A DNA stretch of 64,000 bases, from contig CADAIP010000006.1 in the NCBI GenBank assembly GCA_902787975.1, positions 11,193 to 75,192 on the forward strand. The letters are read 5' to 3'. The notes under the pieces are model-generated. The model was given only the letters and a program-made list of their open reading frames with translations. It searched no databases and was not told the DNA's origin. Positions 1-64,000 of the stretch are shown here, one piece after another. Position 1 is the stretch's first letter. Each line of letters opens with the position of its first letter. This DNA is from Oscillospiraceae bacterium (lineage in GTDB: Bacteria > Bacillota > Clostridia > Saccharofermentanales > Saccharofermentanaceae). The translations under genes and the position numbers were made by a program.

Positions 1-1932
1 TATGTCTATTTCAGAGTAAACTGCTACTCCGAATGTCGCTGCGAAAAGTCCTGAACCGGATACCAGAATCGACGGGATCGAAGTATAGAGCGCGGTGTGT
101 ACTGCTGTCTTTTTATCCTGCCCTCTGATCCTCTCGTTCTTATAACGTGTCGTCATGAGGATCGCATAGTCAACGGTCGCTCCCAACTGGATGGTGCTTA
201 TGCATATCGGCGCGATGAACGGCAGGCTCTGACCAAGATAGTGGGGAAGACCTAAGTTGATGAATATCGCGAATTCGATGACGGATATAAGTATCATCGG
301 AAGGCTTATGCTCTTTTCTGCGAATGCGATGATGATGAAGATGGCGACGATGGATATTATGTTGACGACTCTGAAGTCCTTATCGGTAGTCTCGATCATA
401 TCCTTCATGCAGGGTGCTTCACCTATAAGCATTCCGGTGGGATCGTAATGCTTTAATATCATGTTCAGATTATCTATCTGATTGTTTACCTGATCTCCGG
501 CTACTTTATATTCGGAGTTGATAAGGAACAGTTCCCATTTATCGTTCTCGAGGACACTCTTTAAGGAGTCCGGAATAATGTCTGAAGGAACGTCAGAACC
601 TAACAGGCTCTCGAATCCGAGTATTGTTTTGACACCGTTAACTTTTTCCATCTCACGGATCATCTCTCTCTTTGTTCCTTCATCCAGAGAAGAGTCGACA
701 AGGATCATGTGTGTTGATGCGATATCATACTCGTCACGGAGTTTGGAATTCGCGATAACATATTCCATGTCTTTGGGAAGGCATTCTCCCATGTCATAGT
801 AAACTTCATTCTCCGTCTTTTTGTAACCGTAGAATGCAGGCGGAATAAGAAGCGCGAAAACAATGAGAAATACAGGGAACACCTTGATCAGGTGACCGGC
901 AAACTTTCGTGTGTCGGGAATAAGGGAACGGTGTGATACTTTGCTTAACGGTTTATCCAGCATCAGTATCAGAGCAGGGAGAACCGTAACGCATCCGATG
1001 ACTCCTAATATGACACCCTTGGCCATGACGATGCCGAGATCGCGCCCCATCGTGAAAGTCATGAAGCACAGCGCCACAAATCCCGCAACGGTCGTAACCG
1101 AACTTCCCAATACGGAAGTCAATGTCTCATTGATTGCCTGAGCCATTGCGGCTTTGTGATCTTGGTTCAGGGTTAACTGTTCATTGTAGCTGTGCCAGAG
1201 GAATACCGAGTAATCCATTGTTACTGCAAGCTGCAGTACGGCAGACAGCGCTTTTGTGATGTAACTTACCTCACCGAAAAAGTAATTGCTTCCGAGGTTT
1301 AAAAGTATCATCATTCCTATGGATGCCAGGAATATGAGAGGTATCAGCCAGTTATCCAGCAATAAGATCATTGCTGCAAGAGCGAGAGCTACTGCAATGC
1401 CGACATATATCGGCTCTTCTTTCTCGCACAGATCCTTAAGGTCTGTGACAAGGGCTGACATGCCTGCCACAAAACACTGTTTTCCGCAGATGCCGCGGAT
1501 CTCATGTATGGCATCCATGGTAAGATCATCAGACGTCGATGTGTCAAAGAAGACAGCCATCATAGTTGAATTGTCTGTGTTAAAAGCGTTATAGAGTCTG
1601 TCCGGCAGCATTTCCATAGGAACTGACATGTCTGCAAAAGAATCGTACCAGACAACAGAATCAACATGATCGACCTGTTCGATCTCAGCCTTTAACCGGC
1701 TGACATCTTCAGGAGCCATGTCCTCCAATATGATCATAGAGAATGCGCCTTTACCAAAATTGGATAAGAGTTCGTTCTGGCCCTTAACTGTTTCCATGTC
1801 TTCCGGAAGGTAGTTGAGCATATCATAGTTGATACGCGTGTTTACCATACCGAGTAAGGCGGGAATCATTAACAGTAATGTCAGGATCAGTACCGGGAAA
1901 CGGTATTTAACGATAATCTTTCCCGTTTTCAT
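1..1932 (-). CDS. MMPL/RND-family membrane transporter (runs off the left edge)
   Basis: Not in the ORF track. ATG at 1932 behind AGAAAGGAAG translates MKTGKIIVKYRFPVLILTLLLMIPALLGMVNTRINYDMLNYLPEDMETVKGQ, a typical clostridial MMPL N-terminus; the same frame at position 60-1 reads SGSGLFAATFGVAVYSEIDI. Confidence 0.85.
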   Translation of the reverse strand, partial: MKTGKIIVKYRFPVLILTLLLMIPALLGMVNTRINYDMLNYLPEDMETVKGQNELLSNFGKGAFSMIILEDMAPEDVSRLKAEIEQVDHVDSVVWYDSFADMSVPMEMLPDRLYNAFNTDNSTMMAVFFDTSTSDDLTMDAIHEIRGICGKQCFVAGMSALVTDLKDLCEKEEPIYVGIAVALALAAMILLLDNWLIPLIFLASIGMMILLNLGSNYFFGEVSYITKALSAVLQLAVTMDYSVFLWHSYNEQLTLNQDHKAAMAQAINETLTSVLGSSVTTVAGFVALCFMTFTMGRDLGIVMAKGVILGVIGCVTVLPALILMLDKPLSKVSHRSLIPDTRKFAGHLIKVFPVFLIVFALLIPPAFYGYKKTENEVYYDMGECLPKDMEYVIANSKLRDEYDIASTHMILVDSSLDEGTKREMIREMEKVNGVKTILGFESLLGSDVPSDIIPDSLKSVLENDKWELFLINSEYKVAGDQVNNQIDNLNMILKHYDPTGMLIGEAPCMKDMIETTDKDFRVVNIISIVAIFIIIAFAEKSISLPMILISVIEFAIFINLGLPHYLGQSLPFIAPICISTIQLGATVDYAILMTTRYKNERIRGQDKKTAVHTALYTSIPSILVSGSGLFAATFGVAVYSEIDI

Positions 1933-2068
1933 TCACGTTACTTCCTTTCTTGCGGGCATTAGCCCTTTATCGATTGGAAGTATCGTATTTATTTCATACG
2001 GAATGAATGGTCATTAGACCGTGAGTATACAAAAATCAGACATTTTGCGTTTTTTGTTCGAAAACCGG

Positions 2069-2626
2069 TCAGGTGTTTTTGGCTCTGTCGAGCATCATCT
2101 CGGCAACACCCGAACGGAGTTCCAGAAATCTGATGAGTCTGTCACGTTCATCGGTCTTCATGCCGCGGTTGATCCATCCCATAACTTTGCCAAAGCATTC
2201 ATCTTCATAAGAGTGAAGGATTATCATGCGGTCTTCTTCTGATATATCGTCAGCTTTGAAGAGTGCTTTTCCGTATTCTGAGATAACATATTCGCATATG
2301 CGCCAGAGATGCAGCTCAAAGAGTGCTCTGTCTGCCGAACTGCAGACATGCCATATTATCTTTCTGTTCTGTTCAGCGAATTCCATGATAGCGAGCATGG
2401 CTGAATTGATTGAATCAACGGAAGGGTACCTGGCGATCAGTTCATCCGCTTTCTGTTCCACGATGTATTCTATAAGAGCCGGAATATCTTCAAAATGGTA
2501 GTAAAAAGTATTACGGTTGATATTACATTGATCAACTATGTTCTGAACGGTGATCTTGCTGACCGGTTCGTTCTCCAATAAAGTCATGAAAGCATCACAA
2601 ATATATTGTTTTGTTCTGACTGCCAT
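2069..2626 (-). CDS. TetR/AcrR family transcriptional regulator
   Basis: HTH 'ITVQNIVDQCNINRNTFYYHF'; ATG 2626 behind GAGGTG; upstream of the MMPL gene on the same strand. Confidence 0.9.
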   Translation of the reverse strand: MAVRTKQYICDAFMTLLENEPVSKITVQNIVDQCNINRNTFYYHFEDIPALIEYIVEQKADELIARYPSVDSINSAMLAIMEFAEQNRKIIWHVCSSADRALFELHLWRICEYVISEYGKALFKADDISEEDRMIILHSYEDECFGKVMGWINRGMKTDERDRLIRFLELRSGVAEMMLDRAKNT

Positions 2627-2708
2627 GATGAGCACCTCTGTTTTTTTATTAATTATAATACAGAAAAAAATGTCTTAAGTGTCTACTTTCAGAAATGAAT
2701 CAGGACAA

Positions 2709-2843
2709 AATACTGAATATGAGATGAAGGAAGGTTTTGTATTAGCTGATTGTAATATACATGCAAAAGAAAAAGTAACATATCTTCCCATTTATATGAT
2801 TATGTTCATCAAGAATGATTCAGAAGATTACTATTTGAATTGA
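2709..2843 (+). pseudogene. C-terminal remnant of an AAA/DUF4143-type ATP-binding protein
   Basis: Frame reads NTEYEMKEGFVLADCNIHAKEKVTYLPIYMIMFIKNDSEDYYLN*; YLPIYMIMF resembles the tail of this family; in-frame stop at 2676-2678 upstream. Confidence 0.55.
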
Positions 2844-2950
2844 AGCATAGACATGATGGAAAATTGTTTTAGGTTAGCCTCGATGTTTACGCCACACCAG
2901 ACTGCAATTAAGCACAAGGGCTGATACAGGTCATATAACTTGAATTAACT

Positions 2951-2983
2951 AAGCCGGAGGAGTTGATCCTCCGGCTTTCTTTT
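2951..2983 (+). terminator. Intrinsic terminator
   Basis: AAGCCGGAGGA-gttga-TCCTCCGGCTT followed by a T-rich tail. Confidence 0.8.
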
Positions 2984-3080
2984 GGTCATATATTCTCAAA
3001 GGGCATTATTCCAATGCCGAGAAAGTATATCTGTCATGTCTCTTTTGCATTTATACTCAAATTGTAAAGGAGAAAACACT

Positions 3081-5651
3081 ATGGCAGCGTTTGACAGAGT
3101 CAGAAGCGGCATCCCTGAAATGGATACCGCGATCGATAATATAAGGCTTGGCGACAATGTCGTTTGGCGTGTATCTGATCTGGAACAGTTCAAACTGTTC
3201 ATGAGACCATATGTTGAACAAGCCATAAAGGATCAACGCAAGATCATATATTTCAGGTTTGCGAGTCATGAACCGCTGATAGAAGACCGTCCTGAAGTAA
3301 AGACAGTCGTCATTCCGCTGTCGCACAGGTTTGAGACTTTTACAGTTGATATCCATTATGTTATCGAGCAGGAAGGCTTTGATGCATTCTATGTTTTCGA
3401 TTGCCTGTCAGAGCTTCAAGCGGCATGGGCGACAGATCTCATGATGGGTAATTTCTTTAAAGTAACCTGTCCGTTTTTGTTTGTCCTTGATACAGTTGCG
3501 TTTTTTCCGATTATACGGGGAAAACATTCGGTTGATGCGATAAATAAGATACTTAACACGACACAGCTGTTCTTTGATGTTTATTCTGACAGTAAGAACA
3601 TTTACGTCCGTCCTGAAAAAGTGTGGAACAGAAATTCCGATACGATGTTTCTTCCTCACACGTATGAGCCTGAGACGGGCAAGTTTCAACCGATATTAGA
3701 CGGTGTTAAATCCAGCAGATTCTATCAAACATTAGGTCAGGCCCAACGGTCTTCAGAAGATCAGTATCAGGATTCATGGGACAGGTTTTTCAACCGTACA
3801 AGGATCCTTCATGAGAGCCAGGCTGATATTGCAGAAGAGTGCAGCAGAATGTGCAATATCATGATGACAAGAGATGAAAAGATGCGTGAGATGGTGAAGA
3901 AGAATTTCACACCTGAAGATTATTTTGCAATCAGAGATCACATGATAGGAACCGGAATGATCGGCGGCAAGGCATGCGGTATGCTGCTTGCAAGGGCAAT
4001 AATCAGGAATAAAGAACCTGACATAGCAGAATACTTAGAGCCGCATGATTCCTTCTATGTTGGATCGGATCTTTACTACACTTATATCGTCGATAATGAT
4101 CTGTGGGCTCTGCGCATAAAGCAACGTACGGAAGACGGTTATTTCACGCTCGCTGATGATTTTGCCAGGAAACTCATGGAAGGCAGCTTCTCCGATGCGA
4201 TGCGTGAGCAGTTTCTGCGGATCATTGAATACTATGGACAGGACCCTTATATCATCAGGTCAAGCAGTATCCTGGAAGACGGTTTCGGGAATGCTTTTGC
4301 CGGTAAATATGAATCGGTTTTCTGTGCAAACAGAGGTTCGCTTGAAGAGCGCTTAGAAGAGTTCGAGAATGCGATAAAGACAGTATATGCAAGCTCCATG
4401 AGCCTTTCTGCTTTGGATTACAGAAAGAGAAGGGGCCTCGATAAAAGAGATGAGCAGATGGCACTTCTCATTCAACGTGTATCAGGTTCTTATTACGGCA
4501 ACTGCTACATGCCTTGTGCTGCAGGAGTCGGATACTCATATAGTCCATACAGGGTAATGAAGGATTCTGATCCCACATGCGGAATGTTAAGACTTGTAAT
4601 GGGTCTTGGTACTTCAGCTGTTGACAGGACAGAAGGGTCTTATCCCAGAATAGTAAATCTCGATATGCCGGAGAAATCCTCTTATTCATCTTCGGCAGAT
4701 AAGCACAAGTTCTCTCAGGGCAAAGCCGAAGTTATCAATATGACGACACATCAGCTTGAGAAAATGTCATACGATATGTTAGAACCTGTCATCCCAAAAT
4801 ATCTCGAAAACATTTTGCTTGAGCACGATTACGATGCCGAATCAAGACTTCGTGAGATGGGAAGACCGAGGCAGGTCAAGTTCATCTCATGTAAAGGTCT
4901 TGTTGCCAACAAAAAACTAATGGATCAAATGAAGAGAATGCTTCATTGTATCCAAGAAGAATACGATTATCCTGTTGACACGGAGTTCACCATTAACATC
5001 TCGGATAATGGAGATTATTCTGTTGATCTTCTTCAATGCAGACCTCTTCAGGTGCAGAGATCCTCAGGCGGAACAGTCATACCGGAAGGCATCCCGGAAG
5101 ACAATATCCTGCTTGAGAATATGAGCTCTTCAATGGGTCTTTCAAAGGCATCTGAGCTGGACATAATTGTCTATGTTGATCCCGTGAATTACTACAATAT
5201 GCCGTACAGGGACAAGCCTGCCGTAGCAAGGCTTATAGGTAAGATCAACTGGCATTATCGAGAGTTAAATAAGCACATGATGCTTATCGTTCCGGGTCGT
5301 GTCGGAACAACATCTCCCGAGCTCGGAGTCCCCACATCTTTTGCTGATATAAGCGCTTTTGAGATCATTTGCGAGACCGAAGAGACCAAGGCCGGTTACA
5401 ATCCCGAACTGTCATACGGCAGTCATATTTTCCAGGACCTTGTCGAGGCTGAGATCCTTTATACTGCAGTGTTTAATAATGCGAAAACAATTCACTTTCA
5501 TCCTGACAAACTTCAACGCTGTCCTGATGTTATAAGTGATTTTGATGGCGCGGAAAATCTCTATGATATAGTCCATGCTTACGACGTGTCAGGAATAAAC
5601 TGTAAGGTCTATAACGACATTGCAAATGAACATATGGTGATTACGTGTTGA
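3081..5651 (+). CDS. PEP/pyruvate-binding (PPDK_N-like) domain protein with a KaiC/RecA-like N-terminal start
   Basis: ATG 3081 behind AAGGAG; 'GMIGGKACGM', 'IIRSSSILEDGFGNAFAGKYES', 'LLQCRPLQ' motifs; no phospho-His swivel domain evident. Confidence 0.8.
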   Translation: MAAFDRVRSGIPEMDTAIDNIRLGDNVVWRVSDLEQFKLFMRPYVEQAIKDQRKIIYFRFASHEPLIEDRPEVKTVVIPLSHRFETFTVDIHYVIEQEGFDAFYVFDCLSELQAAWATDLMMGNFFKVTCPFLFVLDTVAFFPIIRGKHSVDAINKILNTTQLFFDVYSDSKNIYVRPEKVWNRNSDTMFLPHTYEPETGKFQPILDGVKSSRFYQTLGQAQRSSEDQYQDSWDRFFNRTRILHESQADIAEECSRMCNIMMTRDEKMREMVKKNFTPEDYFAIRDHMIGTGMIGGKACGMLLARAIIRNKEPDIAEYLEPHDSFYVGSDLYYTYIVDNDLWALRIKQRTEDGYFTLADDFARKLMEGSFSDAMREQFLRIIEYYGQDPYIIRSSSILEDGFGNAFAGKYESVFCANRGSLEERLEEFENAIKTVYASSMSLSALDYRKRRGLDKRDEQMALLIQRVSGSYYGNCYMPCAAGVGYSYSPYRVMKDSDPTCGMLRLVMGLGTSAVDRTEGSYPRIVNLDMPEKSSYSSSADKHKFSQGKAEVINMTTHQLEKMSYDMLEPVIPKYLENILLEHDYDAESRLREMGRPRQVKFISCKGLVANKKLMDQMKRMLHCIQEEYDYPVDTEFTINISDNGDYSVDLLQCRPLQVQRSSGGTVIPEGIPEDNILLENMSSSMGLSKASELDIIVYVDPVNYYNMPYRDKPAVARLIGKINWHYRELNKHMMLIVPGRVGTTSPELGVPTSFADISAFEIICETEETKAGYNPELSYGSHIFQDLVEAEILYTAVFNNAKTIHFHPDKLQRCPDVISDFDGAENLYDIVHAYDVSGINCKVYNDIANEHMVITC

Positions 5652-6109
5652 TGAATATGGAATACGTTTGGACAGATGGAAATAATGAGGTATTTCAGAG
5701 GTTTTATCTCAAGACCGAGGAATACTACAGCAAGATAGTAGGCGGCAAAAAGAACAGGACAGGTTTTATTCCATACAATCTGTCTGAGAGTATTTCTTAT
5801 GTGCTTTTAGCTTATGCTGATGAAAAACCTATAGGTTGTGCAGGCCTCAAAAGGTATTCTGATCGGGATGTCGAGATCAAACGTGTCTGGGTAGAACCTG
5901 AGTGGAGAGGAAAGCACATTGCCACCAGTCTGATGGATCTGCTTGAAGATAAGGCGAGACAGATCGGATATAAAAGGGCGATCCTTCAAACCAGACCGAT
6001 AATGCCTGATGCGGTTGGCTTATATGAGAGCAGAGGATATGTGCTGATTGATAATTACCCTCCATACGACAAATTAGAAGGTGCCATTTGTATGGCATTG
6101 TGCTTATAG
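5651..6109 (+). CDS. GNAT family N-acetyltransferase
   Basis: 'EIKRVWVEPEWRGKHIA' motif A; TGATG overlap with the upstream gene. Confidence 0.85.
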   Translation: MNMEYVWTDGNNEVFQRFYLKTEEYYSKIVGGKKNRTGFIPYNLSESISYVLLAYADEKPIGCAGLKRYSDRDVEIKRVWVEPEWRGKHIATSLMDLLEDKARQIGYKRAILQTRPIMPDAVGLYESRGYVLIDNYPPYDKLEGAICMALCL

Positions 6110-6117
6110 GAGTTTTT

Positions 6118-7314
6118 ATGGTTACATGCATGGACGTAAACAATCTGAAACTTGACGGGATGGAACTCGTCGCAGGCGAGAGCGGACTGAAACGAATGGT
6201 TTCGTGGACGTATCTTGTTCAGACCAGGCCTTATGAGGATCACATGAACAGAGGCAATTTTGCCCTGATAGTCGTAGATTATATCCGCTTTGATTTCAAA
6301 GAGGTCAGGAAGAGCATGGATGAACTGAATGATCTTGGCATCTCGGGGCTCGCAGTATCGGTTGTTGACGACAAGGAACCCATCCCGAAATCGATAATAA
6401 AAAGAGCAAATGAATTGTGTCTTCCACTTTTCAATGTCAGATGGAAAGGCGCATCTTTTGTCGATATTTCGCAGAGTATCGGAAACCTTATTCTTGAGAC
6501 TAATATCATGAACAAACGCACCGGCGATTATCTTTATAATCTCCTGTTCGGATACAACGTTAACGACAGATATGTTGAGAAGATCTCAGGTCAGTTCGGA
6601 TTTGATTTCAACAAGCCGTACAGAGTAGGCATCATTGCTGTGGACAGAACTTACGGCATCAATCTTGAACAGGATGAACATCTTTATGAGTACTATGCGA
6701 ACTGTCTTAATTCCGAAGTCATGAAGATGGAAGGCCGTCCGATGTTCATGAAGTTTCTCAATAAATTCGTTCTTCTTTTCGAAGCCAAAGAGAATAAAGA
6801 GATAGAACATGAGATCGAGAGAATGCTCAGAAAACTTGATGACAAACCAGAGTTCAAAGGTATTATCAGCAGCACATGCATACTCGGTACTCCTTACACA
6901 GACCCCAGTAAATTCGGTCAGAGTTATCAGGAAGCGAAAAGTCTTATCCCCAAAAAAGATTATCTTCCGAATCCCAGGAAAAAGAAGGTCTTAAGTGCGA
7001 GTGCAATGGGAATCTACAAGTATATGTTCCGAGGTAACGACCAGAGGGAGATACTTGCATACTGCAATAACAAGTTAAATAAACTCGAAGAATATGATCA
7101 TGCGAATGGTACTTTTCTGCAGGAAACTCTGCTTGCATATTACATGAACGGCTTTAACAGTGCGAAGACAGCTGAGGCACTTTTCATACACAGAAATTCT
7201 CTTATTAACCGTTTGAAAAAGATCGAAGAACTCTTGGAAATAGAGATCTCAGACTACGTTGAATACCTTGATTTATTGAACTGTATACTCGTGAAAAGAC
7301 TGATGTTTTTGTGA
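6118..7314 (+). CDS. PucR/CdaR family transcriptional regulator
   Basis: N-terminal 'LVAGESGLKRMVSW' ligand domain; C-terminal HTH 'TAEALFIHRNSLINRLKKIEELL'; AGGAG RBS. Confidence 0.9.
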   Translation: MVTCMDVNNLKLDGMELVAGESGLKRMVSWTYLVQTRPYEDHMNRGNFALIVVDYIRFDFKEVRKSMDELNDLGISGLAVSVVDDKEPIPKSIIKRANELCLPLFNVRWKGASFVDISQSIGNLILETNIMNKRTGDYLYNLLFGYNVNDRYVEKISGQFGFDFNKPYRVGIIAVDRTYGINLEQDEHLYEYYANCLNSEVMKMEGRPMFMKFLNKFVLLFEAKENKEIEHEIERMLRKLDDKPEFKGIISSTCILGTPYTDPSKFGQSYQEAKSLIPKKDYLPNPRKKKVLSASAMGIYKYMFRGNDQREILAYCNNKLNKLEEYDHANGTFLQETLLAYYMNGFNSAKTAEALFIHRNSLINRLKKIEELLEIEISDYVEYLDLLNCILVKRLMFL

Positions 7315-7359
7315 TATCAGACTGTGCATAGTGTTCAGTATGAGTGTGCGGTTCGCACG

Positions 7360-7388
7360 TTGTAAACGCACGGTTACTTTCCTAAAAT
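7360..7388 (+). promoter_or_regulatory. sigmaA promoter of the amino-acid ABC operon
   Basis: TTGTAA (7360-7365), N17, TAAAAT (7383-7388). Confidence 0.6.
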
Positions 7389-7395
7389 TCGTCAC

Positions 7396-7470
7396 AAGAA
7401 AAGGCACAGTGAAACGATAGTTTCGAGGGAGCCTTTCCTTAATGGAAGGCATTTTATTGTGACAAGGAGG
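7396..7470 (+). promoter_or_regulatory. Structured 5' UTR with competing hairpins (candidate switch)
   Basis: AAGAAAAGGC (7396-7405) pairs 9/10 with GCCTTTCCTT (7431-7440), which alternatively pairs with GGAAGGC (7444-7450) ahead of ATTTTATT. Confidence 0.4.
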
Positions 7471-7477
7471 AGTAACA

Positions 7478-8452
7478 ATGAAAAAGAACAAATTCGGAAA
7501 GAGCGTTTTGACAACGGCAATCGTATCATCCATGGGATTGTTTGCTTTGGCAGGATGCAGCACAGGAGCTGCAGCAACAACAGCAGGCGAGACCGGTGGA
7601 TCCGCATCAGGCAAGGAGGTCTTAAGAGTTGGAATGGAGTGTGCATATGCTCCTTTCAACTGGACGCAGGATGAGGAGACCACTCCTGACGGCAGCAAGG
7701 CTGTTAAGATCTATGATTCAACGTTTTATGCATATGGATATGACGTAGCGGTATCACAGATGATCGCAGACCAGCTCGGTATGGAACTTGAGATACACAA
7801 AGTAGAATGGTCTTCGATCGGTATCTCACTTGACGCAGGCGATTACGATTGCATCATTGCAGGTATGGGCCGTACAAAAGAAAGAGAGATGTCCTACTCA
7901 TTCACAACACCTTACTACTACAGAGATAACTGCATCGTAGTTAAGGCAGACGGAGCATATAAAGACGTCACAGGTCTCTCACAGCTTGCCGGTACAGGTT
8001 GTAAAGTAACAACACAGCTCGGAACAGGCTGGATCCCGCTTCTTGACCAGATCGACGGTGCTGTAACAGGTTCCAATTACGAGACAACCTCAGAGTGCTT
8101 CATGGCAGTTTCAAACGGTGTTGCAGATATCTGTATCGTAGATCTTCCTACAGCTCAGTCAGCACTTCTTACTAATAAGGATCTTAAGATAATTACATTT
8201 GATGAGAATGACAGTTTCTCAGGTGATGAAGAGATGGTAAATGTCTGCATCGCAACAAGAAAGAGCGATACGGCATTGAGAGATAAGATCCAGGGTGCAA
8301 TGGATGCATTGGGCTGGAGCGACAAGGCTAAGATGGATGATCTTATGGCAAAGGTGATCGGTCAGCAGCCGGCAGCGAGCAGTGCACCTGCTGATGCAGA
8401 ATTGATGATCGACATTGCCATTTTCGGCAAAGAAGATTATTTCATCGCGTAA
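7478..8452 (+). CDS. Polar amino-acid ABC transporter substrate-binding lipoprotein
   Basis: Lipobox 'LAGC'; 'LRVGMECAYAPFNW', 'GYDV' SBP family 3 motifs. Confidence 0.9.
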   Translation: MKKNKFGKSVLTTAIVSSMGLFALAGCSTGAAATTAGETGGSASGKEVLRVGMECAYAPFNWTQDEETTPDGSKAVKIYDSTFYAYGYDVAVSQMIADQLGMELEIHKVEWSSIGISLDAGDYDCIIAGMGRTKEREMSYSFTTPYYYRDNCIVVKADGAYKDVTGLSQLAGTGCKVTTQLGTGWIPLLDQIDGAVTGSNYETTSECFMAVSNGVADICIVDLPTAQSALLTNKDLKIITFDENDSFSGDEEMVNVCIATRKSDTALRDKIQGAMDALGWSDKAKMDDLMAKVIGQQPAASSAPADAELMIDIAIFGKEDYFIA

Positions 8453-8497
8453 ACACCGATAGCGGAATAGCAGCAGTCACATACTAAGTTTTAATTC

Positions 8498-8529
8498 ACC
8501 TGCCGGGAGGAATATCCTTCCCGGCGGGT
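8498..8529 (+). other. Intercistronic stem-loop between SBP and permease
   Basis: ACCTGCCGGGAGGA..TCCTTCCCGGCGGGT with no U tract; typical mRNA-stabilising position. Confidence 0.55.
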
Positions 8530-8550
8530 AATCTGAAAAGGATGATGACT

Positions 8551-9321
8551 ATGGGACTTTTAAATTATGACTTAACTAATCCTCAGACATCCATTGAGTG
8601 GATGATCTACTTAACAGGTAAATACTTAAAGATGTTCCTGGACGGAACTTGGCTGACACTTTATATCGCGGTATTAGGTACGATCTTCGGTTTCATTCTC
8701 GGATATATCGTAGGTATCATTCAGGATATGAAGACCGGACTTGGTGATAACCCGGTAAAGAAAACTCTTGTAAGGATCTTAAAAGTGATCGCAGCGGCTT
8801 ATGTGGAAGTCTTCCGTGATACTCCTATGATCGTTCAGGCCATGATCATCTACTACGGCATCAGACAGCTGGGCGTAAATATGGCTCCTGTATTTGCAGG
8901 AATTCTCGTAACTCTTCTTAATACAGGTGCATACATGGCAGAGACAGTAAGAGGCGGTATCGGATCGATTGATCTCGGACAGAGAGAAGGTGCATGGGCA
9001 ATGGGTATGTCACCCATGAAGACCATGATCTACATCGTTCTTCCGCAGGCATTCAAGAACATTATTCCTGAGATGGCAAATACATTCCTTACCAATCTCA
9101 AGATGACATCTGTCCTCAACGTAATTGCGGTTCAGGAATTGTTCATGGCGGCAAAGACCGTAGGCGGCAACTACTACAAATATTTCGAGAGTTACCTTGT
9201 CATTGCAGTCATTTATTTCGTTCTGTGCTTCGCATTCAATAAGATCTTCAATTTCATGGAGAAGAAGCTTAAAGGCAAGAAGGATTACGCGCTGGCTGTC
9301 GAGTATATGGACAATCAGTAA
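8551..9321 (+). CDS. Amino-acid ABC transporter permease (HisM/GlnP type)
   Basis: 'YVEVFRDTPMIVQ' and EAA-loop-like 'AETVRGGIGSIDLGQREGAWAMGM'. Confidence 0.92.
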   Translation: MGLLNYDLTNPQTSIEWMIYLTGKYLKMFLDGTWLTLYIAVLGTIFGFILGYIVGIIQDMKTGLGDNPVKKTLVRILKVIAAAYVEVFRDTPMIVQAMIIYYGIRQLGVNMAPVFAGILVTLLNTGAYMAETVRGGIGSIDLGQREGAWAMGMSPMKTMIYIVLPQAFKNIIPEMANTFLTNLKMTSVLNVIAVQELFMAAKTVGGNYYKYFESYLVIAVIYFVLCFAFNKIFNFMEKKLKGKKDYALAVEYMDNQ

Positions 9322-9333
9322 GGAGGAGAAGTT

Positions 9334-10074
9334 ATGGGTGCTACAGTTATCAGCATTAAAGATCTCAGTAAGTCTTTCGGCAAACATGAAGTTTTAAGAA
9401 AGATCGATATGGAAGTCAAAGAAGGCGAGATCATCTGCATAGTAGGATCATCCGGATCGGGCAAATCAACACTTTTAAGATGCATTAACAAGCTCGAAAA
9501 ACAGACTTCCGGCAACATCTTTTTCCGCGGCAAGGAAGTAAGAGATGTGCAGCGTGAAGTAAATGAATACCGGGCTAAGGTCGGCATGGTTTTCCAGTCG
9601 TTCAACCTCTTCAATAACATGACTGTTCTTCAGAACTGCATGCTGTGTACAAGGAAGGTTTTGCACCTTTCAAAAGAGGAAGCATTCGACCGTGCCATAG
9701 CTCATTTAAAAGAAGTCGGAATGGCACCGTTCATCAACGCAAAACCTGATCAGTTATCCGGTGGGCAGAAGCAGAGAGTCGCGATCGCCAGAGCCCTGTG
9801 TATGAACCCTGAAGTGCTTCTTTTCGACGAGCCTACATCGGCATTAGATCCTGAGATGGTAGGCGAAGTATTAAATGTTATGAAGGATTTGGCTACGACC
9901 GGTCTTACCATGATAATCGTTACACACGAGATGGCTTTCGCAAGGGATGTCTCAACGAGAACGATATTCATGGACAGAGGTTATGTAGCTGAGGACGCGC
10001 CTCCTTCGGAACTGTTCAGCAATCCGAAGAACCCGCGTACAAGAGAATTCTTGAGCAGATATCTGGCGGGATAA
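9334..10074 (+). CDS. Amino-acid ABC transporter ATP-binding protein (GlnQ type)
   Basis: [29 protein letters not shown]. Confidence 0.95.
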
Positions 10075-10088
10075 AAGGAGGCAGATAT

Positions 10089-10760
10089 ATGAAAAGATTT
10101 GTTGTTACATTTGCAAGAGGATTCGGTTCGGGCGGTAAGGAGATCGCTTCGATCCTGGCCCACGATCTGGGCATTCACTGCTACGAGAATCGTATCCTCA
10201 CTCTCGCAAGCCAGCTGAGCGGACTTGACGAAAAACTCTTTAGTGAGGTCAACGAAAAGATAAGATCCAACGGCGGTTTCAGAAGCATGATGCGCGGACT
10301 GCCGAGATCGAGAAATTACATCGCGAAGAACGAGAAATTCGTTTCCGATGACAAGCTCTTTGAGTACCAATGCGAGATCATCAACAACCTTGCCGATCAG
10401 GAATCTTGTGTGATCGTAGGTAAGTGTGCCGATTACGTGCTGAGGAGCAGAGAAAACGTGGTGAGTATCTACATCGAGGCGCCCAGAGCATTTTGCAGAC
10501 AGAGAGTAATCGAGAACTTGGGTGTTACACCGGAAGTCGCTGATGCGACCATTACACAAACAGATAAGTACCGGGCAGATTATTATGCATACTACACTCA
10601 TGGCAACTACTGGACCAATCCCGTTAACTACGACATGACGCTTAACAGCGAGAAGGTAGGGCTCCGGGATTGCGTAAAGATCATCGAACAGTTTCTTATC
10701 CTTAAGGGTTATATAACTGAAGATGAGATTGGCAAAAAAGTTAAGAATGAAAAGAAATAA
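10089..10760 (+). CDS. Cytidylate kinase-like family protein
   Basis: 'VTFARGFGSGGKEIA', 'CVIVGKCADYVL', 'YDMTLNS'. Confidence 0.85.
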   Translation: MKRFVVTFARGFGSGGKEIASILAHDLGIHCYENRILTLASQLSGLDEKLFSEVNEKIRSNGGFRSMMRGLPRSRNYIAKNEKFVSDDKLFEYQCEIINNLADQESCVIVGKCADYVLRSRENVVSIYIEAPRAFCRQRVIENLGVTPEVADATITQTDKYRADYYAYYTHGNYWTNPVNYDMTLNSEKVGLRDCVKIIEQFLILKGYITEDEIGKKVKNEKK

Positions 10761-10775
10761 CAGGGGGCAATTATC

Positions 10776-11990
10776 ATGAAACTTGCAGATACAGGACTTA
10801 CATCACAGGACATTAAAGACAAAGTCAGTAAATATATGATAGAGACATACGAGAGATTCGATTTTCTCGCAGAGACCGCAAAGGACCAGTACATCTACGA
10901 TGAGAACGGCGAAGCTTATCTCGATTTTTATGCAGGCATTGCAGTCAACTCCGCAGGCAGCTGCAACGAAAAGGTAGTAGCCGCAGCGGTAGAGCAGACC
11001 AAGACTTTGATGCATACATTCAATTATCCATACACGATCCCCCAGGCGCTGCTTGCAGAGAAGGTCTGTGAAACGATCGGAATGGACAAGATCTTCTACC
11101 AGAATTCAGGTACTGAAGCTAACGAGGCCATGATCAAGATGGCGCGTAAATACGGTATCGAAAAGTATGGCCCCAACCGTTATCACATCGTAACAGCCAA
11201 GATGGGATTCCACGGCAGAACATTCGGTGCGATGTCAGCAACCGGCCAGCCGGGTAACGGCTGCCAGATAGGTTTCGGTCCTATGGCATACGGCTTCTCA
11301 TACGCTCCGTATAACGATCTGCAGGCATTCAAGGACGCATGCACCGAGAACACGATAGCTGTCATGATCGAACCTGTACAGGGCGAAGGCGGAGTCCATC
11401 CCGCAACAATGGAATTCATGAAAGGACTCCGTGAATTCTGTGACGAGAAGGGAATGCTTCTACTGATCGATGAGGTTCAGACAGGCTGGTGCAGAACCGG
11501 CAAGGTAATGAGCTTCATGCATTATGGAATCAAACCCGATATCGTTTCAATGGCAAAGGCCCTTGGCGGCGGTATGCCGATAGGTGCTATCTGCGCAAAG
11601 GCGGAAGTTGCAAAAGCATTCTCGGCAGGCTCGCATGGAACAACATTCGGAGGACATCCGGTAAGTTGCGCTGCAGCTCTTGCACAGGTAAATGAATTGT
11701 TAGACAGGGATCTCGCAGGCAACGCAGAAAAAGTCGGCAATTACTTTATGGAAAAACTTAAAACTCTTCCTCATGTTAAGGATGTAAGAGGCCAGGGCTT
11801 ACTTGTTGGTGTTGAGTTCGATGATTCCATCAACGCCGTTGATGTTAAACACGAATGTCTCCACAGACATCTTCTTATCACGGCAATAGGCGGTCATATT
11901 ATCCGTATGGTACCTCCGCTCATCATTACAGAGGAAGATTGTGATAAGGCATACGACATAATCAAGGCTTCTGTGGAGGCTCTTGGTTAA
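10776..11990 (+). CDS. Class-III PLP aminotransferase (acetylornithine/GABA/putrescine aminotransferase family)
   Basis: 'FHGRT', 'IEPVQGEGG', 'DEVQTG', 'AKALGGG' (PLP lysine). Confidence 0.9.
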   Translation: MKLADTGLTSQDIKDKVSKYMIETYERFDFLAETAKDQYIYDENGEAYLDFYAGIAVNSAGSCNEKVVAAAVEQTKTLMHTFNYPYTIPQALLAEKVCETIGMDKIFYQNSGTEANEAMIKMARKYGIEKYGPNRYHIVTAKMGFHGRTFGAMSATGQPGNGCQIGFGPMAYGFSYAPYNDLQAFKDACTENTIAVMIEPVQGEGGVHPATMEFMKGLREFCDEKGMLLLIDEVQTGWCRTGKVMSFMHYGIKPDIVSMAKALGGGMPIGAICAKAEVAKAFSAGSHGTTFGGHPVSCAAALAQVNELLDRDLAGNAEKVGNYFMEKLKTLPHVKDVRGQGLLVGVEFDDSINAVDVKHECLHRHLLITAIGGHIIRMVPPLIITEEDCDKAYDIIKASVEALG

Positions 11991-12004
11991 GGAGGCGTTT
12001 ACAT

Positions 12005-13153
12005 ATGAAGCATTTTTCTTTTTCGATTCCACAAAATGTGTATTTCGGCTGGGGGTGCCTTAATGATCTTACTTCCATAGCAGGTAAGATCGGTGCAACG
12101 AAAGCATTCATAGTCTCAGGTCCGCATCTTATGAAGACAGGTTATGTTGATATGTGTGCGGAAAAATTAGCACAAGCAGGAATTGCCAGCGAAGCTTTTA
12201 CGGAAACAGAGGGGAATCCGTCAACAGATACAGTCGAAAAGGCAGCTTCTAAGTTCAAGGTCAGCGGGGCAGATCTGATCGTTGCATTCGGCGGAGGTTC
12301 GCCTCTTGATGTTGCAAAGGCAGTTGCGTTATTAGGAAGCTACGGCGGAAAGATTACAGATTACGAGGGCGTTGGCAAAGTGCCCGGTCCGGTAGTTCCG
12401 ATGATCGCAATCCCCACCACCGCAGGAACAGGTTCGGAGGTTACATCCTTCTCTGTAATAACCGACCATTCAAGAAATTATAAGCTCACGGTAGGAAGCA
12501 CTTATCTTTTGCCTTCTTATGTGATACTTGATCCTGAACTCATTACCACAGTTCCGCTAAAGACATCTGCTTATTGCGGAGTGGATGCTCTGGTACACGC
12601 ATTGGAAGCATATCTGTCATTGGCTTCGTCTCCTTTCTCAGATATGATGGCGCTTCAGGCATTAGAGTTAATCGGTTCTAATATCAGAGACTACGTTGCA
12701 GACCGGAAGGACCGTAACGCTGCTGAAGGAATGCTGCTAGGCTCGCTCTTTGCCGGCATCGCTTTCTCTCACGCGAGACTCGGTGACGTTCACGCAATGA
12801 GCCATCCGGTCAGTGCATATTTCGATGTGGCACACGGACTTGCAAATGCAATATTGCTCCCGGTAGTCGTTGAGTTCAACGCACAAACTGACACCGGAAA
12901 ATACTACGAGATATACTGCCGTGTTGCAACAGATCCTGTTGCAAAAACAGAATTCAGATCCGAGTATCTTGCTAATGAATTACGCTTCCTGAACACATCA
13001 CTCGGCATACCGGGTTCACTGAAAGAAGTCGGAGTCGACAGCAGCAGATTCGAAGCAATGGCTGAAGATGCTATGAAGAGCGGCAATATAGCAGTCAACC
13101 CCAGAAAAACAACCAAGGAAGATATCCTTAGTCTGTACCATCAGGCGTACTGA
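12005..13153 (+). CDS. Iron-containing alcohol dehydrogenase
   Basis: 'GGGSPLDVAK', 'PTTAGTGSEVT', 'DALVHALE', 'HAMSH', 'HGLAN'. Confidence 0.92.
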   Translation: MKHFSFSIPQNVYFGWGCLNDLTSIAGKIGATKAFIVSGPHLMKTGYVDMCAEKLAQAGIASEAFTETEGNPSTDTVEKAASKFKVSGADLIVAFGGGSPLDVAKAVALLGSYGGKITDYEGVGKVPGPVVPMIAIPTTAGTGSEVTSFSVITDHSRNYKLTVGSTYLLPSYVILDPELITTVPLKTSAYCGVDALVHALEAYLSLASSPFSDMMALQALELIGSNIRDYVADRKDRNAAEGMLLGSLFAGIAFSHARLGDVHAMSHPVSAYFDVAHGLANAILLPVVVEFNAQTDTGKYYEIYCRVATDPVAKTEFRSEYLANELRFLNTSLGIPGSLKEVGVDSSRFEAMAEDAMKSGNIAVNPRKTTKEDILSLYHQAY

Positions 13154-13176
13154 TATCAGATTAAATATATTAATTT

Positions 13177-13212
13177 AAAGGAATGTCTCAGGATGCTGAG
13201 TCATTCCTTTTT
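13177..13212 (+). terminator. Intrinsic terminator
   Basis: AAAGGAATGTCTCAG-gatg-CTGAGTCATTCCTTT followed by Ts. Confidence 0.75.
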
Positions 13213-13251
13213 GTTAGGAAATTACACTAGTGTTGAAAGGGCCTGTATAGT

Positions 13252-13367
13252 GTACAGTTTTTTGCCTATGTAAAACGCACTAAAACATGGGCAAAAATCT
13301 GGATTTTGCAAGAATCAAGGTTTTCGTACAGTTTTTCGAACAAAAAACATAGGCAAAAAAATAGGCA
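13252..13367. repeat. Intergenic direct/inverted repeat element
   Basis: TTTTTTGCCTATG (13258-13270) is the exact reverse complement of CATAGGCAAAAAA (13348-13360); GTACAGTTTTT occurs twice (13252, 13326); a third partial copy CATGGGCAAAAA. Confidence 0.55.
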
Positions 13368-13495
13368 ATCGTTGTGGCCTATTTCGCCACTTCGGTACCT
13401 GAACTGTTGCTTAAGTATCTTATGGCGAAAATAATGCTGAGTGTTTCACATACTGCCTGCAAAGGTAGCGAACCGGAAAAAGTATCCTGAGGAAA

Positions 13496-14593
13496 TTACG
13501 GTGAACCGGCAGCTGACAGCGAATTGTTTTGTGATCTCAGTTGCCGCCTTATTCTGTTTATGTGCCGTTCAAAAGATCCGTTGTTTATAAGTTCAGTCAG
13601 GACGAGCTGCTCGAATGTCGGAACCGTGCATGAATAAAATCCGAGTTTCTTATTAAATGTCTCTATCAGGTGTTCAGGAAGGACCATATAGCCCACACGG
13701 AGTGCCGGAGAAATGGTCTTTGAGAAAGTATTCAGATATATAACATTGTCTTTTGTGGCCATCGAAAAAAGCGTCTCAACGGGTTTGCCCAAAACGGAAA
13801 ATTCAGATTCAAAATCGTCTTCAACAATTATCCTGTCAGATGAGTCAGCCCATCTTATGTATTCGTGACGTTTGGATGCGGAAGCTGATATTCCCGTGGG
13901 GAAACTTCTGAACGGTGAAATGTGCAGGACCTTTGCTTTTGTTTTGTTAAGTGCCTTGCTCTCGATTCCGTCATTTCCGAGCGCGAGCAATTCGTATTTA
14001 ACATTCGCGTTCTTATATACTTTTCTGATCTTTTCGTAAGAAGGATCTTCCAATGCGAATAACCTGTCATCTCCTATAAGACCTGCGATGAGATTATAAA
14101 GGTATTCAGCACCTGATCCGATCACGATTGCCGAAGGATCTATATGAATATCTTTGTTTCGTGCAAGGTATTTTGCAATGGCTTCACGGAATTCCAAAAG
14201 ACCTGCATTAGGTGATTTTAAAAGTATCTCATCCTGACGGTTGGTAAGGATGTTTCTCATTGTTTTAGATAAGACGGATACAGGGAAGACCAGACGGTCT
14301 GAGTTGCTGCCCAATGAAGTATTAGTTGATTGCATTTCATCCGGGAAAGATGAGAAACCGTCTGTGACGCGGAAGTCAACAAAGTAGCCGCTCTTCTCGA
14401 CGCTTCTGATATATCCTTCGTCACGGAGTAGATCGTAAGCGTGTGCTACTGATATAACGCTTACGCCTGATTCAGATGCAAGAGTCCTTTTGGACGGGAT
14501 CTTTGTATTGTAAGGATACACTCCGTCCACGATGTTTTTCTTGATCTGCTTATACAATTTCATGTATGCGGAGTCGTCTGTTTTGTTCTTCAT
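13496..14593 (-). CDS. MocR/GabR/PdxR family regulator (GntR HTH plus aminotransferase-like domain)
   Basis: 'KIPSKRTLA..SGVSVISVAHAYDLLRDEGYI', 'IVEDDFESEF', 'TFSKTISPALRVGY'. Confidence 0.9.
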   Translation of the reverse strand: MKNKTDDSAYMKLYKQIKKNIVDGVYPYNTKIPSKRTLASESGVSVISVAHAYDLLRDEGYIRSVEKSGYFVDFRVTDGFSSFPDEMQSTNTSLGSNSDRLVFPVSVLSKTMRNILTNRQDEILLKSPNAGLLEFREAIAKYLARNKDIHIDPSAIVIGSGAEYLYNLIAGLIGDDRLFALEDPSYEKIRKVYKNANVKYELLALGNDGIESKALNKTKAKVLHISPFRSFPTGISASASKRHEYIRWADSSDRIIVEDDFESEFSVLGKPVETLFSMATKDNVIYLNTFSKTISPALRVGYMVLPEHLIETFNKKLGFYSCTVPTFEQLVLTELINNGSFERHINRIRRQLRSQNNSLSAAGSP

Positions 14594-14687
14594 CTGGTTA
14601 TATAAAAAACTCCTGTTCTGGATATTTAATATATTCAGATAAGTTGTACCATAGTGTCATTCAGAAAACAACTTCTTCAGGAGATAT

Positions 14688-15125
14688 GGTACACAGCTTC
14701 ACATCCCGACGGCAATAGGACACATTAACCTCGGCGATCTGGTCATATTGGTAGCGGCATATATCCTTGGTCCCTTCTCGGCGATAGCAGGTGCAATCGG
14801 TGCAACGCTCGCAGATCTTACTGCCGGTTATCCGCAATACGCAATACCTACTTTTTTGATCAAAGGAATTATGGGACTTGTTGCAGGACTTCTTATGAAA
14901 CGCAACAGCGAAAACAAAGTTCCGTTAGTGCGCAAACTCATAGCTGCAGTAGTTGCCGAACTGATAATGGTAGCAGGATATTTCGGATTTGAATCTTTGC
15001 CTTTCATGTATGGCGTAGAAGCAGCATTAGGTTCAGTAGTACCTAATCTTATCCAGGCAGCTGCAGCGATAATCGGTGCCATTCCTCTTACCTATGTAAA
15101 GCTGTTCGACAGGATACGCGTATAA
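14688..15125 (+). pseudogene. 5'-truncated ECF transporter S component
   Basis: Frame from 14688 reads GTQLHIPTAIGHINLGDLVIL..., near-collinear with the intact paralog at 54135, but lacks the first ~26 aa; the RBS-ATG at 14686 is out of frame and stops after 10 codons. Confidence 0.7.
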
Positions 15126-15201
15126 CAAAATAATTCATATTTATAGCGGACATAAAAGGAGAATGGCCGGCGTTTTGCCGGCTGTTTTTCTTAATAGCCA
15201 A

Positions 15202-15435
15202 TCCCTGAAAGTTGTTTATTCCAAAGAAGTTCCTGTCCGTCCTCTGGAGGATATGTCGATCAGCTGCAGACAGCACTGCATATGTCCTTCAGGAACCGTC
15301 AGAAAATGTACCGAACGAAGAGACATTCCCGGATCAACGGCTTTTGTTCCGTCCGTAGTCGGGCTTATAATAGCAGGTGAAATAATTAATGATCTTTGCG
15401 AAGGCTACCGTGAAAGGGAGATGTTGAATTCATGA
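15202..15435 (+). pseudogene. C-terminal remnant of a ThiF-family TcdA/CsdL-like tRNA t6A dehydratase
   Basis: 'LKVVYSKE..P...C...CICP....KCTERRDIPGSTAFVPSVVGLIIAGEII' is the clostridial TcdA tail; the N-terminal ThiF domain is absent. Confidence 0.7.
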
Positions 15436-15653
15436 AATCCATCCTGATCAAAGACACGACACGTGAAGAACGCGAAGCAATCGTAAGGGCATCTCTTGAT
15501 TGTGGCGGCGGTTGCGAGAATTGTTCGTCCTGCTGGCTTGGCGGCGGATCGCCATGGGACATTTACCAAGACTATATCGACGGTAAACGCGAGATCAAAG
15601 AAATCAACATGGGATATATGGAAGAATACCGCCAGAACAGGCAGATCACCTGA
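15432..15653 (+). CDS. Small Cys-rich protein (CX3CX2CX2C), 73 aa
   Basis: ATG overlaps the upstream stop; 'TTREERE...CGGGCENCSSC...YQDYIDGKRE'. Confidence 0.7.
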   Translation: MKSILIKDTTREEREAIVRASLDCGGGCENCSSCWLGGGSPWDIYQDYIDGKREIKEINMGYMEEYRQNRQIT

Positions 15654-15664
15654 GGTTACGGTTA

Positions 15665-15868
15665 GTGGATATAGCACCTGACTTAATAAACTCCACCGAA
15701 GAAGAACGGAGAGAATATATAAGAAACAGATTTCCGTGTATTGCGTATTGCGATATGTGCGGCCTGTGTAAGGTCTTTCACGGCAAAGATCCTGAATCGG
15801 CCTATGAAGATTATATCCTCGGGAAGCGTTCATTTACTAAAGTATCTGCTGATTATAAAGGGAGATAA
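15665..15868 (+). CDS. Small Cys-rich protein (CX3CX2CX2C), 67 aa, paralog of the upstream gene
   Basis: 'STEEERR...CIAYCDMCGLC...YEDYILGKRS'. Confidence 0.7.
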   Translation: MDIAPDLINSTEEERREYIRNRFPCIAYCDMCGLCKVFHGKDPESAYEDYILGKRSFTKVSADYKGR

Positions 15869-15920
15869 TTGCAAACGTCTTTTGGCGTTTTTTGTTTTCA
15901 CAATATCGGATTTTGATTTG

Positions 15921-15970
15921 TTGAAACATGTATCAATTTGATATATGATTAATGTATCAAAATGATATAT
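15921..15970 (+). promoter_or_regulatory. sigmaA promoter with two 19-bp repeats (probable PadR operator)
   Basis: TTGAAA-N17-TATGAT; ATGTATCAATTTGATATAT (15928-15946) and ATGTATCAAAATGATATAT (15952-15970). Confidence 0.65.
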
Positions 15971-15981
15971 GGAGATTTGTC

Positions 15982-16548
15982 ATGGCAAGTGATAACAAAA
16001 TGAATCTGGTGATTCTGGGTCTGCTCGATCATGAGGACCTTACCGGATACGATATCAAGAAGCGGATCGACGGCAGTTTGCGCTATTTCTGGAAAGGCAG
16101 TTTCGGCAGCATTTATCCTGCTCTGTCTTCTTTGGAAGAGTCGGGCCTGATCAGAAACGTTAAGAGTAAAAGCAGCGAATCGGGAAGAGAAAAGATCGTT
16201 TATAAGATCACCGCTGCCGGCAGGAAAAATCTTCTCGCATGGCTCTCGGAATCGAAGTCATCGAACAGCCTTAAGTATGAGACTCTACTGAAGTTATACT
16301 TTGGCGGAGTTGCAGATAACGAAGTTTCAATTGCGACGGTAACTGAATTCGAGAAAGAGGTCGAATCTGATCTCGCTGTACTCAGAACATACAAGGATAA
16401 TCTGAGCACAGTGCTGGATGAGAGAGATCATGTCTTTTTCTATTTAACCGTCACCTTCGGTATTGAGACATACGAAGCATATCTTCGCTGGTGCGCCGAT
16501 GCGAAAAAGATTCTCTCAGGAAAGAAGATCGTGAGGAACAAAAGATGA
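15982..16548 (+). CDS. PadR family transcriptional regulator
   Basis: 'ILGLL...LTGYDIKK...FWKGSFGSIYPALSSLEESGLI', 'KIVYKITAAGR'. Confidence 0.92.
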   Translation: MASDNKMNLVILGLLDHEDLTGYDIKKRIDGSLRYFWKGSFGSIYPALSSLEESGLIRNVKSKSSESGREKIVYKITAAGRKNLLAWLSESKSSNSLKYETLLKLYFGGVADNEVSIATVTEFEKEVESDLAVLRTYKDNLSTVLDERDHVFFYLTVTFGIETYEAYLRWCADAKKILSGKKIVRNKR

Positions 16549-17021
16549 AAAGGATAATTATCTACTATTCACTGTCAGGAAATACAGAAGAAGCAGTTAA
16601 GTTAATAGCTGAACTGCTTGGTATTGAGACTCTGAAGATCGACACTGTAAAAGAAATGCCTAAATCATTTGCTGCGCAGCTTTTAATTGGCGGCGGTCAG
16701 GTCGCATTCAATAAGATTCCTAAGCTTAAACCGATTGATAAAGACCTTAGCATCTACGATGAGATCTTTATCGGAACACCAATATGGAACAGCAAGGGAG
16801 TGCCTGCCATCAATGCTCTGTTAAAAGATGAGACTGTCAGTAAGAAAGTCACCGGCCTAATCATTACATCCGGCGGCGGAGAAATAGATAAGTGCGTAAA
16901 AGCATTAAAAGACAGGATCCCGAATGTGAAATACCAGGTCTCTCTGCTCGACAGGAAGCATCAGGATTATCAGCAAAATGAAGGCAAGATAAAGAAGTTC
17001 GTTGAAGAGGTAAACAACTAA
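16545..17021 (+). CDS. Flavodoxin family protein
   Basis: 'YYSLSGNT', 'IFIGTPIW', 'ITSGGG'. Confidence 0.85.
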   Translation: MKRIIIYYSLSGNTEEAVKLIAELLGIETLKIDTVKEMPKSFAAQLLIGGGQVAFNKIPKLKPIDKDLSIYDEIFIGTPIWNSKGVPAINALLKDETVSKKVTGLIITSGGGEIDKCVKALKDRIPNVKYQVSLLDRKHQDYQQNEGKIKKFVEEVNN

Positions 17022-17098
17022 AATAAGCGCGTGTGGGCCCGGCAAATAATCACTGATCAGTACGAGTGATATAATTATCCTGTTGGGAGAAAAATCAA

Positions 17099-18397
17099 AT
17101 GGGAAAGTCAACGGGCAAGACCAAAAACAGATTCAGTATATTGTGTCTTGTAGGATTTATTCTAACGATCCTGCCTCTGCTATTGCTGCCGTTATACCTG
17201 ATGTTTCCAAGAAACTTTTTGGTAGGGAAAGCGCTGCCGGTATCTTTCTTGGTGCCGATTCTCGGATTCATAGTATCAATAGTAGGACTTATAACTGCGG
17301 GTATAAAAGGCAAAAGAGGCAAGGGATTTGGTATAGCGGGAGTCGTTCTGCCAAGTCTTGCCGTGACTGTAATTGCCTTAATTCTCGGTCCTTTTTTTAT
17401 AGGAAACGCTAGAACAGCCACAAGGCTTGCGGAAAATGAAATGTATCCGTTAGGTTATATGGGAGAGCCCAAGAACACGGAATACGATGTCAGTAAGTAC
17501 AGGATTCCCGGAGAATATGTTTTCTATTCCAATGACCTATCCGTCAGCGAAAATGAATTTGAGGCGTATGCCGAATCCAAATTGCAGACAATAGAGAACA
17601 CAACTGATATGAGTATCAGAGGCGTATATCAGGATTACAATTTTCTTATAGTCAGAAGTGACAAGCGAGATGCATGGCTGGAATCTAACAGTTCCGGCGG
17701 TTTCCAATATAATGACGGATATGCTTCTATCTCCTATGCAAGACAGGGAATGGAGTGGATGATAATTCCGGAGACACTTGCTGTATACCTGGATCCATCC
17801 GACAAATTTATAATCATTACTAATTGCAATGACTACAAAGTTATAGCAGAGTTTTTCGAAGGTATAGGAGAGGCTGTGCCGACTGAAGCAACGACTGAAG
17901 AGACTACAGAAACACAAGCACCCAACCCGCCTGAGTTTTATGATGAATACGAATCAGTCGTTTACCTCAGAGAAAACATTAATGAGGATATGTCCTTGCT
18001 CGACATAATCAATGTTTTCGATGAATCGTGCAAATATACCAGGGATGAAGATATGGATATGTTTAACCTGGAATTCGGTACGTTCAATTACAGCACTTAC
18101 GATCATTATGCCGATGAACATGTCGATTTGGGTAAGTACTACTGTTTCTGCATGGAAAGATGGTTTACTGCCGAGGACGGGCATGATTATATAATCTACG
18201 TAAGTGTCCTATATGAGGTTAACGACACCAATAAGGACTATAAGCACGTTAGGATGACTGATATCGATATCCCCAAAGGCTGTTCCGATTTCTTCGATTA
18301 CCTCCGCAAGTCATATGCATACGATTACGCCTCGACAGAAGACATAGCCGGAGTAGACATCTATATGATAGATATGGATTCTTATCAGGAGTATTAA
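17099..18397 (+). CDS. Hypothetical membrane-anchored protein (DUF4190-like N-terminus)
   Basis: Three N-terminal hydrophobic segments with 'GKGFGIAGVVL'; acidic extracellular part with a Thr/Glu linker. Confidence 0.6.
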   Translation: MGKSTGKTKNRFSILCLVGFILTILPLLLLPLYLMFPRNFLVGKALPVSFLVPILGFIVSIVGLITAGIKGKRGKGFGIAGVVLPSLAVTVIALILGPFFIGNARTATRLAENEMYPLGYMGEPKNTEYDVSKYRIPGEYVFYSNDLSVSENEFEAYAESKLQTIENTTDMSIRGVYQDYNFLIVRSDKRDAWLESNSSGGFQYNDGYASISYARQGMEWMIIPETLAVYLDPSDKFIIITNCNDYKVIAEFFEGIGEAVPTEATTEETTETQAPNPPEFYDEYESVVYLRENINEDMSLLDIINVFDESCKYTRDEDMDMFNLEFGTFNYSTYDHYADEHVDLGKYYCFCMERWFTAEDGHDYIIYVSVLYEVNDTNKDYKHVRMTDIDIPKGCSDFFDYLRKSYAYDYASTEDIAGVDIYMIDMDSYQEY

Positions 18398-18398
18398 C

Positions 18399-19001
18399 GT
18401 GGATCTTTTCTCAAACGATAAACAAAACAAACTGATCAGCGATGCTAAAGACTACATTGCAAAGCTGTTTGAAGGACACTCGGACGGACACGATCTTGAC
18501 CACAGTCTGAGAGTGTTTTCAAATGCGGTTGCTATCGCCTGCAAAGAGCCTCCGTGCGACATGGAAGCAGTCGCGCTCGCAGCACTTTTGCACGATGCCG
18601 ACGACCACAAACTTTTCGATACGGTGAATAATCAGAATGCAAGAACGTTCCTTGAAAGTCACAATGTTGACAGTGACAAGATAGACTTCATCTGTACAAT
18701 CATCAACTCAGTTTCATTCAGCAAGAACAGAGGCAAGACTCCGGATTCTCTTGAAGGTAAGATCGTCCAGGATGCTGACAGATTAGATGCTATGGGTGCG
18801 ATCGGAATTGCACGCACATTTGCATATGGCGGAAAACACGGCAGGCCGCTTGATGGCGGAATAGAACATTTCCACGAGAAACTTCTTCTTTTAAAAGACG
18901 AGATGAATACCCAAACCGCACGTGAACTTGCCGAATCAAGACACGCATTCCTGGAAGAATTCCTCGCACGTTTTGAAGAAGAGAATAATGTGGAGATATA
19001 A
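18399..19001 (+). CDS. HD domain phosphohydrolase (YedJ-like)
   Basis: 'HDLDHSLRV', 'LLHDADD', 'VQDADRLDAMGAIGIARTF'. Confidence 0.9.
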   Translation: MDLFSNDKQNKLISDAKDYIAKLFEGHSDGHDLDHSLRVFSNAVAIACKEPPCDMEAVALAALLHDADDHKLFDTVNNQNARTFLESHNVDSDKIDFICTIINSVSFSKNRGKTPDSLEGKIVQDADRLDAMGAIGIARTFAYGGKHGRPLDGGIEHFHEKLLLLKDEMNTQTARELAESRHAFLEEFLARFEEENNVEI

Positions 19002-19043
19002 TTTGATAGTAGTGTTTGAATTGTTGCATAGAAGGAAAGTAAC

Positions 19044-19604
19044 ATGAAACGCAGAGTGAGAGTATCGATAATCGTATGTATCGTGTTTGCGTTGCTGTCT
19101 TCCTCTGCATTCTTTTTGTATGGATATTTAGGAGGCGGGCATCCTGGAATCAGCAGTCAGTCCTTTGCGCCCGTCAGGATCAAAAAAGTTCATGATGAAG
19201 AGGATATATCGGTAAAAATATATCCGGTCGGGATATTGCCTCACGGCTATGAAGCCGGTGAAATCCCGTTGAATTCCATTAAGAAAGGCTGGATCATAGC
19301 GCAATACAAAGGATATTGCCGTGTGATGTTTGAGACAGATGATGAAGAATACTATTATGTTCAACCGGTACCAAGAGACAGGTTAAGGGTGACCGATCTT
19401 ACAGCAAGATTGGGAGATGAACCGGAAGACCCATTTGCAGAAGGTAAAACGGTAATGCTCCCTGATTGTTCTGTCAGAACGGAATTGGGCGATTATAATT
19501 ATCCGAGATACGGGACACTACTCTGTGTAGCAATTAATGCCGTATTCATCCTTATTGCAGTCGGAATAAATCTGATAGCAAACGCGGTTGAAAAGAGAAG
19601 GTGA
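19044..19604 (+). CDS. Hypothetical membrane protein
   Basis: N- and C-terminal hydrophobic helices; AAGGA RBS. Confidence 0.6.
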   Translation: MKRRVRVSIIVCIVFALLSSSAFFLYGYLGGGHPGISSQSFAPVRIKKVHDEEDISVKIYPVGILPHGYEAGEIPLNSIKKGWIIAQYKGYCRVMFETDDEEYYYVQPVPRDRLRVTDLTARLGDEPEDPFAEGKTVMLPDCSVRTELGDYNYPRYGTLLCVAINAVFILIAVGINLIANAVEKRR

Positions 19605-19685
19605 TGATGGCTTTGTCAGAACCTTTTCCTGTTTTCGACGATTCAGTCTGTCGTTTGTATTATGTTGAAGGAGCGTGTAAGTGAT

Positions 19686-20732
19686 ATGAGTAATGATAAG
19701 TGGTTTTGTACCGAATGCGGAACTCAAAATAGCGGTAATTTCTGTTCCGAATGCGGAGCGCAAAGAAAGACAGATGAGCCGGTTACGTGTACATGCGGTT
19801 TTGTATATACCGGTAATTTCTGCACCAATTGCGGCGCGCCCCGTCCTCAGCTCCGTTCATCGGTTAACGGGAATACATGGCCTCTAACTGATATAGAGAA
19901 GACGGCTTTGGTCGAGCACGGCTGGCGCGATAACGCCGGCAAGTTCAAAGCCGTTTTAAAAGACGGGAACTGTACTTCAAGCTATACTGTCTCTATTTCA
20001 GATGGAGAAGAAGATACACTCCAAATAGATACTGAATATAAGTTTTCTCTTCAGGAATTGGGCATGGTGAGTATGGCTTATTCGATTCAGAAACTCGAAC
20101 ATCCTGATGAGGATTTCATCATTTATCCCAGAGATGTTTTTTATCAAAGTGAAGGCAGAGGCTTATATCAGATAACAAAACTCTGGTATGGTTCTGACAC
20201 GCTTCATGCAGATCTGAAGAAGTGCAGAAGTTACGATCATTTTACTTTGGATCTTGTGCTTGACGATAATGTGACCATCGCATCTGATACTGCACCGGCT
20301 ATAGGCTGGACCTGTTCCAGGTGCGGCAAAGAGAACCAGACTGGTGAATTCTGTGACGAATGCGGTGAGAAGATAGAGAAGGTTGAACTCTTTTCGTGTT
20401 CTTCTTATCAAACATGTAATCCACCCAAATATGAAAGCGCGACTGTATATGAGTATTCCGATACTGAACTCATTTGCGTTATCTTCAATGACGGAAAATC
20501 AAAGTACAAGCTGCTCCCCAAAGACATAGCCGGTACTGCCCTTAACATCATCAAAGAATATGGTATCGATAAGTGGAAGGACTATGAGAACATTAATAAT
20601 CCCATGATGGGCGGAAGCGTGTCTGTTATGTACAGAGACGGAGATAAGATGGTCGGTTCCACAATGGACCACATGGGTTCTGCCGTATCCGGCGCGTGTT
20701 GGAAACTGATGTTGCTGTTTAACGGAAATTGA
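19686..20732 (+). CDS. Multi zinc-ribbon protein
   Basis: WFCTECG..FCSECG, TCTCG..FCTNCG and WTCSRCG..FCDECG ribbon pairs. Confidence 0.75.
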   Translation: MSNDKWFCTECGTQNSGNFCSECGAQRKTDEPVTCTCGFVYTGNFCTNCGAPRPQLRSSVNGNTWPLTDIEKTALVEHGWRDNAGKFKAVLKDGNCTSSYTVSISDGEEDTLQIDTEYKFSLQELGMVSMAYSIQKLEHPDEDFIIYPRDVFYQSEGRGLYQITKLWYGSDTLHADLKKCRSYDHFTLDLVLDDNVTIASDTAPAIGWTCSRCGKENQTGEFCDECGEKIEKVELFSCSSYQTCNPPKYESATVYEYSDTELICVIFNDGKSKYKLLPKDIAGTALNIIKEYGIDKWKDYENINNPMMGGSVSVMYRDGDKMVGSTMDHMGSAVSGACWKLMLLFNGN

Positions 20733-20738
20733 TCTCCG

Positions 20739-22469
20739 TTAATCTTCTTCTGCCATATCGATTACCCTGAGCAGAGTCTGATCCCACTGCTGACGGACTG
20801 CATATGAGTTGGGGTTGGTTCCGCTATTGAAGATATCATTTCTGGCATAGTATTCATCCAATGTGTATGGGATGTAGATATCGGGTTCCGTTCCGTAGTA
20901 TGAGTCTTCAGGATAATTAATGTTTACCGTTGGAGCATAAGCGAACATGAAGTGTGATTCCGGAAGATAGCACTGCATTATACTGCCGCATATTCCCTCA
21001 CCGGAGGTGTTGGTTCCTACGACAACACAGTTATCGTATTCTTTGCAGATACGGGTCATGACATCGGCAGCTGAGAAGGTGTTGTACGATGTCAGAAGGT
21101 ATATTTTATAGTCCTTGGTTGCTTTTCCCTGAACAGTGAAAGTCTCTGTATAGGAGTAGTTTTTGCCTATGGTGGAGAAATCAGAAAGATTGTCGAAGGT
21201 GGTTTCAAGGAAACGGTAGATTGCACTTCCGTAGAATTTCCTTGTGTGGCTGTTCTTTCCCCCGTAAACGTGGCTTTCAAAGGTGACGTCGTGGGAGAAG
21301 ATCACGGGAAGGAGCTGCTTGGTGACAAAATCAATGCTTCCGCCACCGTTCGCACGGATGTCCAGGATTATGGTGTCAGCATCCGCTTCTTCCAAAGCAT
21401 TAGTAAGTTCGACCGCAAGTCTTTCTCCTTCATAGGTGTTGCAGCTTACTGAATTTACATAGACGAGCTTTTTGTCGGGATTTGTTGAGATCCTGTATGT
21501 TGAAGGAATATAGTCAGGAGACATAACGTCAGTGACGGTTGTATCGCTTCCAGAACTTGTATCTGCCGCAGCTTCCTGATCTGCAAAAAACTCAGGATAC
21601 ACTTTTCGGGATAATAATGCTGCGTAATCGAATCCGGGATCATCATAAAGATCGATCGTTAAAGTGGTTCCGTCTCTAAGGAGAAGTTCTCCTGTATGCT
21701 TTTCGCCGATGCCGTCATTGTAGATGAGGTAACTGCGGAAGAAGCAGTCATTGATTCCGTCGTATTTTGGCGTGTAGCAATCGTATACGTCAAAGCAGAT
21801 GTCTTTCGGATCTCTTCCGTCAATGGAGACAAGTGCGGCGCCGATATAGTCTTCGTTGTATTTTGGAAGAATATTGTCCGTAGCTGTTACGACATAAGAA
21901 CCGTTGACATAAGTGAACCCGACCAGGTTGTATCCGAGGCGGTCTTCCACATCATCACGGAATGATTCTTTCCAGGAGTAAGTGTAGTCCTTGAACTCCT
22001 GCGTGCCGTATATTTCATTCAGCATGTATTCTGCATGGGCCGCATTGATTTCGTAATCGGGAAGGCCCATGATGTTATGACATCCCGGAAGGACTGCAAG
22101 AAAAGCGCCGAGATAAGAGAAGTATTCGTAGTCGGTATCGGCATTGACTGCCAGATCACGATATCTGTTGTAGATGTCATCATAAGAGATGCCGTATGCC
22201 TGCTCGATGCGTTCTTTCTCCGGATTTTCAAGGCAGACGATGTCGTACATGTAATCAAAGTCTTTGAGCCTCTGTTGTTCCGTCATCTCAACATTGATAA
22301 GGTTCGCACCTGTATCTTCAGTCAGGAAGTCGGTTTTGTTGCTCATTATTATGAAAGGCAGAACGATGATGAAGAACGCCGACAGCAATAAGGCTGTGAT
22401 AACCGCTACTATGCTGAGTATTACGATCTTTGCCTTTTTGGACTTCGGCTTCTTTTCTTTCTTACCCAT
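20739..22469 (-). CDS. S41 family peptidase, membrane-anchored
   Basis: N-terminal TM; 'IILDIRANGGGS', 'TFSAAD', 'VVGTNTSG'. Confidence 0.8.
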   Translation of the reverse strand: MGKKEKKPKSKKAKIVILSIVAVITALLLSAFFIIVLPFIIMSNKTDFLTEDTGANLINVEMTEQQRLKDFDYMYDIVCLENPEKERIEQAYGISYDDIYNRYRDLAVNADTDYEYFSYLGAFLAVLPGCHNIMGLPDYEINAAHAEYMLNEIYGTQEFKDYTYSWKESFRDDVEDRLGYNLVGFTYVNGSYVVTATDNILPKYNEDYIGAALVSIDGRDPKDICFDVYDCYTPKYDGINDCFFRSYLIYNDGIGEKHTGELLLRDGTTLTIDLYDDPGFDYAALLSRKVYPEFFADQEAAADTSSGSDTTVTDVMSPDYIPSTYRISTNPDKKLVYVNSVSCNTYEGERLAVELTNALEEADADTIILDIRANGGGSIDFVTKQLLPVIFSHDVTFESHVYGGKNSHTRKFYGSAIYRFLETTFDNLSDFSTIGKNYSYTETFTVQGKATKDYKIYLLTSYNTFSAADVMTRICKEYDNCVVVGTNTSGEGICGSIMQCYLPESHFMFAYAPTVNINYPEDSYYGTEPDIYIPYTLDEYYARNDIFNSGTNPNSYAVRQQWDQTLLRVIDMAEED

Positions 22470-22671
22470 ATCGAAAAACCTTCCTTACGCATCAAAATTC
22501 ACGTGTAATTATATCATCTATAAATGCTCTTACCCCTCCTTCTCGAAAATCAGGCATCGAAAACTGCGGCGCCGGAGGATAAACATACCATGATAAGAAT
22601 GGAATATATGTTTAATGCTATAATGATTTTATTGTGGTTAAAGTTAAGAAAAACAAAAAGAGGATTCACTT

Positions 22672-23673
22672 ATGTACCTTTATATCGCATACAGAAATCT
22701 TAAAGATCACTACGCGCAGAATAACGCGTGCGGCGGCCCGTCTTGCAATAACGATTATAGATTTACCGCTATATGTGACGGGGTTTACTATCTGCTCACA
22801 AAGGGCAACATGAACTATGCTGTCTCAAAAGAAAACGGTGATAAGTTCATAGAAGAAGTTAAGAGTAAATGCAACGGTGAGCATTTCGGATTCTTTCCTT
22901 TGGTTCCGTCTCTTAACGGAAAAGAAACCGCAGCCGTTGTTGAGATGTCGCAGGACAGAAACCATTTCTATTATGATATGGATGATGATCTTCTGCTTCA
23001 GATGTTAGATGACCTCAAGGCGAAGTCCGGCGAACCATTAAATGAGCGCGAATTAATGAATTACTGCTATCCTAATCCGGCTCTTCCGGAGGGGGATTTT
23101 GAACTATGTGAGATCTATCACGGCATTTATTTTAAGCCTGATAACACCCCGGTATCCGTTATCAGGTCATTCGATCCGGATAAGAAGATAAGCTGCCTTA
23201 ATGTGAACAGAAACGGATCATCCATTCAGATTAGAACGGGTGATAATAATGTCATAAGCAAGGTGCCAGAAGATCTTATTTCATGGATAAAAGAGAAGGT
23301 CAGGGAGCTTTGCAGCGAGCCTGCAGAGGCATATGTTGAGCCCGGCAACTGGGAAGGCTATGTCAGATTCGGCAAAAAGAAAGACAGGATATTTACGGAT
23401 CCGGATAAGACGCTGGGACTACTGAACGAGATCGCATCGAAAAGTGAATATGAGAAAACAGAAGTAGCAGTCAATACTAATATGCAGGCCATAAATAATT
23501 TCACGATGGGTGCTTTTTCAGGATTAAACATGATGGGCGGAATGGCCGTTAATCCTTCAGCCACATCTGAACAACCGGCTGAACCTGCTTCAGGTGGAGC
23601 CAAATGTTCATATTGCGGCGCTGATGTAACAGGCAAAAAGTTCTGCACGGAATGCGGCGAAAAGGTCGGATAA
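22672..23673 (+). CDS. Hypothetical protein with a C-terminal double zinc ribbon
   Basis: 'KCSYCGADVTGKKFCTECGEK' after a Met/Gly/Pro linker. Confidence 0.7.
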   Translation: MYLYIAYRNLKDHYAQNNACGGPSCNNDYRFTAICDGVYYLLTKGNMNYAVSKENGDKFIEEVKSKCNGEHFGFFPLVPSLNGKETAAVVEMSQDRNHFYYDMDDDLLLQMLDDLKAKSGEPLNERELMNYCYPNPALPEGDFELCEIYHGIYFKPDNTPVSVIRSFDPDKKISCLNVNRNGSSIQIRTGDNNVISKVPEDLISWIKEKVRELCSEPAEAYVEPGNWEGYVRFGKKKDRIFTDPDKTLGLLNEIASKSEYEKTEVAVNTNMQAINNFTMGAFSGLNMMGGMAVNPSATSEQPAEPASGGAKCSYCGADVTGKKFCTECGEKVG

Positions 23674-23709
23674 AACAGCCTTAAGCGCATTCGTATTAAG
23701 TCTGTAAAT

Positions 23710-24357
23710 TTAAGAAGCCAAAACTGTATTTAATACGAAGTCTTTTAAGTCATCAGAGTGCTTAATGACATAGTCTTTGAGGGTGCCGGAGTCGAAACCT
23801 GTCTTGACGGGTTCGGGAGTGATAACAGTGTCATCTTCATCTGACACAATTACAGGCCATTCGCCGATTATCTCGAGTTCTGCCATGATGAGCACATTGT
23901 CTTCGAGATATACCATAGAGTAGATCGATGCATCACAAACGTCAGGTTCCCATCCGGCGAACCAGTTCTCGCCTTCTTCCTCAACGCCTCTGTAGTTCTG
24001 ATAATGCTCGTGCATATTATTGAATGCTTTTTTAGACTGCGAAGATGAATTGAAAACCATGAAACTGAGATGTTCGCGGGCAGTGCTCTTTTCACCGGAG
24101 TACCATACGTAGAGATTATCCGGACCGTTGTAGTTATTTTTTCTGACATTCCAGTTTTTATAGACTTTGTATGCGGTCTCGCCGTAATCCAAGTCATATT
24201 CGGATACATATTTTTTCTCAAACAAATGGGGTGGATTTGCGTTTCCGTTTGCATAGACAAGGGGAAGATAAACAGCTGCACCCAATACCAAAACTAAAGC
24301 TGCTGAACATATGGCGATTATCACTCCAACCTTTTTCTTCTTTTTCTGCTGTTCCAT
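23710..24357 (-). CDS. Hypothetical membrane-anchored protein
   Basis: Lys-rich N-terminus, then one TM helix; GGAGGG RBS. Confidence 0.65.
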   Translation of the reverse strand: MEQQKKKKKVGVIIAICSAALVLVLGAAVYLPLVYANGNANPPHLFEKKYVSEYDLDYGETAYKVYKNWNVRKNNYNGPDNLYVWYSGEKSTAREHLSFMVFNSSSQSKKAFNNMHEHYQNYRGVEEEGENWFAGWEPDVCDASIYSMVYLEDNVLIMAELEIIGEWPVIVSDEDDTVITPEPVKTGFDSGTLKDYVIKHSDDLKDFVLNTVLAS

Positions 24358-24582
24358 ACTTTTCCCTCCCGTATTTTGTCCTTTGATTTAAATACATTTT
24401 GGTAAGCTGATTTGTTGCAGAACACCTGATATCTGATTATGGAGGTCTAACGTTTGCAGTTTATCAGGGATATTGTCAGACTTTGTCTGCTTGTTGATTT
24501 TGTCCTGCGTGATATTCTAAAAACAAGCAGGTTGACAAGTAGGATTTAAGAATAACCGTTCAAATCTTGTGGGGATAAGATC

Positions 24583-25488
24583 ATGGCGATATCTGAAAGT
24601 GTATCTCTGAGAAAAGTACGGCGAAGAAAAAAGATGTCTGCAAAAGACGTTGTCTTTTACACGATCCTTTATGCTTTCTTCCTGCTGTTTGTTGTGGTAA
24701 CCGTATATCCTTTGATAAGAATACTCTTATATTCATTAACTAATTCTTATGATATGCCGTATGTTGTTTTTTTTCACTTACCGCGTGAGTTGACATTTAT
24801 AAACTATGGATTATTTTTCGATAATGATGCATTTCGTCATGGCCTGGTTATCTCTGTCTTAAGAGTGCTGATAGGAACTTTTGCAGGCACGATGTGCAGT
24901 TCTTTGCTTGCGTTTATTCTCAGCCGTAAGAAGTTCATATTCAAAAAGGGCCTTGCTGTTTTCTGGACCATTACGATGTATGCCCAGGCAGGTCTTGTTA
25001 CGACCATGTTGCTTTATAAAAAGCTCTATTTGCACCATACGTTCTGGGTTTATATCATCCCCTGCATGGTGAGCATACTGAACGTAATGGTCATTAGAAC
25101 TTACATGAAAAGCATTCCTGATTCATTTGAGGAATCGGCACAGCTTGACGGTGCAGGTTATATGAAGATATTCACGAGCATTGTCATGCCATTATGCAAA
25201 CCTGTTTATGCCGCAACAGCTCTTTTCTTGGCCGCATATCAGTGGAATGCCTGGTTTGACAATTTAATATATAACCATTTTGACGACCAGTACGCGACCT
25301 TAATGTATGAACTTATGAAGAGAATTAATGATTTCCCTTACCCCAGTAACAACGCCGGTTGTTTTCCGTCTTATCCTACCGTCACGGCTGCAGGAATTAT
25401 CGTTGCTGCCATTCCATTGATCATAATATATCCGTTCTTCCAGAAATGGTTTGTAACAGGACTTACGGTAGGGGGCATTAAGGAATGA
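24583..25488 (+). CDS. Carbohydrate ABC transporter permease (orphan)
   Basis: EAA loop 'FEESAQLDGAGYMKIF', 'QWNAWFD', 'YPFFQKWFVTGLTVGGIKE'. Confidence 0.88.
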   Translation: MAISESVSLRKVRRRKKMSAKDVVFYTILYAFFLLFVVVTVYPLIRILLYSLTNSYDMPYVVFFHLPRELTFINYGLFFDNDAFRHGLVISVLRVLIGTFAGTMCSSLLAFILSRKKFIFKKGLAVFWTITMYAQAGLVTTMLLYKKLYLHHTFWVYIIPCMVSILNVMVIRTYMKSIPDSFEESAQLDGAGYMKIFTSIVMPLCKPVYAATALFLAAYQWNAWFDNLIYNHFDDQYATLMYELMKRINDFPYPSNNAGCFPSYPTVTAAGIIVAAIPLIIIYPFFQKWFVTGLTVGGIKE

Positions 25489-25582
25489 AAAAGATAATAT
25501 CTGCGCAACCGATGATGATGTTATCTTTGCATCAGGCACCTGACTTGTTGATAAACGCCTGATTGAAGACTAAAATCAGGTT

Positions 25583-26650
25583 ATGAAAGAGTTGATACCT
25601 GATAAAGAGCTGACTTTTGAGTCGCTTCAGAAAGATCCTGAGATCGCCGTCATAAGCGATGAGGTCAGTACGCGTGAAGAACTGCTCGAGACGTTTGCCA
25701 GGTATCTTAAGCTTTCAAGACCGAACAGAAGATATTCTGATTACTATTCCGTAAAGCTGTTCGGATGCAATGTCCCGAACATGTTTTTCAATATGAGTTA
25801 CCGTTTCAAGATTGATCCGCCTTTCCCTGTAAACGAGACATTCCTTGTAACAGAACCTGATCTTTACTACAACAAGCAGGCCTTCGATGAAGGTAAAGTA
25901 AACCTCTGTTTTGTGATCGGCTATTCCGGTTCAGGTAAGTCGCATCTTACAAGAGAATATGAAGGGAATGGAATCGAAAAAGTAGAACTTGATGATCTTG
26001 TATGTGCAAAAGATCACTTCACTTTGAAAGAACTTAAGAAGATGGGTGATCTTCTTTATTCGTTCTTCTCAGGAGAAGGTTCAAAATACTATATCTCGCG
26101 TAATGAACGCCCCGTATTTGCAAACCACGCTGAAGTTTTCGTTGAGTTCATTAAGTACGCACAGGAGTATGCCGAAGAACATAAGGATAAGAAATTCATA
26201 CTTGAAGGCATCTGGACATATCTGTTTTTTGACGATCCTTCCAAGTTCGATAAGTATGCCGTCTTCATGAAGGGCACATCTCTTGTCAAATCAAAATTCA
26301 GAAGGATGTTAAGAGAATCCGAGAACAGTATTTCGACTTCGCTGGACAGGTTTTTCGATTTTGGAATATATGCTGCCGATACCACTTTCCGCGATATCAA
26401 TGTCGATAAGTGGAGACGTCATTTCGAGAAGAAGAAGGCGACAGTGATGAAGCTCGAAGACAACAGATACACGCTTCTGGCACAGAATTTAATGAAGCGT
26501 GTGAATTCCATAAACGACTTCTATGTTCACGGAAACGCCGCTGGAATAAAGAGAATAATGAAGCGTACTTCAGAGAACAAGAGACTTGATAAGACTGAAA
26601 AGACCATCATTGCCGAAGAGTGCAAAAGAGCGCTTGCTGATCTCAAATAA
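25583..26650 (+). CDS. Hypothetical protein with a P-loop (nucleotide kinase-like)
   Basis: 'FVIGYSGSGKSHL', 'VELDD', 'FILEG'. Confidence 0.55.
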   Translation: MKELIPDKELTFESLQKDPEIAVISDEVSTREELLETFARYLKLSRPNRRYSDYYSVKLFGCNVPNMFFNMSYRFKIDPPFPVNETFLVTEPDLYYNKQAFDEGKVNLCFVIGYSGSGKSHLTREYEGNGIEKVELDDLVCAKDHFTLKELKKMGDLLYSFFSGEGSKYYISRNERPVFANHAEVFVEFIKYAQEYAEEHKDKKFILEGIWTYLFFDDPSKFDKYAVFMKGTSLVKSKFRRMLRESENSISTSLDRFFDFGIYAADTTFRDINVDKWRRHFEKKKATVMKLEDNRYTLLAQNLMKRVNSINDFYVHGNAAGIKRIMKRTSENKRLDKTEKTIIAEECKRALADLK

Positions 26651-26777
26651 CAACCGCAACTGAATCAGACATACATATTAAGGATTTGACATAAAGCTTT
26701 TCCGGGGTTTGCTATAATCGTTTTGTGAATGATAGAAACTTCCTTGCAGCATTGTTGCTTCAGGTAAAGGAGGCGCC

Positions 26778-27599
26778 ATGAGACTCGGAACTTCAAGTCC
26801 GCTAATGCACAATTCAGCAGAAGAATGGGCAAAGAATCAGACGGCTTTAGGATGCCGCGCAGTTGTCTTTCCGCTCTCGTCAGATGATCCCGAAGAGAAG
26901 ATAAATGAGTATGTCAATGCAGCAAAAAAGCACAGTCTTCTCATTGCCGAAGTGGGCATCTGGAGAAACGCGATGTCGCAAGATCCCGAAGACAGAAAAG
27001 TGCAAAGGGATTACTGCGTAAACCAGCTTAAACTGGCTGACAGGATAGGCGCACGTTGTGCCGTAAATGTTGCAGGTGCGTTGGGCCCCAGATGGGACGG
27101 ACACTATAAAGAAAACTTCTCCGCAGAAACCAGGAAAGAGATAGTTAAGATGGTTCAGGAGATAATCGACCGCGCAGAGATCACCAACACGTATTTTACG
27201 TTGGAGCCCATGCCCTGGATGATACCGACAGGACCTGAAGATTATGTAAGGCTCATCGAAGAAGTTGACCGTGAGCACTTTGCGGTCCACATGGATATCA
27301 TCAACATGACCAATTCCCTTGAGCGCTACTATGAAGCGGAAGCCTTCATTGACCGCTGTGCCGAGCTTCTGGGGAATAGGATCCGCAGCTGCCATATCAA
27401 GGATGTTCATCTTAAGGAAGAATATACTTTCCAGCTCGAGGAGTGTGCTCCGGGCAAGGGCGAATATCCGCTGCGCTATTACGTCTCTAAAATGAATTCG
27501 CTCGACAAGGACATGCCCATAATCCTGGAGCACCTTAATACCGATGAAGAATACATCACATACATGAATTACCTCAAGGAGGTGCTAAATGGCATATAA
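26778..27599 (+). CDS. Sugar phosphate isomerase/epimerase (xylose isomerase-like TIM barrel)
   Basis: 'TLEPMPW', 'VHMDIIN', 'CHIKD', 'LEH'. Confidence 0.85.
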   Translation: MRLGTSSPLMHNSAEEWAKNQTALGCRAVVFPLSSDDPEEKINEYVNAAKKHSLLIAEVGIWRNAMSQDPEDRKVQRDYCVNQLKLADRIGARCAVNVAGALGPRWDGHYKENFSAETRKEIVKMVQEIIDRAEITNTYFTLEPMPWMIPTGPEDYVRLIEEVDREHFAVHMDIINMTNSLERYYEAEAFIDRCAELLGNRIRSCHIKDVHLKEEYTFQLEECAPGKGEYPLRYYVSKMNSLDKDMPIILEHLNTDEEYITYMNYLKEVLNGI

Positions 27600-28485
27600 C
27601 AGGATTTCCGACGCGAACGAGATCACGGCACGCTACATGGATTCGCTCCTGATAAAAGAGCGTCTCATTGATTCCGTCGTCGCAGATACAAGCATCGAGT
27701 TCTTCGGCGAGACATTTTCGAGTCCTGTAATGACTCCTGCGTTCTCGCATCTAAAAGAGTTCAACGGACGTGAACTGACCGGTCTTGAAGAATACTCCAT
27801 CGCTGCCAAGGACCTCAACATCTTAAACTTCGTCGGCATGATGGAAAACGACATGTTCAAACGCATCGCTGATACGGGCGCGAAAACGGTCCGCATCGTA
27901 AAACCCTATGCTGACAATGAAAAGGTAAGGGATCAGATGAAGTTTGCCGAAGACTGCGGCGCATTCGGTATCGGAATGGATATCGATCACATCTTCGGAA
28001 ATGACGGACTTGATGTCGTCATCGGCGAACAGATGGCAGTGCAGACTTCCGACATGATCAGATCTTATATCGAATCGACAAAGCTGCCGTTCATTATCAA
28101 GGGTGTGCTTAGCGAAGAAGAAGCCGTAAAGTGTGCTGACCTTGGCGCAAAGGCGATAATCGTAAGCCACCATCACGGCAGACTTCCTTATGCCGTTCCG
28201 CCCATGATGGTCCTGCCTTCGATTAAAAAGGCTCTTGAAGGAAGAGACGTTAAGATAATCGTAGACTGCGGTATTGCAAGCGGTTCCGACGTGTATAAGT
28301 GTCTTGCATTGGGTGCGGATGCCGCGGCTGTCGGAAGAGCAATGATTCCTTCACTTGAAGATGGCGGTGTCGAAGGCGTATCGAAGTTTATTAAGGGAGT
28401 TAACGACGAACTGAGATTTGTCATGAGTTGTACAGGATTTTCGCATGTTGCCGATATTGATAACAGGTGTATAGTAAAGGCATAA
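27589..28485 (+). CDS. FMN-dependent alpha-hydroxy-acid oxidase/dehydrogenase family protein
   Basis: 'PFIIKGVLS', 'IIVSHHHGR', 'IIVDCGIASGSDVYKCLALGA'. Confidence 0.85.
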   Translation: MAYNRISDANEITARYMDSLLIKERLIDSVVADTSIEFFGETFSSPVMTPAFSHLKEFNGRELTGLEEYSIAAKDLNILNFVGMMENDMFKRIADTGAKTVRIVKPYADNEKVRDQMKFAEDCGAFGIGMDIDHIFGNDGLDVVIGEQMAVQTSDMIRSYIESTKLPFIIKGVLSEEEAVKCADLGAKAIIVSHHHGRLPYAVPPMMVLPSIKKALEGRDVKIIVDCGIASGSDVYKCLALGADAAAVGRAMIPSLEDGGVEGVSKFIKGVNDELRFVMSCTGFSHVADIDNRCIVKA

Positions 28486-28512
28486 TCTTGAATATTTACG
28501 GGTATTACTGCC

Positions 28513-28965
28513 ATGTCTGAATACAAATACATCACATTAAGAGAGTGTCCTGAGCTTAACGAAGCGGCCGCTGAATGGTTTAACAAGAGCTGGGGAGTTC
28601 CCAAGGAAGCATATCTTGAATGCATAAACGCTTATCTTGACGGTTCGACCGAATACGGCTGGTATATCTGTCTGGATGGAGACAGAATCGTTGCCGGCAT
28701 GGGCGTGATCGATAATGACTTCCATGACAGAAAGGATCTGAATCCGAATGTCTGCGCAGTTTTCACTGAGCCGGAATACCGCTCACAGGGTATAGCCGGA
28801 AACCTTTTGAATCTTGTTGTCGAGGACATGAGATCCAAGGGTGTTACTCCGCTCTATCTCGTAACTGACCATGTGGGCTTCTATGAGCGTTACGGCTGGG
28901 AATTCCACTGCATGGCTCATGGAGACGGCGAGCCCGAACCTACCAGACTTTATATCCACAGATAA
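28513..28965 (+). CDS. GNAT family N-acetyltransferase
   Basis: 'VCAVFTEPEYRSQGIAG', 'GFYERYGW'. Confidence 0.88.
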   Translation: MSEYKYITLRECPELNEAAAEWFNKSWGVPKEAYLECINAYLDGSTEYGWYICLDGDRIVAGMGVIDNDFHDRKDLNPNVCAVFTEPEYRSQGIAGNLLNLVVEDMRSKGVTPLYLVTDHVGFYERYGWEFHCMAHGDGEPEPTRLYIHR

Positions 28966-29110
28966 TCATCTGAACAACTGATTATTAAGCAAAAGAAAAC
29001 AATATTCGAACGAGTCTGTTGCATGCCTGAAAACATTTGATTAACTTGTCAATTATTGTTGTTTTTTGAATTTGCAATGTATTAGTATTACTTGTGTGGA
29101 GAGGTATATT

Positions 29111-31264
29111 ATGCGCAGATTCAACATGAGAAAAACAGCAGCTTTGATTCTGAGTGCAGTTTTTGTTATGGCCTTTTGGGGTCAGTCTGTTTTATATGCA
29201 GACACAAATGTAAAGACCGTACGCGTCGGCTGGTACGAGTCGCCGTTCAATAATATCGACGAGACCGGCAGGCGCTCGGGCTATGCATATGAATACCAGC
29301 GCAAGATTGCCGCATATACCGGCTGGACCTATGAATATGTCGAAGGTACATGGACTGATCTTTTCGGAATGCTCGAGAGAGGCGAAATCGACATGTTAAG
29401 CGACGTTTCCTACACCAAGGAACGTGCCGAAAAGTTCCTTTACCCGTCGATTCCCATGGGAAAGGAGAATTATTATATTTATAAGGATTCGACTAATCCT
29501 GATATCAGTGCCGAGGATCTGACCACATTGAACGGCAAGCGTATCGGCGTTACCAGGAATAGCATTCAGACAGGCATTTTCCGCGACTGGGCAGAAAAAC
29601 GCGGCATTACCACAGATTTGATCGAACTTGACATCTCTGACAACGATTCCATAAAGATGCTGTTGAATGGCGAGCTTGATGCCTTTGTCAGCCTCGACAG
29701 TTACGGCGATGTTGAACTCATGACCCCTATTGCAACGATCGGATCTTCGGACTTCTATTTTGCTATCAGCACGTCAAGGGTCGATCTTCTTAATGAACTT
29801 GAACCTGCTCTTTTAGCCATACAGGCAGAGGATCCATACTATTCTGAACATCTTTACGATAAATATCTTGATAATTCGGGCGCCGAGAGATATTTGAGCA
29901 CCGACGAGCTCGTATGGCTCGCAGATCATGGTAAGATCCGCGTGGGTTATCAGGATAACTACCTCGCATTCTGTGCGTCCGATCCTGTCACTGGTGAACT
30001 GACCGGTGCGTTAAAAGATTATCTCGATTACGCATCGAAAGAAATCAACAATGCAGATCTCGAATTTGAGACAATAGCTTATCCCACAGCCGAAGTAGCA
30101 ATGGCGGCTCTCAAGAATGGTGAGATCGACTGCATGTTCCCCGCAAATCTCACTGCTTACGACGCTGAACAGATGGGTGTCGTCATGAGCCATTCCATGA
30201 TGAGTACGGAAATGCTGGCTGTTGTACGTGTCTCAGATCAGCATTCTTTCTTCCAGCAGGATAAGATCACCGTAGCTGTAAATGCAGGCAATCCCAACTA
30301 TGACCTCTTCCTTAAGGAACAGTTCCCCGATTGGGATTCTGTTCATTTTATCGATACTCCGACATGTCTTCAGGCCGTTGCAGACGGGAAAGCAGACTGC
30401 GTTATCGTTAGTAACTACCGCTATAACAATATCTCGGAACTCTGTGACAAGCTCAAACTGACAACGGTATCTACCGGCGTTGACATGGATTATTGTTTCG
30501 CTATAAAGGATGGTAACACCACTCTTTATGCGATAATGACAAAGGCTACAAGCCTTGTTCCGGAATCCGTTGCGCATTCGGCTCTCAATTTCTATGCTAC
30601 TGAAGATTCGAAGGTGACTTTTGGTGAATTGGTACGTGACAACCTCGGAATAATAATGTCTGTGGTATCTGCAGTTCTGCTCCTGTTCCTTATTTTGTCT
30701 GTTCGTAACGTTAAGCTCATGCGTAAGACTATTAAGGGCAAAAAGCAGCTTAAAGACCTCAACCAGAGAGTCAATTATGATGCTCTCACTTCTGTCCGTA
30801 ACAAAGGTGCTTTTACCGAATATATAGATAATGTTCAGTCCAGGATCAGTAACGGAGAGTCTTTCGGTGTAGCTGTTGGTGTCTTTGACTGTAATGACCT
30901 CAAAAAGATCAACGATATGTACGGACATGAAAAGGGCGATGAGTACATCAAGAATGCATGCCACTTTATCTGCACGACCTTCCGCCGAAGTGCCGTATTC
31001 CGTATCGGAGGTGATGAGTTTGCAGCAGTCCTTATGAATGAGGATTTTGCGAACAGAGATAATCTTACCGATATATTCACGAATGAGCAGGAAGCCATCA
31101 GCGCCTCCGCATCGGATCCTTGGAACCAGCTTCATATTGCTATGGGCCTTGCAATCTTCTCGTCTGATTCTGATGGTTCTCTCAATGACACCATAAAGCG
31201 AGCTGATGAACTCATGTACGAAAACAAGAGAATCTGGAAAGAGTCCCAAAAAACAGTAAGTTAG
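29111..31264 (+). CDS. Diguanylate cyclase with two extracellular SBP-like domains
   Basis: Tandem SBP3 domains, TM helix, 'DALTSVRNK', 'RIGGDEF', 'ADELMYENK'. Confidence 0.9.
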   Translation: MRRFNMRKTAALILSAVFVMAFWGQSVLYADTNVKTVRVGWYESPFNNIDETGRRSGYAYEYQRKIAAYTGWTYEYVEGTWTDLFGMLERGEIDMLSDVSYTKERAEKFLYPSIPMGKENYYIYKDSTNPDISAEDLTTLNGKRIGVTRNSIQTGIFRDWAEKRGITTDLIELDISDNDSIKMLLNGELDAFVSLDSYGDVELMTPIATIGSSDFYFAISTSRVDLLNELEPALLAIQAEDPYYSEHLYDKYLDNSGAERYLSTDELVWLADHGKIRVGYQDNYLAFCASDPVTGELTGALKDYLDYASKEINNADLEFETIAYPTAEVAMAALKNGEIDCMFPANLTAYDAEQMGVVMSHSMMSTEMLAVVRVSDQHSFFQQDKITVAVNAGNPNYDLFLKEQFPDWDSVHFIDTPTCLQAVADGKADCVIVSNYRYNNISELCDKLKLTTVSTGVDMDYCFAIKDGNTTLYAIMTKATSLVPESVAHSALNFYATEDSKVTFGELVRDNLGIIMSVVSAVLLLFLILSVRNVKLMRKTIKGKKQLKDLNQRVNYDALTSVRNKGAFTEYIDNVQSRISNGESFGVAVGVFDCNDLKKINDMYGHEKGDEYIKNACHFICTTFRRSAVFRIGGDEFAAVLMNEDFANRDNLTDIFTNEQEAISASASDPWNQLHIAMGLAIFSSDSDGSLNDTIKRADELMYENKRIWKESQKTVS

Positions 31265-31351
31265 TTTTTCGCTCGGTTCCCTTCTCATATAGTTAACATA
31301 TAATTAACTTAAAAAAGACAAAAGAATCTGACAAAGTGATAGAATTGTCTT

Positions 31352-34300
31352 ATGGCAGAGAAGCGGAACAGCAAGGGCAGGTTTTTAAAGGCCGTTCTGG
31401 GAATGGTCCTGTCATTGTGCGTGCTTATTACCGCCGCTCCCGTTATCGTCAATGCGGACGGTGAACCTCATGTTGTAGATCCTACGGGAAAGAACGAGGG
31501 CTACGCAGCATTCCTTTATGACAACACAACAGGTCTTCCCACATCGGAAGCTAATGCAATAGCTGAGACATCAGACGGCTTTATCTGGATCGGAAGCTAC
31601 GGCGGACTTATCAGATATGACGGCAACAATTTCGAGAGATATCAATCCAACACGGGAATCGCGAGCGTTGTAAGTCTCTTTGTAGACAGCACTGACAGAC
31701 TCTGGATAGGCACAAACGATAACGGTGCAGCCGTTATGGATAATATTGGAAATGTTACGATGTACGGAAAGCCTGAAGGTCTTCCTTCCGCTTCCGTCAG
31801 ATCATTTACCGAGGGTCCCGACGGAGATATCTATATTGCTACCACGCAGGGAATCTCTTATGTAAATGCTGATGGCAGCCTTAATAAGATCGATGATCCC
31901 AATGTCAACGGCGTATACGTAAAAAGCCTTGAATCAGGTGTTGACGGACTTATATATGCCCTTACGGTAGACGGCGATATCTTTACTATTAAGGACAGGG
32001 CTTTGGAAAGTTACCACAAGGCTGAAGATTTTGGCGTTGAGGATGTCCATGCATTGGCGACAGATCCCAACAATCCCGGTTATCTGTATCTTGGTACAAA
32101 GGGATCGAATGTCTGGTACGGCAGCTTTGAAGACGGCTTCCCCAGAGACCAGAGGATACATATTACTCCGCTTGAATACATTAACTCAATCAAATGTGAG
32201 GGCGACCGCATCTGGATCTGCGCCAACAATGGTGCGTGTGTATATAGAGACGAAGAAGTGGAGATGCTCAAAAATGTCCCCATGACATCGAACGTTGAAG
32301 GTATCATGGCAGATTTCCAGGGTAATCTCTGGTTCGTTTCTTCAAGACAGGGTGTCATGAAGATCGTTCCAAACCAGTTTACGGATGTTTTTGATGCCAA
32401 TGATCTCGACGAAACTGTTGTTAACACCACATGCTATTGGGATGATAAGATTTTTATTGGTGCGGATTCAGGACTTACTGTACTTGATAAAGAAGGCGTA
32501 GTTTCCAGCATTGAGATCAAAAATGCGCAGACCGCTGCAGGCGAGCATCTCGGATATCTTGAATTGATCTCGATGATGAAGGGTATAAGGATCAGATCCA
32601 TTATCAAAGACAGTAAGGACAGATTGTGGTTCTCTACCTATAGTGATTTTGGTCTTGTCAGGTTCGATCACGGTAACCTGGTCACTTTCGGTGTTGATGA
32701 CGGAATTCCTTCAAAAAGAGTTAGGGCTGTCTCGGAATGCAGTGACGGATCGTATATCGTTGCCTGTACAGGCGGTGTGGTTGTCATCAGAGACGATAAG
32801 GTGGAAACGATATATGATGCATCTTCCGGAATCACTAATATCGAGATCCTGACTGTTGCCGAAGGCTCTAACGGGGATATCCTTGCAGGAACGGATGGTG
32901 ATGGAATCTACGTTATAAGCCCTTCTGCAGAAGTAAGTCATCTTGATACATCAAACGGCCTTATGTCTGACGTTGTCCTGAGGATCAAGAAAGATGTCAG
33001 CCGCGATATCTATTGGATCGTAACGAGCAACTCGCTGGCGTATATGACGGCTGACTATAAGATAACTACTATCAACAACTTCCCGTATTCAAACAACTTC
33101 GATCTTTACGAGAATTCACTGGGAGAGATCTGGGTGTTAAGCAGCGATGGTATTTACGTTGATAAAGCTGAAAACCTTATTGCAAATGGCGAGCTGAGTC
33201 CTGTCTTCTATGGCATCGAAAACGGCCTTCCGGTAATAGCAACATCCAATTCCTACAGTTGTGTCACTGATGAAGGCGATCTATACATTGCCGGTACTAC
33301 CGGTGTTGCAAAAGTAAACATCGAAAAGGGCTTTGAGACTGTCGACAACATTAAGATGACCATTCCTTATATCGAGGCAGATGGTGTTAAGGTCTATCCT
33401 GATGCAAATGGCATATTTACAGTTGCTCATGACGTTAAGAAGATTACGATCCATCCTTTCATCTGCTCATATATGCTTATGAATCCTACCGTATCATATA
33501 ACCTTGAAGGTTTTGATAAGACAGTCATGAGTGTTCACAGAACTGACATGACGTTCATCGACTACACCAATCTCAAGGGCGGTACATATACTTTCAGCAT
33601 GACCATCTCCGATGCGATGGGACACGGAAGCAACAGTTACTCGATAACCATTGTTAAGCAGATGGCGATCTATGAATACACATGGTTCATTCTCTGCGTT
33701 TCTTTACTTGGTTTTGCCTTGATCGTACTCGTGGTCTATCTCTATGTCAGGAAAAAGACCAAAAAACTCTTAAAGAAACAGGAAGAGGACAAGATCCTCA
33801 TCAGAGAGATCGTTGAGGCATTTGCGAAGACGATCGACTTGAGAGACAAATACACGAACGGCCACTCACAAAGAGTTGCCGAATATACGGCAATGCTCAC
33901 CCGTGAACTCGGTTACGACGAAGAGACTACCGAGAAGTACTACAACATTGCTCTCCTCCACGATATCGGCAAGATCGGTGTTCCGGGAGAAGTATTGAAC
34001 AAGCCGGGTAAGCTTGATGACGAAGAGTACAAAACGATCCAGTCACATACGGTGCTCGGCTACAATGTTTTGAAAGATATCAGCATCATGCCCGAGCTCT
34101 CGGTCGGTGCGGAATCTCACCATGAGAGACCCGACGGCAAGGGCTATCCTAAAGGCCTCAAGGGAGACGAGATCCCGAGAGTTGCCCAGATAATCGGAGT
34201 CGCAGATGCTTTCGATGCGATGTATTCCAACCGTCCTTACAGAAAGAGAATGAATTTCGAGAAGGTCGTATCCATCATCAAGGACGCATCCGGAACGCAA

Positions 34301-34522
34301 CTCACGGAGGACGTTGTTGAAGCATTCTTAAGGATAGTCGACAGGGGAGGATTCAGAGCTCCTGACGATGTGGGCGGAGGATCCACAGAAGATATCGTCA
34401 ACATTCATAAACGCTTCGAGAAGGAAGAAAAAGAAGAACACGAGAAACAGGAACACGAAAAACAGGAAAAGGAAAAACAGGATCAGGAAAATCCAGGTGA
34501 AGATAATAAGGAGCAGTCGTAA
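31352..34522 (+). CDS. HD-GYP phosphodiesterase with an extracellular beta-propeller/Y_Y_Y sensor
   Basis: Two-component-regulator-propeller repeats (GFIWIGSYGG, DRLWIGT), 'DYTNLKGGTYTF', TM, 'LLHDIGKIG', 'HHERPDGKGYP'. Confidence 0.9.
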   Translation: MAEKRNSKGRFLKAVLGMVLSLCVLITAAPVIVNADGEPHVVDPTGKNEGYAAFLYDNTTGLPTSEANAIAETSDGFIWIGSYGGLIRYDGNNFERYQSNTGIASVVSLFVDSTDRLWIGTNDNGAAVMDNIGNVTMYGKPEGLPSASVRSFTEGPDGDIYIATTQGISYVNADGSLNKIDDPNVNGVYVKSLESGVDGLIYALTVDGDIFTIKDRALESYHKAEDFGVEDVHALATDPNNPGYLYLGTKGSNVWYGSFEDGFPRDQRIHITPLEYINSIKCEGDRIWICANNGACVYRDEEVEMLKNVPMTSNVEGIMADFQGNLWFVSSRQGVMKIVPNQFTDVFDANDLDETVVNTTCYWDDKIFIGADSGLTVLDKEGVVSSIEIKNAQTAAGEHLGYLELISMMKGIRIRSIIKDSKDRLWFSTYSDFGLVRFDHGNLVTFGVDDGIPSKRVRAVSECSDGSYIVACTGGVVVIRDDKVETIYDASSGITNIEILTVAEGSNGDILAGTDGDGIYVISPSAEVSHLDTSNGLMSDVVLRIKKDVSRDIYWIVTSNSLAYMTADYKITTINNFPYSNNFDLYENSLGEIWVLSSDGIYVDKAENLIANGELSPVFYGIENGLPVIATSNSYSCVTDEGDLYIAGTTGVAKVNIEKGFETVDNIKMTIPYIEADGVKVYPDANGIFTVAHDVKKITIHPFICSYMLMNPTVSYNLEGFDKTVMSVHRTDMTFIDYTNLKGGTYTFSMTISDAMGHGSNSYSITIVKQMAIYEYTWFILCVSLLGFALIVLVVYLYVRKKTKKLLKKQEEDKILIREIVEAFAKTIDLRDKYTNGHSQRVAEYTAMLTRELGYDEETTEKYYNIALLHDIGKIGVPGEVLNKPGKLDDEEYKTIQSHTVLGYNVLKDISIMPELSVGAESHHERPDGKGYPKGLKGDEIPRVAQIIGVADAFDAMYSNRPYRKRMNFEKVVSIIKDASGTQLTEDVVEAFLRIVDRGGFRAPDDVGGGSTEDIVNIHKRFEKEEKEEHEKQEHEKQEKEKQDQENPGEDNKEQS
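34436..34480 (+). repeat. Three tandem 15-bp repeats encoding EHEKQ/EHEKQ/EKEKQ
   Basis: GAACACGAGAAACAG GAACACGAAAAACAG GAAAAGGAAAAACAG. Confidence 0.8.
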
Positions 34523-34577
34523 GACTGCTTCTTTTTTGTATAATAGAAGATACATCGTATATCACCGTGAGGGCATA

Positions 34578-34646
34578 ATGGGCGACTACGATGAATTTGA
34601 AGATATCGAAGAACTTATAAAGTTTATTCAAACAGGAAAGAGATAA
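34578..34646 (+). CDS. Putative 22-aa small protein MGDYDEFEDIEELIKFIQTGKR
   Basis: GAGGG RBS; fills the gap between an upstream TATAAT and the RBS of the next gene. Confidence 0.3.
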   Translation: MGDYDEFEDIEELIKFIQTGKR

Positions 34647-34659
34647 GGGGGATATTGCG

Positions 34660-35655
34660 ATGGAACAGACAAGAAAGTGTCCTTCATGCGGCGGTACAAT
34701 GATATTCAAACCCGGCTGGGACAGCCTTTTGTGCCAATCGTGCGGTCATAAGGAAGTCATTCCCGAACTGGTATCGAAAATACCTGTTGAAGAACTGGAT
34801 TTCCTGACAGCCCAGAATACTGCAAGTCACGACTGGGGCATGGAGGCAAAGGTTGTTGTCTGTAAGCAGTGCGGTGCCCAGACGATCCAGAACAGGCTTC
34901 AGCTCTCAGGCCTTTGTCCTTTCTGCGGTTCCACTACAGTTGAACAGGCTGATCCTGAAAAAGACATTATGGCTCCTAACGGAGTTATTCCTTTCAAGAT
35001 TACCGAAGAGCGCGCCCTGTATATATTCAAGGATTGGATCAAGGACAGAACACTTGCTCCTGATCTCCTCGCGCAGAATGCGCAGCTTAATAAATTCTAC
35101 GGAATCTATGTCCCTATGTTTACGTTCGATGTGCTTACAGAGAACCGTTACACGGGCCATTATAATGAGAACAACAGAACTCTTTTCAAGAGTGGAAAAT
35201 TCCAGTATCAGGTCGATGATTTCCCGGTCGTTGCAAGTAAGCAGCTCTCTTCAGATAAACTCCTTTTATCTATTATAAAAGAATACTGGACAAGAGAAGC
35301 AAAGCCATATACACCCGAAGCATTGGCTGGATTCCCGTGCGAGCATTATTCCATTGGTCTTACTGATGCATGGAACAGTCTTGGAGATGAACTGAGATTC
35401 CACCTTCAGCAGCAAGTAAACAAGCAGGGCGATTCACGCTATATCATGGGCATTGAGATGGCAACAGATTATTTCAATCTCAAATATAAATATCTGATCG
35501 TACCTGTCTGGATCAACTCTTTCTTCTACGATAATAAACTATACACGATCGTTATCAACGGACAGACCGGAAAGATCAACGGTCAGTGGCCTAAGTCATT
35601 CGGTAAGTTTGTCGAGAAAGCTGCATTATTGTTCCTGGGCGGAGGCATTACCTGA
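34660..35655 (+). CDS. Zinc-ribbon protein (two CxxC pairs x2)
   Basis: 'KCPSCGG..LLCQSCG', 'VCKQCGA..LCPFCGS', 'LIVPVW..INGQTGKING'. Confidence 0.75.
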   Translation: MEQTRKCPSCGGTMIFKPGWDSLLCQSCGHKEVIPELVSKIPVEELDFLTAQNTASHDWGMEAKVVVCKQCGAQTIQNRLQLSGLCPFCGSTTVEQADPEKDIMAPNGVIPFKITEERALYIFKDWIKDRTLAPDLLAQNAQLNKFYGIYVPMFTFDVLTENRYTGHYNENNRTLFKSGKFQYQVDDFPVVASKQLSSDKLLLSIIKEYWTREAKPYTPEALAGFPCEHYSIGLTDAWNSLGDELRFHLQQQVNKQGDSRYIMGIEMATDYFNLKYKYLIVPVWINSFFYDNKLYTIVINGQTGKINGQWPKSFGKFVEKAALLFLGGGIT

Positions 35656-35711
35656 TCCTTTCTTATTAAATCAGGATATCCTGAGAAAGTAATCCTGATC
35701 GATAATCATAC

Positions 35712-35763
35712 TTGACGAGAAATAGGTAAGATGTTACATTGTTGGTAACATATTACCTATTCG
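35712..35763 (+). promoter_or_regulatory. sigmaA promoter overlapped by a 45-bp palindrome (probable MarR operator)
   Basis: TTGACG-N17-TACATT; GAAATAGGTAA-g-ATGTTAC-N7-GTAACAT-a-TTACCTATTTC (35719-35763). Confidence 0.7.
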
Positions 35764-35773
35764 GAGTCTGCGT

Positions 35774-36244
35774 ATGAAGATCAATGAACTCGTCACTAAT
35801 GACATAGTCGACTTTTCCGCCATACCGCCGCAGTATTTTTTGCTCGGTCTTTTAAGCGCGTTTGAGAACCGCTTCCAGGCAATGGCAGATAAGATGATGG
35901 GGGAGATCAGCTGGAAACAGTTCTTCGCTATCATCTGTATACAGATGTGCAAAGAAGCACCAACGATAAACGATCTCTCAGATGTGCTCGGAAGCTCACA
36001 TCAGAACGTCAAACAGATCCTTTTAAAGCTTGAAGCAAAAGGTTTTGTCGCATTCAAAACGGACGCAAAAGATAAACGCAAACAGCGCATTGTTCTTACA
36101 AAGAAATGCATGAACTTCTGTGCCAAAAACGATGACGTCGGAAAAGACGTTATGGAGAAGATGTTCGCTGGTATTCCCGAAAAAGATATCAATAAAACAA
36201 TCCAGACGATAATGAAAATAGAAAGCAATATGAAAGAGGAATAA
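35774..36244 (+). CDS. MarR family transcriptional regulator
   Basis: 'PTINDLSDVLGSSHQNVKQILLKLEAKGFV...DKRKQRIVLT'. Confidence 0.92.
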   Translation: MKINELVTNDIVDFSAIPPQYFLLGLLSAFENRFQAMADKMMGEISWKQFFAIICIQMCKEAPTINDLSDVLGSSHQNVKQILLKLEAKGFVAFKTDAKDKRKQRIVLTKKCMNFCAKNDDVGKDVMEKMFAGIPEKDINKTIQTIMKIESNMKEE

Positions 36245-36774
36245 TGATGAAGGGTATAGTCATTTATAAGTCGAAATACGGATCGACAAAGAAGTACGCA
36301 GAGTGGATCTCAGAACGTACCGGTTTTGATTGTGTGGAATCAGGTAAGATTAATGCTAAACAATTAGCTGATTACGATACAGTAATCTTCGGCGGCGGTA
36401 TATATGCATCGGGCATTGCAGGAATCTCATTTTTAAAGAAGAATATCGTCGCGTTAAACGGAAAAAAAGTAATTGCATTTTGTTGCGGCGCATCACCTGA
36501 TGATGAGACATTTCTGAACGAGATTCGTAATATGAATTTGAAGGATGAACTGGCATCCGTTCCGTTGTACTATTGTCGCGGAGCATGCAGTTTGGACGGA
36601 ATGTCATTCAAGGATAAAACACTTTGCAAGATACTCAGAAAATCACTCGAGAAGAAAGATCCTAAAGACTATGCCGTATGGGAAGCAGCACTCGTTGAAG
36701 CAGTCGACATAGGCAAAGATTGGACAGATATTAAATACATCGATCCGATAGTCGAAGCGTGCAATAAGTTATAA
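36244..36774 (+). CDS. Flavodoxin domain protein (HemG-like)
   Basis: 'YKSKYGSTKKYAEWI', 'IFGGGIYASGI'. Confidence 0.85.
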   Translation: MMKGIVIYKSKYGSTKKYAEWISERTGFDCVESGKINAKQLADYDTVIFGGGIYASGIAGISFLKKNIVALNGKKVIAFCCGASPDDETFLNEIRNMNLKDELASVPLYYCRGACSLDGMSFKDKTLCKILRKSLEKKDPKDYAVWEAALVEAVDIGKDWTDIKYIDPIVEACNKL

Positions 36775-36777
36775 TCT

Positions 36778-38112
36778 TTGCTCTGGCAAGATGAGGAGAC
36801 AGAAGTGATAAATAGGATAATGAAAGATAGTGGAAACAAAGCATATGTTAAGGATTTAGAGCGCCTGGACCATTCGCTTGAGTCCAATCTTGTCACTGTA
36901 AAGAATGATGTCAATTATGCTGGTGATAATGATGCTGAACATACACTTGATGTTTATTATCTTGACAATGACAAGATGAAACCGGTTCTTGTTGATGTTC
37001 ATGGCGGTGGGTTCATTTCCCATGATAAGAAAATAGATAGCGTGTTTGCAAATGTTATGGCTCAAAAAGGTTTTGTTGTCTTCACAATTAATTACAGACT
37101 TGCATATCCTGAACATAATGTTTTCGATCAGATCGAAGACATAGATAAAGCAACACGCTGGATAGTTAATAACGCCTTAGCATTTAAAGCTGATACTTCA
37201 AAAATGTTCATAGCAGGACATTCATCAGGAGGGGTAAATGCTATTGCTGAAGTTCTGTTAAGTCTGAGTGAAAACATGAGAAGTGATTATGGATTTAATT
37301 CAAGGAATTATTTCTATAACGGTCTCATTCTTGATTGCGGTCTTATGCAATTCTATAAGAGCAGTGTTGCATATAACGGCATGAGAAACATGGTATTTAC
37401 CAAAGGGTATAAAGACGATAAGAGATATTGCCATCTTATGTTTGATAAAAATGATGAAATCATGAAGTTGCCTTCAACTGTGATCATCACAAACAAATCA
37501 GATGAGCTTAAAGCAATGTCTTACGATTTCAAAAAATTGCTTGAAAGAAATAATGTTAAGAATGTGCTTTTTGATACGGGGTCAGATGGTCATATGGGAG
37601 TGATATTTAATCCGCTGTCTAATGATTCTACATTAATCGATGATATTGTTTCTTTCTTTAATGATGGTATTCATATCGTTCCGTATAATGATTCATTTAA
37701 GCAGCAGGTTTTTGATTTTACCGATAAGTGTTTTGAAGAATTAGGTAAGAAATTCGAGCCGGATGGAAGACATGATTTCTATAACAACATTGGTGACAAT
37801 TTTGTGGTTTTCTATTGCCTGTTTGATCAGGATAAGTTAATCGGAACAGTCGCACTAAAAAAGATTGATGAGAATACAGTTGAACTAAAAGCGATGTATC
37901 TTGACCGCAGTTACAGAGGCAAAGGTCTTGGCCGTCGTCTGATGAATAAAATTGTAGATGAAGCAAAAAGGTTAGGGTATAAGAGTATAGTTCTGGATTC
38001 TATGTCTCAGTATAAAGATGCATTGAGATTATATGAGAGGACAGGATTCAAAAACACTGAACGATACAACGATAATTTATATGCCGATGTATTTATGATA
38101 TTGGATCTGTAA
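36778..38112 (+). CDS. Alpha/beta hydrolase (HSL-type esterase) fused to a C-terminal GNAT domain
   Basis: 'DVHGGG', 'INYRL', 'GHSSGG', then 'ELKAMYLDRSYRGKGLGR'; start uncertain (TTG 36778 or ATG 36819). Confidence 0.75.
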   Translation: MLWQDEETEVINRIMKDSGNKAYVKDLERLDHSLESNLVTVKNDVNYAGDNDAEHTLDVYYLDNDKMKPVLVDVHGGGFISHDKKIDSVFANVMAQKGFVVFTINYRLAYPEHNVFDQIEDIDKATRWIVNNALAFKADTSKMFIAGHSSGGVNAIAEVLLSLSENMRSDYGFNSRNYFYNGLILDCGLMQFYKSSVAYNGMRNMVFTKGYKDDKRYCHLMFDKNDEIMKLPSTVIITNKSDELKAMSYDFKKLLERNNVKNVLFDTGSDGHMGVIFNPLSNDSTLIDDIVSFFNDGIHIVPYNDSFKQQVFDFTDKCFEELGKKFEPDGRHDFYNNIGDNFVVFYCLFDQDKLIGTVALKKIDENTVELKAMYLDRSYRGKGLGRRLMNKIVDEAKRLGYKSIVLDSMSQYKDALRLYERTGFKNTERYNDNLYADVFMILDL

Positions 38113-38116
38113 TTAC

Positions 38117-38151
38117 AAACAGGGATTTCAGTTACGACATCCCTGTTTTTT
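38117..38151. terminator. Terminator between convergent genes
   Basis: AAACAGGGAT...ATCCCTGTTT plus Ts. Confidence 0.7.
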
Positions 38152-38175
38152 CTCTATCCCTATTACCGCTATTAA

Positions 38176-38382
38176 TTACTTTCTGTATTCCAAAATATCA
38201 CCCGGCTGGCAATCCAGCGCATCGCATATTGCTTCCAGTGTTGAGAAGCGGATGGCGGAGATCTTTCCGTTCTTCATTTTCGAGAGATTGACGTTCGACA
38301 CGCCGACTTTCTCTGATAGTTCATTCAGCGACATCTTGCGATCCGCCATTACTCTGTCTAATCTCAGTATTATCTGTCCCAT
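38176..38382 (-). CDS. Xre/Cro family HTH regulator (YozG-like)
   Basis: 'LRLDRVMADRKMSLNELSEKVGVSNVNLSKMKNGKISAIRFSTLEAICDALDCQPGDILEY'. Confidence 0.92.
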   Translation of the reverse strand: MGQIILRLDRVMADRKMSLNELSEKVGVSNVNLSKMKNGKISAIRFSTLEAICDALDCQPGDILEYRK

Positions 38383-38394
38383 ATCCTATCCTCC

Positions 38395-38988
38395 TTACAG
38401 TGTCTCGTCTGCCTGTGTCTGTAAGGTAATGCCATAATCAAGGATAGCATTAACTGCGATAGTTACAAGGATACCAAGAATTGCAGGTCCGGTTCCTGAT
38501 GTGAGGAACAGTACAACAGATGTTGCGATAAGCACTGTCTTGATCCTCTTCTTGACGGTAACGGTGAAGGGATTTCCTTCTTTCTCGATTATCGCGAAAA
38601 CCGATCTTACCAGGAATATCAGAGCAACTACAGCTACCATGATGAAGCTCATTGAAAGAATATAAGTTCCGTAAACAACACTCATCGGATGGTCATCTAT
38701 TGCAGCCTGTACGGCAGGGATATCGGAGTGGATATCAAGAGGGATAGATCCCAAATTGATATTGACTGCGGAAGCAGATCCGATCTCATCGTTAGTTGAG
38801 ACAACACCTGCAAATCTTCCTGATGTCACCATGTCATCGAATTCCTTGCCCATGACCAGCACCTTAACGCCGCCCCAAATGCCTACTGCCAGCATGAATA
38901 TTGCAAGCGCCAGAAAGATATTGGCAGCAATTTTGCCTGCATGGCAACTCTTCTTGATCTTTGCGATCTTTACACTTTCTTCGTTCAT
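38395..38988 (-). CDS. DUF2975-like membrane protein
   Basis: Usual partner of YozG; 'GNPFT', C-terminal 'LQTQADETL'. Start moved to ATG 38988 behind AAGGAG because the ORF-track GTG overlaps a TTGACA-N17-TATAGT promoter (39063-39035). Confidence 0.8.
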   Translation of the reverse strand: MNEESVKIAKIKKSCHAGKIAANIFLALAIFMLAVGIWGGVKVLVMGKEFDDMVTSGRFAGVVSTNDEIGSASAVNINLGSIPLDIHSDIPAVQAAIDDHPMSVVYGTYILSMSFIMVAVVALIFLVRSVFAIIEKEGNPFTVTVKKRIKTVLIATSVVLFLTSGTGPAILGILVTIAVNAILDYGITLQTQADETL

Positions 38989-39189
38989 AAATCCTATCTC
39001 CTTACAAAAATCTATCACCTTCGAAGATGGCTTCACTATACTCTGTTAATTAATCTTTGTCAACAACTATTTAACGATAATCGTTAAAAATTATTCGGAG
39101 AACATTATGAATGTGCGTGACGGATTTCTTCGTGTGATATATAACGTGTTATTATTTATAGCAAATATAACCTTACCGGAGATATACTC

Positions 39190-39534
39190 ATGATCGATTA
39201 CGAGACCATAGCAAGGAACAATCACCGCAGCGGAATGAACTGCTCAGCAGCAGTTTATGATGCGCTCGGACTTAATAATCCCAACATGACAGAACCGCCT
39301 TTCCCGAGATCGATTGAAGGCAAATGCGGAGCCGTGCTTGCAGCAGAACAGACCATCAGGGAGATGGGCGGTACAGAAGCAGATGTTGAAGAATTCGAAA
39401 GACGTTTCAAAGAAAAATACAAGCACTTAAAGTGCGTCCAGCTCATGGGCTTCCTCAACGGCAAATGCAACGACTTCGTCGGCGAAGCTGCAGCAATTGT
39501 TGCAAGTATGGGGATAATGAAAGATAAGGAGTAA
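39190..39534 (+). CDS. C-GCAxxG-C-C family putative redox protein
   Basis: 'GMNCSAAV', 'KCGAV', 'LKCVQL', 'KCNDFV'. Confidence 0.7.
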   Translation: MIDYETIARNNHRSGMNCSAAVYDALGLNNPNMTEPPFPRSIEGKCGAVLAAEQTIREMGGTEADVEEFERRFKEKYKHLKCVQLMGFLNGKCNDFVGEAAAIVASMGIMKDKE

Positions 39535-39796
39535 AGGGGATTCTTAAAGATGCATGGATTTAGAAATGCTCCACAACGTGCAAAGATACTCGATGGTGAA
39601 TTGTTTGCTTACATAGAATTACAAGAATAACATTTTGAATTGTTAATGTTACGTGTGTTTCGGTCGCCACGCATTATGCCGAATAATAAAAACCCCCTTC
39701 TGATGTGAAGGAGGCTTGGTAGGAAAATATTAATAGTGATGATAGTTCCTTTTCCGGCTTATCAGCGATAGGAGTGTTGCCGGCATCGGTTGAACT

Positions 39797-39949
39797 TTAT
39801 TTTTGATTCGTTGACGGATAATCTCCTATAACTTGTCCGCCATCGTCATCAATGATTACATAAGGATCATTATCATCTTTTTTAATGATCCAGCCGCCAG
39901 ATACTTTCTCAAGTTCTTCACCGGATAATGTCTTCTTTTCGTCTGCCAT
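39797..39949 (-). CDS. 50-aa peptide with a double-glycine leader
   Basis: GGAGA RBS; MADEKKTLSGEELEKVSGG|WIIKKDDNDPYVIIDDDGGQVIGDYPSTNQK*; downstream hairpin plus Ts at ~39688-39718. Confidence 0.75.
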   Translation of the reverse strand: MADEKKTLSGEELEKVSGGWIIKKDDNDPYVIIDDDGGQVIGDYPSTNQK

Positions 39950-40087
39950 AAATAATCTCCTTTCGCATTTATATATTCAAATTATAAGAAAAAACAAATT
40001 AATATGCTGTAAATGAATTGATAACAAAAATGCTTTAAGGTGCAAGCTCGGCGCGTGCATCCTATGGTTTTGTGAGAATCTTTAGCT

Positions 40088-40807
40088 TCACCCCTTCCAC
40101 GGCCTTTCTTTTCCAAGCCATCCATTTGCTTTCCAGTACTTGAAGTCGGTGTATTCGGGATTGTCTTTGCCAAGGCCTGTCTGCATCTTGCGGACGATGT
40201 GGAACTTCGCTTTGGCAAGTATTCCTGTGCGGGCGGGTTTGGTGTAATCGATCTTTGCCATTTTGGTGCTTAAGTTTGTGAGCTTTCTTGTGATCTTGTT
40301 CCTTTTCTTTTCGGGAATTTTTTCCCACTTGATGTCGCTCATGAGCTTGAAGCCGCAGGTCTTGATGTAAGTGATGCCCCACCAGGAGAGTGAGTCCTTG
40401 ATGTCTTTGGCTGTGCTGTTTTCGCCCGCGCCTAAGCACTGGGTGATAATGACGGCTCTTTTGCCGAACATCTCTTTTGCGGGGCGGTGAGGCATCCAGC
40501 GGTAGCCAAAGTGATCGAGCAGCGCTTTCATGGCGCCTGTCGTGTGCATCACGTAAGCAGGTGAAGTGAAGACCAGGAGGTCTGCTTCAAGAAGCGCCTT
40601 TTCGATCTTCTGAACTTTCTCTGCATCTTTACAGAGTTTCTGATCTTTGCCGAAGCACTGGATGCAGCCGATGCAAAAGCCTGGGCCGTCTTTGGGAAGA
40701 TAGAATTCCGTGATCTCTGCCTTGCCTTTGAATGGTTCAAGGAATGTTTCTTTTGCCAAGTATGTGATGCCCTTTTTCTCGGTGCCGTTGATTACTGTGA
40801 TCTTCAT
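40088..40807 (-). CDS. NADPH-dependent FMN reductase/flavodoxin family protein
   Basis: 'FCIGCIQC', 'LVFTSPAYVMHTTGAMKALLDH'. Confidence 0.85.
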   Translation of the reverse strand: MKITVINGTEKKGITYLAKETFLEPFKGKAEITEFYLPKDGPGFCIGCIQCFGKDQKLCKDAEKVQKIEKALLEADLLVFTSPAYVMHTTGAMKALLDHFGYRWMPHRPAKEMFGKRAVIITQCLGAGENSTAKDIKDSLSWWGITYIKTCGFKLMSDIKWEKIPEKKRNKITRKLTNLSTKMAKIDYTKPARTGILAKAKFHIVRKMQTGLGKDNPEYTDFKYWKANGWLGKERPWKG

Positions 40808-41424
40808 TATTTTGTTCTCCCGTAATGTCTGTTGAATTGTATTATGTGTTCGTCTAATGTCTTGAGTGCTTCGGGCTCTCTTTCAGGATCCCTGTCGCAC
40901 ATCGTAAGAAGGAAGTAGATCGGTGCGTAGAAGTGGAGGGTCATTATCTTCACGTTGTCAGTGTGAAGCATTCCTGCTGCTGCGACCATTCCGAGAAGCA
41001 TGCTCTGGTATGAGAGCGGATCATCGACATAAAGCTTTGTGTAAATCCCTGCAAGTTCCTTGCTGTTGAACTGCTCGATCGTGAGCATCTTCCGGAAGCG
41101 TTTGTTGTAGTCGTCGTGAAGATAGAAGAGGAAGAATTCGCGTCCGAGTTTGAGAAGATTTTCTTCAGACATGTTCTGATATATTTTCGAATCCACGGCA
41201 GCATCGGTACCGCTGATCTGAAGTGCTTTGGCCTGCTCAGCGAATCTGGAATTCATCAGATCGATTATGGCGTCGAAAATCGCTCTTTTATTTTTATAGT
41301 GTTTATATAATGACGGCGCCTTTATTCCGACCCGCTCAGCGATGTCGCCGACAAAGACATTCGCGTAACCTTTCTCGGAAAAGAGTGTAAGTGCTTCATC
41401 AAGAATTCTCTGCTTTGTATCCAT
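40807..41424 (-). CDS. TetR/AcrR family regulator
   Basis: 'TKQRILDEALTLFSEKGY...IAERVGIKAPSLYKHYKNK'. Confidence 0.93.
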   Translation of the reverse strand: MDTKQRILDEALTLFSEKGYANVFVGDIAERVGIKAPSLYKHYKNKRAIFDAIIDLMNSRFAEQAKALQISGTDAAVDSKIYQNMSEENLLKLGREFFLFYLHDDYNKRFRKMLTIEQFNSKELAGIYTKLYVDDPLSYQSMLLGMVAAAGMLHTDNVKIMTLHFYAPIYFLLTMCDRDPEREPEALKTLDEHIIQFNRHYGRTK

Positions 41425-41455
41425 AATTACCTCTCGATCACCTCTCGAAAATGTT

Positions 41456-41504
41456 GGCTAATTCAAATTAGCCAGATTATAGCTAATCCAAATTAGCCTG
41501 TCAA
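41456..41504 (-). promoter_or_regulatory. Consensus sigmaA promoter with two palindromic TetR operators
   Basis: TTGACA (41504-41499), N17, TATAAT (41481-41476); GGCTAATTcaAATTAGCC (41456-41473) and AGCTAATccaAATTAGCC (41481-41498). Confidence 0.85.
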
Positions 41505-41523
41505 CATGTTTTGTTGTTTTAAT

Positions 41524-41559
41524 AAACCTATTGACTTAGTGGGTTAATGGAATTAATAT
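41524..41559 (+). promoter_or_regulatory. Rrf2-like sulfur box over the iscS promoter
   Basis: AAACCTA-TTGACTTAG-TGGGTTA; TTGACT-N17-TAATAT. Confidence 0.75.
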
Positions 41560-41593
41560 ACGTACGATAAAAAGCGAAAGACGAGGGAAAGAC

Positions 41594-42778
41594 ATGATTT
41601 ATGCTGACAACGCGGCAACCACTCCAATGAGTGAAGCTGCAATCAACACAATGACAACTCTTATCAGAGAAACTTACGGAAATCCTTCAAGCCTTTACGA
41701 GTTCGGCCAGAAGGCAAAGGAAGTATTGGAGCAGGCAAGAGAAGATACTGCTGCGCTTATCGGTGCTGATGCCAAGGAAATAATATTCACATCAGGCGGA
41801 AGCGAAGCTGACAACCAGGCGATCATATCAGCTGCAAAGGCAGGCGCGCTCAAGGGCAAGAAGCACATCATCTCAAGCAAGTTCGAACACCATGCTGTTC
41901 TTCACACATTGAAAAAGCTCGAGAATGAAGGATTCGAAGTTACACTACTTGATGTTCACGAGAACGGTATCATCGATCCTTCTGAAGTAGAAGCAGCCAT
42001 CCGTGAAGATACCTGCCTGGTAACGATCATGTACGCAAATAATGAGATCGGTACAATTCAGGACATTAAAGGTATCGGTGCAGTCTGCAGAGCTAAGGGC
42101 GTTATCTTCCACACAGATGCAGTTCAGGCAATAGGACACCTTAAGATCAATGTAGTTGAAGAGAATATCGACATGCTCTCAGCATCCGCACACAAGTTCC
42201 ACGGACCTAAGGGCGTAGGATTCCTTTATGCAAGAAAAGGCATAAGGCTTGCAAATCTTATCGAAGGCGGCGCTCAGGAGAAGGGCAAGAGAGCTGGTAC
42301 GGAGAATGTTCCGGGAATCGCTGCGATGGTTACTGCTCTTAAGGAAGAAGTTGCAAATATCGATAAGAACACAGCGCACATCCTTCCTATCAGAAACAAA
42401 ATAATCGAAGGTCTTAAGGAGATCCCTCATTCAGCATTAAATGGCGATGAGGAAAGAAGACTTCCGAGCAACGTTAACTTTTGCTTCGAAGGTATCGAAG
42501 GCGAATCACTTTTGCTCTTACTTGACGATAAGGGTATCGCAGCATCTTCGGGAAGCGCATGCACATCAGGATCACTGGATCCTTCACACGTTCTTCTTGC
42601 GATCGGCAGAGTACACGATGTTGCACACGGTTCATTGAGACTCAGTCTCGGCGAAGATGTTACTGAGGAAGAAGCCGATTACATCATTAAGGCTGTTAAG
42701 GAAGTTGTTGAATACCTGAGAGGTTTTTCGCCGGTATGGAGAGATCTCGTAGCAGGAAAAACACAGTTTATTTTATAA
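41594..42778 (+). CDS. iscS: Cysteine desulfurase
   Basis: 'YADNAATT', 'FHTDAVQ', 'SAHKFHGPKG', 'SSGSACTSGS'. Confidence 0.95.
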   Translation: MIYADNAATTPMSEAAINTMTTLIRETYGNPSSLYEFGQKAKEVLEQAREDTAALIGADAKEIIFTSGGSEADNQAIISAAKAGALKGKKHIISSKFEHHAVLHTLKKLENEGFEVTLLDVHENGIIDPSEVEAAIREDTCLVTIMYANNEIGTIQDIKGIGAVCRAKGVIFHTDAVQAIGHLKINVVEENIDMLSASAHKFHGPKGVGFLYARKGIRLANLIEGGAQEKGKRAGTENVPGIAAMVTALKEEVANIDKNTAHILPIRNKIIEGLKEIPHSALNGDEERRLPSNVNFCFEGIEGESLLLLLDDKGIAASSGSACTSGSLDPSHVLLAIGRVHDVAHGSLRLSLGEDVTEEEADYIIKAVKEVVEYLRGFSPVWRDLVAGKTQFIL

Positions 42779-42790
42779 GGGGGCATCAAC

Positions 42791-43168
42791 ATGGCTTTAT
42801 ATAGTGAGAAAGTAATGGATCATTTCAGAAATCCGAGAAACGTAGGCGTTCTTGAAGACGCAAACGGTGTAGGCACAGTAGGTAACGCTAAGTGCGGGGA
42901 CATCATGAAGATGTATCTCAAGATCGAAGACGATATAGTCAAGGACGTTAAGTTCGAGACATTCGGATGCGGCAGCGCTATCGCATCAAGCTCAATGGCT
43001 ACAGAGCTCATCAAGGGCAAGCCTGTTGAAGAAGCAAGACAGCTTACAAACAAGGCTGTAGCAGAAGCTCTTGACGGACTTCCGGATTATAAGATGCACT
43101 GCTCAGTCCTTGCGCAGGAAGCTATTGAAGCTGCACTTAAGGACTACGAATCAAGACAGGAAGAATAA
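42791..43168 (+). CDS. iscU: Fe-S cluster scaffold (IscU/NifU N-terminal type)
   Basis: 'YSEKVMDHFRNPRNVG', 'CGD', 'FGCGSAIAS', 'KMHCS'. Confidence 0.95.
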   Translation: MALYSEKVMDHFRNPRNVGVLEDANGVGTVGNAKCGDIMKMYLKIEDDIVKDVKFETFGCGSAIASSSMATELIKGKPVEEARQLTNKAVAEALDGLPDYKMHCSVLAQEAIEAALKDYESRQEE

Positions 43169-43189
43169 AGAAAATTTCCAATTCAAGAA

Positions 43190-43224
43190 TAACCTATTGA
43201 CACAGTAGGTTTATGTGGCATAAT
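43190..43224 (+). promoter_or_regulatory. Rrf2-like sulfur box over a sigmaA promoter
   Basis: TAACCTA-TTGACACAG-TAGGTTT; TTGACA-N16-(TGn)CATAAT. Confidence 0.8.
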
Positions 43225-43259
43225 AAGTCCATGCCATAGAAAATCAAGGAGGCGTAAAA

Positions 43260-43358
43260 ATGTTTAGGATCATGTGTTGTCGAATGCATTATACAAGGGC
43301 TGAATCGGCCATGGCGTTTGACTGCACGAATATGCGCCTTGTCGATGTACGATGTTGA
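43260..43358 (+). CDS. Cys/Met-rich leader peptide 1 (32 aa)
   Basis: AAGGAGG RBS; MFRIMCCRMHYTRAESAMAFDCTNMRLVDVRC*. Confidence 0.8.
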   Translation: MFRIMCCRMHYTRAESAMAFDCTNMRLVDVRC

Positions 43359-43384
43359 CTTCAATATAAAACATCAAACTCCAC

Positions 43385-43419
43385 AGCCCGGGAAACTCGC
43401 TCATCCCGGGCTTTTTTAT
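43385..43419 (+). terminator. Attenuator terminator of leader 1
   Basis: AGCCCGGGA-N10-TCCCGGGCT-TTTTTAT, 28 nt before the mccB-like ATG. Confidence 0.85.
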
Positions 43420-43446
43420 GCAAATTACGAAAAGAGGTAAATAAAC

Positions 43447-44601
43447 ATGACTTACAAAAGAAATTCTTTACTTATTCACGGCGGTATCGATGGAGATGAG
43501 ACAACAGGAGCAGTAAATGTTCCCGTTTACCAGACATCAACATATAAGCAGGACGGCCTTGGCAAGAACAGAGGCTGGGAATATTCCAGAACCGGCAACC
43601 CGACAAGAGCAGCACTCGAGAAGCTGATCGCAGATCTTGAAGAAGGACAGTACGGTCTCGCATTTGCATCAGGTCTTGCAGCGATCAACACAGTGCTTTC
43701 TCTCTTCAAATCAGGTGACAAGCTCATCGTATCTGATAACATCTACGGCGGAACATTCCGTATTCTCGATAACGTTTTCAAGAACTTCAATATCACATAT
43801 AAGATCGTTGATACATCTGATCTTGAAGTAGTCGAAAATGCTATCGACGACGATGTAAAAGCAATCTACATCGAGACGCCTGCAAACCCTCTTCTTACCA
43901 TCACTGACATCGAAGCAGTATCAAAGATCGGAAAGAAGCATAACAAACTCGTTATCGTCGATAACACATTCCTCACACCTTATCTGCAGAGACCTTTGAC
44001 TCTTGGTGCTGACATCGTTATCCACAGCGGTACAAAATATCTTGGCGGACATTCAGATACGATCTCCGGATTTGTAGTAGTAAACGACAAGCAGCTTGCT
44101 GACAGACTTTACTATCTCCAGAATGCGATCGGCGGCGTACTCGCTCCCTGGGACAGCTTCCTTATCATCAGAGGAATCAAGACATTGGGTGTGCGTATGG
44201 ACAGACATGTGGCGAACGCAGGCAAGATTGCAAAGTGGCTTTCTGAGAGTGGCTACGTATCCAAGGTTTACTATCCCGGACTTGAATCAGATCCCGGCTA
44301 TGAGATCCAGAAGAAGCAGGCTGACGGAGCAGGCGCGATGATCTCATTTGTTCTTAACGACAAGTACGATTACAAGAAATTTTTCGAGCAGCTTCAGCTT
44401 ATAACGCTCGCAGAGAGTTTGGGCGGTGTTGAGTCACTCGTATGCCATCCCGCAACGATGACTCACGCAGCGATCCCTGCTGACATCAGAAAAGAAGTCG
44501 GCATCGTTGATGAGCTCATCAGACTTTCAGTAGGCATTGAGGACGTTGATGATCTTATCGAAGATCTGAAACAGGCAATCGAGAATTCAGTTAAAGCTTG
44601 A
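43447..44601 (+). CDS. mccB: Cystathionine gamma-lyase/synthase (MccB/MetB family)
   Basis: 'YSRTGNPTR', 'ETPANP', 'DNTF', 'HSGTKYLGGHSD', 'AESLGGVESL'; paired with an MccA-like gene. Confidence 0.8.
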   Translation: MTYKRNSLLIHGGIDGDETTGAVNVPVYQTSTYKQDGLGKNRGWEYSRTGNPTRAALEKLIADLEEGQYGLAFASGLAAINTVLSLFKSGDKLIVSDNIYGGTFRILDNVFKNFNITYKIVDTSDLEVVENAIDDDVKAIYIETPANPLLTITDIEAVSKIGKKHNKLVIVDNTFLTPYLQRPLTLGADIVIHSGTKYLGGHSDTISGFVVVNDKQLADRLYYLQNAIGGVLAPWDSFLIIRGIKTLGVRMDRHVANAGKIAKWLSESGYVSKVYYPGLESDPGYEIQKKQADGAGAMISFVLNDKYDYKKFFEQLQLITLAESLGGVESLVCHPATMTHAAIPADIRKEVGIVDELIRLSVGIEDVDDLIEDLKQAIENSVKA

Positions 44602-44609
44602 GGTGAAAT

Positions 44610-45524
44610 ATGAATAACGTATATGACAATATCAGAGAAATGATCGGCAAAACTCCGATCATCAAGATCAATCACATGGGCGTCAAGCCCGGTGTAAATA
44701 TCTATGCAAAACTCGAATTGATGAATCCCGCAGGAAGCGTTAAAGACCGTGTAGGCGTTTACATGATCGATGATGCAAAGAAGAGAGGTCTTCTCAAAGA
44801 AGGCGGAACGATCATTGATGCTACCGCAGGAAACACAGGTATCGGAATCGCGGTTGCCGCGCTTAACCAGGGATACAGGGTAATCTTCACGGTGCCTGAG
44901 AAATTCTCTGTTGAGAAGCAGATTGTAATGAAGGCTTTGGGCGCAGAGATAGTCCACACGTCAAGAGAAGGCGGAATGTTAGGCGCGGAAGAAAAAGCAG
45001 AAGAGATGCTTAAGACGATTCCGGATTCCATTTCATTAAGACAGTTCAGAAACCCCGCAAATCCTCTGGCTCATTATGAGACAACAGGTCCTGAGATCTA
45101 TTCACAGCTTGACGGCAAGATTGATTATTTTGTTGCAGGCGCAGGAAGCGGAGGAACATTCTCGGGAGTGGTTAAGTATCTGAAAGAGCAGAACCCCGGT
45201 GTCGTAGGTGTTCTTGCAGATCCTTACGGATCAACGATCGGCGGCGGTGAGCATTTCGATTACAACATCGAAGGAATAGGCAACGATTTCATCGCTGACA
45301 CGATGGATATCACATTGGTGGATAAGGTCATAAAGATCAACGATGACGAGGCATTTGCAGCTTCAAGAAATCTCGCAAAGCATGAAGGCATCCTTGCAGG
45401 ATCTTCATCCGGTGCGGCACTTGCTGCGGCACTCAAGCTTGCGGAAGAAATCGATGAAGGAAACATAGTAACGGTTTTCCCTGACAGAGGAGACAGATAT
45501 TTAAGCAAAGGATTATATGACTGA
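44610..45524 (+). CDS. Cysteine synthase family protein (MccA/CysK-like; probable OAS-dependent cystathionine beta-synthase)
   Basis: 'NPAGSVKDR', 'ATAGNTGIG', 'GAGSGGT', 'IEGIG', 'GSSSGA'. Confidence 0.85.
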   Translation: MNNVYDNIREMIGKTPIIKINHMGVKPGVNIYAKLELMNPAGSVKDRVGVYMIDDAKKRGLLKEGGTIIDATAGNTGIGIAVAALNQGYRVIFTVPEKFSVEKQIVMKALGAEIVHTSREGGMLGAEEKAEEMLKTIPDSISLRQFRNPANPLAHYETTGPEIYSQLDGKIDYFVAGAGSGGTFSGVVKYLKEQNPGVVGVLADPYGSTIGGGEHFDYNIEGIGNDFIADTMDITLVDKVIKINDDEAFAASRNLAKHEGILAGSSSGAALAAALKLAEEIDEGNIVTVFPDRGDRYLSKGLYD

Positions 45525-46531
45525 TGGAAACGGTATATGAATTAAAAAACGTATCCAAGATATATAAGAACGACGGTAAAGAATTCACGGCGTTAAAAGA
45601 CGTAAGCCTTACGATAAACGAAGGAGAGATCTTCGGCATCATTGGAATGAGCGGCGCGGGCAAATCAACACTTGTACGTACGCTTAACAGACTTGAGGAA
45701 GTATCTTCAGGTTCGGTCGAGTTCTATGGAAAAGATCTTGCAACACTTAAGCCGGCGGAACTTCGCTCTGTGCGTCACAGCATCTCAATGATCTTCCAGG
45801 GATTTAACCTCGTTAACCAGCGCACCGTTATCCAGAACGTTGAACAGTCCATGAAGATAATCGGCCTTTCCCGTGCCGTCCGCCGCGAAAAGGCAAAGCA
45901 GATGCTTGAAGTCGTAGGTCTTCTTGAGAAGGCAAATGAATATCCCGCGCGTCTTTCGGGCGGCCAGAAGCAGAGAGTTGCAATAGCAAGAGCACTTGCC
46001 GTAGACCCGAAGGTGCTTTTGTGCGACGAGGCAACGAGCGCACTTGACCCGAAGATCACAAACGAGATACTGGATCTTTTGAAGAAGATCAACGAAGAAA
46101 GAAAACTTACGATAGTCATCATCACTCACGAGATGAGCGTGGTCGAGAAGATCTGCGACCGCGTTGCGATCATTGACAATGGTACGCTTGCTGAAGTCGG
46201 AGAGGTAAAAGAGGTATTCTCAAATCCCCAGTCGAAAGCAGCGAAAAAACTGGTCTTCCCGAGCAATCCTTTTGATCCGTCTGACGAGAGCGGACAGATC
46301 GTAAGGATCGTTTTCGACGGTACGCAGTCGAATGTTCCGTTCATTGCAAATCTCGTCGAAGAAACAGGTCTTAAAGTAAATATCTTAAGTGCAAATACAA
46401 GAAGTGTCGGCGGTATCGGCTACGGCCAGATGATCATCGAGCTTCCTGAGTTGGCAGAAGACCGCCAGACGGTCATCGACTTCTTCAAAAAAGGCGGACT
46501 GTCTGTATCGGAGGTGAACAGAAATGAGTGA
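45524..46531 (+). CDS. metN: Methionine ABC transporter ATP-binding protein
   Basis: [16 protein letters not shown], 'CDEATSALDP', C-terminal NIL domain 'VNILSAN'. Confidence 0.92.
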   Translation: METVYELKNVSKIYKNDGKEFTALKDVSLTINEGEIFGIIGMSGAGKSTLVRTLNRLEEVSSGSVEFYGKDLATLKPAELRSVRHSISMIFQGFNLVNQRTVIQNVEQSMKIIGLSRAVRREKAKQMLEVVGLLEKANEYPARLSGGQKQRVAIARALAVDPKVLLCDEATSALDPKITNEILDLLKKINEERKLTIVIITHEMSVVEKICDRVAIIDNGTLAEVGEVKEVFSNPQSKAAKKLVFPSNPFDPSDESGQIVRIVFDGTQSNVPFIANLVEETGLKVNILSANTRSVGGIGYGQMIIELPELAEDRQTVIDFFKKGGLSVSEVNRNE

Positions 46532-47177
46532 TTATATTAGAGATGCGATCATAACGGGTGTCTGGGAGACGTTTGTAATGACGTTCTTCGCTTCGCTTTT
46601 TTCATATGCGGTCGGAATGCCTTTGGGAGTCCTGCTCTATGCGACTTCAAAAGGACGCCTGCTCGAGAACAGGCCTGTTAACTTTATTATCGGAGCCATC
46701 GTAAACATCACGCGTTCATTGCCGTTCCTGATCCTGCTCGTGCTCCTCATCCCGTTTACGAGATTTATCGTAGGCCAGTCCATCGGTACCACGGCTGCGA
46801 TCGTACCTCTAACGATAGGCGCTATCCCGATCGTTGCGAGAATGGTCGAGTCCTCGCTTAATGAGGTGCAGCCCGGCATTATCGAAGCGGCAACTTCCAT
46901 GGGCGCATCGCCTTTATATACGATAATTCACTTTATTATTCCTGAAGCAACACCTTCACTTCTTCAGGGCGGTGCGATCAATGTGGCAACCGTATTGGGA
47001 TACTCTGCCATGGCAGGTGTTATCGGAGGCGGCGGACTTGGTGCGATCGCCCTGCAGTACGGCTACTACCGCTACCAGAAAGACGTTCTCTTTACGACCG
47101 TTACATTGCTGATAATCATGGTAATGCTTATTCAGGAGATCGGTATCTTCATATCCAAGAAGAACAGGAAGACATAA
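46524..47177 (+). CDS. metI: Methionine ABC transporter permease
   Basis: 'RSLPFLILLVLLIPFTRFIVG.SIG', 'YSAMAGVIGGGGLG'. Confidence 0.92.
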   Translation: MSDYIRDAIITGVWETFVMTFFASLFSYAVGMPLGVLLYATSKGRLLENRPVNFIIGAIVNITRSLPFLILLVLLIPFTRFIVGQSIGTTAAIVPLTIGAIPIVARMVESSLNEVQPGIIEAATSMGASPLYTIIHFIIPEATPSLLQGGAINVATVLGYSAMAGVIGGGGLGAIALQYGYYRYQKDVLFTTVTLLIIMVMLIQEIGIFISKKNRKT

Positions 47178-47282
47178 AAGGAACCGTAAACATAAGAAGG
47201 TAATATAATTCATTTTTGCACCTCCAAAATGCTATAATTTTTCTATCTGAACGATAGTCTGATTATTGCCGGGAGGTGCTAA

Positions 47283-48407
47283 ATGGATAAATCAAAAGTG
47301 TATTTTACTGATTTTCGTACGGGTCTTGGTACGCCTCTTACTGCCAAGCTTCAAAAGCTCATAAAGCTTGCGGGAATCCAGTCTATCGATATGGACAACA
47401 AGTTTGTTGCCATAAAAATGCATTTCGGCGAACTCGGAAATCTCGCTTATTTAAGGCCCAATTATGCCAAGGCTGTTGCCGATGTCGTTAAAGAATTGGG
47501 CGGTATGCCTTTCCTTACCGACTGCAACACGCTTTATCCCGGAAGCCGTAAGCATGCGCTCGAGCACATGGACTGCGCAAACATCAACGGTTTTAACACG
47601 GTTACTACCGGATGCCAGATAATCATCGCTGACGGACTTAGAGGAACTGACGACATAATCGTTCCCGTTCCCAATGGTGAGTACTGCAAGGAAGCTTACA
47701 TCGGCCGTGCCGTAATGGATGCCGATATCTTTATCTCCCTTACGCATTTCAAAGGACATGAACAGGCCGGATTCGGCGGCTGTATAAAGAACATCGGCAT
47801 GGGATGCGGTTCCCGTGCGGGTAAGATGCAGCAGCACCAGAGCGGTCATCCGCATGTCATTACGGAGCGCTGCAGAGGATGCAAGCGGTGTTCCAAGGAA
47901 TGCGGTTCCGATGCGTTCATCTACGAGAATGGCAAAGCAAGGATAGATCCCGCTAAGTGCAAAGGCTGCGGCCGCTGCATCGGAGCATGCTCTTTCGATG
48001 CGATCGAAAACGATAACTGGGATGCAGCATCGATGCTCGGTAGAAAGATGGCAGAATATACTGCTGCGGTTATCAGCGGCAGACCAAGTTTCCACATCAG
48101 CCTCATCACTGACGTATCACCGAACTGTGACTGTCACGGAGAAAACGATGCACCCATCCTTCCAGACATCGGTATGCTCGCTTCTTTTGATCCTGTCGCT
48201 CTTGACCAGGCATGCGTTGATCTTTGCCAGAAGGCTGAGCCTGTAAGCAACAGCCAGCTCGGAGACAATATGAGAAGCGCACACTTCCACGACCATGGGG
48301 ATGTATGGCATAACAGCAATCCTAATGTCTCATGGGCAGAAACACTTGAGCATGGAGAGAAGATCGGAATAGGAACTCGTGATTACGAGCTCGTGATCAT
48401 GAAGTAA
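47283..48407 (+). CDS. DUF362 domain Fe-S protein with two [4Fe-4S] motifs
   Basis: 'KMHFGE', 'TDCNTLY', 'CRGCKRC', 'CKGCGRCIGAC', 'SPNCDC'. Confidence 0.85.
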   Translation: MDKSKVYFTDFRTGLGTPLTAKLQKLIKLAGIQSIDMDNKFVAIKMHFGELGNLAYLRPNYAKAVADVVKELGGMPFLTDCNTLYPGSRKHALEHMDCANINGFNTVTTGCQIIIADGLRGTDDIIVPVPNGEYCKEAYIGRAVMDADIFISLTHFKGHEQAGFGGCIKNIGMGCGSRAGKMQQHQSGHPHVITERCRGCKRCSKECGSDAFIYENGKARIDPAKCKGCGRCIGACSFDAIENDNWDAASMLGRKMAEYTAAVISGRPSFHISLITDVSPNCDCHGENDAPILPDIGMLASFDPVALDQACVDLCQKAEPVSNSQLGDNMRSAHFHDHGDVWHNSNPNVSWAETLEHGEKIGIGTRDYELVIMK

Positions 48408-49309
48408 TGAGAAAACCTGCAATATTCAAAATCCTGATATTTATCGTTGCAACGGCCATATTACTGGCTTCGTGCACGTCAAAGCCTGTTAATTCCAAGC
48501 CGAACAGGACAGCGGTCGAGAACGAGAGACAGCTGATCAAAGAAAGACTGATCAAGATCGAAGATGAATATCCGCGATTTGAATATTCAATATCCATGCC
48601 AATAGTCGAGAAGACTGAAGGCCGTTCCAGGGATGTGGTTTTTTACCGCGATGGCGGAGCGATCTACGGCAGGCTTACCGTGCCCAAAGGTCAGGGTCCG
48701 TTTAAGACGATAATAATCGTGAACGGCCTTTATGCTCCGCTCGGAAGATATTCTGATAAAGCCGAACATTATGCCGAGCACGGATATGCTGTAATCGAAT
48801 TTCTCTGTCAGAATGGTACTCCTCCGGAAAGCGGCGATGATCCTGAGTGGCTCGGAAATTTTATTGTCGATCAGATCCTGGATCTTTATGCGGTAATCGA
48901 TTCATGCTCGTATTTCGCAGAAGTCGATACTTCAAACCTTTATCTATACGGACACAGCATGGGCGGCATGGTCGCATCTTATGCCGGAACGTTCAGACAG
49001 GATGATATCAAAGGCATGATACTTGTCGATCCGAGTTTTTATGCTCCCGACATCATGTGGTTCGAGAATGACATAGAACTGATCACGACTGATATCTATC
49101 CGCTCTTTAAGACCTGCAAGATCCCTGTGGCCATTTTTACGGGAACTGAAGGAAGCTTCGGAGAAGATCCCGAATTCTTCAAGCCTGCATTGGCAGCTTT
49201 CCCGAATGTGGAGTTCATCGTTATCGAAGGGGCCACACATACGATGGACGGAGTGGAAGGCGAACATCTTGTCGATCTCTCTGTTGAATTAATCGCTTCC
49301 TGGGGATAA
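48407..49309 (+). CDS. Alpha/beta hydrolase lipoprotein
   Basis: Lipobox 'LLASC'; 'GHSMGG'. Confidence 0.8.
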   Translation: MRKPAIFKILIFIVATAILLASCTSKPVNSKPNRTAVENERQLIKERLIKIEDEYPRFEYSISMPIVEKTEGRSRDVVFYRDGGAIYGRLTVPKGQGPFKTIIIVNGLYAPLGRYSDKAEHYAEHGYAVIEFLCQNGTPPESGDDPEWLGNFIVDQILDLYAVIDSCSYFAEVDTSNLYLYGHSMGGMVASYAGTFRQDDIKGMILVDPSFYAPDIMWFENDIELITTDIYPLFKTCKIPVAIFTGTEGSFGEDPEFFKPALAAFPNVEFIVIEGATHTMDGVEGEHLVDLSVELIASWG

Positions 49310-49339
49310 ACTCTTTCCAAACCCCGGAGGAGACTTCTG

Positions 49340-49852
49340 ATGATCATTCTGATTACAGGCGCATCACATACAGGAAAAACATTTCTCGCAAAAAAGTTTG
49401 TAGAGAAATATCACTACTCATGCCTGTCGATCGACCATCTGAAGATGGGGCTAATAAGGAGCGGATATACAGATCTTACTCCTTTGGATGATGACAAACT
49501 CACTGATTATCTCTGGCCTGTAGTAAGGGAGATGATCAAGACAGCGATCGAGAATAACCAGGACATGATCGTTGAAGGATGCTATGTGCCGGCTACCTGG
49601 CAAAAAGACTTTGACGAACAGTACCTTTTTTCGATAAGATTAATATGTCTGGCATTTACAGAAGAATACATTGAGAAGAATTTTGACAACATAATATCCA
49701 ACGCATCCGTTATTGAGAAAAGACTGTGTGACGATTTAACAAAAGAAGTTCTTATAAGGGACAACAGGCAATTTCTTGAAGGTTTCGGTCAGCAGGTGAC
49801 TCTGATCGAAGACAGTTACGAACAGACAGTAGATTCGCTTTTGCAAGATTGA
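49340..49852 (+). CDS. P-loop kinase-like protein
   Basis: 'ITGASHTGKT', 'SIDHLKMGLIRSG', 'IVEG'. Confidence 0.75.
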   Translation: MIILITGASHTGKTFLAKKFVEKYHYSCLSIDHLKMGLIRSGYTDLTPLDDDKLTDYLWPVVREMIKTAIENNQDMIVEGCYVPATWQKDFDEQYLFSIRLICLAFTEEYIEKNFDNIISNASVIEKRLCDDLTKEVLIRDNRQFLEGFGQQVTLIEDSYEQTVDSLLQD

Positions 49853-49865
49853 CGGGGAAAAGATT

Positions 49866-50678
49866 ATGGAAAGAATAGACGAAGTATATGAGTTCTATAA
49901 TGGCGGTGCGGAGATAGGACGTCTTGAACGCGGACTTGGTGTTGTTGAATTCTGGAGAAGCAAAGAGATCATCAGCAGATACCTTAACGGTAAGCTGAAG
50001 ATATACGATGTCGGCGGCGGCATCGGAATGTATGCTGACTGGCTCGCATCTAAGGGCCATAAAGTAACCTTGATCGAACTCGCTCCCACGGCTGTTGAAT
50101 ACGCAAAGGAACACATGACGACACCTTATGAAGCTGAGGTCGGTGATGCGCGCAAACTCGATAAACCCGATAACAGCGCAGACATGGTTCTCCTCATGGG
50201 CCCTTTGTATCACCTGATGAATAAAGAAGACAGGCTGCTTGCATTGTCGGAAGCCCACCGTGTCCTTAAGCCGGGCGGCATTCTTATCGCGGCAGGCATC
50301 TCGAAGTTTAGCAGCGCAACTTGGGCACTGACGGTTTACGGTACTGCAAATGAGTTCCTCGATGATGACATCTACATGGACATGATAATCCGTGAGATGA
50401 AAAAAGGTGAGCACATAAGACCGAGGGAATATCCGTTCTTTATTTCGAATGCATATTTCCATACGATCGACAGATTGAGAAACGAAGTTTCCGAAGCTAA
50501 GTTTAAGATTATCGAGAGTGCGGCTGTTGAAGGATGCGCATGGATCACTCCTGATATCGTTGATAAGTGGAGTGACGACAGAAAGCGCGAACGGCTCCTT
50601 CGCATAATCAGGACAACTGAACATGAAGAAACTCTGATGGGCATAAGCCCTCACTTCTTAGTCACTGCATTAAAATAA
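49866..50678 (+). CDS. Class I SAM-dependent methyltransferase
   Basis: 'IYDVGGGIG', 'GDARKL', 'LLMGPLYHL', 'LKPGG'. Confidence 0.9.
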   Translation: MERIDEVYEFYNGGAEIGRLERGLGVVEFWRSKEIISRYLNGKLKIYDVGGGIGMYADWLASKGHKVTLIELAPTAVEYAKEHMTTPYEAEVGDARKLDKPDNSADMVLLMGPLYHLMNKEDRLLALSEAHRVLKPGGILIAAGISKFSSATWALTVYGTANEFLDDDIYMDMIIREMKKGEHIRPREYPFFISNAYFHTIDRLRNEVSEAKFKIIESAAVEGCAWITPDIVDKWSDDRKRERLLRIIRTTEHEETLMGISPHFLVTALK

Positions 50679-50732
50679 CAAAAGGTGTTTTGTATAATTA
50701 GGTAAGCATATTCTTCAAAAGAGGTTTTATCC

Positions 50733-51974
50733 ATGAAGATCACTACCGGAGATACAATGCACGTTTACGGTGCTATCGGCGCCGGGGTTGATTATGCCGT
50801 CCGTTTCAAGGTCAGACTTAAAGATAAGATCGATCCTGATGCATTGAAATCTTCTGTGTCTTCTGCGTCTTTAAGATTCCCGTATTTCATGGGACGTCTG
50901 GTCTCTACGGCCGAGTCTTTTGAATATGCAGATAACGATCTTCCTATTGCAGTCATAAACAGTGAAGCAAGAGTCATTCTTAATTCTGCCATGACCAATT
51001 ATCACGTGTGGGCGGTATCTTTTCTGGATGACTTCATTTATCTCGATTTCTTCCACGGAATAACTGACGGCACGGGCATGTACAGAGTGCTCGCTACGAT
51101 CCTTTATCATTACTGCAAAAACGTTTATGGAATAGATCTGATTCCTGAACTGGAAGCATCTGATATTGAAGCAGAGATGGCAGATCCGCAGGATACCATC
51201 GAAGAAGTCCCCGCACCGGAAACGTCTTACACTCCTGCATTTACTTTGGAGACAGACGGCGGACTTACGAAGTCGTCACCTGTCATTTGGGACGTTAAGA
51301 TCCCTGAAGACGCATTCATTAAATTCGTGCGCGAAAACGATTCCACTCCGGGTACGATGGTCGAACTCCTGATGGGCAAAGCTATCAATTCGCTTTATCC
51401 TGACAGGTCAAAACCCATCATCAGTTCATATGTCATAAACGCAAGACCGATGGTCGGCGCTGAAGCTACTAATCATAACTGCCTCGGCATGTCCATCTTC
51501 GATTATTCTCCGCTCGTAAACTCCATGCCTCTTTCTACTCAGGGCACGGTTTACCGCGGCAAGACGTTCGTGCAGAGCAGGGAAGAACAGGTCGCAGCAG
51601 GTCTTGCGGTCAATGCTTCAACTGTTAAAGGAATAATGAATTCGACTCCTTCCCTCAAAGCTCGTAAAGATATCTTCACGGCGATGTTTAACGGCGGTGA
51701 AGGTTTCATAAGTTATCTTGTAAGTTATCCCGGCAAATGGAAATATCCGACGATCGGACAATACATGAAAGAGTTCTGGACACACCCTCCGTGCACTTTC
51801 AGTCTTATGGTTATCTTAGGCGCTGCCGGAGGCAATATATCGCTCTCGATCCAGCAGAGATTTTCCGGATCTTCCGTTGTTAATGCGTTCCTATCACTTC
51901 TTGAAGAAAACGGCATCCCGTATGAAGTTATATCTTCCGGAGCAAGTGATGTCGCCGGATTTGAATCACCCTGA
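50733..51974 (+). CDS. Standalone CoA-dependent acyltransferase/condensation-fold protein
   Basis: 'FFHGITDG' (HxxxDG motif). Confidence 0.55.
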   Translation: MKITTGDTMHVYGAIGAGVDYAVRFKVRLKDKIDPDALKSSVSSASLRFPYFMGRLVSTAESFEYADNDLPIAVINSEARVILNSAMTNYHVWAVSFLDDFIYLDFFHGITDGTGMYRVLATILYHYCKNVYGIDLIPELEASDIEAEMADPQDTIEEVPAPETSYTPAFTLETDGGLTKSSPVIWDVKIPEDAFIKFVRENDSTPGTMVELLMGKAINSLYPDRSKPIISSYVINARPMVGAEATNHNCLGMSIFDYSPLVNSMPLSTQGTVYRGKTFVQSREEQVAAGLAVNASTVKGIMNSTPSLKARKDIFTAMFNGGEGFISYLVSYPGKWKYPTIGQYMKEFWTHPPCTFSLMVILGAAGGNISLSIQQRFSGSSVVNAFLSLLEENGIPYEVISSGASDVAGFESP

Positions 51975-52050
51975 TTTTTCGGATCCTTATGTTATAATCC
52001 TCTAATATCGGAAGCGAAGTTATTTCTATTTGAGGATAAAGGAATTTATT

Positions 52051-52545
52051 ATGAACATTAATGACATGACAGTTCCCTGTTGTGATGGTTTTATCAACAT
52101 CAGGGTAGGGGCGATCATCCTGAAAAACGGAAAATTCCTGATGGTGGGAAACACTGGCGTTGACTATCTTTATTCCGTAGGCGGAAGGATACATTTCGGT
52201 GAGACTGCCGAAGAAGCAGTTATCCGTGAAGTTTTCGAAGAGACCGGAATAAAGATGGAAGTAGACAGGCTCGGGTTTATCCACGAGAATTATTTCTACG
52301 GAGATACCCAAAGAAACATGGGCAAACTTGTTTACGAAGTGTCGTATTTCTTCTACATGAAAGTGCCTGAAGATTTTGAGCCCGTATCAAGTGACTTTAA
52401 TGAAGACGGATGCAAAGAACATCTCGTTTGGGCAAGCGTTGATGATGAGATCACAATGTATCCGGATTTCTACAGAAGCGAGTTATCCCACCCTTCTGAA
52501 GGGGTAAAATTTTTTGTGACTGATGAGAGAAAAAAGGGGAAATAA
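52051..52545 (+). CDS. NUDIX hydrolase
   Basis: 'GGRIHFGETAEEAVIREVFEETG'. Confidence 0.92.
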   Translation: MNINDMTVPCCDGFINIRVGAIILKNGKFLMVGNTGVDYLYSVGGRIHFGETAEEAVIREVFEETGIKMEVDRLGFIHENYFYGDTQRNMGKLVYEVSYFFYMKVPEDFEPVSSDFNEDGCKEHLVWASVDDEITMYPDFYRSELSHPSEGVKFFVTDERKKGK

Positions 52546-52547
52546 GA

Positions 52548-53333
52548 ATGGAAAAACTTGAGTTATTTGTTAAGCAGCTTACACCTGATATTTATCTAAT
52601 GGATGAAGGCCACATGGCTACGGGATATTTTGTTGTGGGCGAAGATAAGGTCTGCGTTATCGATACGATGAACGGTTTCAACGACCTCAAAAAAGTCGTA
52701 AGGGAAGTTACTGACAAGCCTATCGTTGTAGTAAATACACACGGTCATCCGGATCACATTTTCGGCAATGTATATTTTGATGAAGCGCTCCTCGACCCTA
52801 AGGATCTTGAGCTTGCGGAGTCATTCGTTGACGAACCTGAATTCAAGGAAGCATGTGATAAATACGGTTTTAAGATGCCTCCGTTTAAGTCGATCAATGA
52901 AGGTGATGTTATTGATCTCGGTGGTAAGACTTTGGAAGTCTTTGAGATTCCCGGACATACTCCGGGAAGCATCGTTCTGCTTCTCAGGGAAGACAGAATC
53001 CTGTTCACGGGTGATGCTATAAATCACCATCTCTGGATGCAGCTTGACGGTTGCTCAACGCTTAATGAATATGTGAAAGCGTTGGACAATATTATGTTCC
53101 TTGAAGATCGTGCTGACCGCATTCTTCACGGTCATGCACGCGACTTCGATGACATCTCTCTTATGAGATGCATGCGCAACGGAATCAAGGAAATATGCGA
53201 CGGCAAAACATCTGAAGACAAACCTTATGAATGGTGGGGCGGTGTCGGCAAACAGCATTCATTTAGTCTTTTGGAAGGTAAGACATACAGCCAGCCTGAC
53301 AGCGTTGTGTGCTATGTTCCTTCGAATATATAA
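52548..53333 (+). CDS. MBL-fold metallo-hydrolase
   Basis: 'THGHPDH', 'PGHT', 'TGDA', 'HGH'. Confidence 0.92.
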   Translation: MEKLELFVKQLTPDIYLMDEGHMATGYFVVGEDKVCVIDTMNGFNDLKKVVREVTDKPIVVVNTHGHPDHIFGNVYFDEALLDPKDLELAESFVDEPEFKEACDKYGFKMPPFKSINEGDVIDLGGKTLEVFEIPGHTPGSIVLLLREDRILFTGDAINHHLWMQLDGCSTLNEYVKALDNIMFLEDRADRILHGHARDFDDISLMRCMRNGIKEICDGKTSEDKPYEWWGGVGKQHSFSLLEGKTYSQPDSVVCYVPSNI

Positions 53334-53356
53334 TTTGAAATTGTGAGGTTACAAGA

Positions 53357-53902
53357 ATGATTTTATCTGACAGAACAATACTTAAGATGCTCGAAGAAAA
53401 AACACTTACTATCGAGCCTGTTACAAAAGAACAGATACAGCCTGCAAGTGTCGATATCAGATTAGGCCGCACTTTCAGTGTCGTTGACGATACACCTTCA
53501 AGCGTTATCACTCTCGAAAATGAGATCAAATATAAGACCATCACGACTGATACTTATCTCATCATGCCGGGTCAGTTTGTTCTTGCTACCACGATGGAAT
53601 ATTTCGAGCTTCCCGATAACCTCACCGCATTTGTGGAAGGCAGAAGTTCGCTCGGCAGAATGGGTCTTTTCATCCAGAATGCCGGATGGGTAGATCCCGG
53701 ATTTAAAGGTGAGATAACACTTGAACTTTATAACGCAAACAGATGCGCTATTGAACTTAAGGCGGGAAGAAGAGTAGGCCAGCTCGTTTTCGCTGAGATG
53801 GATGATCATGCTCTTAATCCTTATGACGGAAAGTACCAGGGCCAGAAGGGCGCTACGGGCTCTCGCGTCTTTAAAGATGCCGAAAACCCATTGACAAAAT
53901 AG
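53357..53902 (+). CDS. dcd: dCTP deaminase
   Basis: '[11 protein letters not shown]', '[10 protein letters not shown]', '[14 protein letters not shown]', 'YQGQ'. Confidence 0.95.
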
Positions 53903-53919
53903 GGAAATGATGTTAACTT
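53884..53919 (+). promoter_or_regulatory. Rrf2-like sulfur box and sigmaA promoter embedded in the dcd 3' end
   Basis: AAACCCA-TTGACAAAA-TAGGGAA; TTGACA-N17-(TGn)TAACTT. Confidence 0.6.
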
Positions 53920-53949
53920 TATCGCAATCATATTGAAGGAGGAAAGACA

Positions 53950-54030
53950 ATGAAACGCATTACGGCCACTATGATCTGTATGTGCTGTACTGAAGTCGTC
54001 CTCCCGCATATGACCGGAGTGATCTGTTAA
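53950..54030 (+). CDS. Cys/Met-rich leader peptide 2 (26 aa)
   Basis: AAGGAGG RBS; MKRITATMICMCCTEVVLPHMTGVIC*. Confidence 0.78.
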   Translation: MKRITATMICMCCTEVVLPHMTGVIC

Positions 54031-54069
54031 ACGCATGATTAAGATCACAAACTGAATAAAGGTTACTGT

Positions 54070-54103
54070 ACGGGAGTTCTGATGAATTCCCGTTATTGTT
54101 TTT
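54070..54103 (+). terminator. Attenuator terminator of leader 2
   Basis: ACGGGAGTTC-tgat-GAATTCCCGT-TATTGTTTTT. Confidence 0.75.
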
Positions 54104-54134
54104 GAAAAATATAGAATTAAAGGAGAATAAAAAC

Positions 54135-54698
54135 ATGAGCAGTAAAGACAATCATAAGAACAATTTGAAGAAGATAGCATACGCAGGTGTGCTTGCCGCA
54201 TTGGTATTCGTAGGTACCGAACTTCACATTCCGACAGCAATCGGACACATCAATTTAGGTGACCTCGTAATACTTGTAAGTTCGTATATCTTAGGACCAT
54301 TCGCATTCGTTCCCGCAGCTATCGGATCGACGCTTGCAGATCTTCTTGCAGGTTATCCCCAGTACGCAGTAGCAACATTCCTGATCAAGGGTATCATGGG
54401 ACTCGTTGCAGGACTTTTGCTTAAGAGAAACAGGGAAGGCAAGACTTCATTTTTCAGAAAGCTCTCCGTCTCTTTAGTTGCAGAGCTCATCATGATCGCA
54501 GGTTACTTCGCATTTGAATCACTGCCGTTTATGTATGGTGTTGAAGCAGCATTGGGCTCTGTAATCCCTAATGGTATCCAGGCAAGTGCTGCAATCGTAG
54601 GAGCAGTTCCGCTTATGTATGTGAAGCTTTTCGACAAATACCAGCTCTCGCAGAATAGCGAAATTCATAAGAATAAAGAAAAAACAGCAGTATCTTAA
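54135..54698 (+). CDS. ECF transporter S component (intact)
   Basis: 'LAALVFVGTELHIPTAIGHINLGD', 'AIGSTLADLLAGYPQY', 'IKGIMG'; AGGAG RBS. Confidence 0.88.
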   Translation: MSSKDNHKNNLKKIAYAGVLAALVFVGTELHIPTAIGHINLGDLVILVSSYILGPFAFVPAAIGSTLADLLAGYPQYAVATFLIKGIMGLVAGLLLKRNREGKTSFFRKLSVSLVAELIMIAGYFAFESLPFMYGVEAALGSVIPNGIQASAAIVGAVPLMYVKLFDKYQLSQNSEIHKNKEKTAVS

Positions 54699-54756
54699 TA
54701 ACCCTGAAACCCCTAAAAACAAAGCGTTTTCGAAGACATCGAAAAATATTTTCAAT

Positions 54757-54792
54757 AAACCTATTGACACGGTAGGTTTGTAGTAGTAAAGT
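54757..54792 (+). promoter_or_regulatory. Rrf2-like sulfur box (perfect arms) over a sigmaA promoter
   Basis: AAACCTA-TTGACACGG-TAGGTTT; TTGACA-N17-TAAAGT. Confidence 0.82.
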
Positions 54793-54823
54793 ATCGCCAT
54801 CACAACGAAAGGAGGAGTGAGAA

Positions 54824-54946
54824 ATGTATAGAACAGATAACAGAACAACAGTCATGATGTGTTGTCGAATGTTCAGCTCCCGGGTGCGCAATATGGCACA
54901 GGGCGCAGGATACAATTCCTCACGCCTTGAGATAGATCGATGTTAA
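54824..54946 (+). CDS. Cys/Met-rich leader peptide 3 (40 aa)
   Basis: AAAGGAGG RBS; MYRTDNRTTVMMCCRMFSSRVRNMAQGAGYNSSRLEIDRC*. Confidence 0.8.
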   Translation: MYRTDNRTTVMMCCRMFSSRVRNMAQGAGYNSSRLEIDRC

Positions 54947-54975
54947 AGCAGTAACTTGCATTTGAAGATATGCCA

Positions 54976-55012
54976 TGCGCCCGGGAGATAAATCTGACCC
55001 GGGCATTTTTAT
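54976..55012 (+). terminator. Attenuator terminator of leader 3
   Basis: GCCCGGG-N12-CCCGGGC-ATTTTTAT. Confidence 0.78.
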
Positions 55013-55072
55013 GCCAAAACAAAATCAATCTTAAAGCGAAAGAAAAAACACAAACTAAGGAGAACACACAAA

Positions 55073-55939
55073 ATGAAGAACATATTTAAGAAGGCAATCG
55101 CCGCAGGACTTTTACTCGCAATCACAGGCTCATTTGCAGCTTGCTCACAGGCTAAAGCAACAACAGTTAACGCAGGAACAGTAGGAAGTGACACACAGGT
55201 AACAGAGAATGTCGTTCTCACGGTAGGCGCAAACATCACACCTCACGCAGAGATCTTGGAAGTTGCAAAGCCGATCCTCGCAGAGCAGGGAATCACACTC
55301 GAGATCGTAAGACTCGAAGATTCCGTTACACCTAACACAGGCGTTATCGAAGGCTCACTTGACGCAAACTATTTCCAGCACGTTCCTTACCTCGAACAGT
55401 TCAATAAAGAAAACGGTTCAGATCTTGTTTCAGTTGGCGCAGTCCACTATGAACCCTTCGGCATCTATGCAGGCAGAGTAAAAGATCTTAAGGACCTCCA
55501 GGATGGCGCAGTGATCGCAGTTCCCAACAACGTAACAAACGAAGCAAGAGCACTTCTCCTCCTCGCACAGGAAGGCATCATCAAGCTCAAGGACGATGCA
55601 GGAATCAATGCAACAGTAGAAGACATCGTAGAGAATCCTCTTAACATCCAGTTCAAGGAACTCGCACCTGAGCAGCTCGTTGCAGCACTTCCTGACGTAG
55701 ATGTAGCAGTCATTAACGGTAACTACGCAATCGAGGGCGGTCTGCACGTAAGCGAGGCACTCGCAGTAGAGGCTAACGACGGTCTTGCAGCACAGACATA
55801 CGGAAACATCATTGCAACATCACCTGATAAGGCAAACGATCCTGCAGTTAAGGCTCTTGTTGAAGTTCTTCAGGGACCTGAAGTTGCAAAGTTCATCGAA
55901 GATACATATGACGGTGCAGTAGTACCTCTCTTCGGTTAA
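55073..55939 (+). CDS. metQ: Methionine ABC transporter substrate-binding lipoprotein (MetQ/NlpA)
   Basis: Lipobox 'FAAC'; 'TPHAEILE', 'DANYFQHVPYL', 'HYEPFGIY', 'VPNNVTNEARALLLL'. Confidence 0.92.
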   Translation: MKNIFKKAIAAGLLLAITGSFAACSQAKATTVNAGTVGSDTQVTENVVLTVGANITPHAEILEVAKPILAEQGITLEIVRLEDSVTPNTGVIEGSLDANYFQHVPYLEQFNKENGSDLVSVGAVHYEPFGIYAGRVKDLKDLQDGAVIAVPNNVTNEARALLLLAQEGIIKLKDDAGINATVEDIVENPLNIQFKELAPEQLVAALPDVDVAVINGNYAIEGGLHVSEALAVEANDGLAAQTYGNIIATSPDKANDPAVKALVEVLQGPEVAKFIEDTYDGAVVPLFG

Positions 55940-55963
55940 TCAGATATACAGGAGATAAGCACG

Positions 55964-57124
55964 ATGATCGGATTTGAGTATTACAACCCCGCGAAAATAG
56001 TTTTCGGCGAGGACAGCGAAAAGAAATTGAAGTCTCTTTTATCGCAACATAAAGTCAGTTCACTCCTATTGGTATACAGCGGAGACTTCATCAAAACACT
56101 GGGCATTTACGACGTCATTACTGACGCAGTAAAGGAACTCGGGATCAAGTTCTCGGAGAGCGGTGAAGTAGTACCAAATCCGTCCATCGAGCTTGTCAGA
56201 AAACTTGTCGCAAAGGGCAAGGAAGATAAAGTTGACTTCGTTCTCGCAGTCGGCGGTGGCAGCTCCATCGACACTGCAAAGGCGATAGCTCTCGGTATAC
56301 CGTACGATGGCGATGTCTGGGATTTCTTCGACAAGGGTGTTACTCCCGAGCAGGTCCTTGGTATCGGAGTAATCGCAACAACGGCATCGAGCGGTTCCGA
56401 GACGTCCAACTGCGCGATCCTCTCATACGGTGAGTGGAAGAAGGGTTTTGAAGATGACCGCATCATCCCCAAGTTCGCGATCATGAACCCCAAGTACACA
56501 GTAAACCTTCCTTCATATCAGACTTTCGTCGGAATCGCAGATGTGTTGTCACACCTTCTCGAAAGATATTTCTCTGATGAGAAATATTCCGATACGACAG
56601 ACTACCTTATCGAAGGTGCCGTAAGAGCATTGCTCGTAAATGCAGACAGACTTATCGAAGACCCTACGAACATCAACGCAAGAGCAGAGATACAGTGGCT
56701 CGCATCAGTAGCACACAATAATTTCCTTGATGCCGGAAGATCGGCAGACTGGGGATCACACCGTATCGAGCACGAACTCTCTGCACAATACAACATCACA
56801 CACGGAGAAGGAATGGCGATCGTTTTCACGGCTTGGACTAAGTACATTGCTGACATCAAGCCCTGGAGACTTGCACTCCTCGCAAGCAGAGTCTACGGAA
56901 AAGATCCGTACGACTATTCAGAGAAAGAACGCGCGCTTCTTTTATCAGACGAACTCGAGAAGTTCTTTAAGAAACTTGGGATCAAGACTCATCTTTCCGA
57001 ACTCGGAATCGGTGACAAGGATTTCGAAGTAATGGCACAGCGTGCAACAAAGGGCGGCAACGTCGGACACTATGTTCCGCTCGATTCACAGAAGATAGTA
57101 GAGATCTTAAAGATCGCACTATAA
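55964..57124 (+). CDS. Iron-containing alcohol dehydrogenase (BdhA/YqhD-like)
   Basis: 'FEYYNPAKIVFG', 'GGGSSIDTAK', 'DVLSHLLERY', 'HRIEHELSA', 'HGEG'. Confidence 0.9.
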   Translation: MIGFEYYNPAKIVFGEDSEKKLKSLLSQHKVSSLLLVYSGDFIKTLGIYDVITDAVKELGIKFSESGEVVPNPSIELVRKLVAKGKEDKVDFVLAVGGGSSIDTAKAIALGIPYDGDVWDFFDKGVTPEQVLGIGVIATTASSGSETSNCAILSYGEWKKGFEDDRIIPKFAIMNPKYTVNLPSYQTFVGIADVLSHLLERYFSDEKYSDTTDYLIEGAVRALLVNADRLIEDPTNINARAEIQWLASVAHNNFLDAGRSADWGSHRIEHELSAQYNITHGEGMAIVFTAWTKYIADIKPWRLALLASRVYGKDPYDYSEKERALLLSDELEKFFKKLGIKTHLSELGIGDKDFEVMAQRATKGGNVGHYVPLDSQKIVEILKIAL

Positions 57125-57164
57125 AAAACACCGAGAGAAAAAACGCAAAAAGGAGAAACACAAA

Positions 57165-57719
57165 ATGGCCAGAATCAAATTGGTAGAACAGAACGAAGCA
57201 ACAGGTGCAGAGAAGGAACGCTATGATGAGCTCGCAGGAAGAAATGCAGTTACCAACATGAAGAAGGGACTTCTTAACGATGCAGCAACATATGATGCAT
57301 ACATGGCTTGGTACACTTCATGGAAGAGACTCGTTGAAGTAATTGGCGAAAAGGATGCGATCCTCTACGCTCACAAGATCTCTACAACAAACTCATGCCA
57401 GCTCTGCTCACTCTTCTTCATCAGTGACGTTAAGGGCTTGGGTCTCGATCCGGCTAACCTCGTTTACGATGAGAAGGAGACAGTCCTTGCTGAACTCGCT
57501 GAGCAGTATGTAAAGAACCCGACAGCAGTATCTGATGAACTTTTCGACAAGCTCAGAAAGTTCTTCAACGATCAGGAGCTCGTTGTCATCGTCGGCTTCG
57601 CAGGTCAGATGATCGCAACAAACAACTTCAACGCAGTATTCAAGATCGACGTTGATAAGCGCCTCCTCCCGTTGCTCGATGAGTTCAAGCCCGCAACATG
57701 GAGAGAGAACATCAAGTAA
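57165..57719 (+). CDS. AhpD/carboxymuconolactone decarboxylase-like protein
   Basis: 'ISTTNSCQLC' CxxC; 'DELFDKLRKFFNDQELVVIV'. Confidence 0.7.
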   Translation: MARIKLVEQNEATGAEKERYDELAGRNAVTNMKKGLLNDAATYDAYMAWYTSWKRLVEVIGEKDAILYAHKISTTNSCQLCSLFFISDVKGLGLDPANLVYDEKETVLAELAEQYVKNPTAVSDELFDKLRKFFNDQELVVIVGFAGQMIATNNFNAVFKIDVDKRLLPLLDEFKPATWRENIK

Positions 57720-57889
57720 TAAATTACGACAATTCATTATCGGAAAATCTGACAAAAACTTAAATTGTTTTTAGAAGATTCAGAGAACTAAATATTTAGG
57801 CGGAATGGCTTATTTTGAGCGATTCTGCCTTATATTTTTGTTTTCGAGCCGTTATAATATCCTTGCTTGGTTTTTTCGTGGGGGTATGT

Positions 57890-58570
57890 ATGTTTAAGCG
57901 ACTGTTTTTGATTATATGTTCACTGACTTTGTGTGTGGCTTTGTCTTCATGTGCAACAGCCGGAATGTCTGCTGATGCCAAGACTGTAATTGATGAAGTT
58001 TCTTCAGAAGATGCAACGACAGAATCAGAATCTGTTTCTGAAGAAGTTGCAGAAGTATCTTCTTCTGCAACGAGCAGTGAATATGTTGCCAATTCAGATA
58101 CACTGGTAGTTGTATTCTCATGTACGGGAAATACAAAAGCAGTAGCGGAACATATCGTCTCCATGACCGGAGCAGATTTCTATGAGGTACTTCCTTTTGA
58201 GCCTTATACGGAAGCAGACTGTGACTGGACTGATGCAAACAGCAGAAGTTCCATCGAGCAGAATGATCCTGATTTCAGGCCGCAGATAAGCGGGGATCCG
58301 ATCTCTCTTGAAGGATACAGCATTATATTTATCGGTTATCCGATCTGGTTTTCGCAGGCTCCGAGGATCATGGATACATTTGTTGAGTCATACGATTTTG
58401 GTGATGCGGTAGTCATTCCTTTCTGCACATCAGGCAGCAGCGGAATCGGCCAGAGTGCTGAGATCCTTGCTGAACATGCAGGCAGCGGCAGATGGCTTGA
58501 AGGTCAGAGATTTGCAGGCGATGCCACAGAAGACGAGATCAGGGAATGGCTTAAGGGGATTACTTTTTGA
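57890..58570 (+). CDS. Flavodoxin lipoprotein
   Basis: Lipobox 'LSSC', Ser/Glu linker, 'FSCTGNTK', 'GYPIWFSQAP', 'FCTSGSSG'. Confidence 0.85.
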   Translation: MFKRLFLIICSLTLCVALSSCATAGMSADAKTVIDEVSSEDATTESESVSEEVAEVSSSATSSEYVANSDTLVVVFSCTGNTKAVAEHIVSMTGADFYEVLPFEPYTEADCDWTDANSRSSIEQNDPDFRPQISGDPISLEGYSIIFIGYPIWFSQAPRIMDTFVESYDFGDAVVIPFCTSGSSGIGQSAEILAEHAGSGRWLEGQRFAGDATEDEIREWLKGITF

Positions 58571-58572
58571 TC

Positions 58573-59196
58573 ATGAATAATCCGTGGAAAGAAATCGATC
58601 TTGCAGATTATGAGAATCACATGAAGCTTGATAACGTCATGCAGCTTCAGACGATGAATTCCATGATGAAAAACCAGTTCGGAGACTATCCGGTATCCAC
58701 CGCAATGGTTCTTGGCATCGCAGGTGGAAACGGCCTGGAACACGTCAGCAAAGATAAGTTCGAGGCAGTATACGGCGTAGACATAAATGAAGATTATCTC
58801 CGTGTGGTATCAGAGCGTTATAAAGATCTTTCAGGTGTTCTTAAGTGCCTTTGCATCGACCTGACAAAAGATGCGGATAAGCTTCCTCACGCTGAGCTTG
58901 TCATCGCAAATCTTCTTATTGAATATATCGGTTACGAAGCTTTCGAAAATGCGGTCGCCAAGATCGGTCCCAAGTTTGTCTCATGCGTGATCCAGATCAA
59001 CACAGACGAGAAGCAGTGGGTATCAGATTCTCCCTATCTTCATGCGTTCGACAGACTTGATGAAGTCCATCACCAGATGGAAGAAAATGCTCTGACTGAT
59101 GCAATGAAAGAGATTGGTTATTCTCTTATCTTGCATGCTTGCGAGACGCTTCCCAACGGTAAGGCTCTCGTAAGACTTGATTACCAAAAGGTTTGA
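58573..59196 (+). CDS. Class I SAM-dependent methyltransferase
   Basis: 'VLGIAGGNGLEH', 'GVDIN'. Confidence 0.8.
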   Translation: MNNPWKEIDLADYENHMKLDNVMQLQTMNSMMKNQFGDYPVSTAMVLGIAGGNGLEHVSKDKFEAVYGVDINEDYLRVVSERYKDLSGVLKCLCIDLTKDADKLPHAELVIANLLIEYIGYEAFENAVAKIGPKFVSCVIQINTDEKQWVSDSPYLHAFDRLDEVHHQMEENALTDAMKEIGYSLILHACETLPNGKALVRLDYQKV

Positions 59197-59248
59197 ACTA
59201 TCCCGATAAATGTGAAACAATAGCAGGCGGTAAATCTTTAAGGAAAGA

Positions 59249-60325
59249 GTGTGGCCGGTGACTAAAGTTATTGTCGGAATGTCGGGCGGAGTTGACAGCG
59301 CTGTTGCAGCTTTACTATTGAAGCAGCAGGGCTATGAAGTTATTGGTGTTACGCTCCGCACCTGGGGCTCTGAAGAAGAGGGCGACAGCAGGTGTTGTGA
59401 GATCGATGAAGCCAGACGCATCTGTGAGATATTGGATATCAGATACCATCCGCATAACTGCACATCGCTTTTCAGGCAGAAGGTAGTTACGCCTTTTGTT
59501 GATGCTTATCTTGAAGGCCTGACACCTAATCCCTGTATTGAATGCAACAGATACGTTAAGTGGGCAAAGCTCATGGAGCTTGCCGATATTTTCGAAGCCC
59601 GATATGTAGCGACAGGCCACTACGCATTCATCGAGAAACTTCCCAACGGAAGATATTCTGTCCGCAAGGCTGCACACATTGCAAAAGACCAGACATACAT
59701 GCTCTACAAGCTTTCGCAGGAGCAGCTCTCACGCACGCTGATGCCTCTCGGAAAATACACCAAAGACGAAGTCAGAAAGATCGCAGAAGAAGCAGGACTG
59801 CCCTGCGCTCACAAAGAAGATTCGCAGGAGATCTGCTTCGTAACAGAGGGACGATATTCTGATTTCATTTGCGATAATACCGACAAGCCGATTCCCGCAG
59901 AAGGAAACTTTGTCGATGAAGACGGCAATGTCTTAGGCAGGCACAAAGGCATTTACCAGTACACAGTAGGCCAGCGTAAAGGTCTCGGCATAGCACTTGG
60001 CTATCCTGCATTTGTCACTAAGATCGACACGAAAAACAACACTGTCGTACTGGGCACCGAAGCAGCTCTTATGTGTGATACTTTCCTCTGCCGGGAAGTT
60101 AATTTCTTAAGCATTCCGGAGATGAGTGCAGGTGACAAAGTAAGATGTCTTGCAAAGGCACGTTACCATCAGACGGAGCGTCCCGCAACTCTCGAAATGT
60201 TAGAGGACGGACGAGTTAAAGTAACACTTGATGAAGCGGTAAAGGGAGTATCCCCCGGACAGTCTGCAGTGTTCTATGATGAAAACGGCTGTGTTGTCGG
60301 TGGCGGACTGATTGTTAGGGAATAA
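59249..60325 (+). CDS. mnmA: tRNA 2-thiouridine(34) synthase
   Basis: 'GMSGGVDS', 'TPNPCIECN', 'ATGHY', 'KDQTYML', 'DSQEICF', 'SPGQSAVFY'. Confidence 0.95.
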   Translation: MWPVTKVIVGMSGGVDSAVAALLLKQQGYEVIGVTLRTWGSEEEGDSRCCEIDEARRICEILDIRYHPHNCTSLFRQKVVTPFVDAYLEGLTPNPCIECNRYVKWAKLMELADIFEARYVATGHYAFIEKLPNGRYSVRKAAHIAKDQTYMLYKLSQEQLSRTLMPLGKYTKDEVRKIAEEAGLPCAHKEDSQEICFVTEGRYSDFICDNTDKPIPAEGNFVDEDGNVLGRHKGIYQYTVGQRKGLGIALGYPAFVTKIDTKNNTVVLGTEAALMCDTFLCREVNFLSIPEMSAGDKVRCLAKARYHQTERPATLEMLEDGRVKVTLDEAVKGVSPGQSAVFYDENGCVVGGGLIVRE

Positions 60326-60439
60326 GGATTAGCTGTGCGATTCAGAATCGTAGCGAAATATATTACCAACTCCATAAAAACTTGATAAAATAATAAGAGC
60401 GTTTGGAATACGTGATAGATTAATTATGGAGGAATAAAA

Positions 60440-60826
60440 ATGGAAAACCAAAACTATAATGCTCAGCAGCAGTATTATCAGCAGCCAAGCCAGCAGCAGT
60501 ATGTATATGTACAGCCCAACGATCCTGCTTATCTGGCTACAGCAAATGAGTTTCTTAAGAATGCGATCATTTCCTGCTGTATCTCAAGCCTTCCCATAGG
60601 AAGCATCATTGCTATCTTCATGGCTAAAAAGTACAGAAAGCAGCTTCTGGAATTTCTCGAGAAGGGCGGCCTTCACACACCCAGAATTAAGGTCAGCTCC
60701 GCACTTCTTCGTGGAGGAATGTATAGCGGAATCGGATTCACGATCGTCTGGGGCATTTATTTGTTCTTCGTGATATTCTGGTTCGTCGCTATGATATTCG
60801 CTCTGGCTACGGGTTTGAATTATTAA
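60440..60826 (+). CDS. Hypothetical membrane protein with a Gln/Tyr-rich N-terminus
   Basis: GGAGG RBS; 'QQQYYQQPSQQQY', then two hydrophobic segments. Confidence 0.7.
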   Translation: MENQNYNAQQQYYQQPSQQQYVYVQPNDPAYLATANEFLKNAIISCCISSLPIGSIIAIFMAKKYRKQLLEFLEKGGLHTPRIKVSSALLRGGMYSGIGFTIVWGIYLFFVIFWFVAMIFALATGLNY

Positions 60827-60847
60827 TGTTAAGGCAAAAAACAAATG

Positions 60848-60880
60848 AAAAAGAGGACTTCGAAATGAAGTCCTCTTTTT
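60848..60880. terminator. Bidirectional intrinsic terminator
   Basis: AAAAAGAGGACTTC-gaaat-GAAGTCCTCTTTTT. Confidence 0.9.
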
Positions 60881-60997
60881 ATTCCATCTGTTTGAAGCAA
60901 AATACATGGAATGTCAGGTGGAATTCCACCCGATTCCAACTTTTCTTCCACCTGATTGACCGTTTTTAGATGGAATAAAAGCTGGAACACTTAATAA

Positions 60998-62128
60998 TCA
61001 GATGTATGTTCCCAAATAAGCGAACTCGGTAGGCTCCGCATCAAGTTCGCAGAGAAGTGCGATAACTTCCTCGGAATATGCGGATGCTTCGAAGTCGAGA
61101 TAGAACATGAACTCGAAGTCTCTTCCTGCAATCGGTCGTGACTCGATCTTTGTGAGGTTCAATCCAAGTGATGAGAACTTAGCGAGTGTGTCTGCAAGTG
61201 CGCCCGGTGTGTGACCCAAAGCGAGCATTACGGAAGTCTTTGATGCGCCGGGGAAGATCATGAGTTCTTTTGTGATGCAGATGAATCTCGTGTAGTTATT
61301 GTCTGTATTCTGGATATCGTCCTTGATGGCTTCCAATCCGTAGAGCTGCTGGCAGTCAGCTGAGGAGATGGCAGCAACGTCTTTACGGCCTGAATCAGCA
61401 ACGCTCTTTGCTGCGACGGCTGTGTTCTCAACGATGTTGACCTTGATGTCCGGATGCTCTTTGAGGAACTTGCTGCACTGGCCGATGGCCTGGTTGTGCG
61501 AATATACTTCTCGGATGTCTTCAAATCTTGTGCCGTGGTTAGCGAGAAGCTTGTGGCTGATCCTCAACTTGTAATCTCTTACGATGTGGAATTTATGGCC
61601 GACCATGAGGTCGTAGACCTGGGTTACTGAGCCGAAAGAACTGTTTTCGATAGGGAGGATGCCGAACTTGCAAAGTCCGGATTCGACTGCCTGGAATACG
61701 CCGTCGAATGTTCTGAAGTACATGATGTTAGCGTGACGGAAGATCTTATCTGTGGCGATCTGTGAATAAGCGCCTTCGATTCCCTGGCAGGCAACCATGG
61801 GCGACTTGGGGAATTCCTTGGGAGTTGTCTCGAGAGCCTTGTGGATCTGGTCTGCAAGCTCTGTGCGTGTGCCGTACTCCATGTTGCGGTAGGAGTGGCT
61901 GAGATTGAACATTGTGGTGAAGAGCACGCGCTCGTAGTTGTCGATAAGTGAGTTGGATGTCTCAAGTCCAGCAAGGTAGCTTCGCTCGTAGCGTCTGCTC
62001 TTCAGTGCAATCTCGGATTTGGTCAGAGTCTCGTTTGCAGCCTTGCTGGCTTCCAAACGCTCTGCGAAAAGTTCCTTGATCTGCTCGTCGATCTCTTCAA
62101 TTCTCTTTCCGGCCTGTTTCTGTGTCAT
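60998..62128 (-). CDS. pheA: Prephenate dehydratase with ACT domain and a degenerate N-terminal chorismate mutase-like domain
   Basis: ATG 62128 behind GGAGGA; 'QGIEGAYS', 'PIENSSFGSV', 'SHNQAIGQC', 'NYTRF', 'LTKIESRP'. Confidence 0.9.
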   Translation of the reverse strand: MTQKQAGKRIEEIDEQIKELFAERLEASKAANETLTKSEIALKSRRYERSYLAGLETSNSLIDNYERVLFTTMFNLSHSYRNMEYGTRTELADQIHKALETTPKEFPKSPMVACQGIEGAYSQIATDKIFRHANIMYFRTFDGVFQAVESGLCKFGILPIENSSFGSVTQVYDLMVGHKFHIVRDYKLRISHKLLANHGTRFEDIREVYSHNQAIGQCSKFLKEHPDIKVNIVENTAVAAKSVADSGRKDVAAISSADCQQLYGLEAIKDDIQNTDNNYTRFICITKELMIFPGASKTSVMLALGHTPGALADTLAKFSSLGLNLTKIESRPIAGRDFEFMFYLDFEASAYSEEVIALLCELDAEPTEFAYLGTYI

Positions 62129-62144
62129 GTTCTTGTCCTCCGTC

Positions 62145-62284
62145 AAATTAAAAGCCCCGCAGTCTTGTTCACTGCGGGGCCCTATTATTCGTAAATCAAG
62201 TCGATATTTACATGCAGTGAACTATTAGCCCCTATTTCTAAAGGCAAAAAAGAACTCACGCCATGTAAATGCAAAATTAGTCAT
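62145..62284 (-). promoter_or_regulatory. pheL-type leader-peptide transcription attenuator
   Basis: 1:2 ATTTACATG/CATGTAAAT; 2:3 GTTCACTGC/GCAGTGAAC; 3:4 GCCCCGCAG/CTGCGGGGC plus TTTTAATTT. Confidence 0.85.
62225..62284 (-). CDS. pheL: Phe-rich leader peptide MTNFAFTWREFFFAFRNRG (19 aa)
   Basis: 6 Phe and 1 Trp codons; ATG 6 nt downstream of TATAAT (TTTACA-N16-TATAAT); no SD. Confidence 0.85.
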   Translation of the reverse strand: MTNFAFTWREFFFAFRNRG

Positions 62285-62466
62285 GTGGCAATTATATACC
62301 TTTGAACGTGTTTGTAAACACTTTTGTGTAAAACTGTTCGAAAACTTTTTCGGGCGGATGTTCTCTCATTGAAAAATCAGGCAAAAATATGATGTCCGTT
62401 AACACCAAGCCCCCTTAAACCGCTTGTAATATTAAAAGACCATAATTTATGCTACAATTTCTTCCT

Positions 62467-63813
62467 ATGAAGATCAGAGCGTTTACAGCAATACTTGTCT
62501 GCAAGGTCATAAGGGGCCTCGCAAAACTGATGGGCAGGGGCTCGAGTTTGCCCGGCAAATATGCCCTCAAGATATGTCCGGATATCCTCTCCGAATTAAA
62601 GCTTCCGGAGCTTTCTATTGCTGTCACCGGATCTAACGGCAAGACATCGACAGTAGAGATGATCGCGCACATTTTAAAGAGTAACGGCCTTAAGGTTGCG
62701 TATAACAAAGAAGGTTCCAATCAGATCGAGGGAGTTACGACTTTCCTTATCGGCGATTCCACTATGGGCGGAAAGGTCAAGAGCGATGTTGTGCTGCTCG
62801 AAGCAGATGAGAGATATGCAAGACGCGTATTCGGATATTTTCATCCCAAGTATTTTGTGATCAACAATCTTTATAGAGACCAGATGACGAGAAACGGTCA
62901 CCCGGAGTGGATCAGGAGCATTATCGGAGATGCGGTCTACGATGAAATGACACTCATATTGAATGCCGATGATCCTCTGGTCGCAAGCTTTGGCAAAGAC
63001 AGGGAAGGCACCATATATTTCGGTGCAGACAATCTTCCTTCTGACACCACGGTGCATGAGGGGATCTATAACGACGGCAAGTATTGTCCGATCTGCAAAC
63101 AGCCGATGGAGTATGAATATTACCACTATAACCACATCGGTAAGTTCAAGTGCACTTCATGCGGTTTTGAAAGACACGATACCGACCATGCTCTTACAGG
63201 TATTGGCGGATCAGAAGATCATGCATCCATCACCATTGACGGAACATATGAGATACCTGTTTTCTTTACGGGAATCTACCATTGCTACAACATTCTCGCG
63301 GCTTTCACGGCTTCAACCGTTGCAGGCATCGCGCCTTGGAAAGCGGCTGAATCTCTCGGAGGTTATATCTTAAAGTCAGGACGTATCTCCGATTTCACAT
63401 TGGGTAATGTTGAAGGCAGACTTCTTCTCTCAAAGCACGAGAATTCAGTATCCTATGACCGTTCGATCGATGTCGTCGTAAACGACAGCCGCAAGAAGAG
63501 TGTCATGATAATAGTTGATGCGATCAGCCGTAAGTATTACACTTCAGATTCAAGCTGGCTCTGGGACATCAATTTCGAGAAGTTTAAGGATGCTGATATT
63601 GATAAGATTATCCTTGCTGGACAGTACTGTGATGACCTCGCGGTGAGGTTTGATCTTGCAGGCATCGACAGTTCAAAAGTCGAGGTTTTCGAGAGCGTGC
63701 AGGGAGCGGCAGATTACTGCAAAGAAAAGCTTGATTCATTTCTTTACGTGATCACGTGTTTCTCTGACAAAGAGAAGATCCTTTCCATCGTTACAAGGAG
63801 GGAGATAGCATGA
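62467..63813 (+). CDS. murT: Lipid II isoglutaminyl synthase ligase subunit (Mur ligase plus DUF1727)
   Basis: 'GSSLPGK', 'VTGSNGKTST', 'LEADE', 'NLYRDQMTRNG', 'CPIC..C..C', 'WLWDINFE'. Confidence 0.85.
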   Translation: MKIRAFTAILVCKVIRGLAKLMGRGSSLPGKYALKICPDILSELKLPELSIAVTGSNGKTSTVEMIAHILKSNGLKVAYNKEGSNQIEGVTTFLIGDSTMGGKVKSDVVLLEADERYARRVFGYFHPKYFVINNLYRDQMTRNGHPEWIRSIIGDAVYDEMTLILNADDPLVASFGKDREGTIYFGADNLPSDTTVHEGIYNDGKYCPICKQPMEYEYYHYNHIGKFKCTSCGFERHDTDHALTGIGGSEDHASITIDGTYEIPVFFTGIYHCYNILAAFTASTVAGIAPWKAAESLGGYILKSGRISDFTLGNVEGRLLLSKHENSVSYDRSIDVVVNDSRKKSVMIIVDAISRKYYTSDSSWLWDINFEKFKDADIDKIILAGQYCDDLAVRFDLAGIDSSKVEVFESVQGAADYCKEKLDSFLYVITCFSDKEKILSIVTRREIA

Positions 63814-64000
63814 CCGTGAAGATCCTTTATCTCTATCCCGATTTTATGAGCCTTTACGGCGATAACGGCAATGTCAGGATCCTTGAGCGCAGGCTTAAAG
63901 ACCAGGGTTTTGACGTCGAGATAATAAAGCGTACGATCACTGATTCGACCATCACTTTTGATGATGCGGATTTCGTTTATATGGGTTCCGGATTTGAGTC
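63810..64000 (+). CDS. gatD: Glutamine amidotransferase subunit (partial, runs off the right edge)
   Basis: ATGA overlap; MTVKILYLYPDFMSLYGDNGNVRILERRL...DFVYMGSG. Confidence 0.85.
   Translation, partial: MTVKILYLYPDFMSLYGDNGNVRILERRLKDQGFDVEIIKRTITDSTITFDDADFVYMGSGFE

Follow-up and report, generated by a model that had tools for sequence, protein, structure and literature searches.

Within the window, the whole 64,000-nt stretch of Oscillospiraceae DNA analysed here, from a rumen Clostridia genome, three sulfur operons begin with the same compact leader, which raises the question of what these leaders sense and how they act on the genes behind them. The leaders (L1, 43191-43418; L2, 53886-54103; L3, 54758-55010) precede mccB/cysK-like genes with metNI, an ECF S-component gene and metQ, respectively. 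Each contains an operator-overlapped promoter, a strong Shine-Dalgarno (SD) sequence, an ORF of 26-40 aa that contains M-C-C and ends in Cys, and an intrinsic terminator; the initial annotation had described this cassette as common to the three operons, and every element was found (Table 1). Beyond that description, the DNA also holds Met codons flanking the Cys run, CGA codons, an SD-sequestering helix and an operator copy at nifSU. The S-box and T-box, reported as absent, are indeed missing, and a search of the whole 64,000-nt window gave zero matches to any Rfam family. Judged by comparative sequence analysis, each cassette probably works as a ribosome-mediated transcription attenuator responsive to the charging of tRNA-Cys, and possibly also to that of elongator tRNA-Met.

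Table 1. Features of the three leaders and the genes they precede (asterisks in peptides mark stops)
Feature	Position	Strand	Details
Fourth operator copy	41525..41545	+	AACCTATTGACTTAGTGGGTT; covers -35 of nifS-nifU promoter
L1 promoter	43191..43224	+	Palindromic operator AACCTATTGACACAGTAGGTT (43191-43211) with -35 TTGACA inside (43197-43202); TG-extended -10 CATAAT (43219-43224)
L1 Shine-Dalgarno	43246..43252	+	AAGGAGG; doubles as 5' strand of SD-sequestering helix with 43332-43341
L1 leader ORF	43260..43358	+	32 aa, MFRIMCCRMHYTRAESAMAFDCTNMRLVDVRC*; ATG TGT TGT CGA ATG at 43272-43286 (TGT TGT, 43275-43280); end CGA TGT TGA at 43350-43358; homologues in L001, L008; related types L002-L018
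L1 antiterminator 5' strand	43294..43302	+	CAAGGGCUG; complements CAGCCC at terminator base; +19 to +27 nt from first Cys codon, GGGCUG core starting at +22
L1 intrinsic terminator	43385..43418	+	AGCCCGGGA..UCCCGGGCU + T6; hairpin 43385-43412, -16.8 kcal/mol
L1-controlled operon	43447..47177	+	Four genes: cystathionine gamma-lyase/synthase family, mccB-like (43447-44601, ATG at 43447); cysK/mccA-like (44610-45524); metN (45524-46531); metI (46524-47177)
L2 operator, degenerate	53886..53904	+	ACCCATTGACAAAATAGGG; contains -35 TTGACA (53891-53896)
L2 leader ORF	53950..54030	+	26 aa, MKRITATMICMCCTEVVLPHMTGVIC*; Cys codons 53977, 53983, 53986, terminal 54025; Cys pair 53983-53988
L2 antiterminator strand	54000..54009	+	CCUCCCGCAU; +17 nt from Cys pair; alternative partners: own SD region 53925-53947, or CGGGAG of terminator 5' arm
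L2 intrinsic terminator	54070..54103	+	ACGGGAGUUC..GAAUUCCCGU + T-rich tail; hairpin 54070-54093
L2-controlled gene	54135..54698	+	ECF-type S component; PF07155; weak match TIGR04002
L3 promoter	54758..54792	+	Operator AACCTATTGACACGGTAGGTT with -35; -10 TAAAGT
L3 leader ORF	54824..54946	+	40 aa, MYRTDNRTTVMMCCRMFSSRVRNMAQGAGYNSSRLEIDRC* (..VMMCCRM..RLEIDRC*); ATG ATG TGT TGT CGA ATG at 54854-54871 (Cys pair 54860-54865); end CGA TGT TAA at 54938-54946; 17 distinct homologues
L3 antiterminator 5' strand	54877..54898	+	CUCCCGGGUGC..AUGGC; partner 54973-54988
L3 anti-SD segment	54919..54928	+	CUCACGCCUU; complements SD + spacer GAGGAGUGAG (54812-54821)
L3 terminator	54972..55010	+	GCCCGGGAG..CCCGGGC + T run; hairpin 54979-55004; upstream extension belongs to antiterminator
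L3-controlled gene metQ	55073..55939	+	MetQ/NlpA lipoprotein, ATG 55073; expressed in rumen metatranscriptomes

Conservation of the ORFs and their pairing in relatives, named beforehand as the refutation test, came out in favour of this interpretation. Among 77 mccB loci from rumen and gut Clostridia and Fibrobacter, 43 have an SD-preceded sense-strand sORF upstream with at least three Cys in eight residues, compared with 3 in the antisense control and 0 and 3 in downstream controls. All three window leader types recur in relatives; in rumen metagenomes the L2 type lies before ECF-S homologues, keeping the ORF pattern M..TM.CMCC..V.LP.M.G..C*, and the L3 type before metQ. The leader peptides differ widely (MCCRM, MCCCM, NCCCCCE*, ICCCCCCR, VCCC*, MCCMMCC) and have the Cys run alone in common. 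Gap runs in the L3 alignment are multiples of three (3 or 15 nt) in 11 of 11 cases within the ORF, and 36 of the 38 outside it are not. Nearly every leader has its other two frames closed, and both TGT and TGC are used. Conserved ORFs so well positioned for translation might encode functional Cys-rich micropeptides, binding metals, acting in redox binding or serving as modified-peptide precursors, co-expressed with the sulfur genes. That is extremely improbable, given that the peptide sequence diverges freely beyond the Cys run, that conserved residues such as S/T-R-A are accounted for by the CCCGGGC pairing strand, that a terminator invariably comes next, and that protein-family and database searches gave zero matches for the leader peptides, the word index of the database search limiting its sensitivity.

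The attenuation model draws further on a fixed spacing. Counted from the first Cys codon, the strand that can pair with the terminator 5' arm begins at +12 to +20 nt in 15 of 15 hand-checked leaders, and the overall range is +12 to +22. In a noisier automatic set, 22 of 43 leaders place it within +10..+24, against 13% expected (p ~3e-9, from sequences that are not independent). The TGYTGY-N14-CCGGG spacing is kept although the 14 nt diverge, and Fibrobacter leaders have the same layout with an unrelated terminator (UCCCGCUC..GAGCGGGA). For the window, offsets first given as +22, +18 and +17 were remeasured, relative to the leading Cys codon of each pair, as +22, +17 and +17, at most 1 nt apart. 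Only the L3 antiterminator duplex beats chance (-26.1 kcal/mol; 0 of 200 shuffles as good); L1 reaches -13.0 kcal/mol (40/200) and L2 -11.9 kcal/mol (30/200, with 37/500 and 41/500 in further shuffle controls). The L1 and L2 duplexes are credible because their position is conserved across homologues, not because of their strength. Covariation of antiterminator and terminator is visible in a compensatory change, G-C to A-U at columns 96/189 of L3 (in L107 and L141), and in three L2 pairs changed on both sides, but it is weak within families because the paired cores are invariant.

In the L3 family, near-invariant nucleotides in the 5' UTR, the post-Cys region and the distal ORF, third codon positions included, point to RNA-level constraints beyond those of a simple leader peptide. 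Such conservation at synonymous positions, along with several alternative helices, would suit a new riboswitch or a site for an RNA-binding protein that responds to a sulfur metabolite, the ORF being incidental or secondary. This reading is very unlikely, since disparate families, including some in another phylum, have only the SD, the ATG and the Cys run at a fixed antiterminator distance in common, gaps preserve the reading frame, and neither a common aptamer-like fold nor any Rfam match was found.

Under the attenuation model, transcription would start at a sigma-A-type promoter whose -35 lies within the palindromic operator, which is probably bound by a putative repressor that would control nifSU too. 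A ribosome would then load on the strong SD and translate the leader ORF. When Cys-tRNA is scarce, it would stall as a Cys codon of the M-C-C cluster enters the A site, and its leading edge would halt a few nt before region 2, a copy of the terminator 3' arm; free region 2 would pair with the emerging terminator 5' arm, and RNA polymerase would read into the sulfur genes. When Cys-tRNA is plentiful, the ribosome would pass over region 2, which in L1 and L2 could be captured behind it by upstream or SD-proximal pairing, and the terminator hairpin would form and stop transcription. The original proposal of stalling on Cys-tRNA shortage followed by readthrough finds support in the comparison, namely in recurrence, frame, spacing and the Clostridium tRNA-Cys T-box. 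The terminal Cys codon, the rare CGA codons adjoining both Cys sites (M-C-C cluster and terminal Cys) and the SD-sequestering helix may also play a part.

In folding predictions with a ribosome mask placed so that a Cys codon occupies the A site, the terminator 5' arm is paired at 1.00 in L3, 0.71 in L2 and 0.45 in L1; with the ribosome 4-9 codons further, pairing is 0.25-0.49, and L1 still shows 0.57 at +2 codons. For L3-type leaders, the antiterminator fold is predicted for free RNA and also for RNA whose ribosome has reached the stop codon, and therefore termination at Cys sufficiency needs a kinetic condition. This could be a ribosome on region 2 during terminator transcription, or trailing ribosomes. 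Sequence and comparison establish the parts, their conservation, the frame, the spacing and the presence of a Cys T-box instead at orthologous operons, whereas stalling, its kinetics and, in L3-type leaders, a block of region 2 after ribosome passage are inferred. Assembled metatranscriptome contigs are compatible with the model: they begin at 43241, 54816 and 54830, shortly 3' of the predicted promoters, with none covering 54724-54800; one continues through the L3 terminator into metQ, and RNA contig X30 (54830-55001) ends within that terminator.

The 21-nt operator occurs in three copies at no more than three mismatches, against 0.00 expected in shuffles, and L1 and L3 share an identical 15-mer (ATGTGTTGTCGAATG). 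The palindrome noted over all three promoters is present at each, but its L2 copy is degenerate, with three mismatches. In 39 of 42 homologous leaders it is conserved, lying 61-76 nt 5' of the ATG, and the nifSU copy is followed by neither a leader ORF nor a terminator. This distribution, together with a Cys-responsive Rrf2 regulator beside iscSU in C. perfringens (PMC2940859), could mean that a repressor at the operator is the essential regulator, with a terminator that dampens expression constitutively and a Cys-rich ORF that is a by-product. Such an arrangement is very unlikely: leaders L009, L010 and L016, and those of Fibrobacter, lack the operator yet keep the Cys ORF and terminator, and Cys-codon enrichment, the fixed antiterminator distance and the very existence of the antiterminator strand would be left unexplained.

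The controlled genes were described earlier as Met import and Met-to-Cys transsulfuration. The importer genes metNI and metQ are present, and in other contigs the ECF-S gene lies directly 3' of metI, but Met to Cys is no more than a possible direction of transsulfuration, as the 384-aa mccB-like enzyme falls below curated cut-offs for cystathionine gamma-lyase/homocysteine desulfhydrase and also for gamma-synthase. The residue directly preceding the Cys run is Met in 30 of 45 leaders counted as distinct. Over the three positions flanking the run on each side, Met reaches 28%, against 6% elsewhere in leaders and a codon share of 3.0% in the window's genes. With the Met importer metNIQ among the controlled genes, these frequencies tentatively suggest that both sulfur amino acids are sensed, stalling at AUG or UGY codons of the M-M-C-C-R-M cluster giving readthrough. 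The leaders would then be general sulfur-amino-acid starvation switches, a refinement of the main explanation and not its exclusion. Several points make this somewhat doubtful. A Met-to-Cys pathway induced at Met scarcity would be counterproductive, if Met to Cys is the direction; initiator Met would suffer from the same starvation; and Met before Cys may instead provide a P-site tRNA unable to slip at the hungry codon or reflect RNA pairing of AUGUG. Moreover, Clostridium spp. use a Cys-only sensor here: six carry a T-box in place of the leader at the orthologous operon, and the specifier, read in L021, is UGC (Cys), as in the published C. acetobutylicum case (PMC2566862).

Cys-codon attenuators appear to be new in Firmicutes; the initial annotation knew of none in Clostridia, and the literature search found no earlier description in Firmicutes. 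Probable switches of this kind are common in gut anaerobes. Like CymR/IscR-type (Rrf2) regulons of Firmicutes, the window has a palindromic operator common to Cys/Met genes and a nifS/iscS-nifU/iscU operon; unlike them, it contains no Rrf2 regulator gene, and its operator motif ACCTATTGACAnnGTAGGT was matched to no published consensus. The Clostridium ubiG-mccBA operon, under a Cys-specific T-box (Andre et al. 2008, PMC2566862; PMC2940859), shares target operon, signal (uncharged tRNA-Cys) and output (antitermination), but there tRNA is bound directly and translation is not needed.

Classical leader-peptide attenuators, such as trp, his, leu, thr, pheA and ilv of Proteobacteria and the His leaders predicted in Bacilli (PMC2965389), likewise combine a promoter, an SD and a short ORF with tandem cognate codons before a biosynthesis or uptake operon, with mutually exclusive antiterminator and terminator and a stalled ribosome that frees the antiterminator strand. 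The trp/phe/his-like geometry once claimed holds for the strand-to-Cys distance, but the leader ORFs here overrun region 2 by about 55-60 nt, often with a second Cys codon at the end. Unlike the classical systems, the window leaders would sense Cys, with Met codons alongside, and add a helix sequestering their own SD and an operator over the promoter; leaders of this type occur in Clostridia and Fibrobacter, and sequence similarity and Rfam matches are nil. The uORFC-8-2 motif 5' of cysS in Rhodobacterales, a computational prediction (Brewer et al. 2021, PMC8632094), has a predicted uORF in which two Cys codons stand in tandem, then an intrinsic terminator, and an identical proposed mechanism. 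It differs in belonging to Alphaproteobacteria, in serving cysS only, in having its Cys codons, at about codons 14-15, within the first stem, and in its unrelated sequence. The kind is already known from the polycysteine leaderless sORFs of the mycobacterial 'Cys ribulon' (Canestrari et al., bioRxiv 10.1101/834739), earlier predicted in Actinobacteria (PMC1262725), where Cys-codon runs in short uORFs at several sulfur/cysteine loci per genome make a regulon through ribosome pausing without a dedicated factor. In that system the sORFs are leaderless and the studied locus acts on translation by unmasking a downstream RBS, with no terminator hairpins found, whereas the window leaders have a strong SD, a 5' UTR, a canonical intrinsic terminator and an operator.

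Leaders L1, L2 and L3 stand ahead of an operon of mccB-like, cysK-like and metNI genes, an ECF-type S-component gene (ECF-S) and metQ, respectively, and each is built from the elements that the initial annotation had described. All of these could be located at the three sites: a promoter whose -35 hexamer TTGACA is embedded in a palindrome (AACCTATTGACAnnGTAGGTT), a Shine-Dalgarno (SD) sequence AAGGAGG 7-8 nt 5' of the ATG, a short ORF (sORF) encoding M-C-C and ending in Cys-stop, and a terminator of -14.7 to -16.8 kcal/mol, followed by a T run, between this ORF and the first structural gene. A 5' UTR of about 25-30 nt is predicted, with a consensus SD inside it, and 97.5% of the terminator cells in the L2 family are paired. 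Cys makes up 1.6% of the codons in the window's genes, and a Cys-run sORF heads three sulfur loci that all fall within 12 kb of the window. Comparative evidence makes Cys-sensing, ribosome-mediated transcription attenuation at L1, L2 and L3 probable: a shortage of charged Cys-tRNA would stall the ribosome at M-C-C, allow an antiterminator to form and permit readthrough. The nearest relatives of the window's genome bear labels such as Saccharofermentans and Mageeibacillus.

Features of the three leader loci and the neighbouring nifS-nifU operon (window coordinates)
Feature	Position	Remarks
TetR-family gene	40807-41424	divergent neighbour of nifS
Operator, nifS-nifU	41525-41545	overlaps promoter -35
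nifS-nifU	41594-43168	promoter bears operator, without leader
Operator, L1	43191	overlaps promoter -35
SD-helix pairing, L1	43246-43252 with 43332-43341	
L1 leader ORF	43260-43358	32 aa
Met codons around Cys run, L1	43272-43286	
CGA codons, L1	43281-43283, 43350-43352	
Cystathionine gamma-lyase/synthase-family enzyme, cysK/mccA-like enzyme, metN, metI	43447-47177	operon
Operator, L2	53886	overlaps promoter -35
SD-helix pairing, L2	53925-53947 with 53994-54014	
L2 leader ORF	53950-54030	26 aa
Met codons around Cys run, L2	53971-53988	
ECF-type S component	54135-54698	
Operator, L3	54758	overlaps promoter -35
SD-helix pairing, L3	54812-54821 with 54919-54928	
L3 leader ORF	54824-54946	40 aa
Met codons around Cys run, L3	54854-54871	
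CGA codons, L3	54866-54868, 54938-54940	
metQ	55073-55939	

Conservation in other genomes, on which the initial annotation had staked its proposal, is extensive. Among 80 genome loci fetched around mccB homologues, most of those from rumen and gut Clostridia, Ruminococcus, Lachnospiraceae and Fibrobacter carry an sORF that follows an SD and includes 2-6 consecutive Cys codons, placed immediately 5' of mccB or of a cysK-like gene ahead of it. Under a stricter criterion (at least three Cys in eight residues, CC included, SD-preceded), 43 of 77 loci have such an sORF on the upstream sense strand, against 3 on the antisense strand and 0 and 3 in downstream controls of equal length. Beyond the Cys run, the peptides at mccB loci are highly dissimilar. 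Rumen metagenome contigs add 12 distinct L2-type leaders (M..TM.CMCC..V.LP.M.G..C, then stop) 5' of ECF-S homologues and 17 distinct L3-type leaders (MYRT...MMCCRM.SRVR.MAQG...SSRLENDRC, then stop) 5' of metQ. Fibrobacter, which belongs to a different phylum, has Cys-run leaders of its own (e.g. MTQNLMNICCCCWGRCRTGD, then stop) in loci L024, L030, L035, L037, L039, L043 and L044. A query of 5.8 billion proteins with an alignment of two of the peptides gave no match; that search needs three shared 5-residue words and is uninformative on absence.

Several variants accompany these families. One L3-type leader (L113, 3133-3249) stops two codons early and lacks the terminal Arg-Cys, and one L2-type leader (L086, 2313-2390) has M-C-R in place of M-C-C. 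A further family, M..MCCMMCC....HTHA..RRC.., lies 5' of the gene preceding mccB, about 1.0-1.2 kb from mccB, in Ruminococcus/Oscillospiraceae loci (L027, L036, L041, L047, L056, L058, L065, L067, L076, L078, L079); the automatic caller resolved no antiterminator geometry in it.

The initial annotation had seen neither an S-box nor a T-box here, and an Rfam scan of the whole 64-kb window agrees: it returns no Rfam family, only two chance snoRNA-like matches across the gathering threshold and E up to 5. The T-box model (RF00230; Stem I with specifier loop, T-box antiterminator sequence) has no window match even at E up to 5, nor do the SAM (S-box) riboswitch RF00162 and its clan, a model that does match in L021, the C. 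ljungdahlii locus. Six Clostridium mccB loci without a Cys sORF (L021, L023, L026, L046, L052, L059) have a T-box at the equivalent position. In C. ljungdahlii the T-box (2840-3091) presents the specifier GAA-G-UGC-A, corresponding to Cys, with an antisense SAM riboswitch downstream at 8673-8793(-). The same arrangement of a Cys T-box and an antisense SAM riboswitch is published for C. acetobutylicum ubiG-mccBA (PMC2566862). The orthologous operon would thus be under a tRNA-Cys sensor in both groups, so that the device alone differs, a clear case in nature of two sensors of tRNA charging that substitute for each other at one operon.

The L3 alignment points to an ORF that is read as codons. 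All 11 gap runs within the ORF measure either 3 or 15 nt, while 36 of the 38 outside it are not multiples of 3, and the remaining two frames are closed in almost all aligned leaders. Both TGT and TGC occur as leader Cys codons. A terminal Cys is found in 16 of 45 leaders, and a Cys within the last three residues in 24. The codon usage also has two features that escaped the initial annotation. In 30 of 45 distinct leaders a Met stands directly before the Cys run, and Met accounts for 28% of the residues flanking it, against a genome-wide figure of 3% that was counted on the window's genes. CGA is a rare codon, used for 3.1% of Arg in the window's genes, but both L1 and L3 have it right after the Cys pair and again just before the terminal Cys. 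It is near-invariant among homologues; its placement could reflect slow decoding or an RNA pairing constraint. CGG, equally rare, lies inside region 2 (the antiterminator 5' strand, a copy of the terminator 3' arm downstream of the Cys codons) of L3, not of L1 or L2.

The position of region 2 relative to the Cys codons is conserved. Counted from the first Cys codon, the antiterminator strand lies at +12 to +22 nt; hand-checking of 15 leaders puts the start of the terminator 5' arm's best partner at +12 to +20, and the mccB and L3 families keep TGYTGY-N14-CCGGG without deviation, despite 14 diverged nucleotides. An automatic survey places 22 of 43 leaders at +10 to +24 against 13% expected, a significance that is overstated because the sequences are related. 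The automatic terminator/antiterminator caller is also noisy on distant leaders, where it draws over-long hairpins (e.g. L2, L018, L100), and the hand-checked and Fibrobacter sets are more reliable. In Fibrobacter the terminator is unrelated (UCCCGCUC...GAGCGGGA-U7), and a copy of its 3' arm again occurs 15-33 nt past the first Cys codon or, counted from the run's final Cys, at about +19. This recurrence of the layout around an unrelated terminator is the strongest sequence-independent support for the predicted mechanism. Covariation in relatives, which the initial annotation had proposed to examine, adds less: the pairing keeps a fixed position, but compensatory changes are few because the paired cores do not vary. 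In the L3 antiterminator, a single G-C to A-U change is compensatory and there is one G-U change, and three pairs have changed on both sides in the L2 antiterminator extension, so support from within families is only suggestive.

Folding models are compatible with a switch that depends on ribosome position. The RNA was cut just past the terminator 5' arm, as a model of co-transcriptional truncation, and a 28-nt ribosome mask was applied. With the A site on a Cys codon, the terminator 5' arm is predicted to be paired with a probability of 1.00 in L3, 0.71 in L2 and 0.45 in L1; pairing drops to 0.25-0.49 when the ribosome has advanced by 4 to 9 codons, and L1 still shows 0.57 at +2 codons. The equilibrium probability of the complete terminator is uninformative, staying almost constant under the masks, since the local hairpin prevails as soon as it has been transcribed in full.

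The likeness to trp, phe and his attenuators claimed in the initial annotation is partial. The antiterminator strand does lie just past the Cys codons, but the stop codon follows at +81 (L1), +45 (L2) and +84 (L3) nt from the first of them, well beyond region 2, and in none of the three would a ribosome at the stop codon cover region 2 as in a trp-type leader. In free L1 RNA, region 2 is predicted to be held in a stem with the Cys-codon region, and in free L2 RNA by the SD, which makes termination plausible once the ribosome has passed. L3-type RNAs are predicted to fold to a 16-21 bp antiterminator both when free and with a ribosome at the stop codon, so termination under Cys sufficiency would there need region 2 to be occupied by a ribosome during synthesis of the terminator. 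In Bacillus, RNA polymerase runs about 100 nt ahead of the ribosome. A similar lead could conceivably leave the ribosome on region 2 at the right moment in L3-type leaders, and trailing ribosomes or a polymerase pause might have the same effect.

Another element missing from the initial annotation is a helix that would sequester the SD. In every family, the SD and spacer have a complementary segment further along the leader: CUCACGCCUU in L3, AUGCGCCUU in L1, UUGCUGUCU (the second Cys pair) in the mccB-locus leaders L003-L006, and region 2 itself in L2. Spacer and partner change together across families, and within the L3 family one leader (L107) has a compensatory G-C to A-U change. The helix may allow each leader only a single round of translation, or shut off leader RNA after termination.

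Assembled metatranscriptome contigs fit the predicted promoters, as well as the presence of both terminated and readthrough forms, and are not decisive. Four rumen metatranscriptomes have no contig over the promoter region 54724-54800; one contig starting at 54816 passes the L3 terminator into metQ, and another covers 54830-55001 and ends inside that terminator. At L1, a contig begins at 43241, about 10 nt past the predicted start, and reads through. A contig from run X6 spans the promoter, where DNA carry-over or readthrough from nifU is possible. In run X27, a contig matches the L1 leader at 43241-43468 and then continues in dissimilar sequence, and an L1-type leader may thus precede a different gene in another strain.

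Initiation appears to be controlled as well. The palindromic operator ACCTATTGACAnnGTAGGT is found far above chance (0.00 expected), overlapping the promoter -35 at each of the three leaders, and a fourth copy lies on the nifS-nifU promoter, where there is no leader ORF. It is present at 39 of 42 homologous leaders, 61-76 nt 5' of the ATG, against a background of 0.026 per 130 nt, so dual control seems conserved; the mccB leaders L009, L010 and L016 lack it. The distribution suggests a single repressor, perhaps Rrf2/CymR/IscR-like, over Fe-S assembly and sulfur amino-acid genes. A motif search and Pfam on small ORFs found no Rrf2/CymR gene in the window; the gene divergent from nifS is of the TetR family.

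Membership in this putative regulon also bears on the S component. In contigs L088, L099 and L107, the ECF-S gene directly follows a metI-like permease gene and has no leader of its own, which ties it to methionine or sulfur uptake; the protein probably carries either a sulfur amino acid or its precursor. At 14748-15125, the window has another PF07155 ORF (ECF S-component), with neither Cys leader nor operator upstream, and the region 5' of it resembles that of L117 and L119.

A more elaborate reading, which we consider unlikely, treats the cassettes as more than a Cys version of trpL: a two-checkpoint "sulfur ribulon" suited to bacteria whose RNA polymerase outruns the ribosome. The cluster of Met and Cys codons, slowed by rare CGA, would read both sulfur amino acids, and the terminal CGA-Cys-stop would provide the second check. 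The SD-sequestering helix would restrict translation to one pioneer ribosome, and the long ORF tail would hold that ribosome on the RNA until the distant terminator is transcribed. Such cassettes would have taken the place of Cys T-boxes in many Clostridia of the rumen and gut, with an independent origin or spread in Fibrobacter.

More broadly, the sequence comparisons indicate a large, unannotated class of Cys-codon attenuators that control transsulfuration as well as Met/Cys uptake in anaerobes abundant in the rumen and gut, among them Oscillospiraceae, Ruminococcus, Lachnospiraceae and Fibrobacter. Recognizing this class would improve the annotation of thousands of metagenome-assembled genomes, in which such sORFs are now uncalled or labelled "hypothetical", and would offer a compact Cys-responsive part for engineering anaerobes. 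The long ORF tail, terminal Cys and SD sequestration also make the timing between ribosome and polymerase during attenuation in Gram-positive bacteria experimentally approachable.

In Firmicutes, leader-peptide attenuation is regarded as uncommon, and textbooks assign the control of sulfur amino-acid genes to T-boxes, S-boxes and CymR. In keeping with the novelty suggested by the initial annotation, a literature search turned up no description of such Cys-codon leaders from Firmicutes, Clostridia or Fibrobacter; its coverage of subscription journals was thin, and this absence is not proof. Naville and Gautheret describe leader peptides as hardly known beyond Proteobacteria and Actinobacteria and predict His leaders in Bacilli (PMC2965389). 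For cysS of Rhodobacterales, the prediction is a terminator preceded by a uORF that has Cys codons in tandem (PMC8632094). In mycobacteria Cys-codon sORF control is established, with leaderless sORFs that act on translation (10.1101/834739); an earlier prediction for Actinobacteria involved no terminators (PMC1262725). The window resembles this mycobacterial Cys ribulon in that several sulfur loci per genome are led by a Cys-run sORF. Unlike the mycobacterial sORFs, which are leaderless and have no SD, the window's leaders have a 5' UTR and an SD, and the 5' ends of RNA contigs fall ahead of the ATG or close to it. The mycobacterial sORFs unmask a downstream ribosome-binding site and have no terminator, whereas the window's leaders have canonical terminators, with the downstream SDs 20-60 nt past them and outside the alternative helices. 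The proposed mechanism is of a known kind; the family, phylum and gene set are new, and some design features are unusual.

Follow-up and report, generated by a model that had tools for sequence, protein, structure and literature searches.

The window, which is the whole 64-kb stretch of DNA analysed here, carries nifS (41594-42778) and nifU (42791-43168), followed by a promoter, a short leader ORF and an intrinsic terminator that stand before an mccB-mccA-metN-metI operon. This gene order after the leader recurs in related loci. The features of the locus, all on the + strand, are listed below.

43192..43210, + strand, palindromic operator-like site ACCTATTGACACAGTAGGT, overlapping the -35 hexamer
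43197..43224, + strand, sigma-70-type promoter TTGACA-16-TGgCATAAT (11/12 matches, extended -10 TG)
43246..43252, + strand, leader Shine-Dalgarno AAGGAGG, 7 nt 5' of the ATG, read from the sequence
43260..43358, + strand, leader peptide ORF of 32 codons plus stop, translated as MFRIMCCRMHYTRAESAMAFDCTNMRLVDVRC
43272..43286, + strand, putative sensing codons AUG-UGU-UGU-CGA-AUG (M5 C6 C7 R8 M9), assigned from modelled stalls and codon usage
43274..43327, + strand, hairpin P1 (segments 1:2), -22.2 kcal/mol, z = -3.4
43297..43302, + strand, predicted antiterminator 5' strand GGGCUG (segment 2), 16 nt past the second Cys codon (Cys7)
43344..43375, + strand, small hairpin CGAUGUUGA spanning the last Arg-Cys codons and the stop codon, -9.1 kcal/mol, z = -3.5
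43384..43393, + strand, segment 3 CAGCCCGGGA, common to the predicted antiterminator (43384-43389) and the terminator 5' arm (43385-43393)
43385..43393, + strand, terminator 5' arm AGCCCGGGA, followed by a 10-nt loop
43404..43412, + strand, terminator 3' arm TCCCGGGCT, with six T at 43412-43417
43404..43417, + strand, terminator 3' arm UCCCGGGCU plus U6 tract (arm 43404-43412, U6 43412-43417)
43447..47177, + strand, operon proposed to be regulated (NCBIfam matches)
43447-44601, + strand, mccB-like cystathionine gamma-lyase gene (NCBIfam)
44610-45524, + strand, mccA/cysK-like gene (NCBIfam)
45524-46531, + strand, metN (NCBIfam)
46524-47177, + strand, metI (NCBIfam)

From the promoter at 43197-43224, transcription is predicted to start at about 43231, giving a leader of ~185 nt that the ORF nearly fills. 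An earlier description of this DNA, made from the letters alone (hereafter the sequence-only reading), had not mentioned this promoter. It had described a 32-aa ORF with four Cys and five Met behind AAGGAGG, and translation of 43260-43358 confirmed it: Cys stands at positions 6, 7, 22 and 32 of MFRIMCCRMHYTRAESAMAFDCTNMRLVDVRC, and Met at 1, 5, 9, 18 and 25. The GGGCTG (43297-43302) and CAGCCC (43384-43389) that it had put forward as pairing partners are both present at these positions. Its hairpin proved to be a good intrinsic terminator (43385-43417), consisting of a 9-bp GC-rich stem and U6 with a folding energy of -17.4 kcal/mol (z = -4.1), which none of 200 shuffles equalled. The terminator ends about 30 nt before the mccB ATG (43447), and the operon would presumably be silent without antitermination. 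A simple terminator scan missed this hairpin because the loop limit of the scan was 8 nt and the loop here has 10 nt.

Folding placed the Cys codons inside P1. Its 5' strand, made up of these codons and CGAAUGC (43274-43287), is paired with 43314-43327, and its apical stem (43298-43302:43306-43310) contains GGGCUG. The Shine-Dalgarno of mccB (43433-43439) is unpaired in the fold. In the free RNA fold, the Shine-Dalgarno region of the leader (43249-43256) pairs with 43333-43340 inside the ORF, and this modelled pairing would limit re-initiation on the leader.

We scanned the window for small Shine-Dalgarno-led ORFs with Cys pairs, and two sisters of this leader (leader 1) were found.

53950-54030, leader 2, MKRITATMICMCCTEVVLPHMTGVIC, preceding an ECF-transporter S component
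54824-54946, leader 3, MYRTDNRTTVMMCCRMFSSRVRNMAQGAGYNSSRLEIDRC, preceding metQ

Leaders 2 and 3 are followed by terminators of -15.4 and -16.2 kcal/mol, respectively. Leaders 1 and 3 have in common ATGTGTTGTCGAATG, the sequence CGATGTTRA at the end of the ORF, and the promoter palindrome.

We then collected relatives of MccB, with one genome per species, which yielded 80 related loci. The top match, at 100% identity, came from a rumen MAG labelled Oscillospiraceae bacterium SIG422, and near relatives were labelled Saccharofermentans, Mageeibacillus, Ruminococcaceae or Clostridiales. A Shine-Dalgarno-led short ORF with a Cys run lies 5' of mccB in 27 of the 80 loci; examples of the peptides are MKFMCCRMSYSRAMDCCCLNMIRCR, MKGSVQTFRRNCCCCCE and MFNQSMSNRICCCCCCRD, and MTQNLMNICCCCWGRCRTGD from Fibrobacter. 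A strict scan for a Shine-Dalgarno, an ATG ORF of 8-60 codons containing CC, and a hairpin with a T run within 120 nt was applied to both strands of 1.4 Mb, comprising the window and the 80 related genome loci. It returned 47 matches, whereas reversed or complement-only versions of this DNA gave none. The Cys run spans 2-6 consecutive codons and is the conserved feature of the peptide, the remaining length and sequence varying between lineages. The claim that the short ORF encodes a leader peptide is thus borne out by a Cys run kept across dozens of species.

Sulfur-amino-acid operons follow 45 of the 47 strict-scan leaders. The gene contexts include mccB-mccA(-metN), SAM-dependent methyltransferase-mccB-mccA, metQ and the ECF S component, as well as operons with LuxS, adenosylhomocysteinase, an AgcS carrier or an SsuA-like binding protein. 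These downstream genes link the leaders to the route from Met through SAM, homocysteine and cystathionine to Cys, and to uptake. A metagenome scan with the pattern ATGTGTTGTCGAATG-N55-85-CGATGTTRA identified 96 stretches with 98 further leader copies, encoding about 86 different peptides. The genes that follow were metQ (51), mccB (32), mccA (1), an SsuA-like gene (1) and Fe-ADH (1), while 3 of the remaining copies had a small unidentified ORF first and 9 lay at contig ends. Every metagenome copy with a readable, identifiable downstream gene therefore precedes metQ, mccB or a related gene. Across the close clade, CGATGTT in the small-hairpin region is almost invariant. An ORF and a terminator alone could be chance; the whole architecture is not.

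Five leader peptides matched none of the NCBIfam models, and the leader peptides had no exact match in a 15-billion-protein collection, in which these ORFs are not called as proteins. We found no model for this leader family in Rfam or NCBIfam, and no description of it within the limited body of papers searched. The copies collected here point to a large, apparently undescribed leader family in rumen bacteria.

For each leader, we compared the 45 nt after the Cys run with the terminator 5' arm of that same leader. In most leaders, the stretch that best complements the arm begins 8-19 nt past the Cys run, just beyond where a stalled ribosome would sit. The pairing changes together with the terminator, being GGGCUG:CAGCCC at the mccB operon of the window, CUCCCG:CGGGAG in leader 2, CAUUCUUCGC:GCGAGGAAUG in L014 and CUUGUUUCG:CGAAGCAAG in L011. 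Among 22 non-redundant leaders, whose terminators include sequences unrelated to one another, the own-arm energies summed to -319 kcal/mol vs. -232 +/- 13 when the arms were permuted between leaders, and none of 20000 permutations reached the observed sum.

We also examined the pairing in a family alignment of 85-86 distinct sequences, where the antiterminator occupies columns 27-37 with 130-140 and 43-48 with 123-129. In this alignment, 88.7% of the antiterminator cells were paired, compared with at most 45.5% in slid registers. Changes on both sides occurred at 11 of the 17 pairs, with pair 36-131, for instance, being AU in 47 sequences and GC in 20. We counted 86 double-change cells where shuffling gave 28.4 +/- 3.9, and none of the 500 shuffles reached the observed values. 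The GGGCUG:CAGCCC antiterminator of the sequence-only reading is a local, shortened version of this strongly covarying family helix. Within a close clade of 14 sequences, no covariation of the antiterminator was found, because its core there is an invariant palindromic CCGGG. In the same clade, the OFF-state (P1, apical stem, stop hairpin and terminator) was 72.6% paired vs. at most 45.6% in slid registers, and 0 of 500 shuffles reached either the observed percentage paired or the covariation score. The P1 helix, which is subfamily-specific, was 74% paired in this clade, with 6 pairs changing on both sides. The terminator helix was 91.8-93% paired in both the 14-sequence clade and the 86-row family alignment.

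An alternative explanation is that the ORF product itself matters, through a nascent-peptide arrest responsive to a small molecule (TnaC-like) or as a free Cys-rich peptide. Arg is found at +4 after MCCRM in 85/85 leaders and Ser at +3 in 73/85, and the window copy keeps its Arg through a CGG-to-AGG change that weakens the RNA pairing. However, the conserved Ser-Arg-Ala/Val is encoded by UCC-CGG-GCA/GUG, which is the antiterminator strand, and Met-Ala by AUGGC of a second helix. The Ala/Val changes (GCA/GUG) are compensated in the non-coding partner strand, indicating selection on the RNA helix rather than on the peptide. The freedom of peptide length and sequence between lineages also argues against a functional product, as does the lack of any protein family model match or any such protein on record. 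We consider this explanation very improbable.

A further explanation is that a metabolite- or tRNA-binding RNA, such as a SAM riboswitch or a Cys T-box, controls the terminator and that the ORF is incidental. The ubiG-mccBA operon of Clostridium acetobutylicum, which is under a Cys-specific T-box and an antisense S-box (PMC2566862), provides a precedent with similar genes. The leader studied here, however, leaves little room beside its ORF. No Rfam family reached its gathering score anywhere in the 64-kb window, and neither the T-box (RF00230) nor SAM riboswitches were found at E up to 10 in 43100-43500. The best permissive Rfam match in that interval was Trp_leader (RF00513) with 17.3 bits and E = 0.64 against a threshold of 41, covering the terminator part only. 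The chance that such an RNA operates here is, in our judgement, close to nil.

We next modelled the folding of the window copy. When the whole terminator was present, it won at every ribosome position in the equilibrium fold. Such a fold cannot show switching, and we therefore used RNA up to the terminator loop, which represents the transcript before the 3' arm is synthesized. Placing the ribosome at the Cys codons or at the stop codon, as the sequence-only reading had proposed, gave two different folds. With the A-site on Cys7 (43263-43290 masked), the minimum-energy fold contained exactly GGGCUG:CAGCCC. With the ribosome at the stop codon, or in free RNA, GGGCUG was locked in the apical stem of P1 and the terminator 5' arm was free. 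The modelled probability that the terminator 5' arm is captured was 0.39 in free RNA, 0.6-0.7 with the A-site at I4 to M9, and 0.3-0.5 beyond, which identifies the I-M-C-C-R-M codons (codons 4-9) as the productive window.

Based on these data, we propose that the locus encodes a ribosome-mediated leader-peptide transcription attenuator of the classical trp/his type, with two tandem Cys codons flanked by Met codons and a rare Arg codon, and we assign this reading a probability of roughly 0.85. Its basis comprises the sequence parts, their conservation, the covariation across the family, the exclusive link to sulfur-amino-acid genes, and the geometry in the folding models. From these we infer stalling, its effect on termination in vivo and the size of that effect. 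In the proposed mechanism, transcription would start near 43231 and a ribosome would load at the strong Shine-Dalgarno. When charged tRNA-Cys is ample, the ribosome would reach the stop codon at 43356 and P1 (43274-43327) would re-form behind it, locking GGGCUG. With P1 formed, the terminator (43385-43417) would fold and transcription would end ~30 nt short of mccB. When Cys-tRNA is scarce, and probably also when Met-tRNA is, the ribosome would stall at codons 5-9, covering the 5' strand of P1 and exposing GGGCUG. The exposed strand could then capture CAGCCC as it leaves the polymerase, delaying terminator folding and permitting read-through into mccB-mccA-metN-metI. The sequence-only reading, whose observations were confirmed, is supported in its interpretation by these results.

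Codon usage fits this proposal. Cys accounts for 1.1% of codons in 17 genes of the window, where UGC occurs 47 times vs. 10 for UGU, and only 1 of 183 Arg codons is CGA. The scarcity of UGU and CGA means that the predicted sensing site AUG-UGU-UGU-CGA-AUG uses rare Cys and Arg codons.

The family differs in how its two RNA states are balanced. In ~60 of 86 members, including leader 3, the naked full-length leader favours the antiterminator at equilibrium, and in these antiterminator-dominant copies termination would have to be imposed by translating ribosomes. In the mccB subfamily, the terminator is always favoured. Transcription reportedly outruns translation in Bacillus subtilis, and if uncoupling of this kind were true of the Clostridia lineage, it would count against a coupling-dependent mechanism.

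In the window copy, the terminator state leads by 6.9 kcal/mol in stability once the 3' arm exists, even when a ribosome sits on Cys7, so any read-through or switching must be kinetic. The models suggest that switching in this copy may be modest. Its antiterminator has 6 bp with about -13 kcal/mol as a duplex, which 13.7% of shuffles match and which is not significant alone; the earlier caution that the core is only 6 bp was therefore justified. Four nucleotides of the terminator arm, GGGA, also stay outside this helix and form a free toehold. In the mccB subfamily the antiterminator is (C)GGGCUGU:ACAGCCC(G), of 6-8 bp, and the changes of CGG to AGG and of GUA to GAA make the window copy the shortest. 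The window copy is one of the weaker switches of the family.

A second layer of control is suggested by the promoter. The palindrome ACCTATTGACAnnGTAGGT covers the -35 hexamer at four promoters, those of nifS and of the three leaders, giving 4 matches in the window vs. 0.07 expected, and it recurs 5' of leaders and of nifS in many related loci. In several relatives, the gene divergent beside the palindrome is tentatively Rrf2/CymR-like, and we treat this identification as a lead only. The species of the window carries a TetR-family gene at the corresponding place, and no Rrf2 match was detected in the window. We rejected this divergent TetR gene (40807-41424) as the general regulator of the operator, as it is present only in the same species (L001) and the relatives carry the Rrf2/CymR-like gene. 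The palindrome is probably the site of an Rrf2/CymR-like repressor.

Another possibility is that the family is a real attenuator but that the window copy has decayed, with switching mostly lost. The hairpin would then mainly terminate a fixed share of transcripts and also end the upstream nifSU transcript, and control would be exerted chiefly by the repressor site at the promoter. Its helix of 6 bp compares with 7-8 bp in L113, L117, L122, L123 and L153, and the consistent win of the terminator at equilibrium in the mccB subfamily agrees with a loss of switching. There is no terminator between the end of nifU (43168) and the leader promoter, and the operator is common to four promoters. On the other hand, L001 and three or more metagenome contigs of independent origin (L131, L137 and L174) keep the 6-bp version without change, the ORF, Cys codons, P1 and spacing are all intact, and switching persists in the masked fold. 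A classical attenuator such as trp likewise has an antiterminator of lower stability than its terminator. We regard decay as unlikely, though less remote than a role for the peptide, and retain the attenuator as the explanation for this copy.

Met codons accompany the Cys codons of the attenuator. In 37 non-redundant leaders, 9.8% of the residues other than the initiator are Met, vs. 2.1% in the 17 window genes. Close to a Cys, at a distance of up to 2 positions, Met supplies 23% of the non-Cys residues, vs. 6% farther away (Fisher p = 2e-12), and an MC or CM pair occurs in 26/37 leaders; these statistics overstate independence because the leaders are related to one another. In the metagenome set, Met precedes the searched MCCRM in 42/85 leaders, at a position that was not fixed by the pattern. 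The enrichment beside Cys codons lends support to the earlier view of MCCRM as a unit that includes Met besides Cys.

The attenuator may accordingly be a dual sensor, in which the adjacent Met codons are regulatory too and the switch opens on shortage of Cys or of Met. This refinement of the main explanation would fit the presence of the MetNI importer genes in the operon, and modelled stalls at M5 and M9 were as productive as those at C6 and C7. Against it, the lineages of L010, L011 and L029 have Cys runs without neighbouring Met codons, induction of the Met-consuming MccAB pathway under Met shortage would be physiologically odd, and the AUG codons could serve RNA pairing or internal starts instead. 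We place dual sensing slightly short of an even chance.

Among known systems, the attenuators of trpL, hisL, leuL, pheL and thrL in Proteobacteria are alike in having a Shine-Dalgarno-led short ORF with clustered codons of the sensed amino acid. Those of the trpL type also share the segments 1:2, 2:3 and 3:4, the intrinsic terminator, the freeing of segment 2 by a stalled ribosome, and the pairing of the leader ribosome-binding site with a downstream segment. In contrast to these, the present family would sense Cys, with Met codons alongside, and its hosts belong to a rumen Clostridia lineage. It has no sequence or Rfam relationship to the trpL type, its ORF is longer (32-40 codons) and ends about 25 nt before the terminator, and in most members, though not in the window copy, the antiterminator is more stable than the terminator. 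The family is a classical attenuator in kind, and new and large in membership.

Cysteine has been linked to upstream ORFs in other phyla. Mycobacterial polycysteine leaderless sORFs were shown to act on translation, in work whose authors stated that no earlier description of uORF-mediated cysteine attenuation existed (bioRxiv 10.1101/834739). As is proposed for the present leaders, they tie downstream sulfur or cysteine genes to the cysteine supply through consecutive Cys codons. They are leaderless, however, their Cys tract pairs with the downstream Shine-Dalgarno and they lack an intrinsic terminator, whereas the window ORF is Shine-Dalgarno-led, its Cys codons pair within P1, and a terminator and a predicted antiterminator are present. 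Such Cys-rich leader ORFs without terminators were first predicted in Actinobacteria (PMC1262725). The uORFC-8-2 motif 5' of cysS in Rhodobacterales is a predicted ribosome-mediated Cys attenuator of the terminator type (PMC8632094), whose first stem encloses two tandem Cys codons and whose terminator carries a U run. That motif, itself a prediction only, is confined to Alphaproteobacteria and cysS, has no reported Met codons and shows no sequence similarity to the present family.

The T-box of C. acetobutylicum governs the same Met-to-Cys genes by antitermination that responds to tRNA-Cys charging. There, uncharged tRNA binds the leader RNA directly, whereas in the present family the ribosome would read the charging. 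In Firmicutes, leader-peptide attenuators have been documented for histidine only (PMC2965389, PMC9413887). These His leaders are a precedent for classical leader-peptide attenuators that are able to replace T-boxes, but they concern another amino acid, other genes and other lineages (Bacillus cereus group, Peptostreptococcaceae and Erysipelotrichales).

Several implications follow if the attenuator operates as proposed. Leader-peptide attenuation is a textbook mechanism, but for a Cys-sensing form that switches between a genuine terminator and an antiterminator there has been a single prediction to date, at alphaproteobacterial cysS. Leader-peptide attenuators of any kind are uncommon in Firmicutes, in which this control is generally ascribed to T-boxes and riboswitches. 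The family would fill the niche of Met-to-Cys conversion and Met uptake in major rumen fibre degraders (Saccharofermentans-like bacteria, Ruminococcus, Lachnospiraceae and Fibrobacter), and it implies that their ribosomes can keep up with RNA polymerase. The leader could also be used in anaerobes as a compact switch that responds to cysteine. The leader ORFs are not called as genes, which calls for a correction of annotations, and the presence of this leader before several genes of unknown function gives a hint, through their regulation, at what they do.

A broader reading joins these points into an undescribed and widespread attenuator family in rumen and gut Clostridia and Fibrobacter that senses Cys- and Met-tRNA via mixed clusters on rare codons, with translation-dependent termination in most copies. 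We offer it tentatively, and with less confidence than dual sensing taken by itself. If true, termination might be achieved by a ribosome convoy on an unusually long leader ORF, and transcription and translation would be tightly coupled in these Firmicutes, unlike in Bacillus subtilis. It would also imply sulfur-amino-acid roles for the ECF S-component, for Fe-ADH and its 184-aa partner, and for a DUF362 protein.

Finally, we consulted public RNA data, which consist of assembled contigs. Four of the datasets (X1-X4) resemble DNA or mixed libraries, and X8, X9, X11 and X12 have a depth of 2-7 and yielded no transcript 3' ends. In two metatranscriptomes, RNA contigs begin at 43249 and 43251, which is weak evidence for the start. 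At this low depth, the contigs show only transcription of the leader and the existence of some RNA that crosses the terminator.

Besides leader 1, the probable Cys/Met leader-peptide attenuator before mccB-mccA-metN-metI, the window carries two further leaders, which precede an ECF-transporter S component gene and metQ.

53950-54103, leader 2, the second Cys/Met leader in the window
53950-54030, leader 2 ORF, translated as MKRITATMICMCCTEVVLPHMTGVIC
54070-54093, leader 2 terminator, ACGGGAGUUC/GAAUUCCCGU, -15.4 kcal/mol
54135-54698, ECF-transporter S component gene behind leader 2
54824-55010, leader 3, the third leader in the window
54824-54946, leader 3 ORF, translated as MYRTDNRTTVMMCCRMFSS...DRC
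54979-55004, leader 3 terminator
55073-55939, metQ
55964-57124, iron-containing alcohol dehydrogenase gene
57165-57719, gene for a 184-aa protein

In leader 2, CUCCCG (54001-54006), located 12 nt past the Cys pair, is complementary to CGGGAG (54071-54076) of the terminator. The antiterminator of leader 3 is long, with 54877-54898 paired with 54971-54987, and the folding model predicted that naked leader 3 RNA prefers this structure (P about 0.9), whereas leader 1 showed the opposite preference. The end of the leader 1 ORF (43350-43358), CGAUGUU(G/A)A, encodes Arg-Cys-stop and is nearly invariant in the clade (family alignments A1 and A2), with Arg once more specified by the rare codon CGA. In many of the aligned copies, AUGUU at the ORF end can pair with an AACAU lying immediately 5' of the antiterminator 3' strand.

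The 184-aa protein encoded behind metQ and the alcohol dehydrogenase gene had no Pfam match. These three genes reappear together downstream of the leader in approximately 40 metagenome contigs (among L081-L176), a recurrence that suggests a role in sulfur-amino-acid metabolism.

All leader promoters in the window, together with the nifS promoter, share a palindrome, ACCTATTGACAnnGTAGGT, which covers the -35 hexamer; four sites were found in the window versus 0.07 expected.

41526-41544, palindrome at the nifS promoter
43192-43210, palindrome at the leader 1 promoter
53886-53904, palindrome at the leader 2 promoter
54759-54777, palindrome at the leader 3 promoter
40807-41424, - strand, TetR-family gene, divergent from nifS

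The palindrome is retained in many related loci, where a putative Rrf2/CymR-like gene adjoins it. A cysteine or Fe-S regulator probably uses this palindrome as its operator. No Rrf2 match was found within the 64-kb window; the slot held by the putative Rrf2-like gene in relatives is occupied here by the TetR-family gene, which otherwise turned up only in L001, of the same species. We found no terminator in the interval from the stop codon of nifU to the promoter of leader 1 (43168-43197), and nifSU transcripts may therefore run on into leader 1 and stop at its terminator, which would then be common to both units.

The same leader design, comprising a Cys-run leader, a matching antiterminator and a terminator, also precedes mccB in MAGs of Fibrobacter, which is not a Firmicute (L024, L030, L031, L035, L037 and L039). 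Fibrobacter mccB is 68% identical to that of the window, and L031 additionally carries a similar palindrome. The whole cassette in Fibrobacter was probably acquired by horizontal transfer.

Follow-up and report, generated by a model that had tools for sequence, protein, structure and literature searches.

The classical leader-peptide attenuators include trpL, hisL and pheL, and in Clostridia T-boxes and S-boxes are the textbook controls. For ECF transporters, the substrate of an S-component is usually guessed from its regulatory element. MtsT was reportedly presented by Rodionov et al. in 2009 as an S-box-regulated S-component with predicted uptake of a methionine precursor. Leaders specific for cysteine have been described as the cys leaders of Actinobacteria (PMC1262725), as polycysteine short ORFs in mycobacteria (bioRxiv 10.1101/834739) and, in Rhodobacterales, as the uORFC-8-2 motif preceding cysS (PMC8632094). 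Among vitamin-type S-components, PF07155/COG4720 includes PdxU as well as PdxU2 (PMC9997740), and HmpT, which was first named for the thiamine precursor hydroxymethylpyrimidine (HMP), binds pyridoxamine, identified by mass spectrometry (PMC4860826). For Clostridia, a PdxR regulog is described whose target is the COG4720 protein PdxU or, in other genomes, pdxST (PMC5320631, supplement).

We analysed a stretch of 64,000 nucleotides, in the following called the window, in which a 26-codon leader most likely switches on an ECF uptake protein of a rumen Saccharofermentans when cysteine is short. Like trpL, hisL, pheL and the described Cys leaders, it is a short ORF with tandem codons for the amino acid that it presumably senses. 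It also shares with known attenuators a terminator and a predicted antiterminator which would be mutually exclusive, and downstream genes which serve the sensed amino acid. Unlike the known Cys leaders it belongs to a different phylum (Clostridia, Saccharofermentans), shows no sequence or Rfam relation to them, combines just two adjacent Cys codons with a box embedded in the promoter, and would gate the gene of a vitamin-type transporter instead of a biosynthetic gene. The likeness to MtsT consists in an ECF S-component under a sulfur-amino-acid signal, but here there is no SAM riboswitch and the protein is a member of the HmpT/PdxU family. Our literature search found no Cys-codon leader attenuator described for Clostridia, and an HmpT/PdxU-type S-component under amino-acid attenuation appears to be undescribed so far. 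The sensor mechanism is classical; new are the target and the evolutionary pattern which keeps the sensor attached to this target. We regard it as very probable that the leader is a cysteine-sensing transcription attenuator, which would report charged tRNA-Cys. The whole explanation, a Cys attenuator gating a B6-type S-component, is one that we hold with as much doubt as confidence.

The leader and its alternative RNA structures

The leader ORF (53950..54030, plus strand) has 26 codons and encodes MKRITATMICMCCTEVVLPHMTGVIC followed by a stop. It contains four Cys and four Met codons, as the earlier note had read it, and the leader which was observed there before the S-component gene is real, both in the sequence and in the orthologs. 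A strong SD sequence (AAGGAGGA, 53936..53943, plus strand) lies 6 nt 5’ of the ATG and complements the CUCC core of the antiterminator 5’ arm as well. The regulatory codons TGT-ATG-TGC-TGT (53977..53988, plus strand) correspond to Cys10, Met11, Cys12 and Cys13. When the leader was compared to 13 ortholog leaders, the tandem Cys codons were found to be conserved in 13 of the 14, with synonymous TGT/TGC variation. The loss of the second Cys codon in the remaining leader, and a terminal Cys that is not universal, count against an attenuator. The putative conserved sensor is this tandem, Cys12-Cys13 (53983-53988), and in the 14-leader comparison the CC codons end 9-12 nt 5’ of the antiterminator arm. 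The peptide has a conserved stretch, L-P-x-M-T, which simply results from translating the RNA arm (54001-54015). A terminal Cys-stop is common to the three leaders in the window, of which the one considered here is leader 2; that it is essential for leader 2 was rejected, as it is not conserved in the leader-2 orthologs.

Downstream of the leader ORF, an intrinsic terminator (54070..54104, plus strand) has the structure ACGGGAGUUC-ugau-GAAUUCCCGU followed by UAUUGUUUUUG, corresponding to a 10-bp GC-rich stem and a U-tract. Its arms are ACGGGAGTTC (54070-54079) and GAATTCCCGT (54084-54093), followed by TATTGTTTTTG, and it is 99.3% paired in the 14-sequence alignment. The U-tract of the window is interrupted (UAUUGUUUUU), and this counts against an attenuator. 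The predicted antiterminator is formed by a 5’ arm (CUCCCGCAUAUGACC, 54001..54015, plus strand), which encodes L-P-x-M-T, and by a 3’ arm (GGUUACUGUACGGGAG, 54061..54076, plus strand), which overlaps the 5’ arm of the terminator, so that CUCCCGcAUAUGACC would pair with GGUUAcUGUaCGGGAG. Both structures were noticed earlier in a somewhat different form. The terminator arms named at that time are present, but their implied position was one base off; CTCCCG (54001-54006) and CGGGAG (54071-54076) are also present, but as an antiterminator this pairing was drawn too short.

RNAalifold, applied to the 14 leaders, returned the terminator and small local hairpins only, and neither the antiterminator nor a pairing between the SD region and the arm. 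Therefore, the named structures were scored on the 14-sequence alignment. In the window, the duplex energy of the antiterminator is -17.4 kcal/mol versus -15.4 kcal/mol for the terminator hairpin. The antiterminator ranges from -16.5 to -22.7 kcal/mol in all 14 sequences and the terminator hairpin from -13.5 to -20.0 kcal/mol, the antiterminator being equal to or stronger than the terminator in 12 of the 14. It is 91.8% paired in the alignment, in comparison to 34-47% when the partner is slid. Four antiterminator pairs show compensatory changes, a value that was reached by three of 500 shuffles; the sequences are closely related, and the changes lend moderate support only to the predicted pairing.

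Two further pairings have to be considered. In the minimum-energy fold of the free RNA, the SD region (53928-53944) pairs with 53999-54013. This “anti-antiterminator” is strong in the subgroup of the window and inconsistent in the other orthologs (z +0.3 to -4.7), and we keep it only as a possibility. Inside the antiterminator loop, a local hairpin GUGAUCU/AGAUCAC (54019..54048, plus strand) encloses both the final Cys codon (54025-54027) and the stop (54028-54030); in relatives, this place is taken by another hairpin. No Rfam family (T-box, SAM or other) was above threshold when the whole window was searched at the gathering score, from which we conclude that no T-box or SAM riboswitch is present. 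With E up to 10 over 53850-55120, only chance-level matches (caiA, L20-leader, CRISPR-DR) were obtained.

All steps of the switch that we propose are inferred from the sequence and its comparison with relatives. Transcription would start at a sigma-70-type promoter carrying a box shared between loci, and a ribosome would translate the 26-codon leader. According to footprint geometry, the front edge of a ribosome awaiting Cys-tRNA would lie about 9-12 nt past the CC codons. When cysteine is scarce, the ribosome should stall with Cys12 or Cys13 (53983-53988) in the A site and its front edge just before 54001; the free arm 54001-54015 would then pair with 54061-54076, using up the 5’ half of the terminator, and RNA polymerase would enter the S-component gene. 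When cysteine is ample, the ribosome would reach the stop codon at 54028 and cover or disturb the 3’ part of the arm together with the enclosed hairpin 54019-54048, so that the hairpin 54070-54093 could form and transcription would end. If the leader is not translated, the arm may pair with the SD region of the leader, which would also favour termination. The geometry of the OFF state is the weakest part of this model. A ribosome at the stop codon would leave all but the last few bases of the 5’ arm exposed, so that the OFF state would depend on kinetics and on the SD:arm pairing, which is inconsistent among orthologs.

Shared promoter box and locus arrangement in orthologs

The predicted promoter (53886..53919, plus strand) overlaps the end of dcd and carries an embedded box which is conserved in orthologs. 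It is composed of ACCCATTGACAAAATAGGG (53886-53904), the -35 element TTGACA (53891-53896) and the extended -10 element TGtTAACTT (53911-53919). In a genome scan, the box ACCTATTGACA-N3-TAGG was found only at the promoters of leaders 1, 2 and 3, in all three overlapping the -35 element, and a close variant precedes nifS-nifU, which has no leader. When the 2.72-Mb assembly was scanned for short ORFs that follow an SD and contain CC or a minimum of three Cys codons, about 120 matches were obtained. The combination of a strong SD, M-C-C, a box promoter and a downstream stem-loop terminator occurs only three times in the genome, at 43260, 53950 and 54824, all within the window. All three cassettes precede Met/Cys genes or the S-component gene and have terminators of the CCCGGG/CGGGAG type. 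Leader 1 (43260..43358, plus strand) is located upstream of mccB-mccA-metN-metI, and leader 3 (54824..54946, plus strand) upstream of metQ, an Fe-ADH gene and a 184-aa ORF. The pattern ATGTGYTGYCGNATG gave mostly chance matches outside the genus when 400 Clostridia genomes were searched; two clear homologs of the MCCRM leader were detected in other families of Clostridia.

The presence of the box raises the question of whether the short ORF is the sensor at all. A box-binding protein, or another factor acting on the terminator or antiterminator, could exert the control, the Cys codons being incidental. The conserved box at the -35 element of all three leaders and also before the leaderless nifS-nifU fits such a factor, as does the OFF-state geometry of the ribosome model, which is not clean. 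However, all three leader types, and the leaders of different species, retain the tandem Cys codons with synonymous changes and at a fixed distance from the arm, and the SDs are strong. Further, the box and the leader can act together, and the box is no substitute for a leader. We consider control by such a factor very improbable and prefer the leader peptide as the sensor.

The arrangement of the locus was compared in 29 orthologs (72-96% identity) from other Saccharofermentans genomes, the closest relatives being rumen Saccharofermentans MAGs. Thirteen of them have their own homologous leader, with peptides such as MNSITTTTMHTMCCFEVTLPRMTGIC and MKAFTTTTLMCMCSCQTTLPCMVCAMCRA, each followed by a stop, and each of these 13 leaders also has a box promoter and a CGGGAG terminator. 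Another 15 are part of the mccB-mccA-metN-metI locus, where they come after metI and have no leader of their own. In three leaderless loci examined, the gap between metI and the ortholog is 20-50 nt, while other orthologs in this locus come after two extra genes encoding a Glu-Cys-ligase-like and an EgtC-like protein. Leader 1 precedes mccB wherever the upstream DNA of the mccBA-metNI locus was read. The remaining ortholog is situated behind a transposase. A gene standing apart from the mcc locus, after dcd, always has its own leader, and two copies downstream of metI also carry one. In the genome of the window, a 6.7-kb block (47283-53902) lies between metI and the S-component gene, which has its own leader.

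Because the orthologs either have an own leader or sit in the leader-controlled mccBA-metNI locus, we infer that cysteine-linked control of the S-component gene is maintained by selection. The arrangement resembles a natural experiment: with the gene placed either in a leader-controlled locus or behind a leader of its own, the control itself seems to be under selection. The comparison thus bears out the earlier note, in which the S-component gene was placed under a Cys-codon attenuator. Orthologs consistently without the leader, considered there as speaking against this, were not what we encountered: the opposite was found, with the leaderless orthologs lying in the leader-1 locus.

The S-component and its PdxR-linked sister

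The gene downstream of the attenuator (54135..54698, plus strand) encodes an HmpT/PdxU-like ECF S-component of 187 aa. It has the SD sequence AAGGAG (54120-54125) and starts with the ATG at 54135, not with an upstream TTG. The protein matches PF07155 (E 3e-29, 102.5 bits, cut-off 26.7); NCBIfam gave no specific name, the best model being TIGR04002 with 53 bits at a cut-off of 120. Its sole sequence match in the PDB is HmpT/PdxU2 of Lactobacillus brevis (4HZU chain S, E 6e-10). The AlphaFold model (pLDDT 90.7) has 4HZU_S as the best fold match (27% identity, TM 0.68/0.76), followed by FolT, RibU, PanT, BioY and ThiT, and the top 25 PDB matches are all S-components. The HmpT pocket residues E41, H84, Q87, Y120, N140 and Q143 correspond to D43, K85, M88, Y124, N146 and Q149. 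Thus, three of six are identical, one is exchanged conservatively (E to D) and the other two are not conserved (H to K, Q to M). The overall identity to HmpT/PdxU2 is only about 27-30%, and the regulation is different. Since the genome has a single ecfA-ecfA’-ecfT module, with one CbiQ/EcfT gene after two ABC ATPase genes (C30:17967-20382), the protein is a solitary S-component of group II, which would share this one module.

The genus has up to three S-component paralogs, and many genomes harbour one or two besides the Cys-regulated copy; the six pocket positions are invariant or nearly so across all three paralog groups. The sister paralog locus (13496..15125) has two divergent genes. One, on the minus strand (13496-14593), encodes a PdxR regulator, which scores 383 bits against the PdxR equivalog of NCBIfam (cut-off 320); the other, on the plus strand (about 14686-15125), encodes a PdxU-type S-component, which is 74% identical and N-terminally truncated in the assembly. 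The Cys-regulated copies group as a single clade in the maximum-likelihood tree (support 100/99), and all nine members of the sister clade are divergent from a MocR-type regulator. The Cys-regulated S-component is 65-74% identical to the PdxR-linked paralog. A link to PdxR is confined to the sister paralog and to more distant homologs; the Cys-regulated copy has a Cys leader or the mcc locus instead. Our analysis suggests that the gene is a genus-specific duplicate of the PdxR-linked, PdxU-type B6 S-component. Replacement of the PdxR-linked copy by the Cys-regulated one was considered and rejected, since at least two genomes have both intact.

The neighbourhoods of 38 more distant homologs were also surveyed. 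Meaningful and recurring neighbours were PdxR (six loci, one of them from Roseburia faecis, adjoining the same PdxR-type regulator), a ThiD-type kinase (three) and a HAD phosphatase (three), and no sulfur genes were found near these 38 homologs. Further, PdxS was absent in 23 of 23 and PdxJ in 26 of 26 sampled genomes of the genus. Other families of the order do have PdxS. With both routes to PLP missing in the sampled genomes, the genus would, on this evidence, be without de novo PLP synthesis and dependent on the uptake of B6.

A B6 vitamer, needed for the PLP enzymes MccA and MccB, is our preferred substrate because homology, paralog context and auxotrophy point there; we consider this assignment plausible, with the arguments evenly balanced. 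The induced S-component would import the vitamer and thereby load MccA, MccB and the NifS encoded next door, with cysteine being made from methionine. By established biochemistry, PLP is the cofactor of the co-regulated MccA and MccB as well as of NifS, and such a co-induction of cofactor uptake would therefore be coherent. The protein resembles the PdxU of clostridial PdxR regulons (PMC5320631) in that its sister paralog is divergent from a PdxR equivalog in a genus whose sampled genomes lack PdxS and PdxJ. It differs in that the copy in the window is not beside PdxR, is predicted to belong to a cysteine-starvation regulon and has the changes P80A and L147G; in addition, the B6 specificity of PdxU is itself a prediction only (PMC9997740). 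Several other observations speak against B6: the exchanges of H84 to K and Q87 to M relative to HmpT are found in the whole family, and in many genomes the other paralogs could already supply the vitamin. Vitamin B6 was the last alternative in the earlier note, and the HmpT relative, the PdxR-linked sister, the pocket and the auxotrophy now make it the best-supported one, with the ligand predicted only. Cysteine, methionine or a sulfur precursor, named first at that time, is not supported as the first choice, the protein itself giving no indication of a sulfur ligand.

A sulfur compound nevertheless has to be weighed. With the same attenuator, the S-component could have been neo-functionalised after the duplication and now import a compound yielding or sparing cysteine; possible ligands include cystathionine, derivatives of methionine or cysteine, a gamma-glutamyl thiol and a cysteine adduct of a B6 vitamer. 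The logic of the regulation would fit, since all remaining genes of the regulon serve the uptake of methionine or its conversion to cysteine. The stem branch of the Cys-regulated clade is longer (0.19), and of the changes fixed in this clade two, P80A and L147G, lie close to positions of the pocket, which also weakens the assignment to B6. In some species, the S-component gene is the last one after the genes for the Glu-Cys-ligase-like and EgtC-like proteins, hinting at thiol chemistry, and B6 could be supplied by the other paralogs of these genomes. However, the high identity to the PdxR-linked paralog and the family-invariant pocket residues, all of which are unchanged, argue against a new ligand. 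The Cys-regulated and the PdxR-linked clades show no more than eight fixed differences, most of them conservative, and no homolog in the tree outside the Cys-regulated clade has a sulfur-related context. We therefore see neo-functionalisation towards a sulfur compound as a tentative and rather doubtful alternative. Its specific form, in which a B6 S-component duplicate was captured by the cysteine-starvation regulon and re-tuned by P80A and L147G for a sulfur-bearing ligand, for example a cysteine adduct or an analogue of a B6 vitamer or some other thiol, seems to us unlikely.

Finally, the attenuator could gate the uptake of another micronutrient without sulfur, for example HMP. In favour of this, a ThiD-type HMP-P kinase, which exceeds the TIGR00097 cut-off, and a HAD phosphatase are encoded close to three distant homologs, as mentioned above, and HMP gave HmpT its original name (PMC4860826). 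On the other hand, it was pyridoxamine that mass spectrometry revealed in HmpT (PMC4860826), the nearest paralogs are linked to PdxR and not to a TPP riboswitch, no TPP riboswitch is present in the window, and HMP has no apparent tie to cysteine metabolism. Such a substrate is in our opinion quite improbable, and the B6 vitamer is retained as the preferred reading.

Meaning for Saccharofermentans and the HmpT/PdxU family

For this S-component, the rule of reading the substrate from the regulatory element and the evidence from homology diverge. If the substrate is a B6 vitamer, the locus would couple the supply of a cofactor to starvation for an amino acid: a B6 auxotroph would raise vitamin uptake and PLP enzymes together, by means of a leader peptide and not of a vitamin sensor. 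If it is a sulfur compound, a new substrate class would be added to the HmpT/PdxU family, and after such a re-tuning ECF transporters would act in the scavenging of sulfur amino acids in rumen Clostridia. With either substrate, the locus would provide a compact cysteine sensor for Clostridia.

A shared promoter box and three leader cassettes

A conserved box, ACCTATTGACA-N3-TAGGT, is found at window positions 41527-41545, 43192-43210, 53886-53904 and 54759-54777. It overlaps the -35 region of four promoters, namely that of nifS-nifU, which carries the box without a leader, and those of the three cassettes with a Cys-codon leader ORF, located before mccB-mccA-metN-metI (leader 1), the ECF S-component gene (leader 2) and metQ (leader 3). 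A search of the whole genome revealed no further occurrence of the form present at the leader promoters. The box looks like the operator of a putative repressor, acting in addition to attenuation.

Leaders 1 and 3 share the exact nucleotides ATGTGTTGTCGAATG (43272-43286 and 54857-54871) and an ORF end CGATGTTRA, which corresponds to Arg-CGA, Cys and stop (43350-43358 and 54938-54946). Both features are kept across species, whereas leader 2 lacks them. The CGA codon adjoining the Cys codons may lead to stronger stalling or may play a role in RNA pairing. Leaders of the MCCRM type exist also outside Saccharofermentans, at loci L137 and L143 in genomes of other Clostridia families (G312 and G373), where they are followed by GCCCGGGAG terminators; one such leader peptide is MVRFETNKQNHTMCCRMLISRAYNLAGAFGCSCTRLIKK*.

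Genes between metI and the S-component

In some Saccharofermentans species, the interval between metI and the S-component gene harbours two genes, for example in L034 (6990-8967) and also in L035 and several other loci. One encodes an EgtA-like protein resembling Glu-Cys ligases (GCS2), the other an EgtC-like class-II amidotransferase (GATase_4). The gaps around these two genes are only approximately 30 nt, and the genes would be part of a putative cysteine-starvation operon. In the window's genome and its closest relatives, a block of 6.7 kb (window 47283-53902) parts the S-component from metI. It contains genes for a DUF362 Fe-S protein, a hydrolase, a methyltransferase, a Nudix protein and a metallo-beta-lactamase-fold protein, and dcd; the block is missing from loci in which the S-component immediately follows metI.

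S-component paralogs and vitamin B6

A PdxU-type S-component with 74% identity to the studied one is encoded divergently from a PdxR regulator (13496-15125; PdxR matches an NCBIfam equivalog above the cut-off). In this assembly its gene has lost approximately 25 N-terminal codons: a stop codon interrupts the frame opened by the ATG at 14686, and the frame is picked up again at TTG 14748. The nearest relative has an intact copy of 171 aa. The third paralog, which is the most widespread, is located on the minus strand of a contig of this genome (C4:115894-117074) with a HAD-family phosphatase gene immediately upstream, and this pairing recurs in several Saccharofermentans genomes.

Genome searches for markers of the two PLP synthesis routes detected PdxS in none of 23 and PdxJ in none of 26 Saccharofermentans genomes; PdxS is present in other families of the same order. 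Saccharofermentans thus appears to be auxotrophic for vitamin B6.
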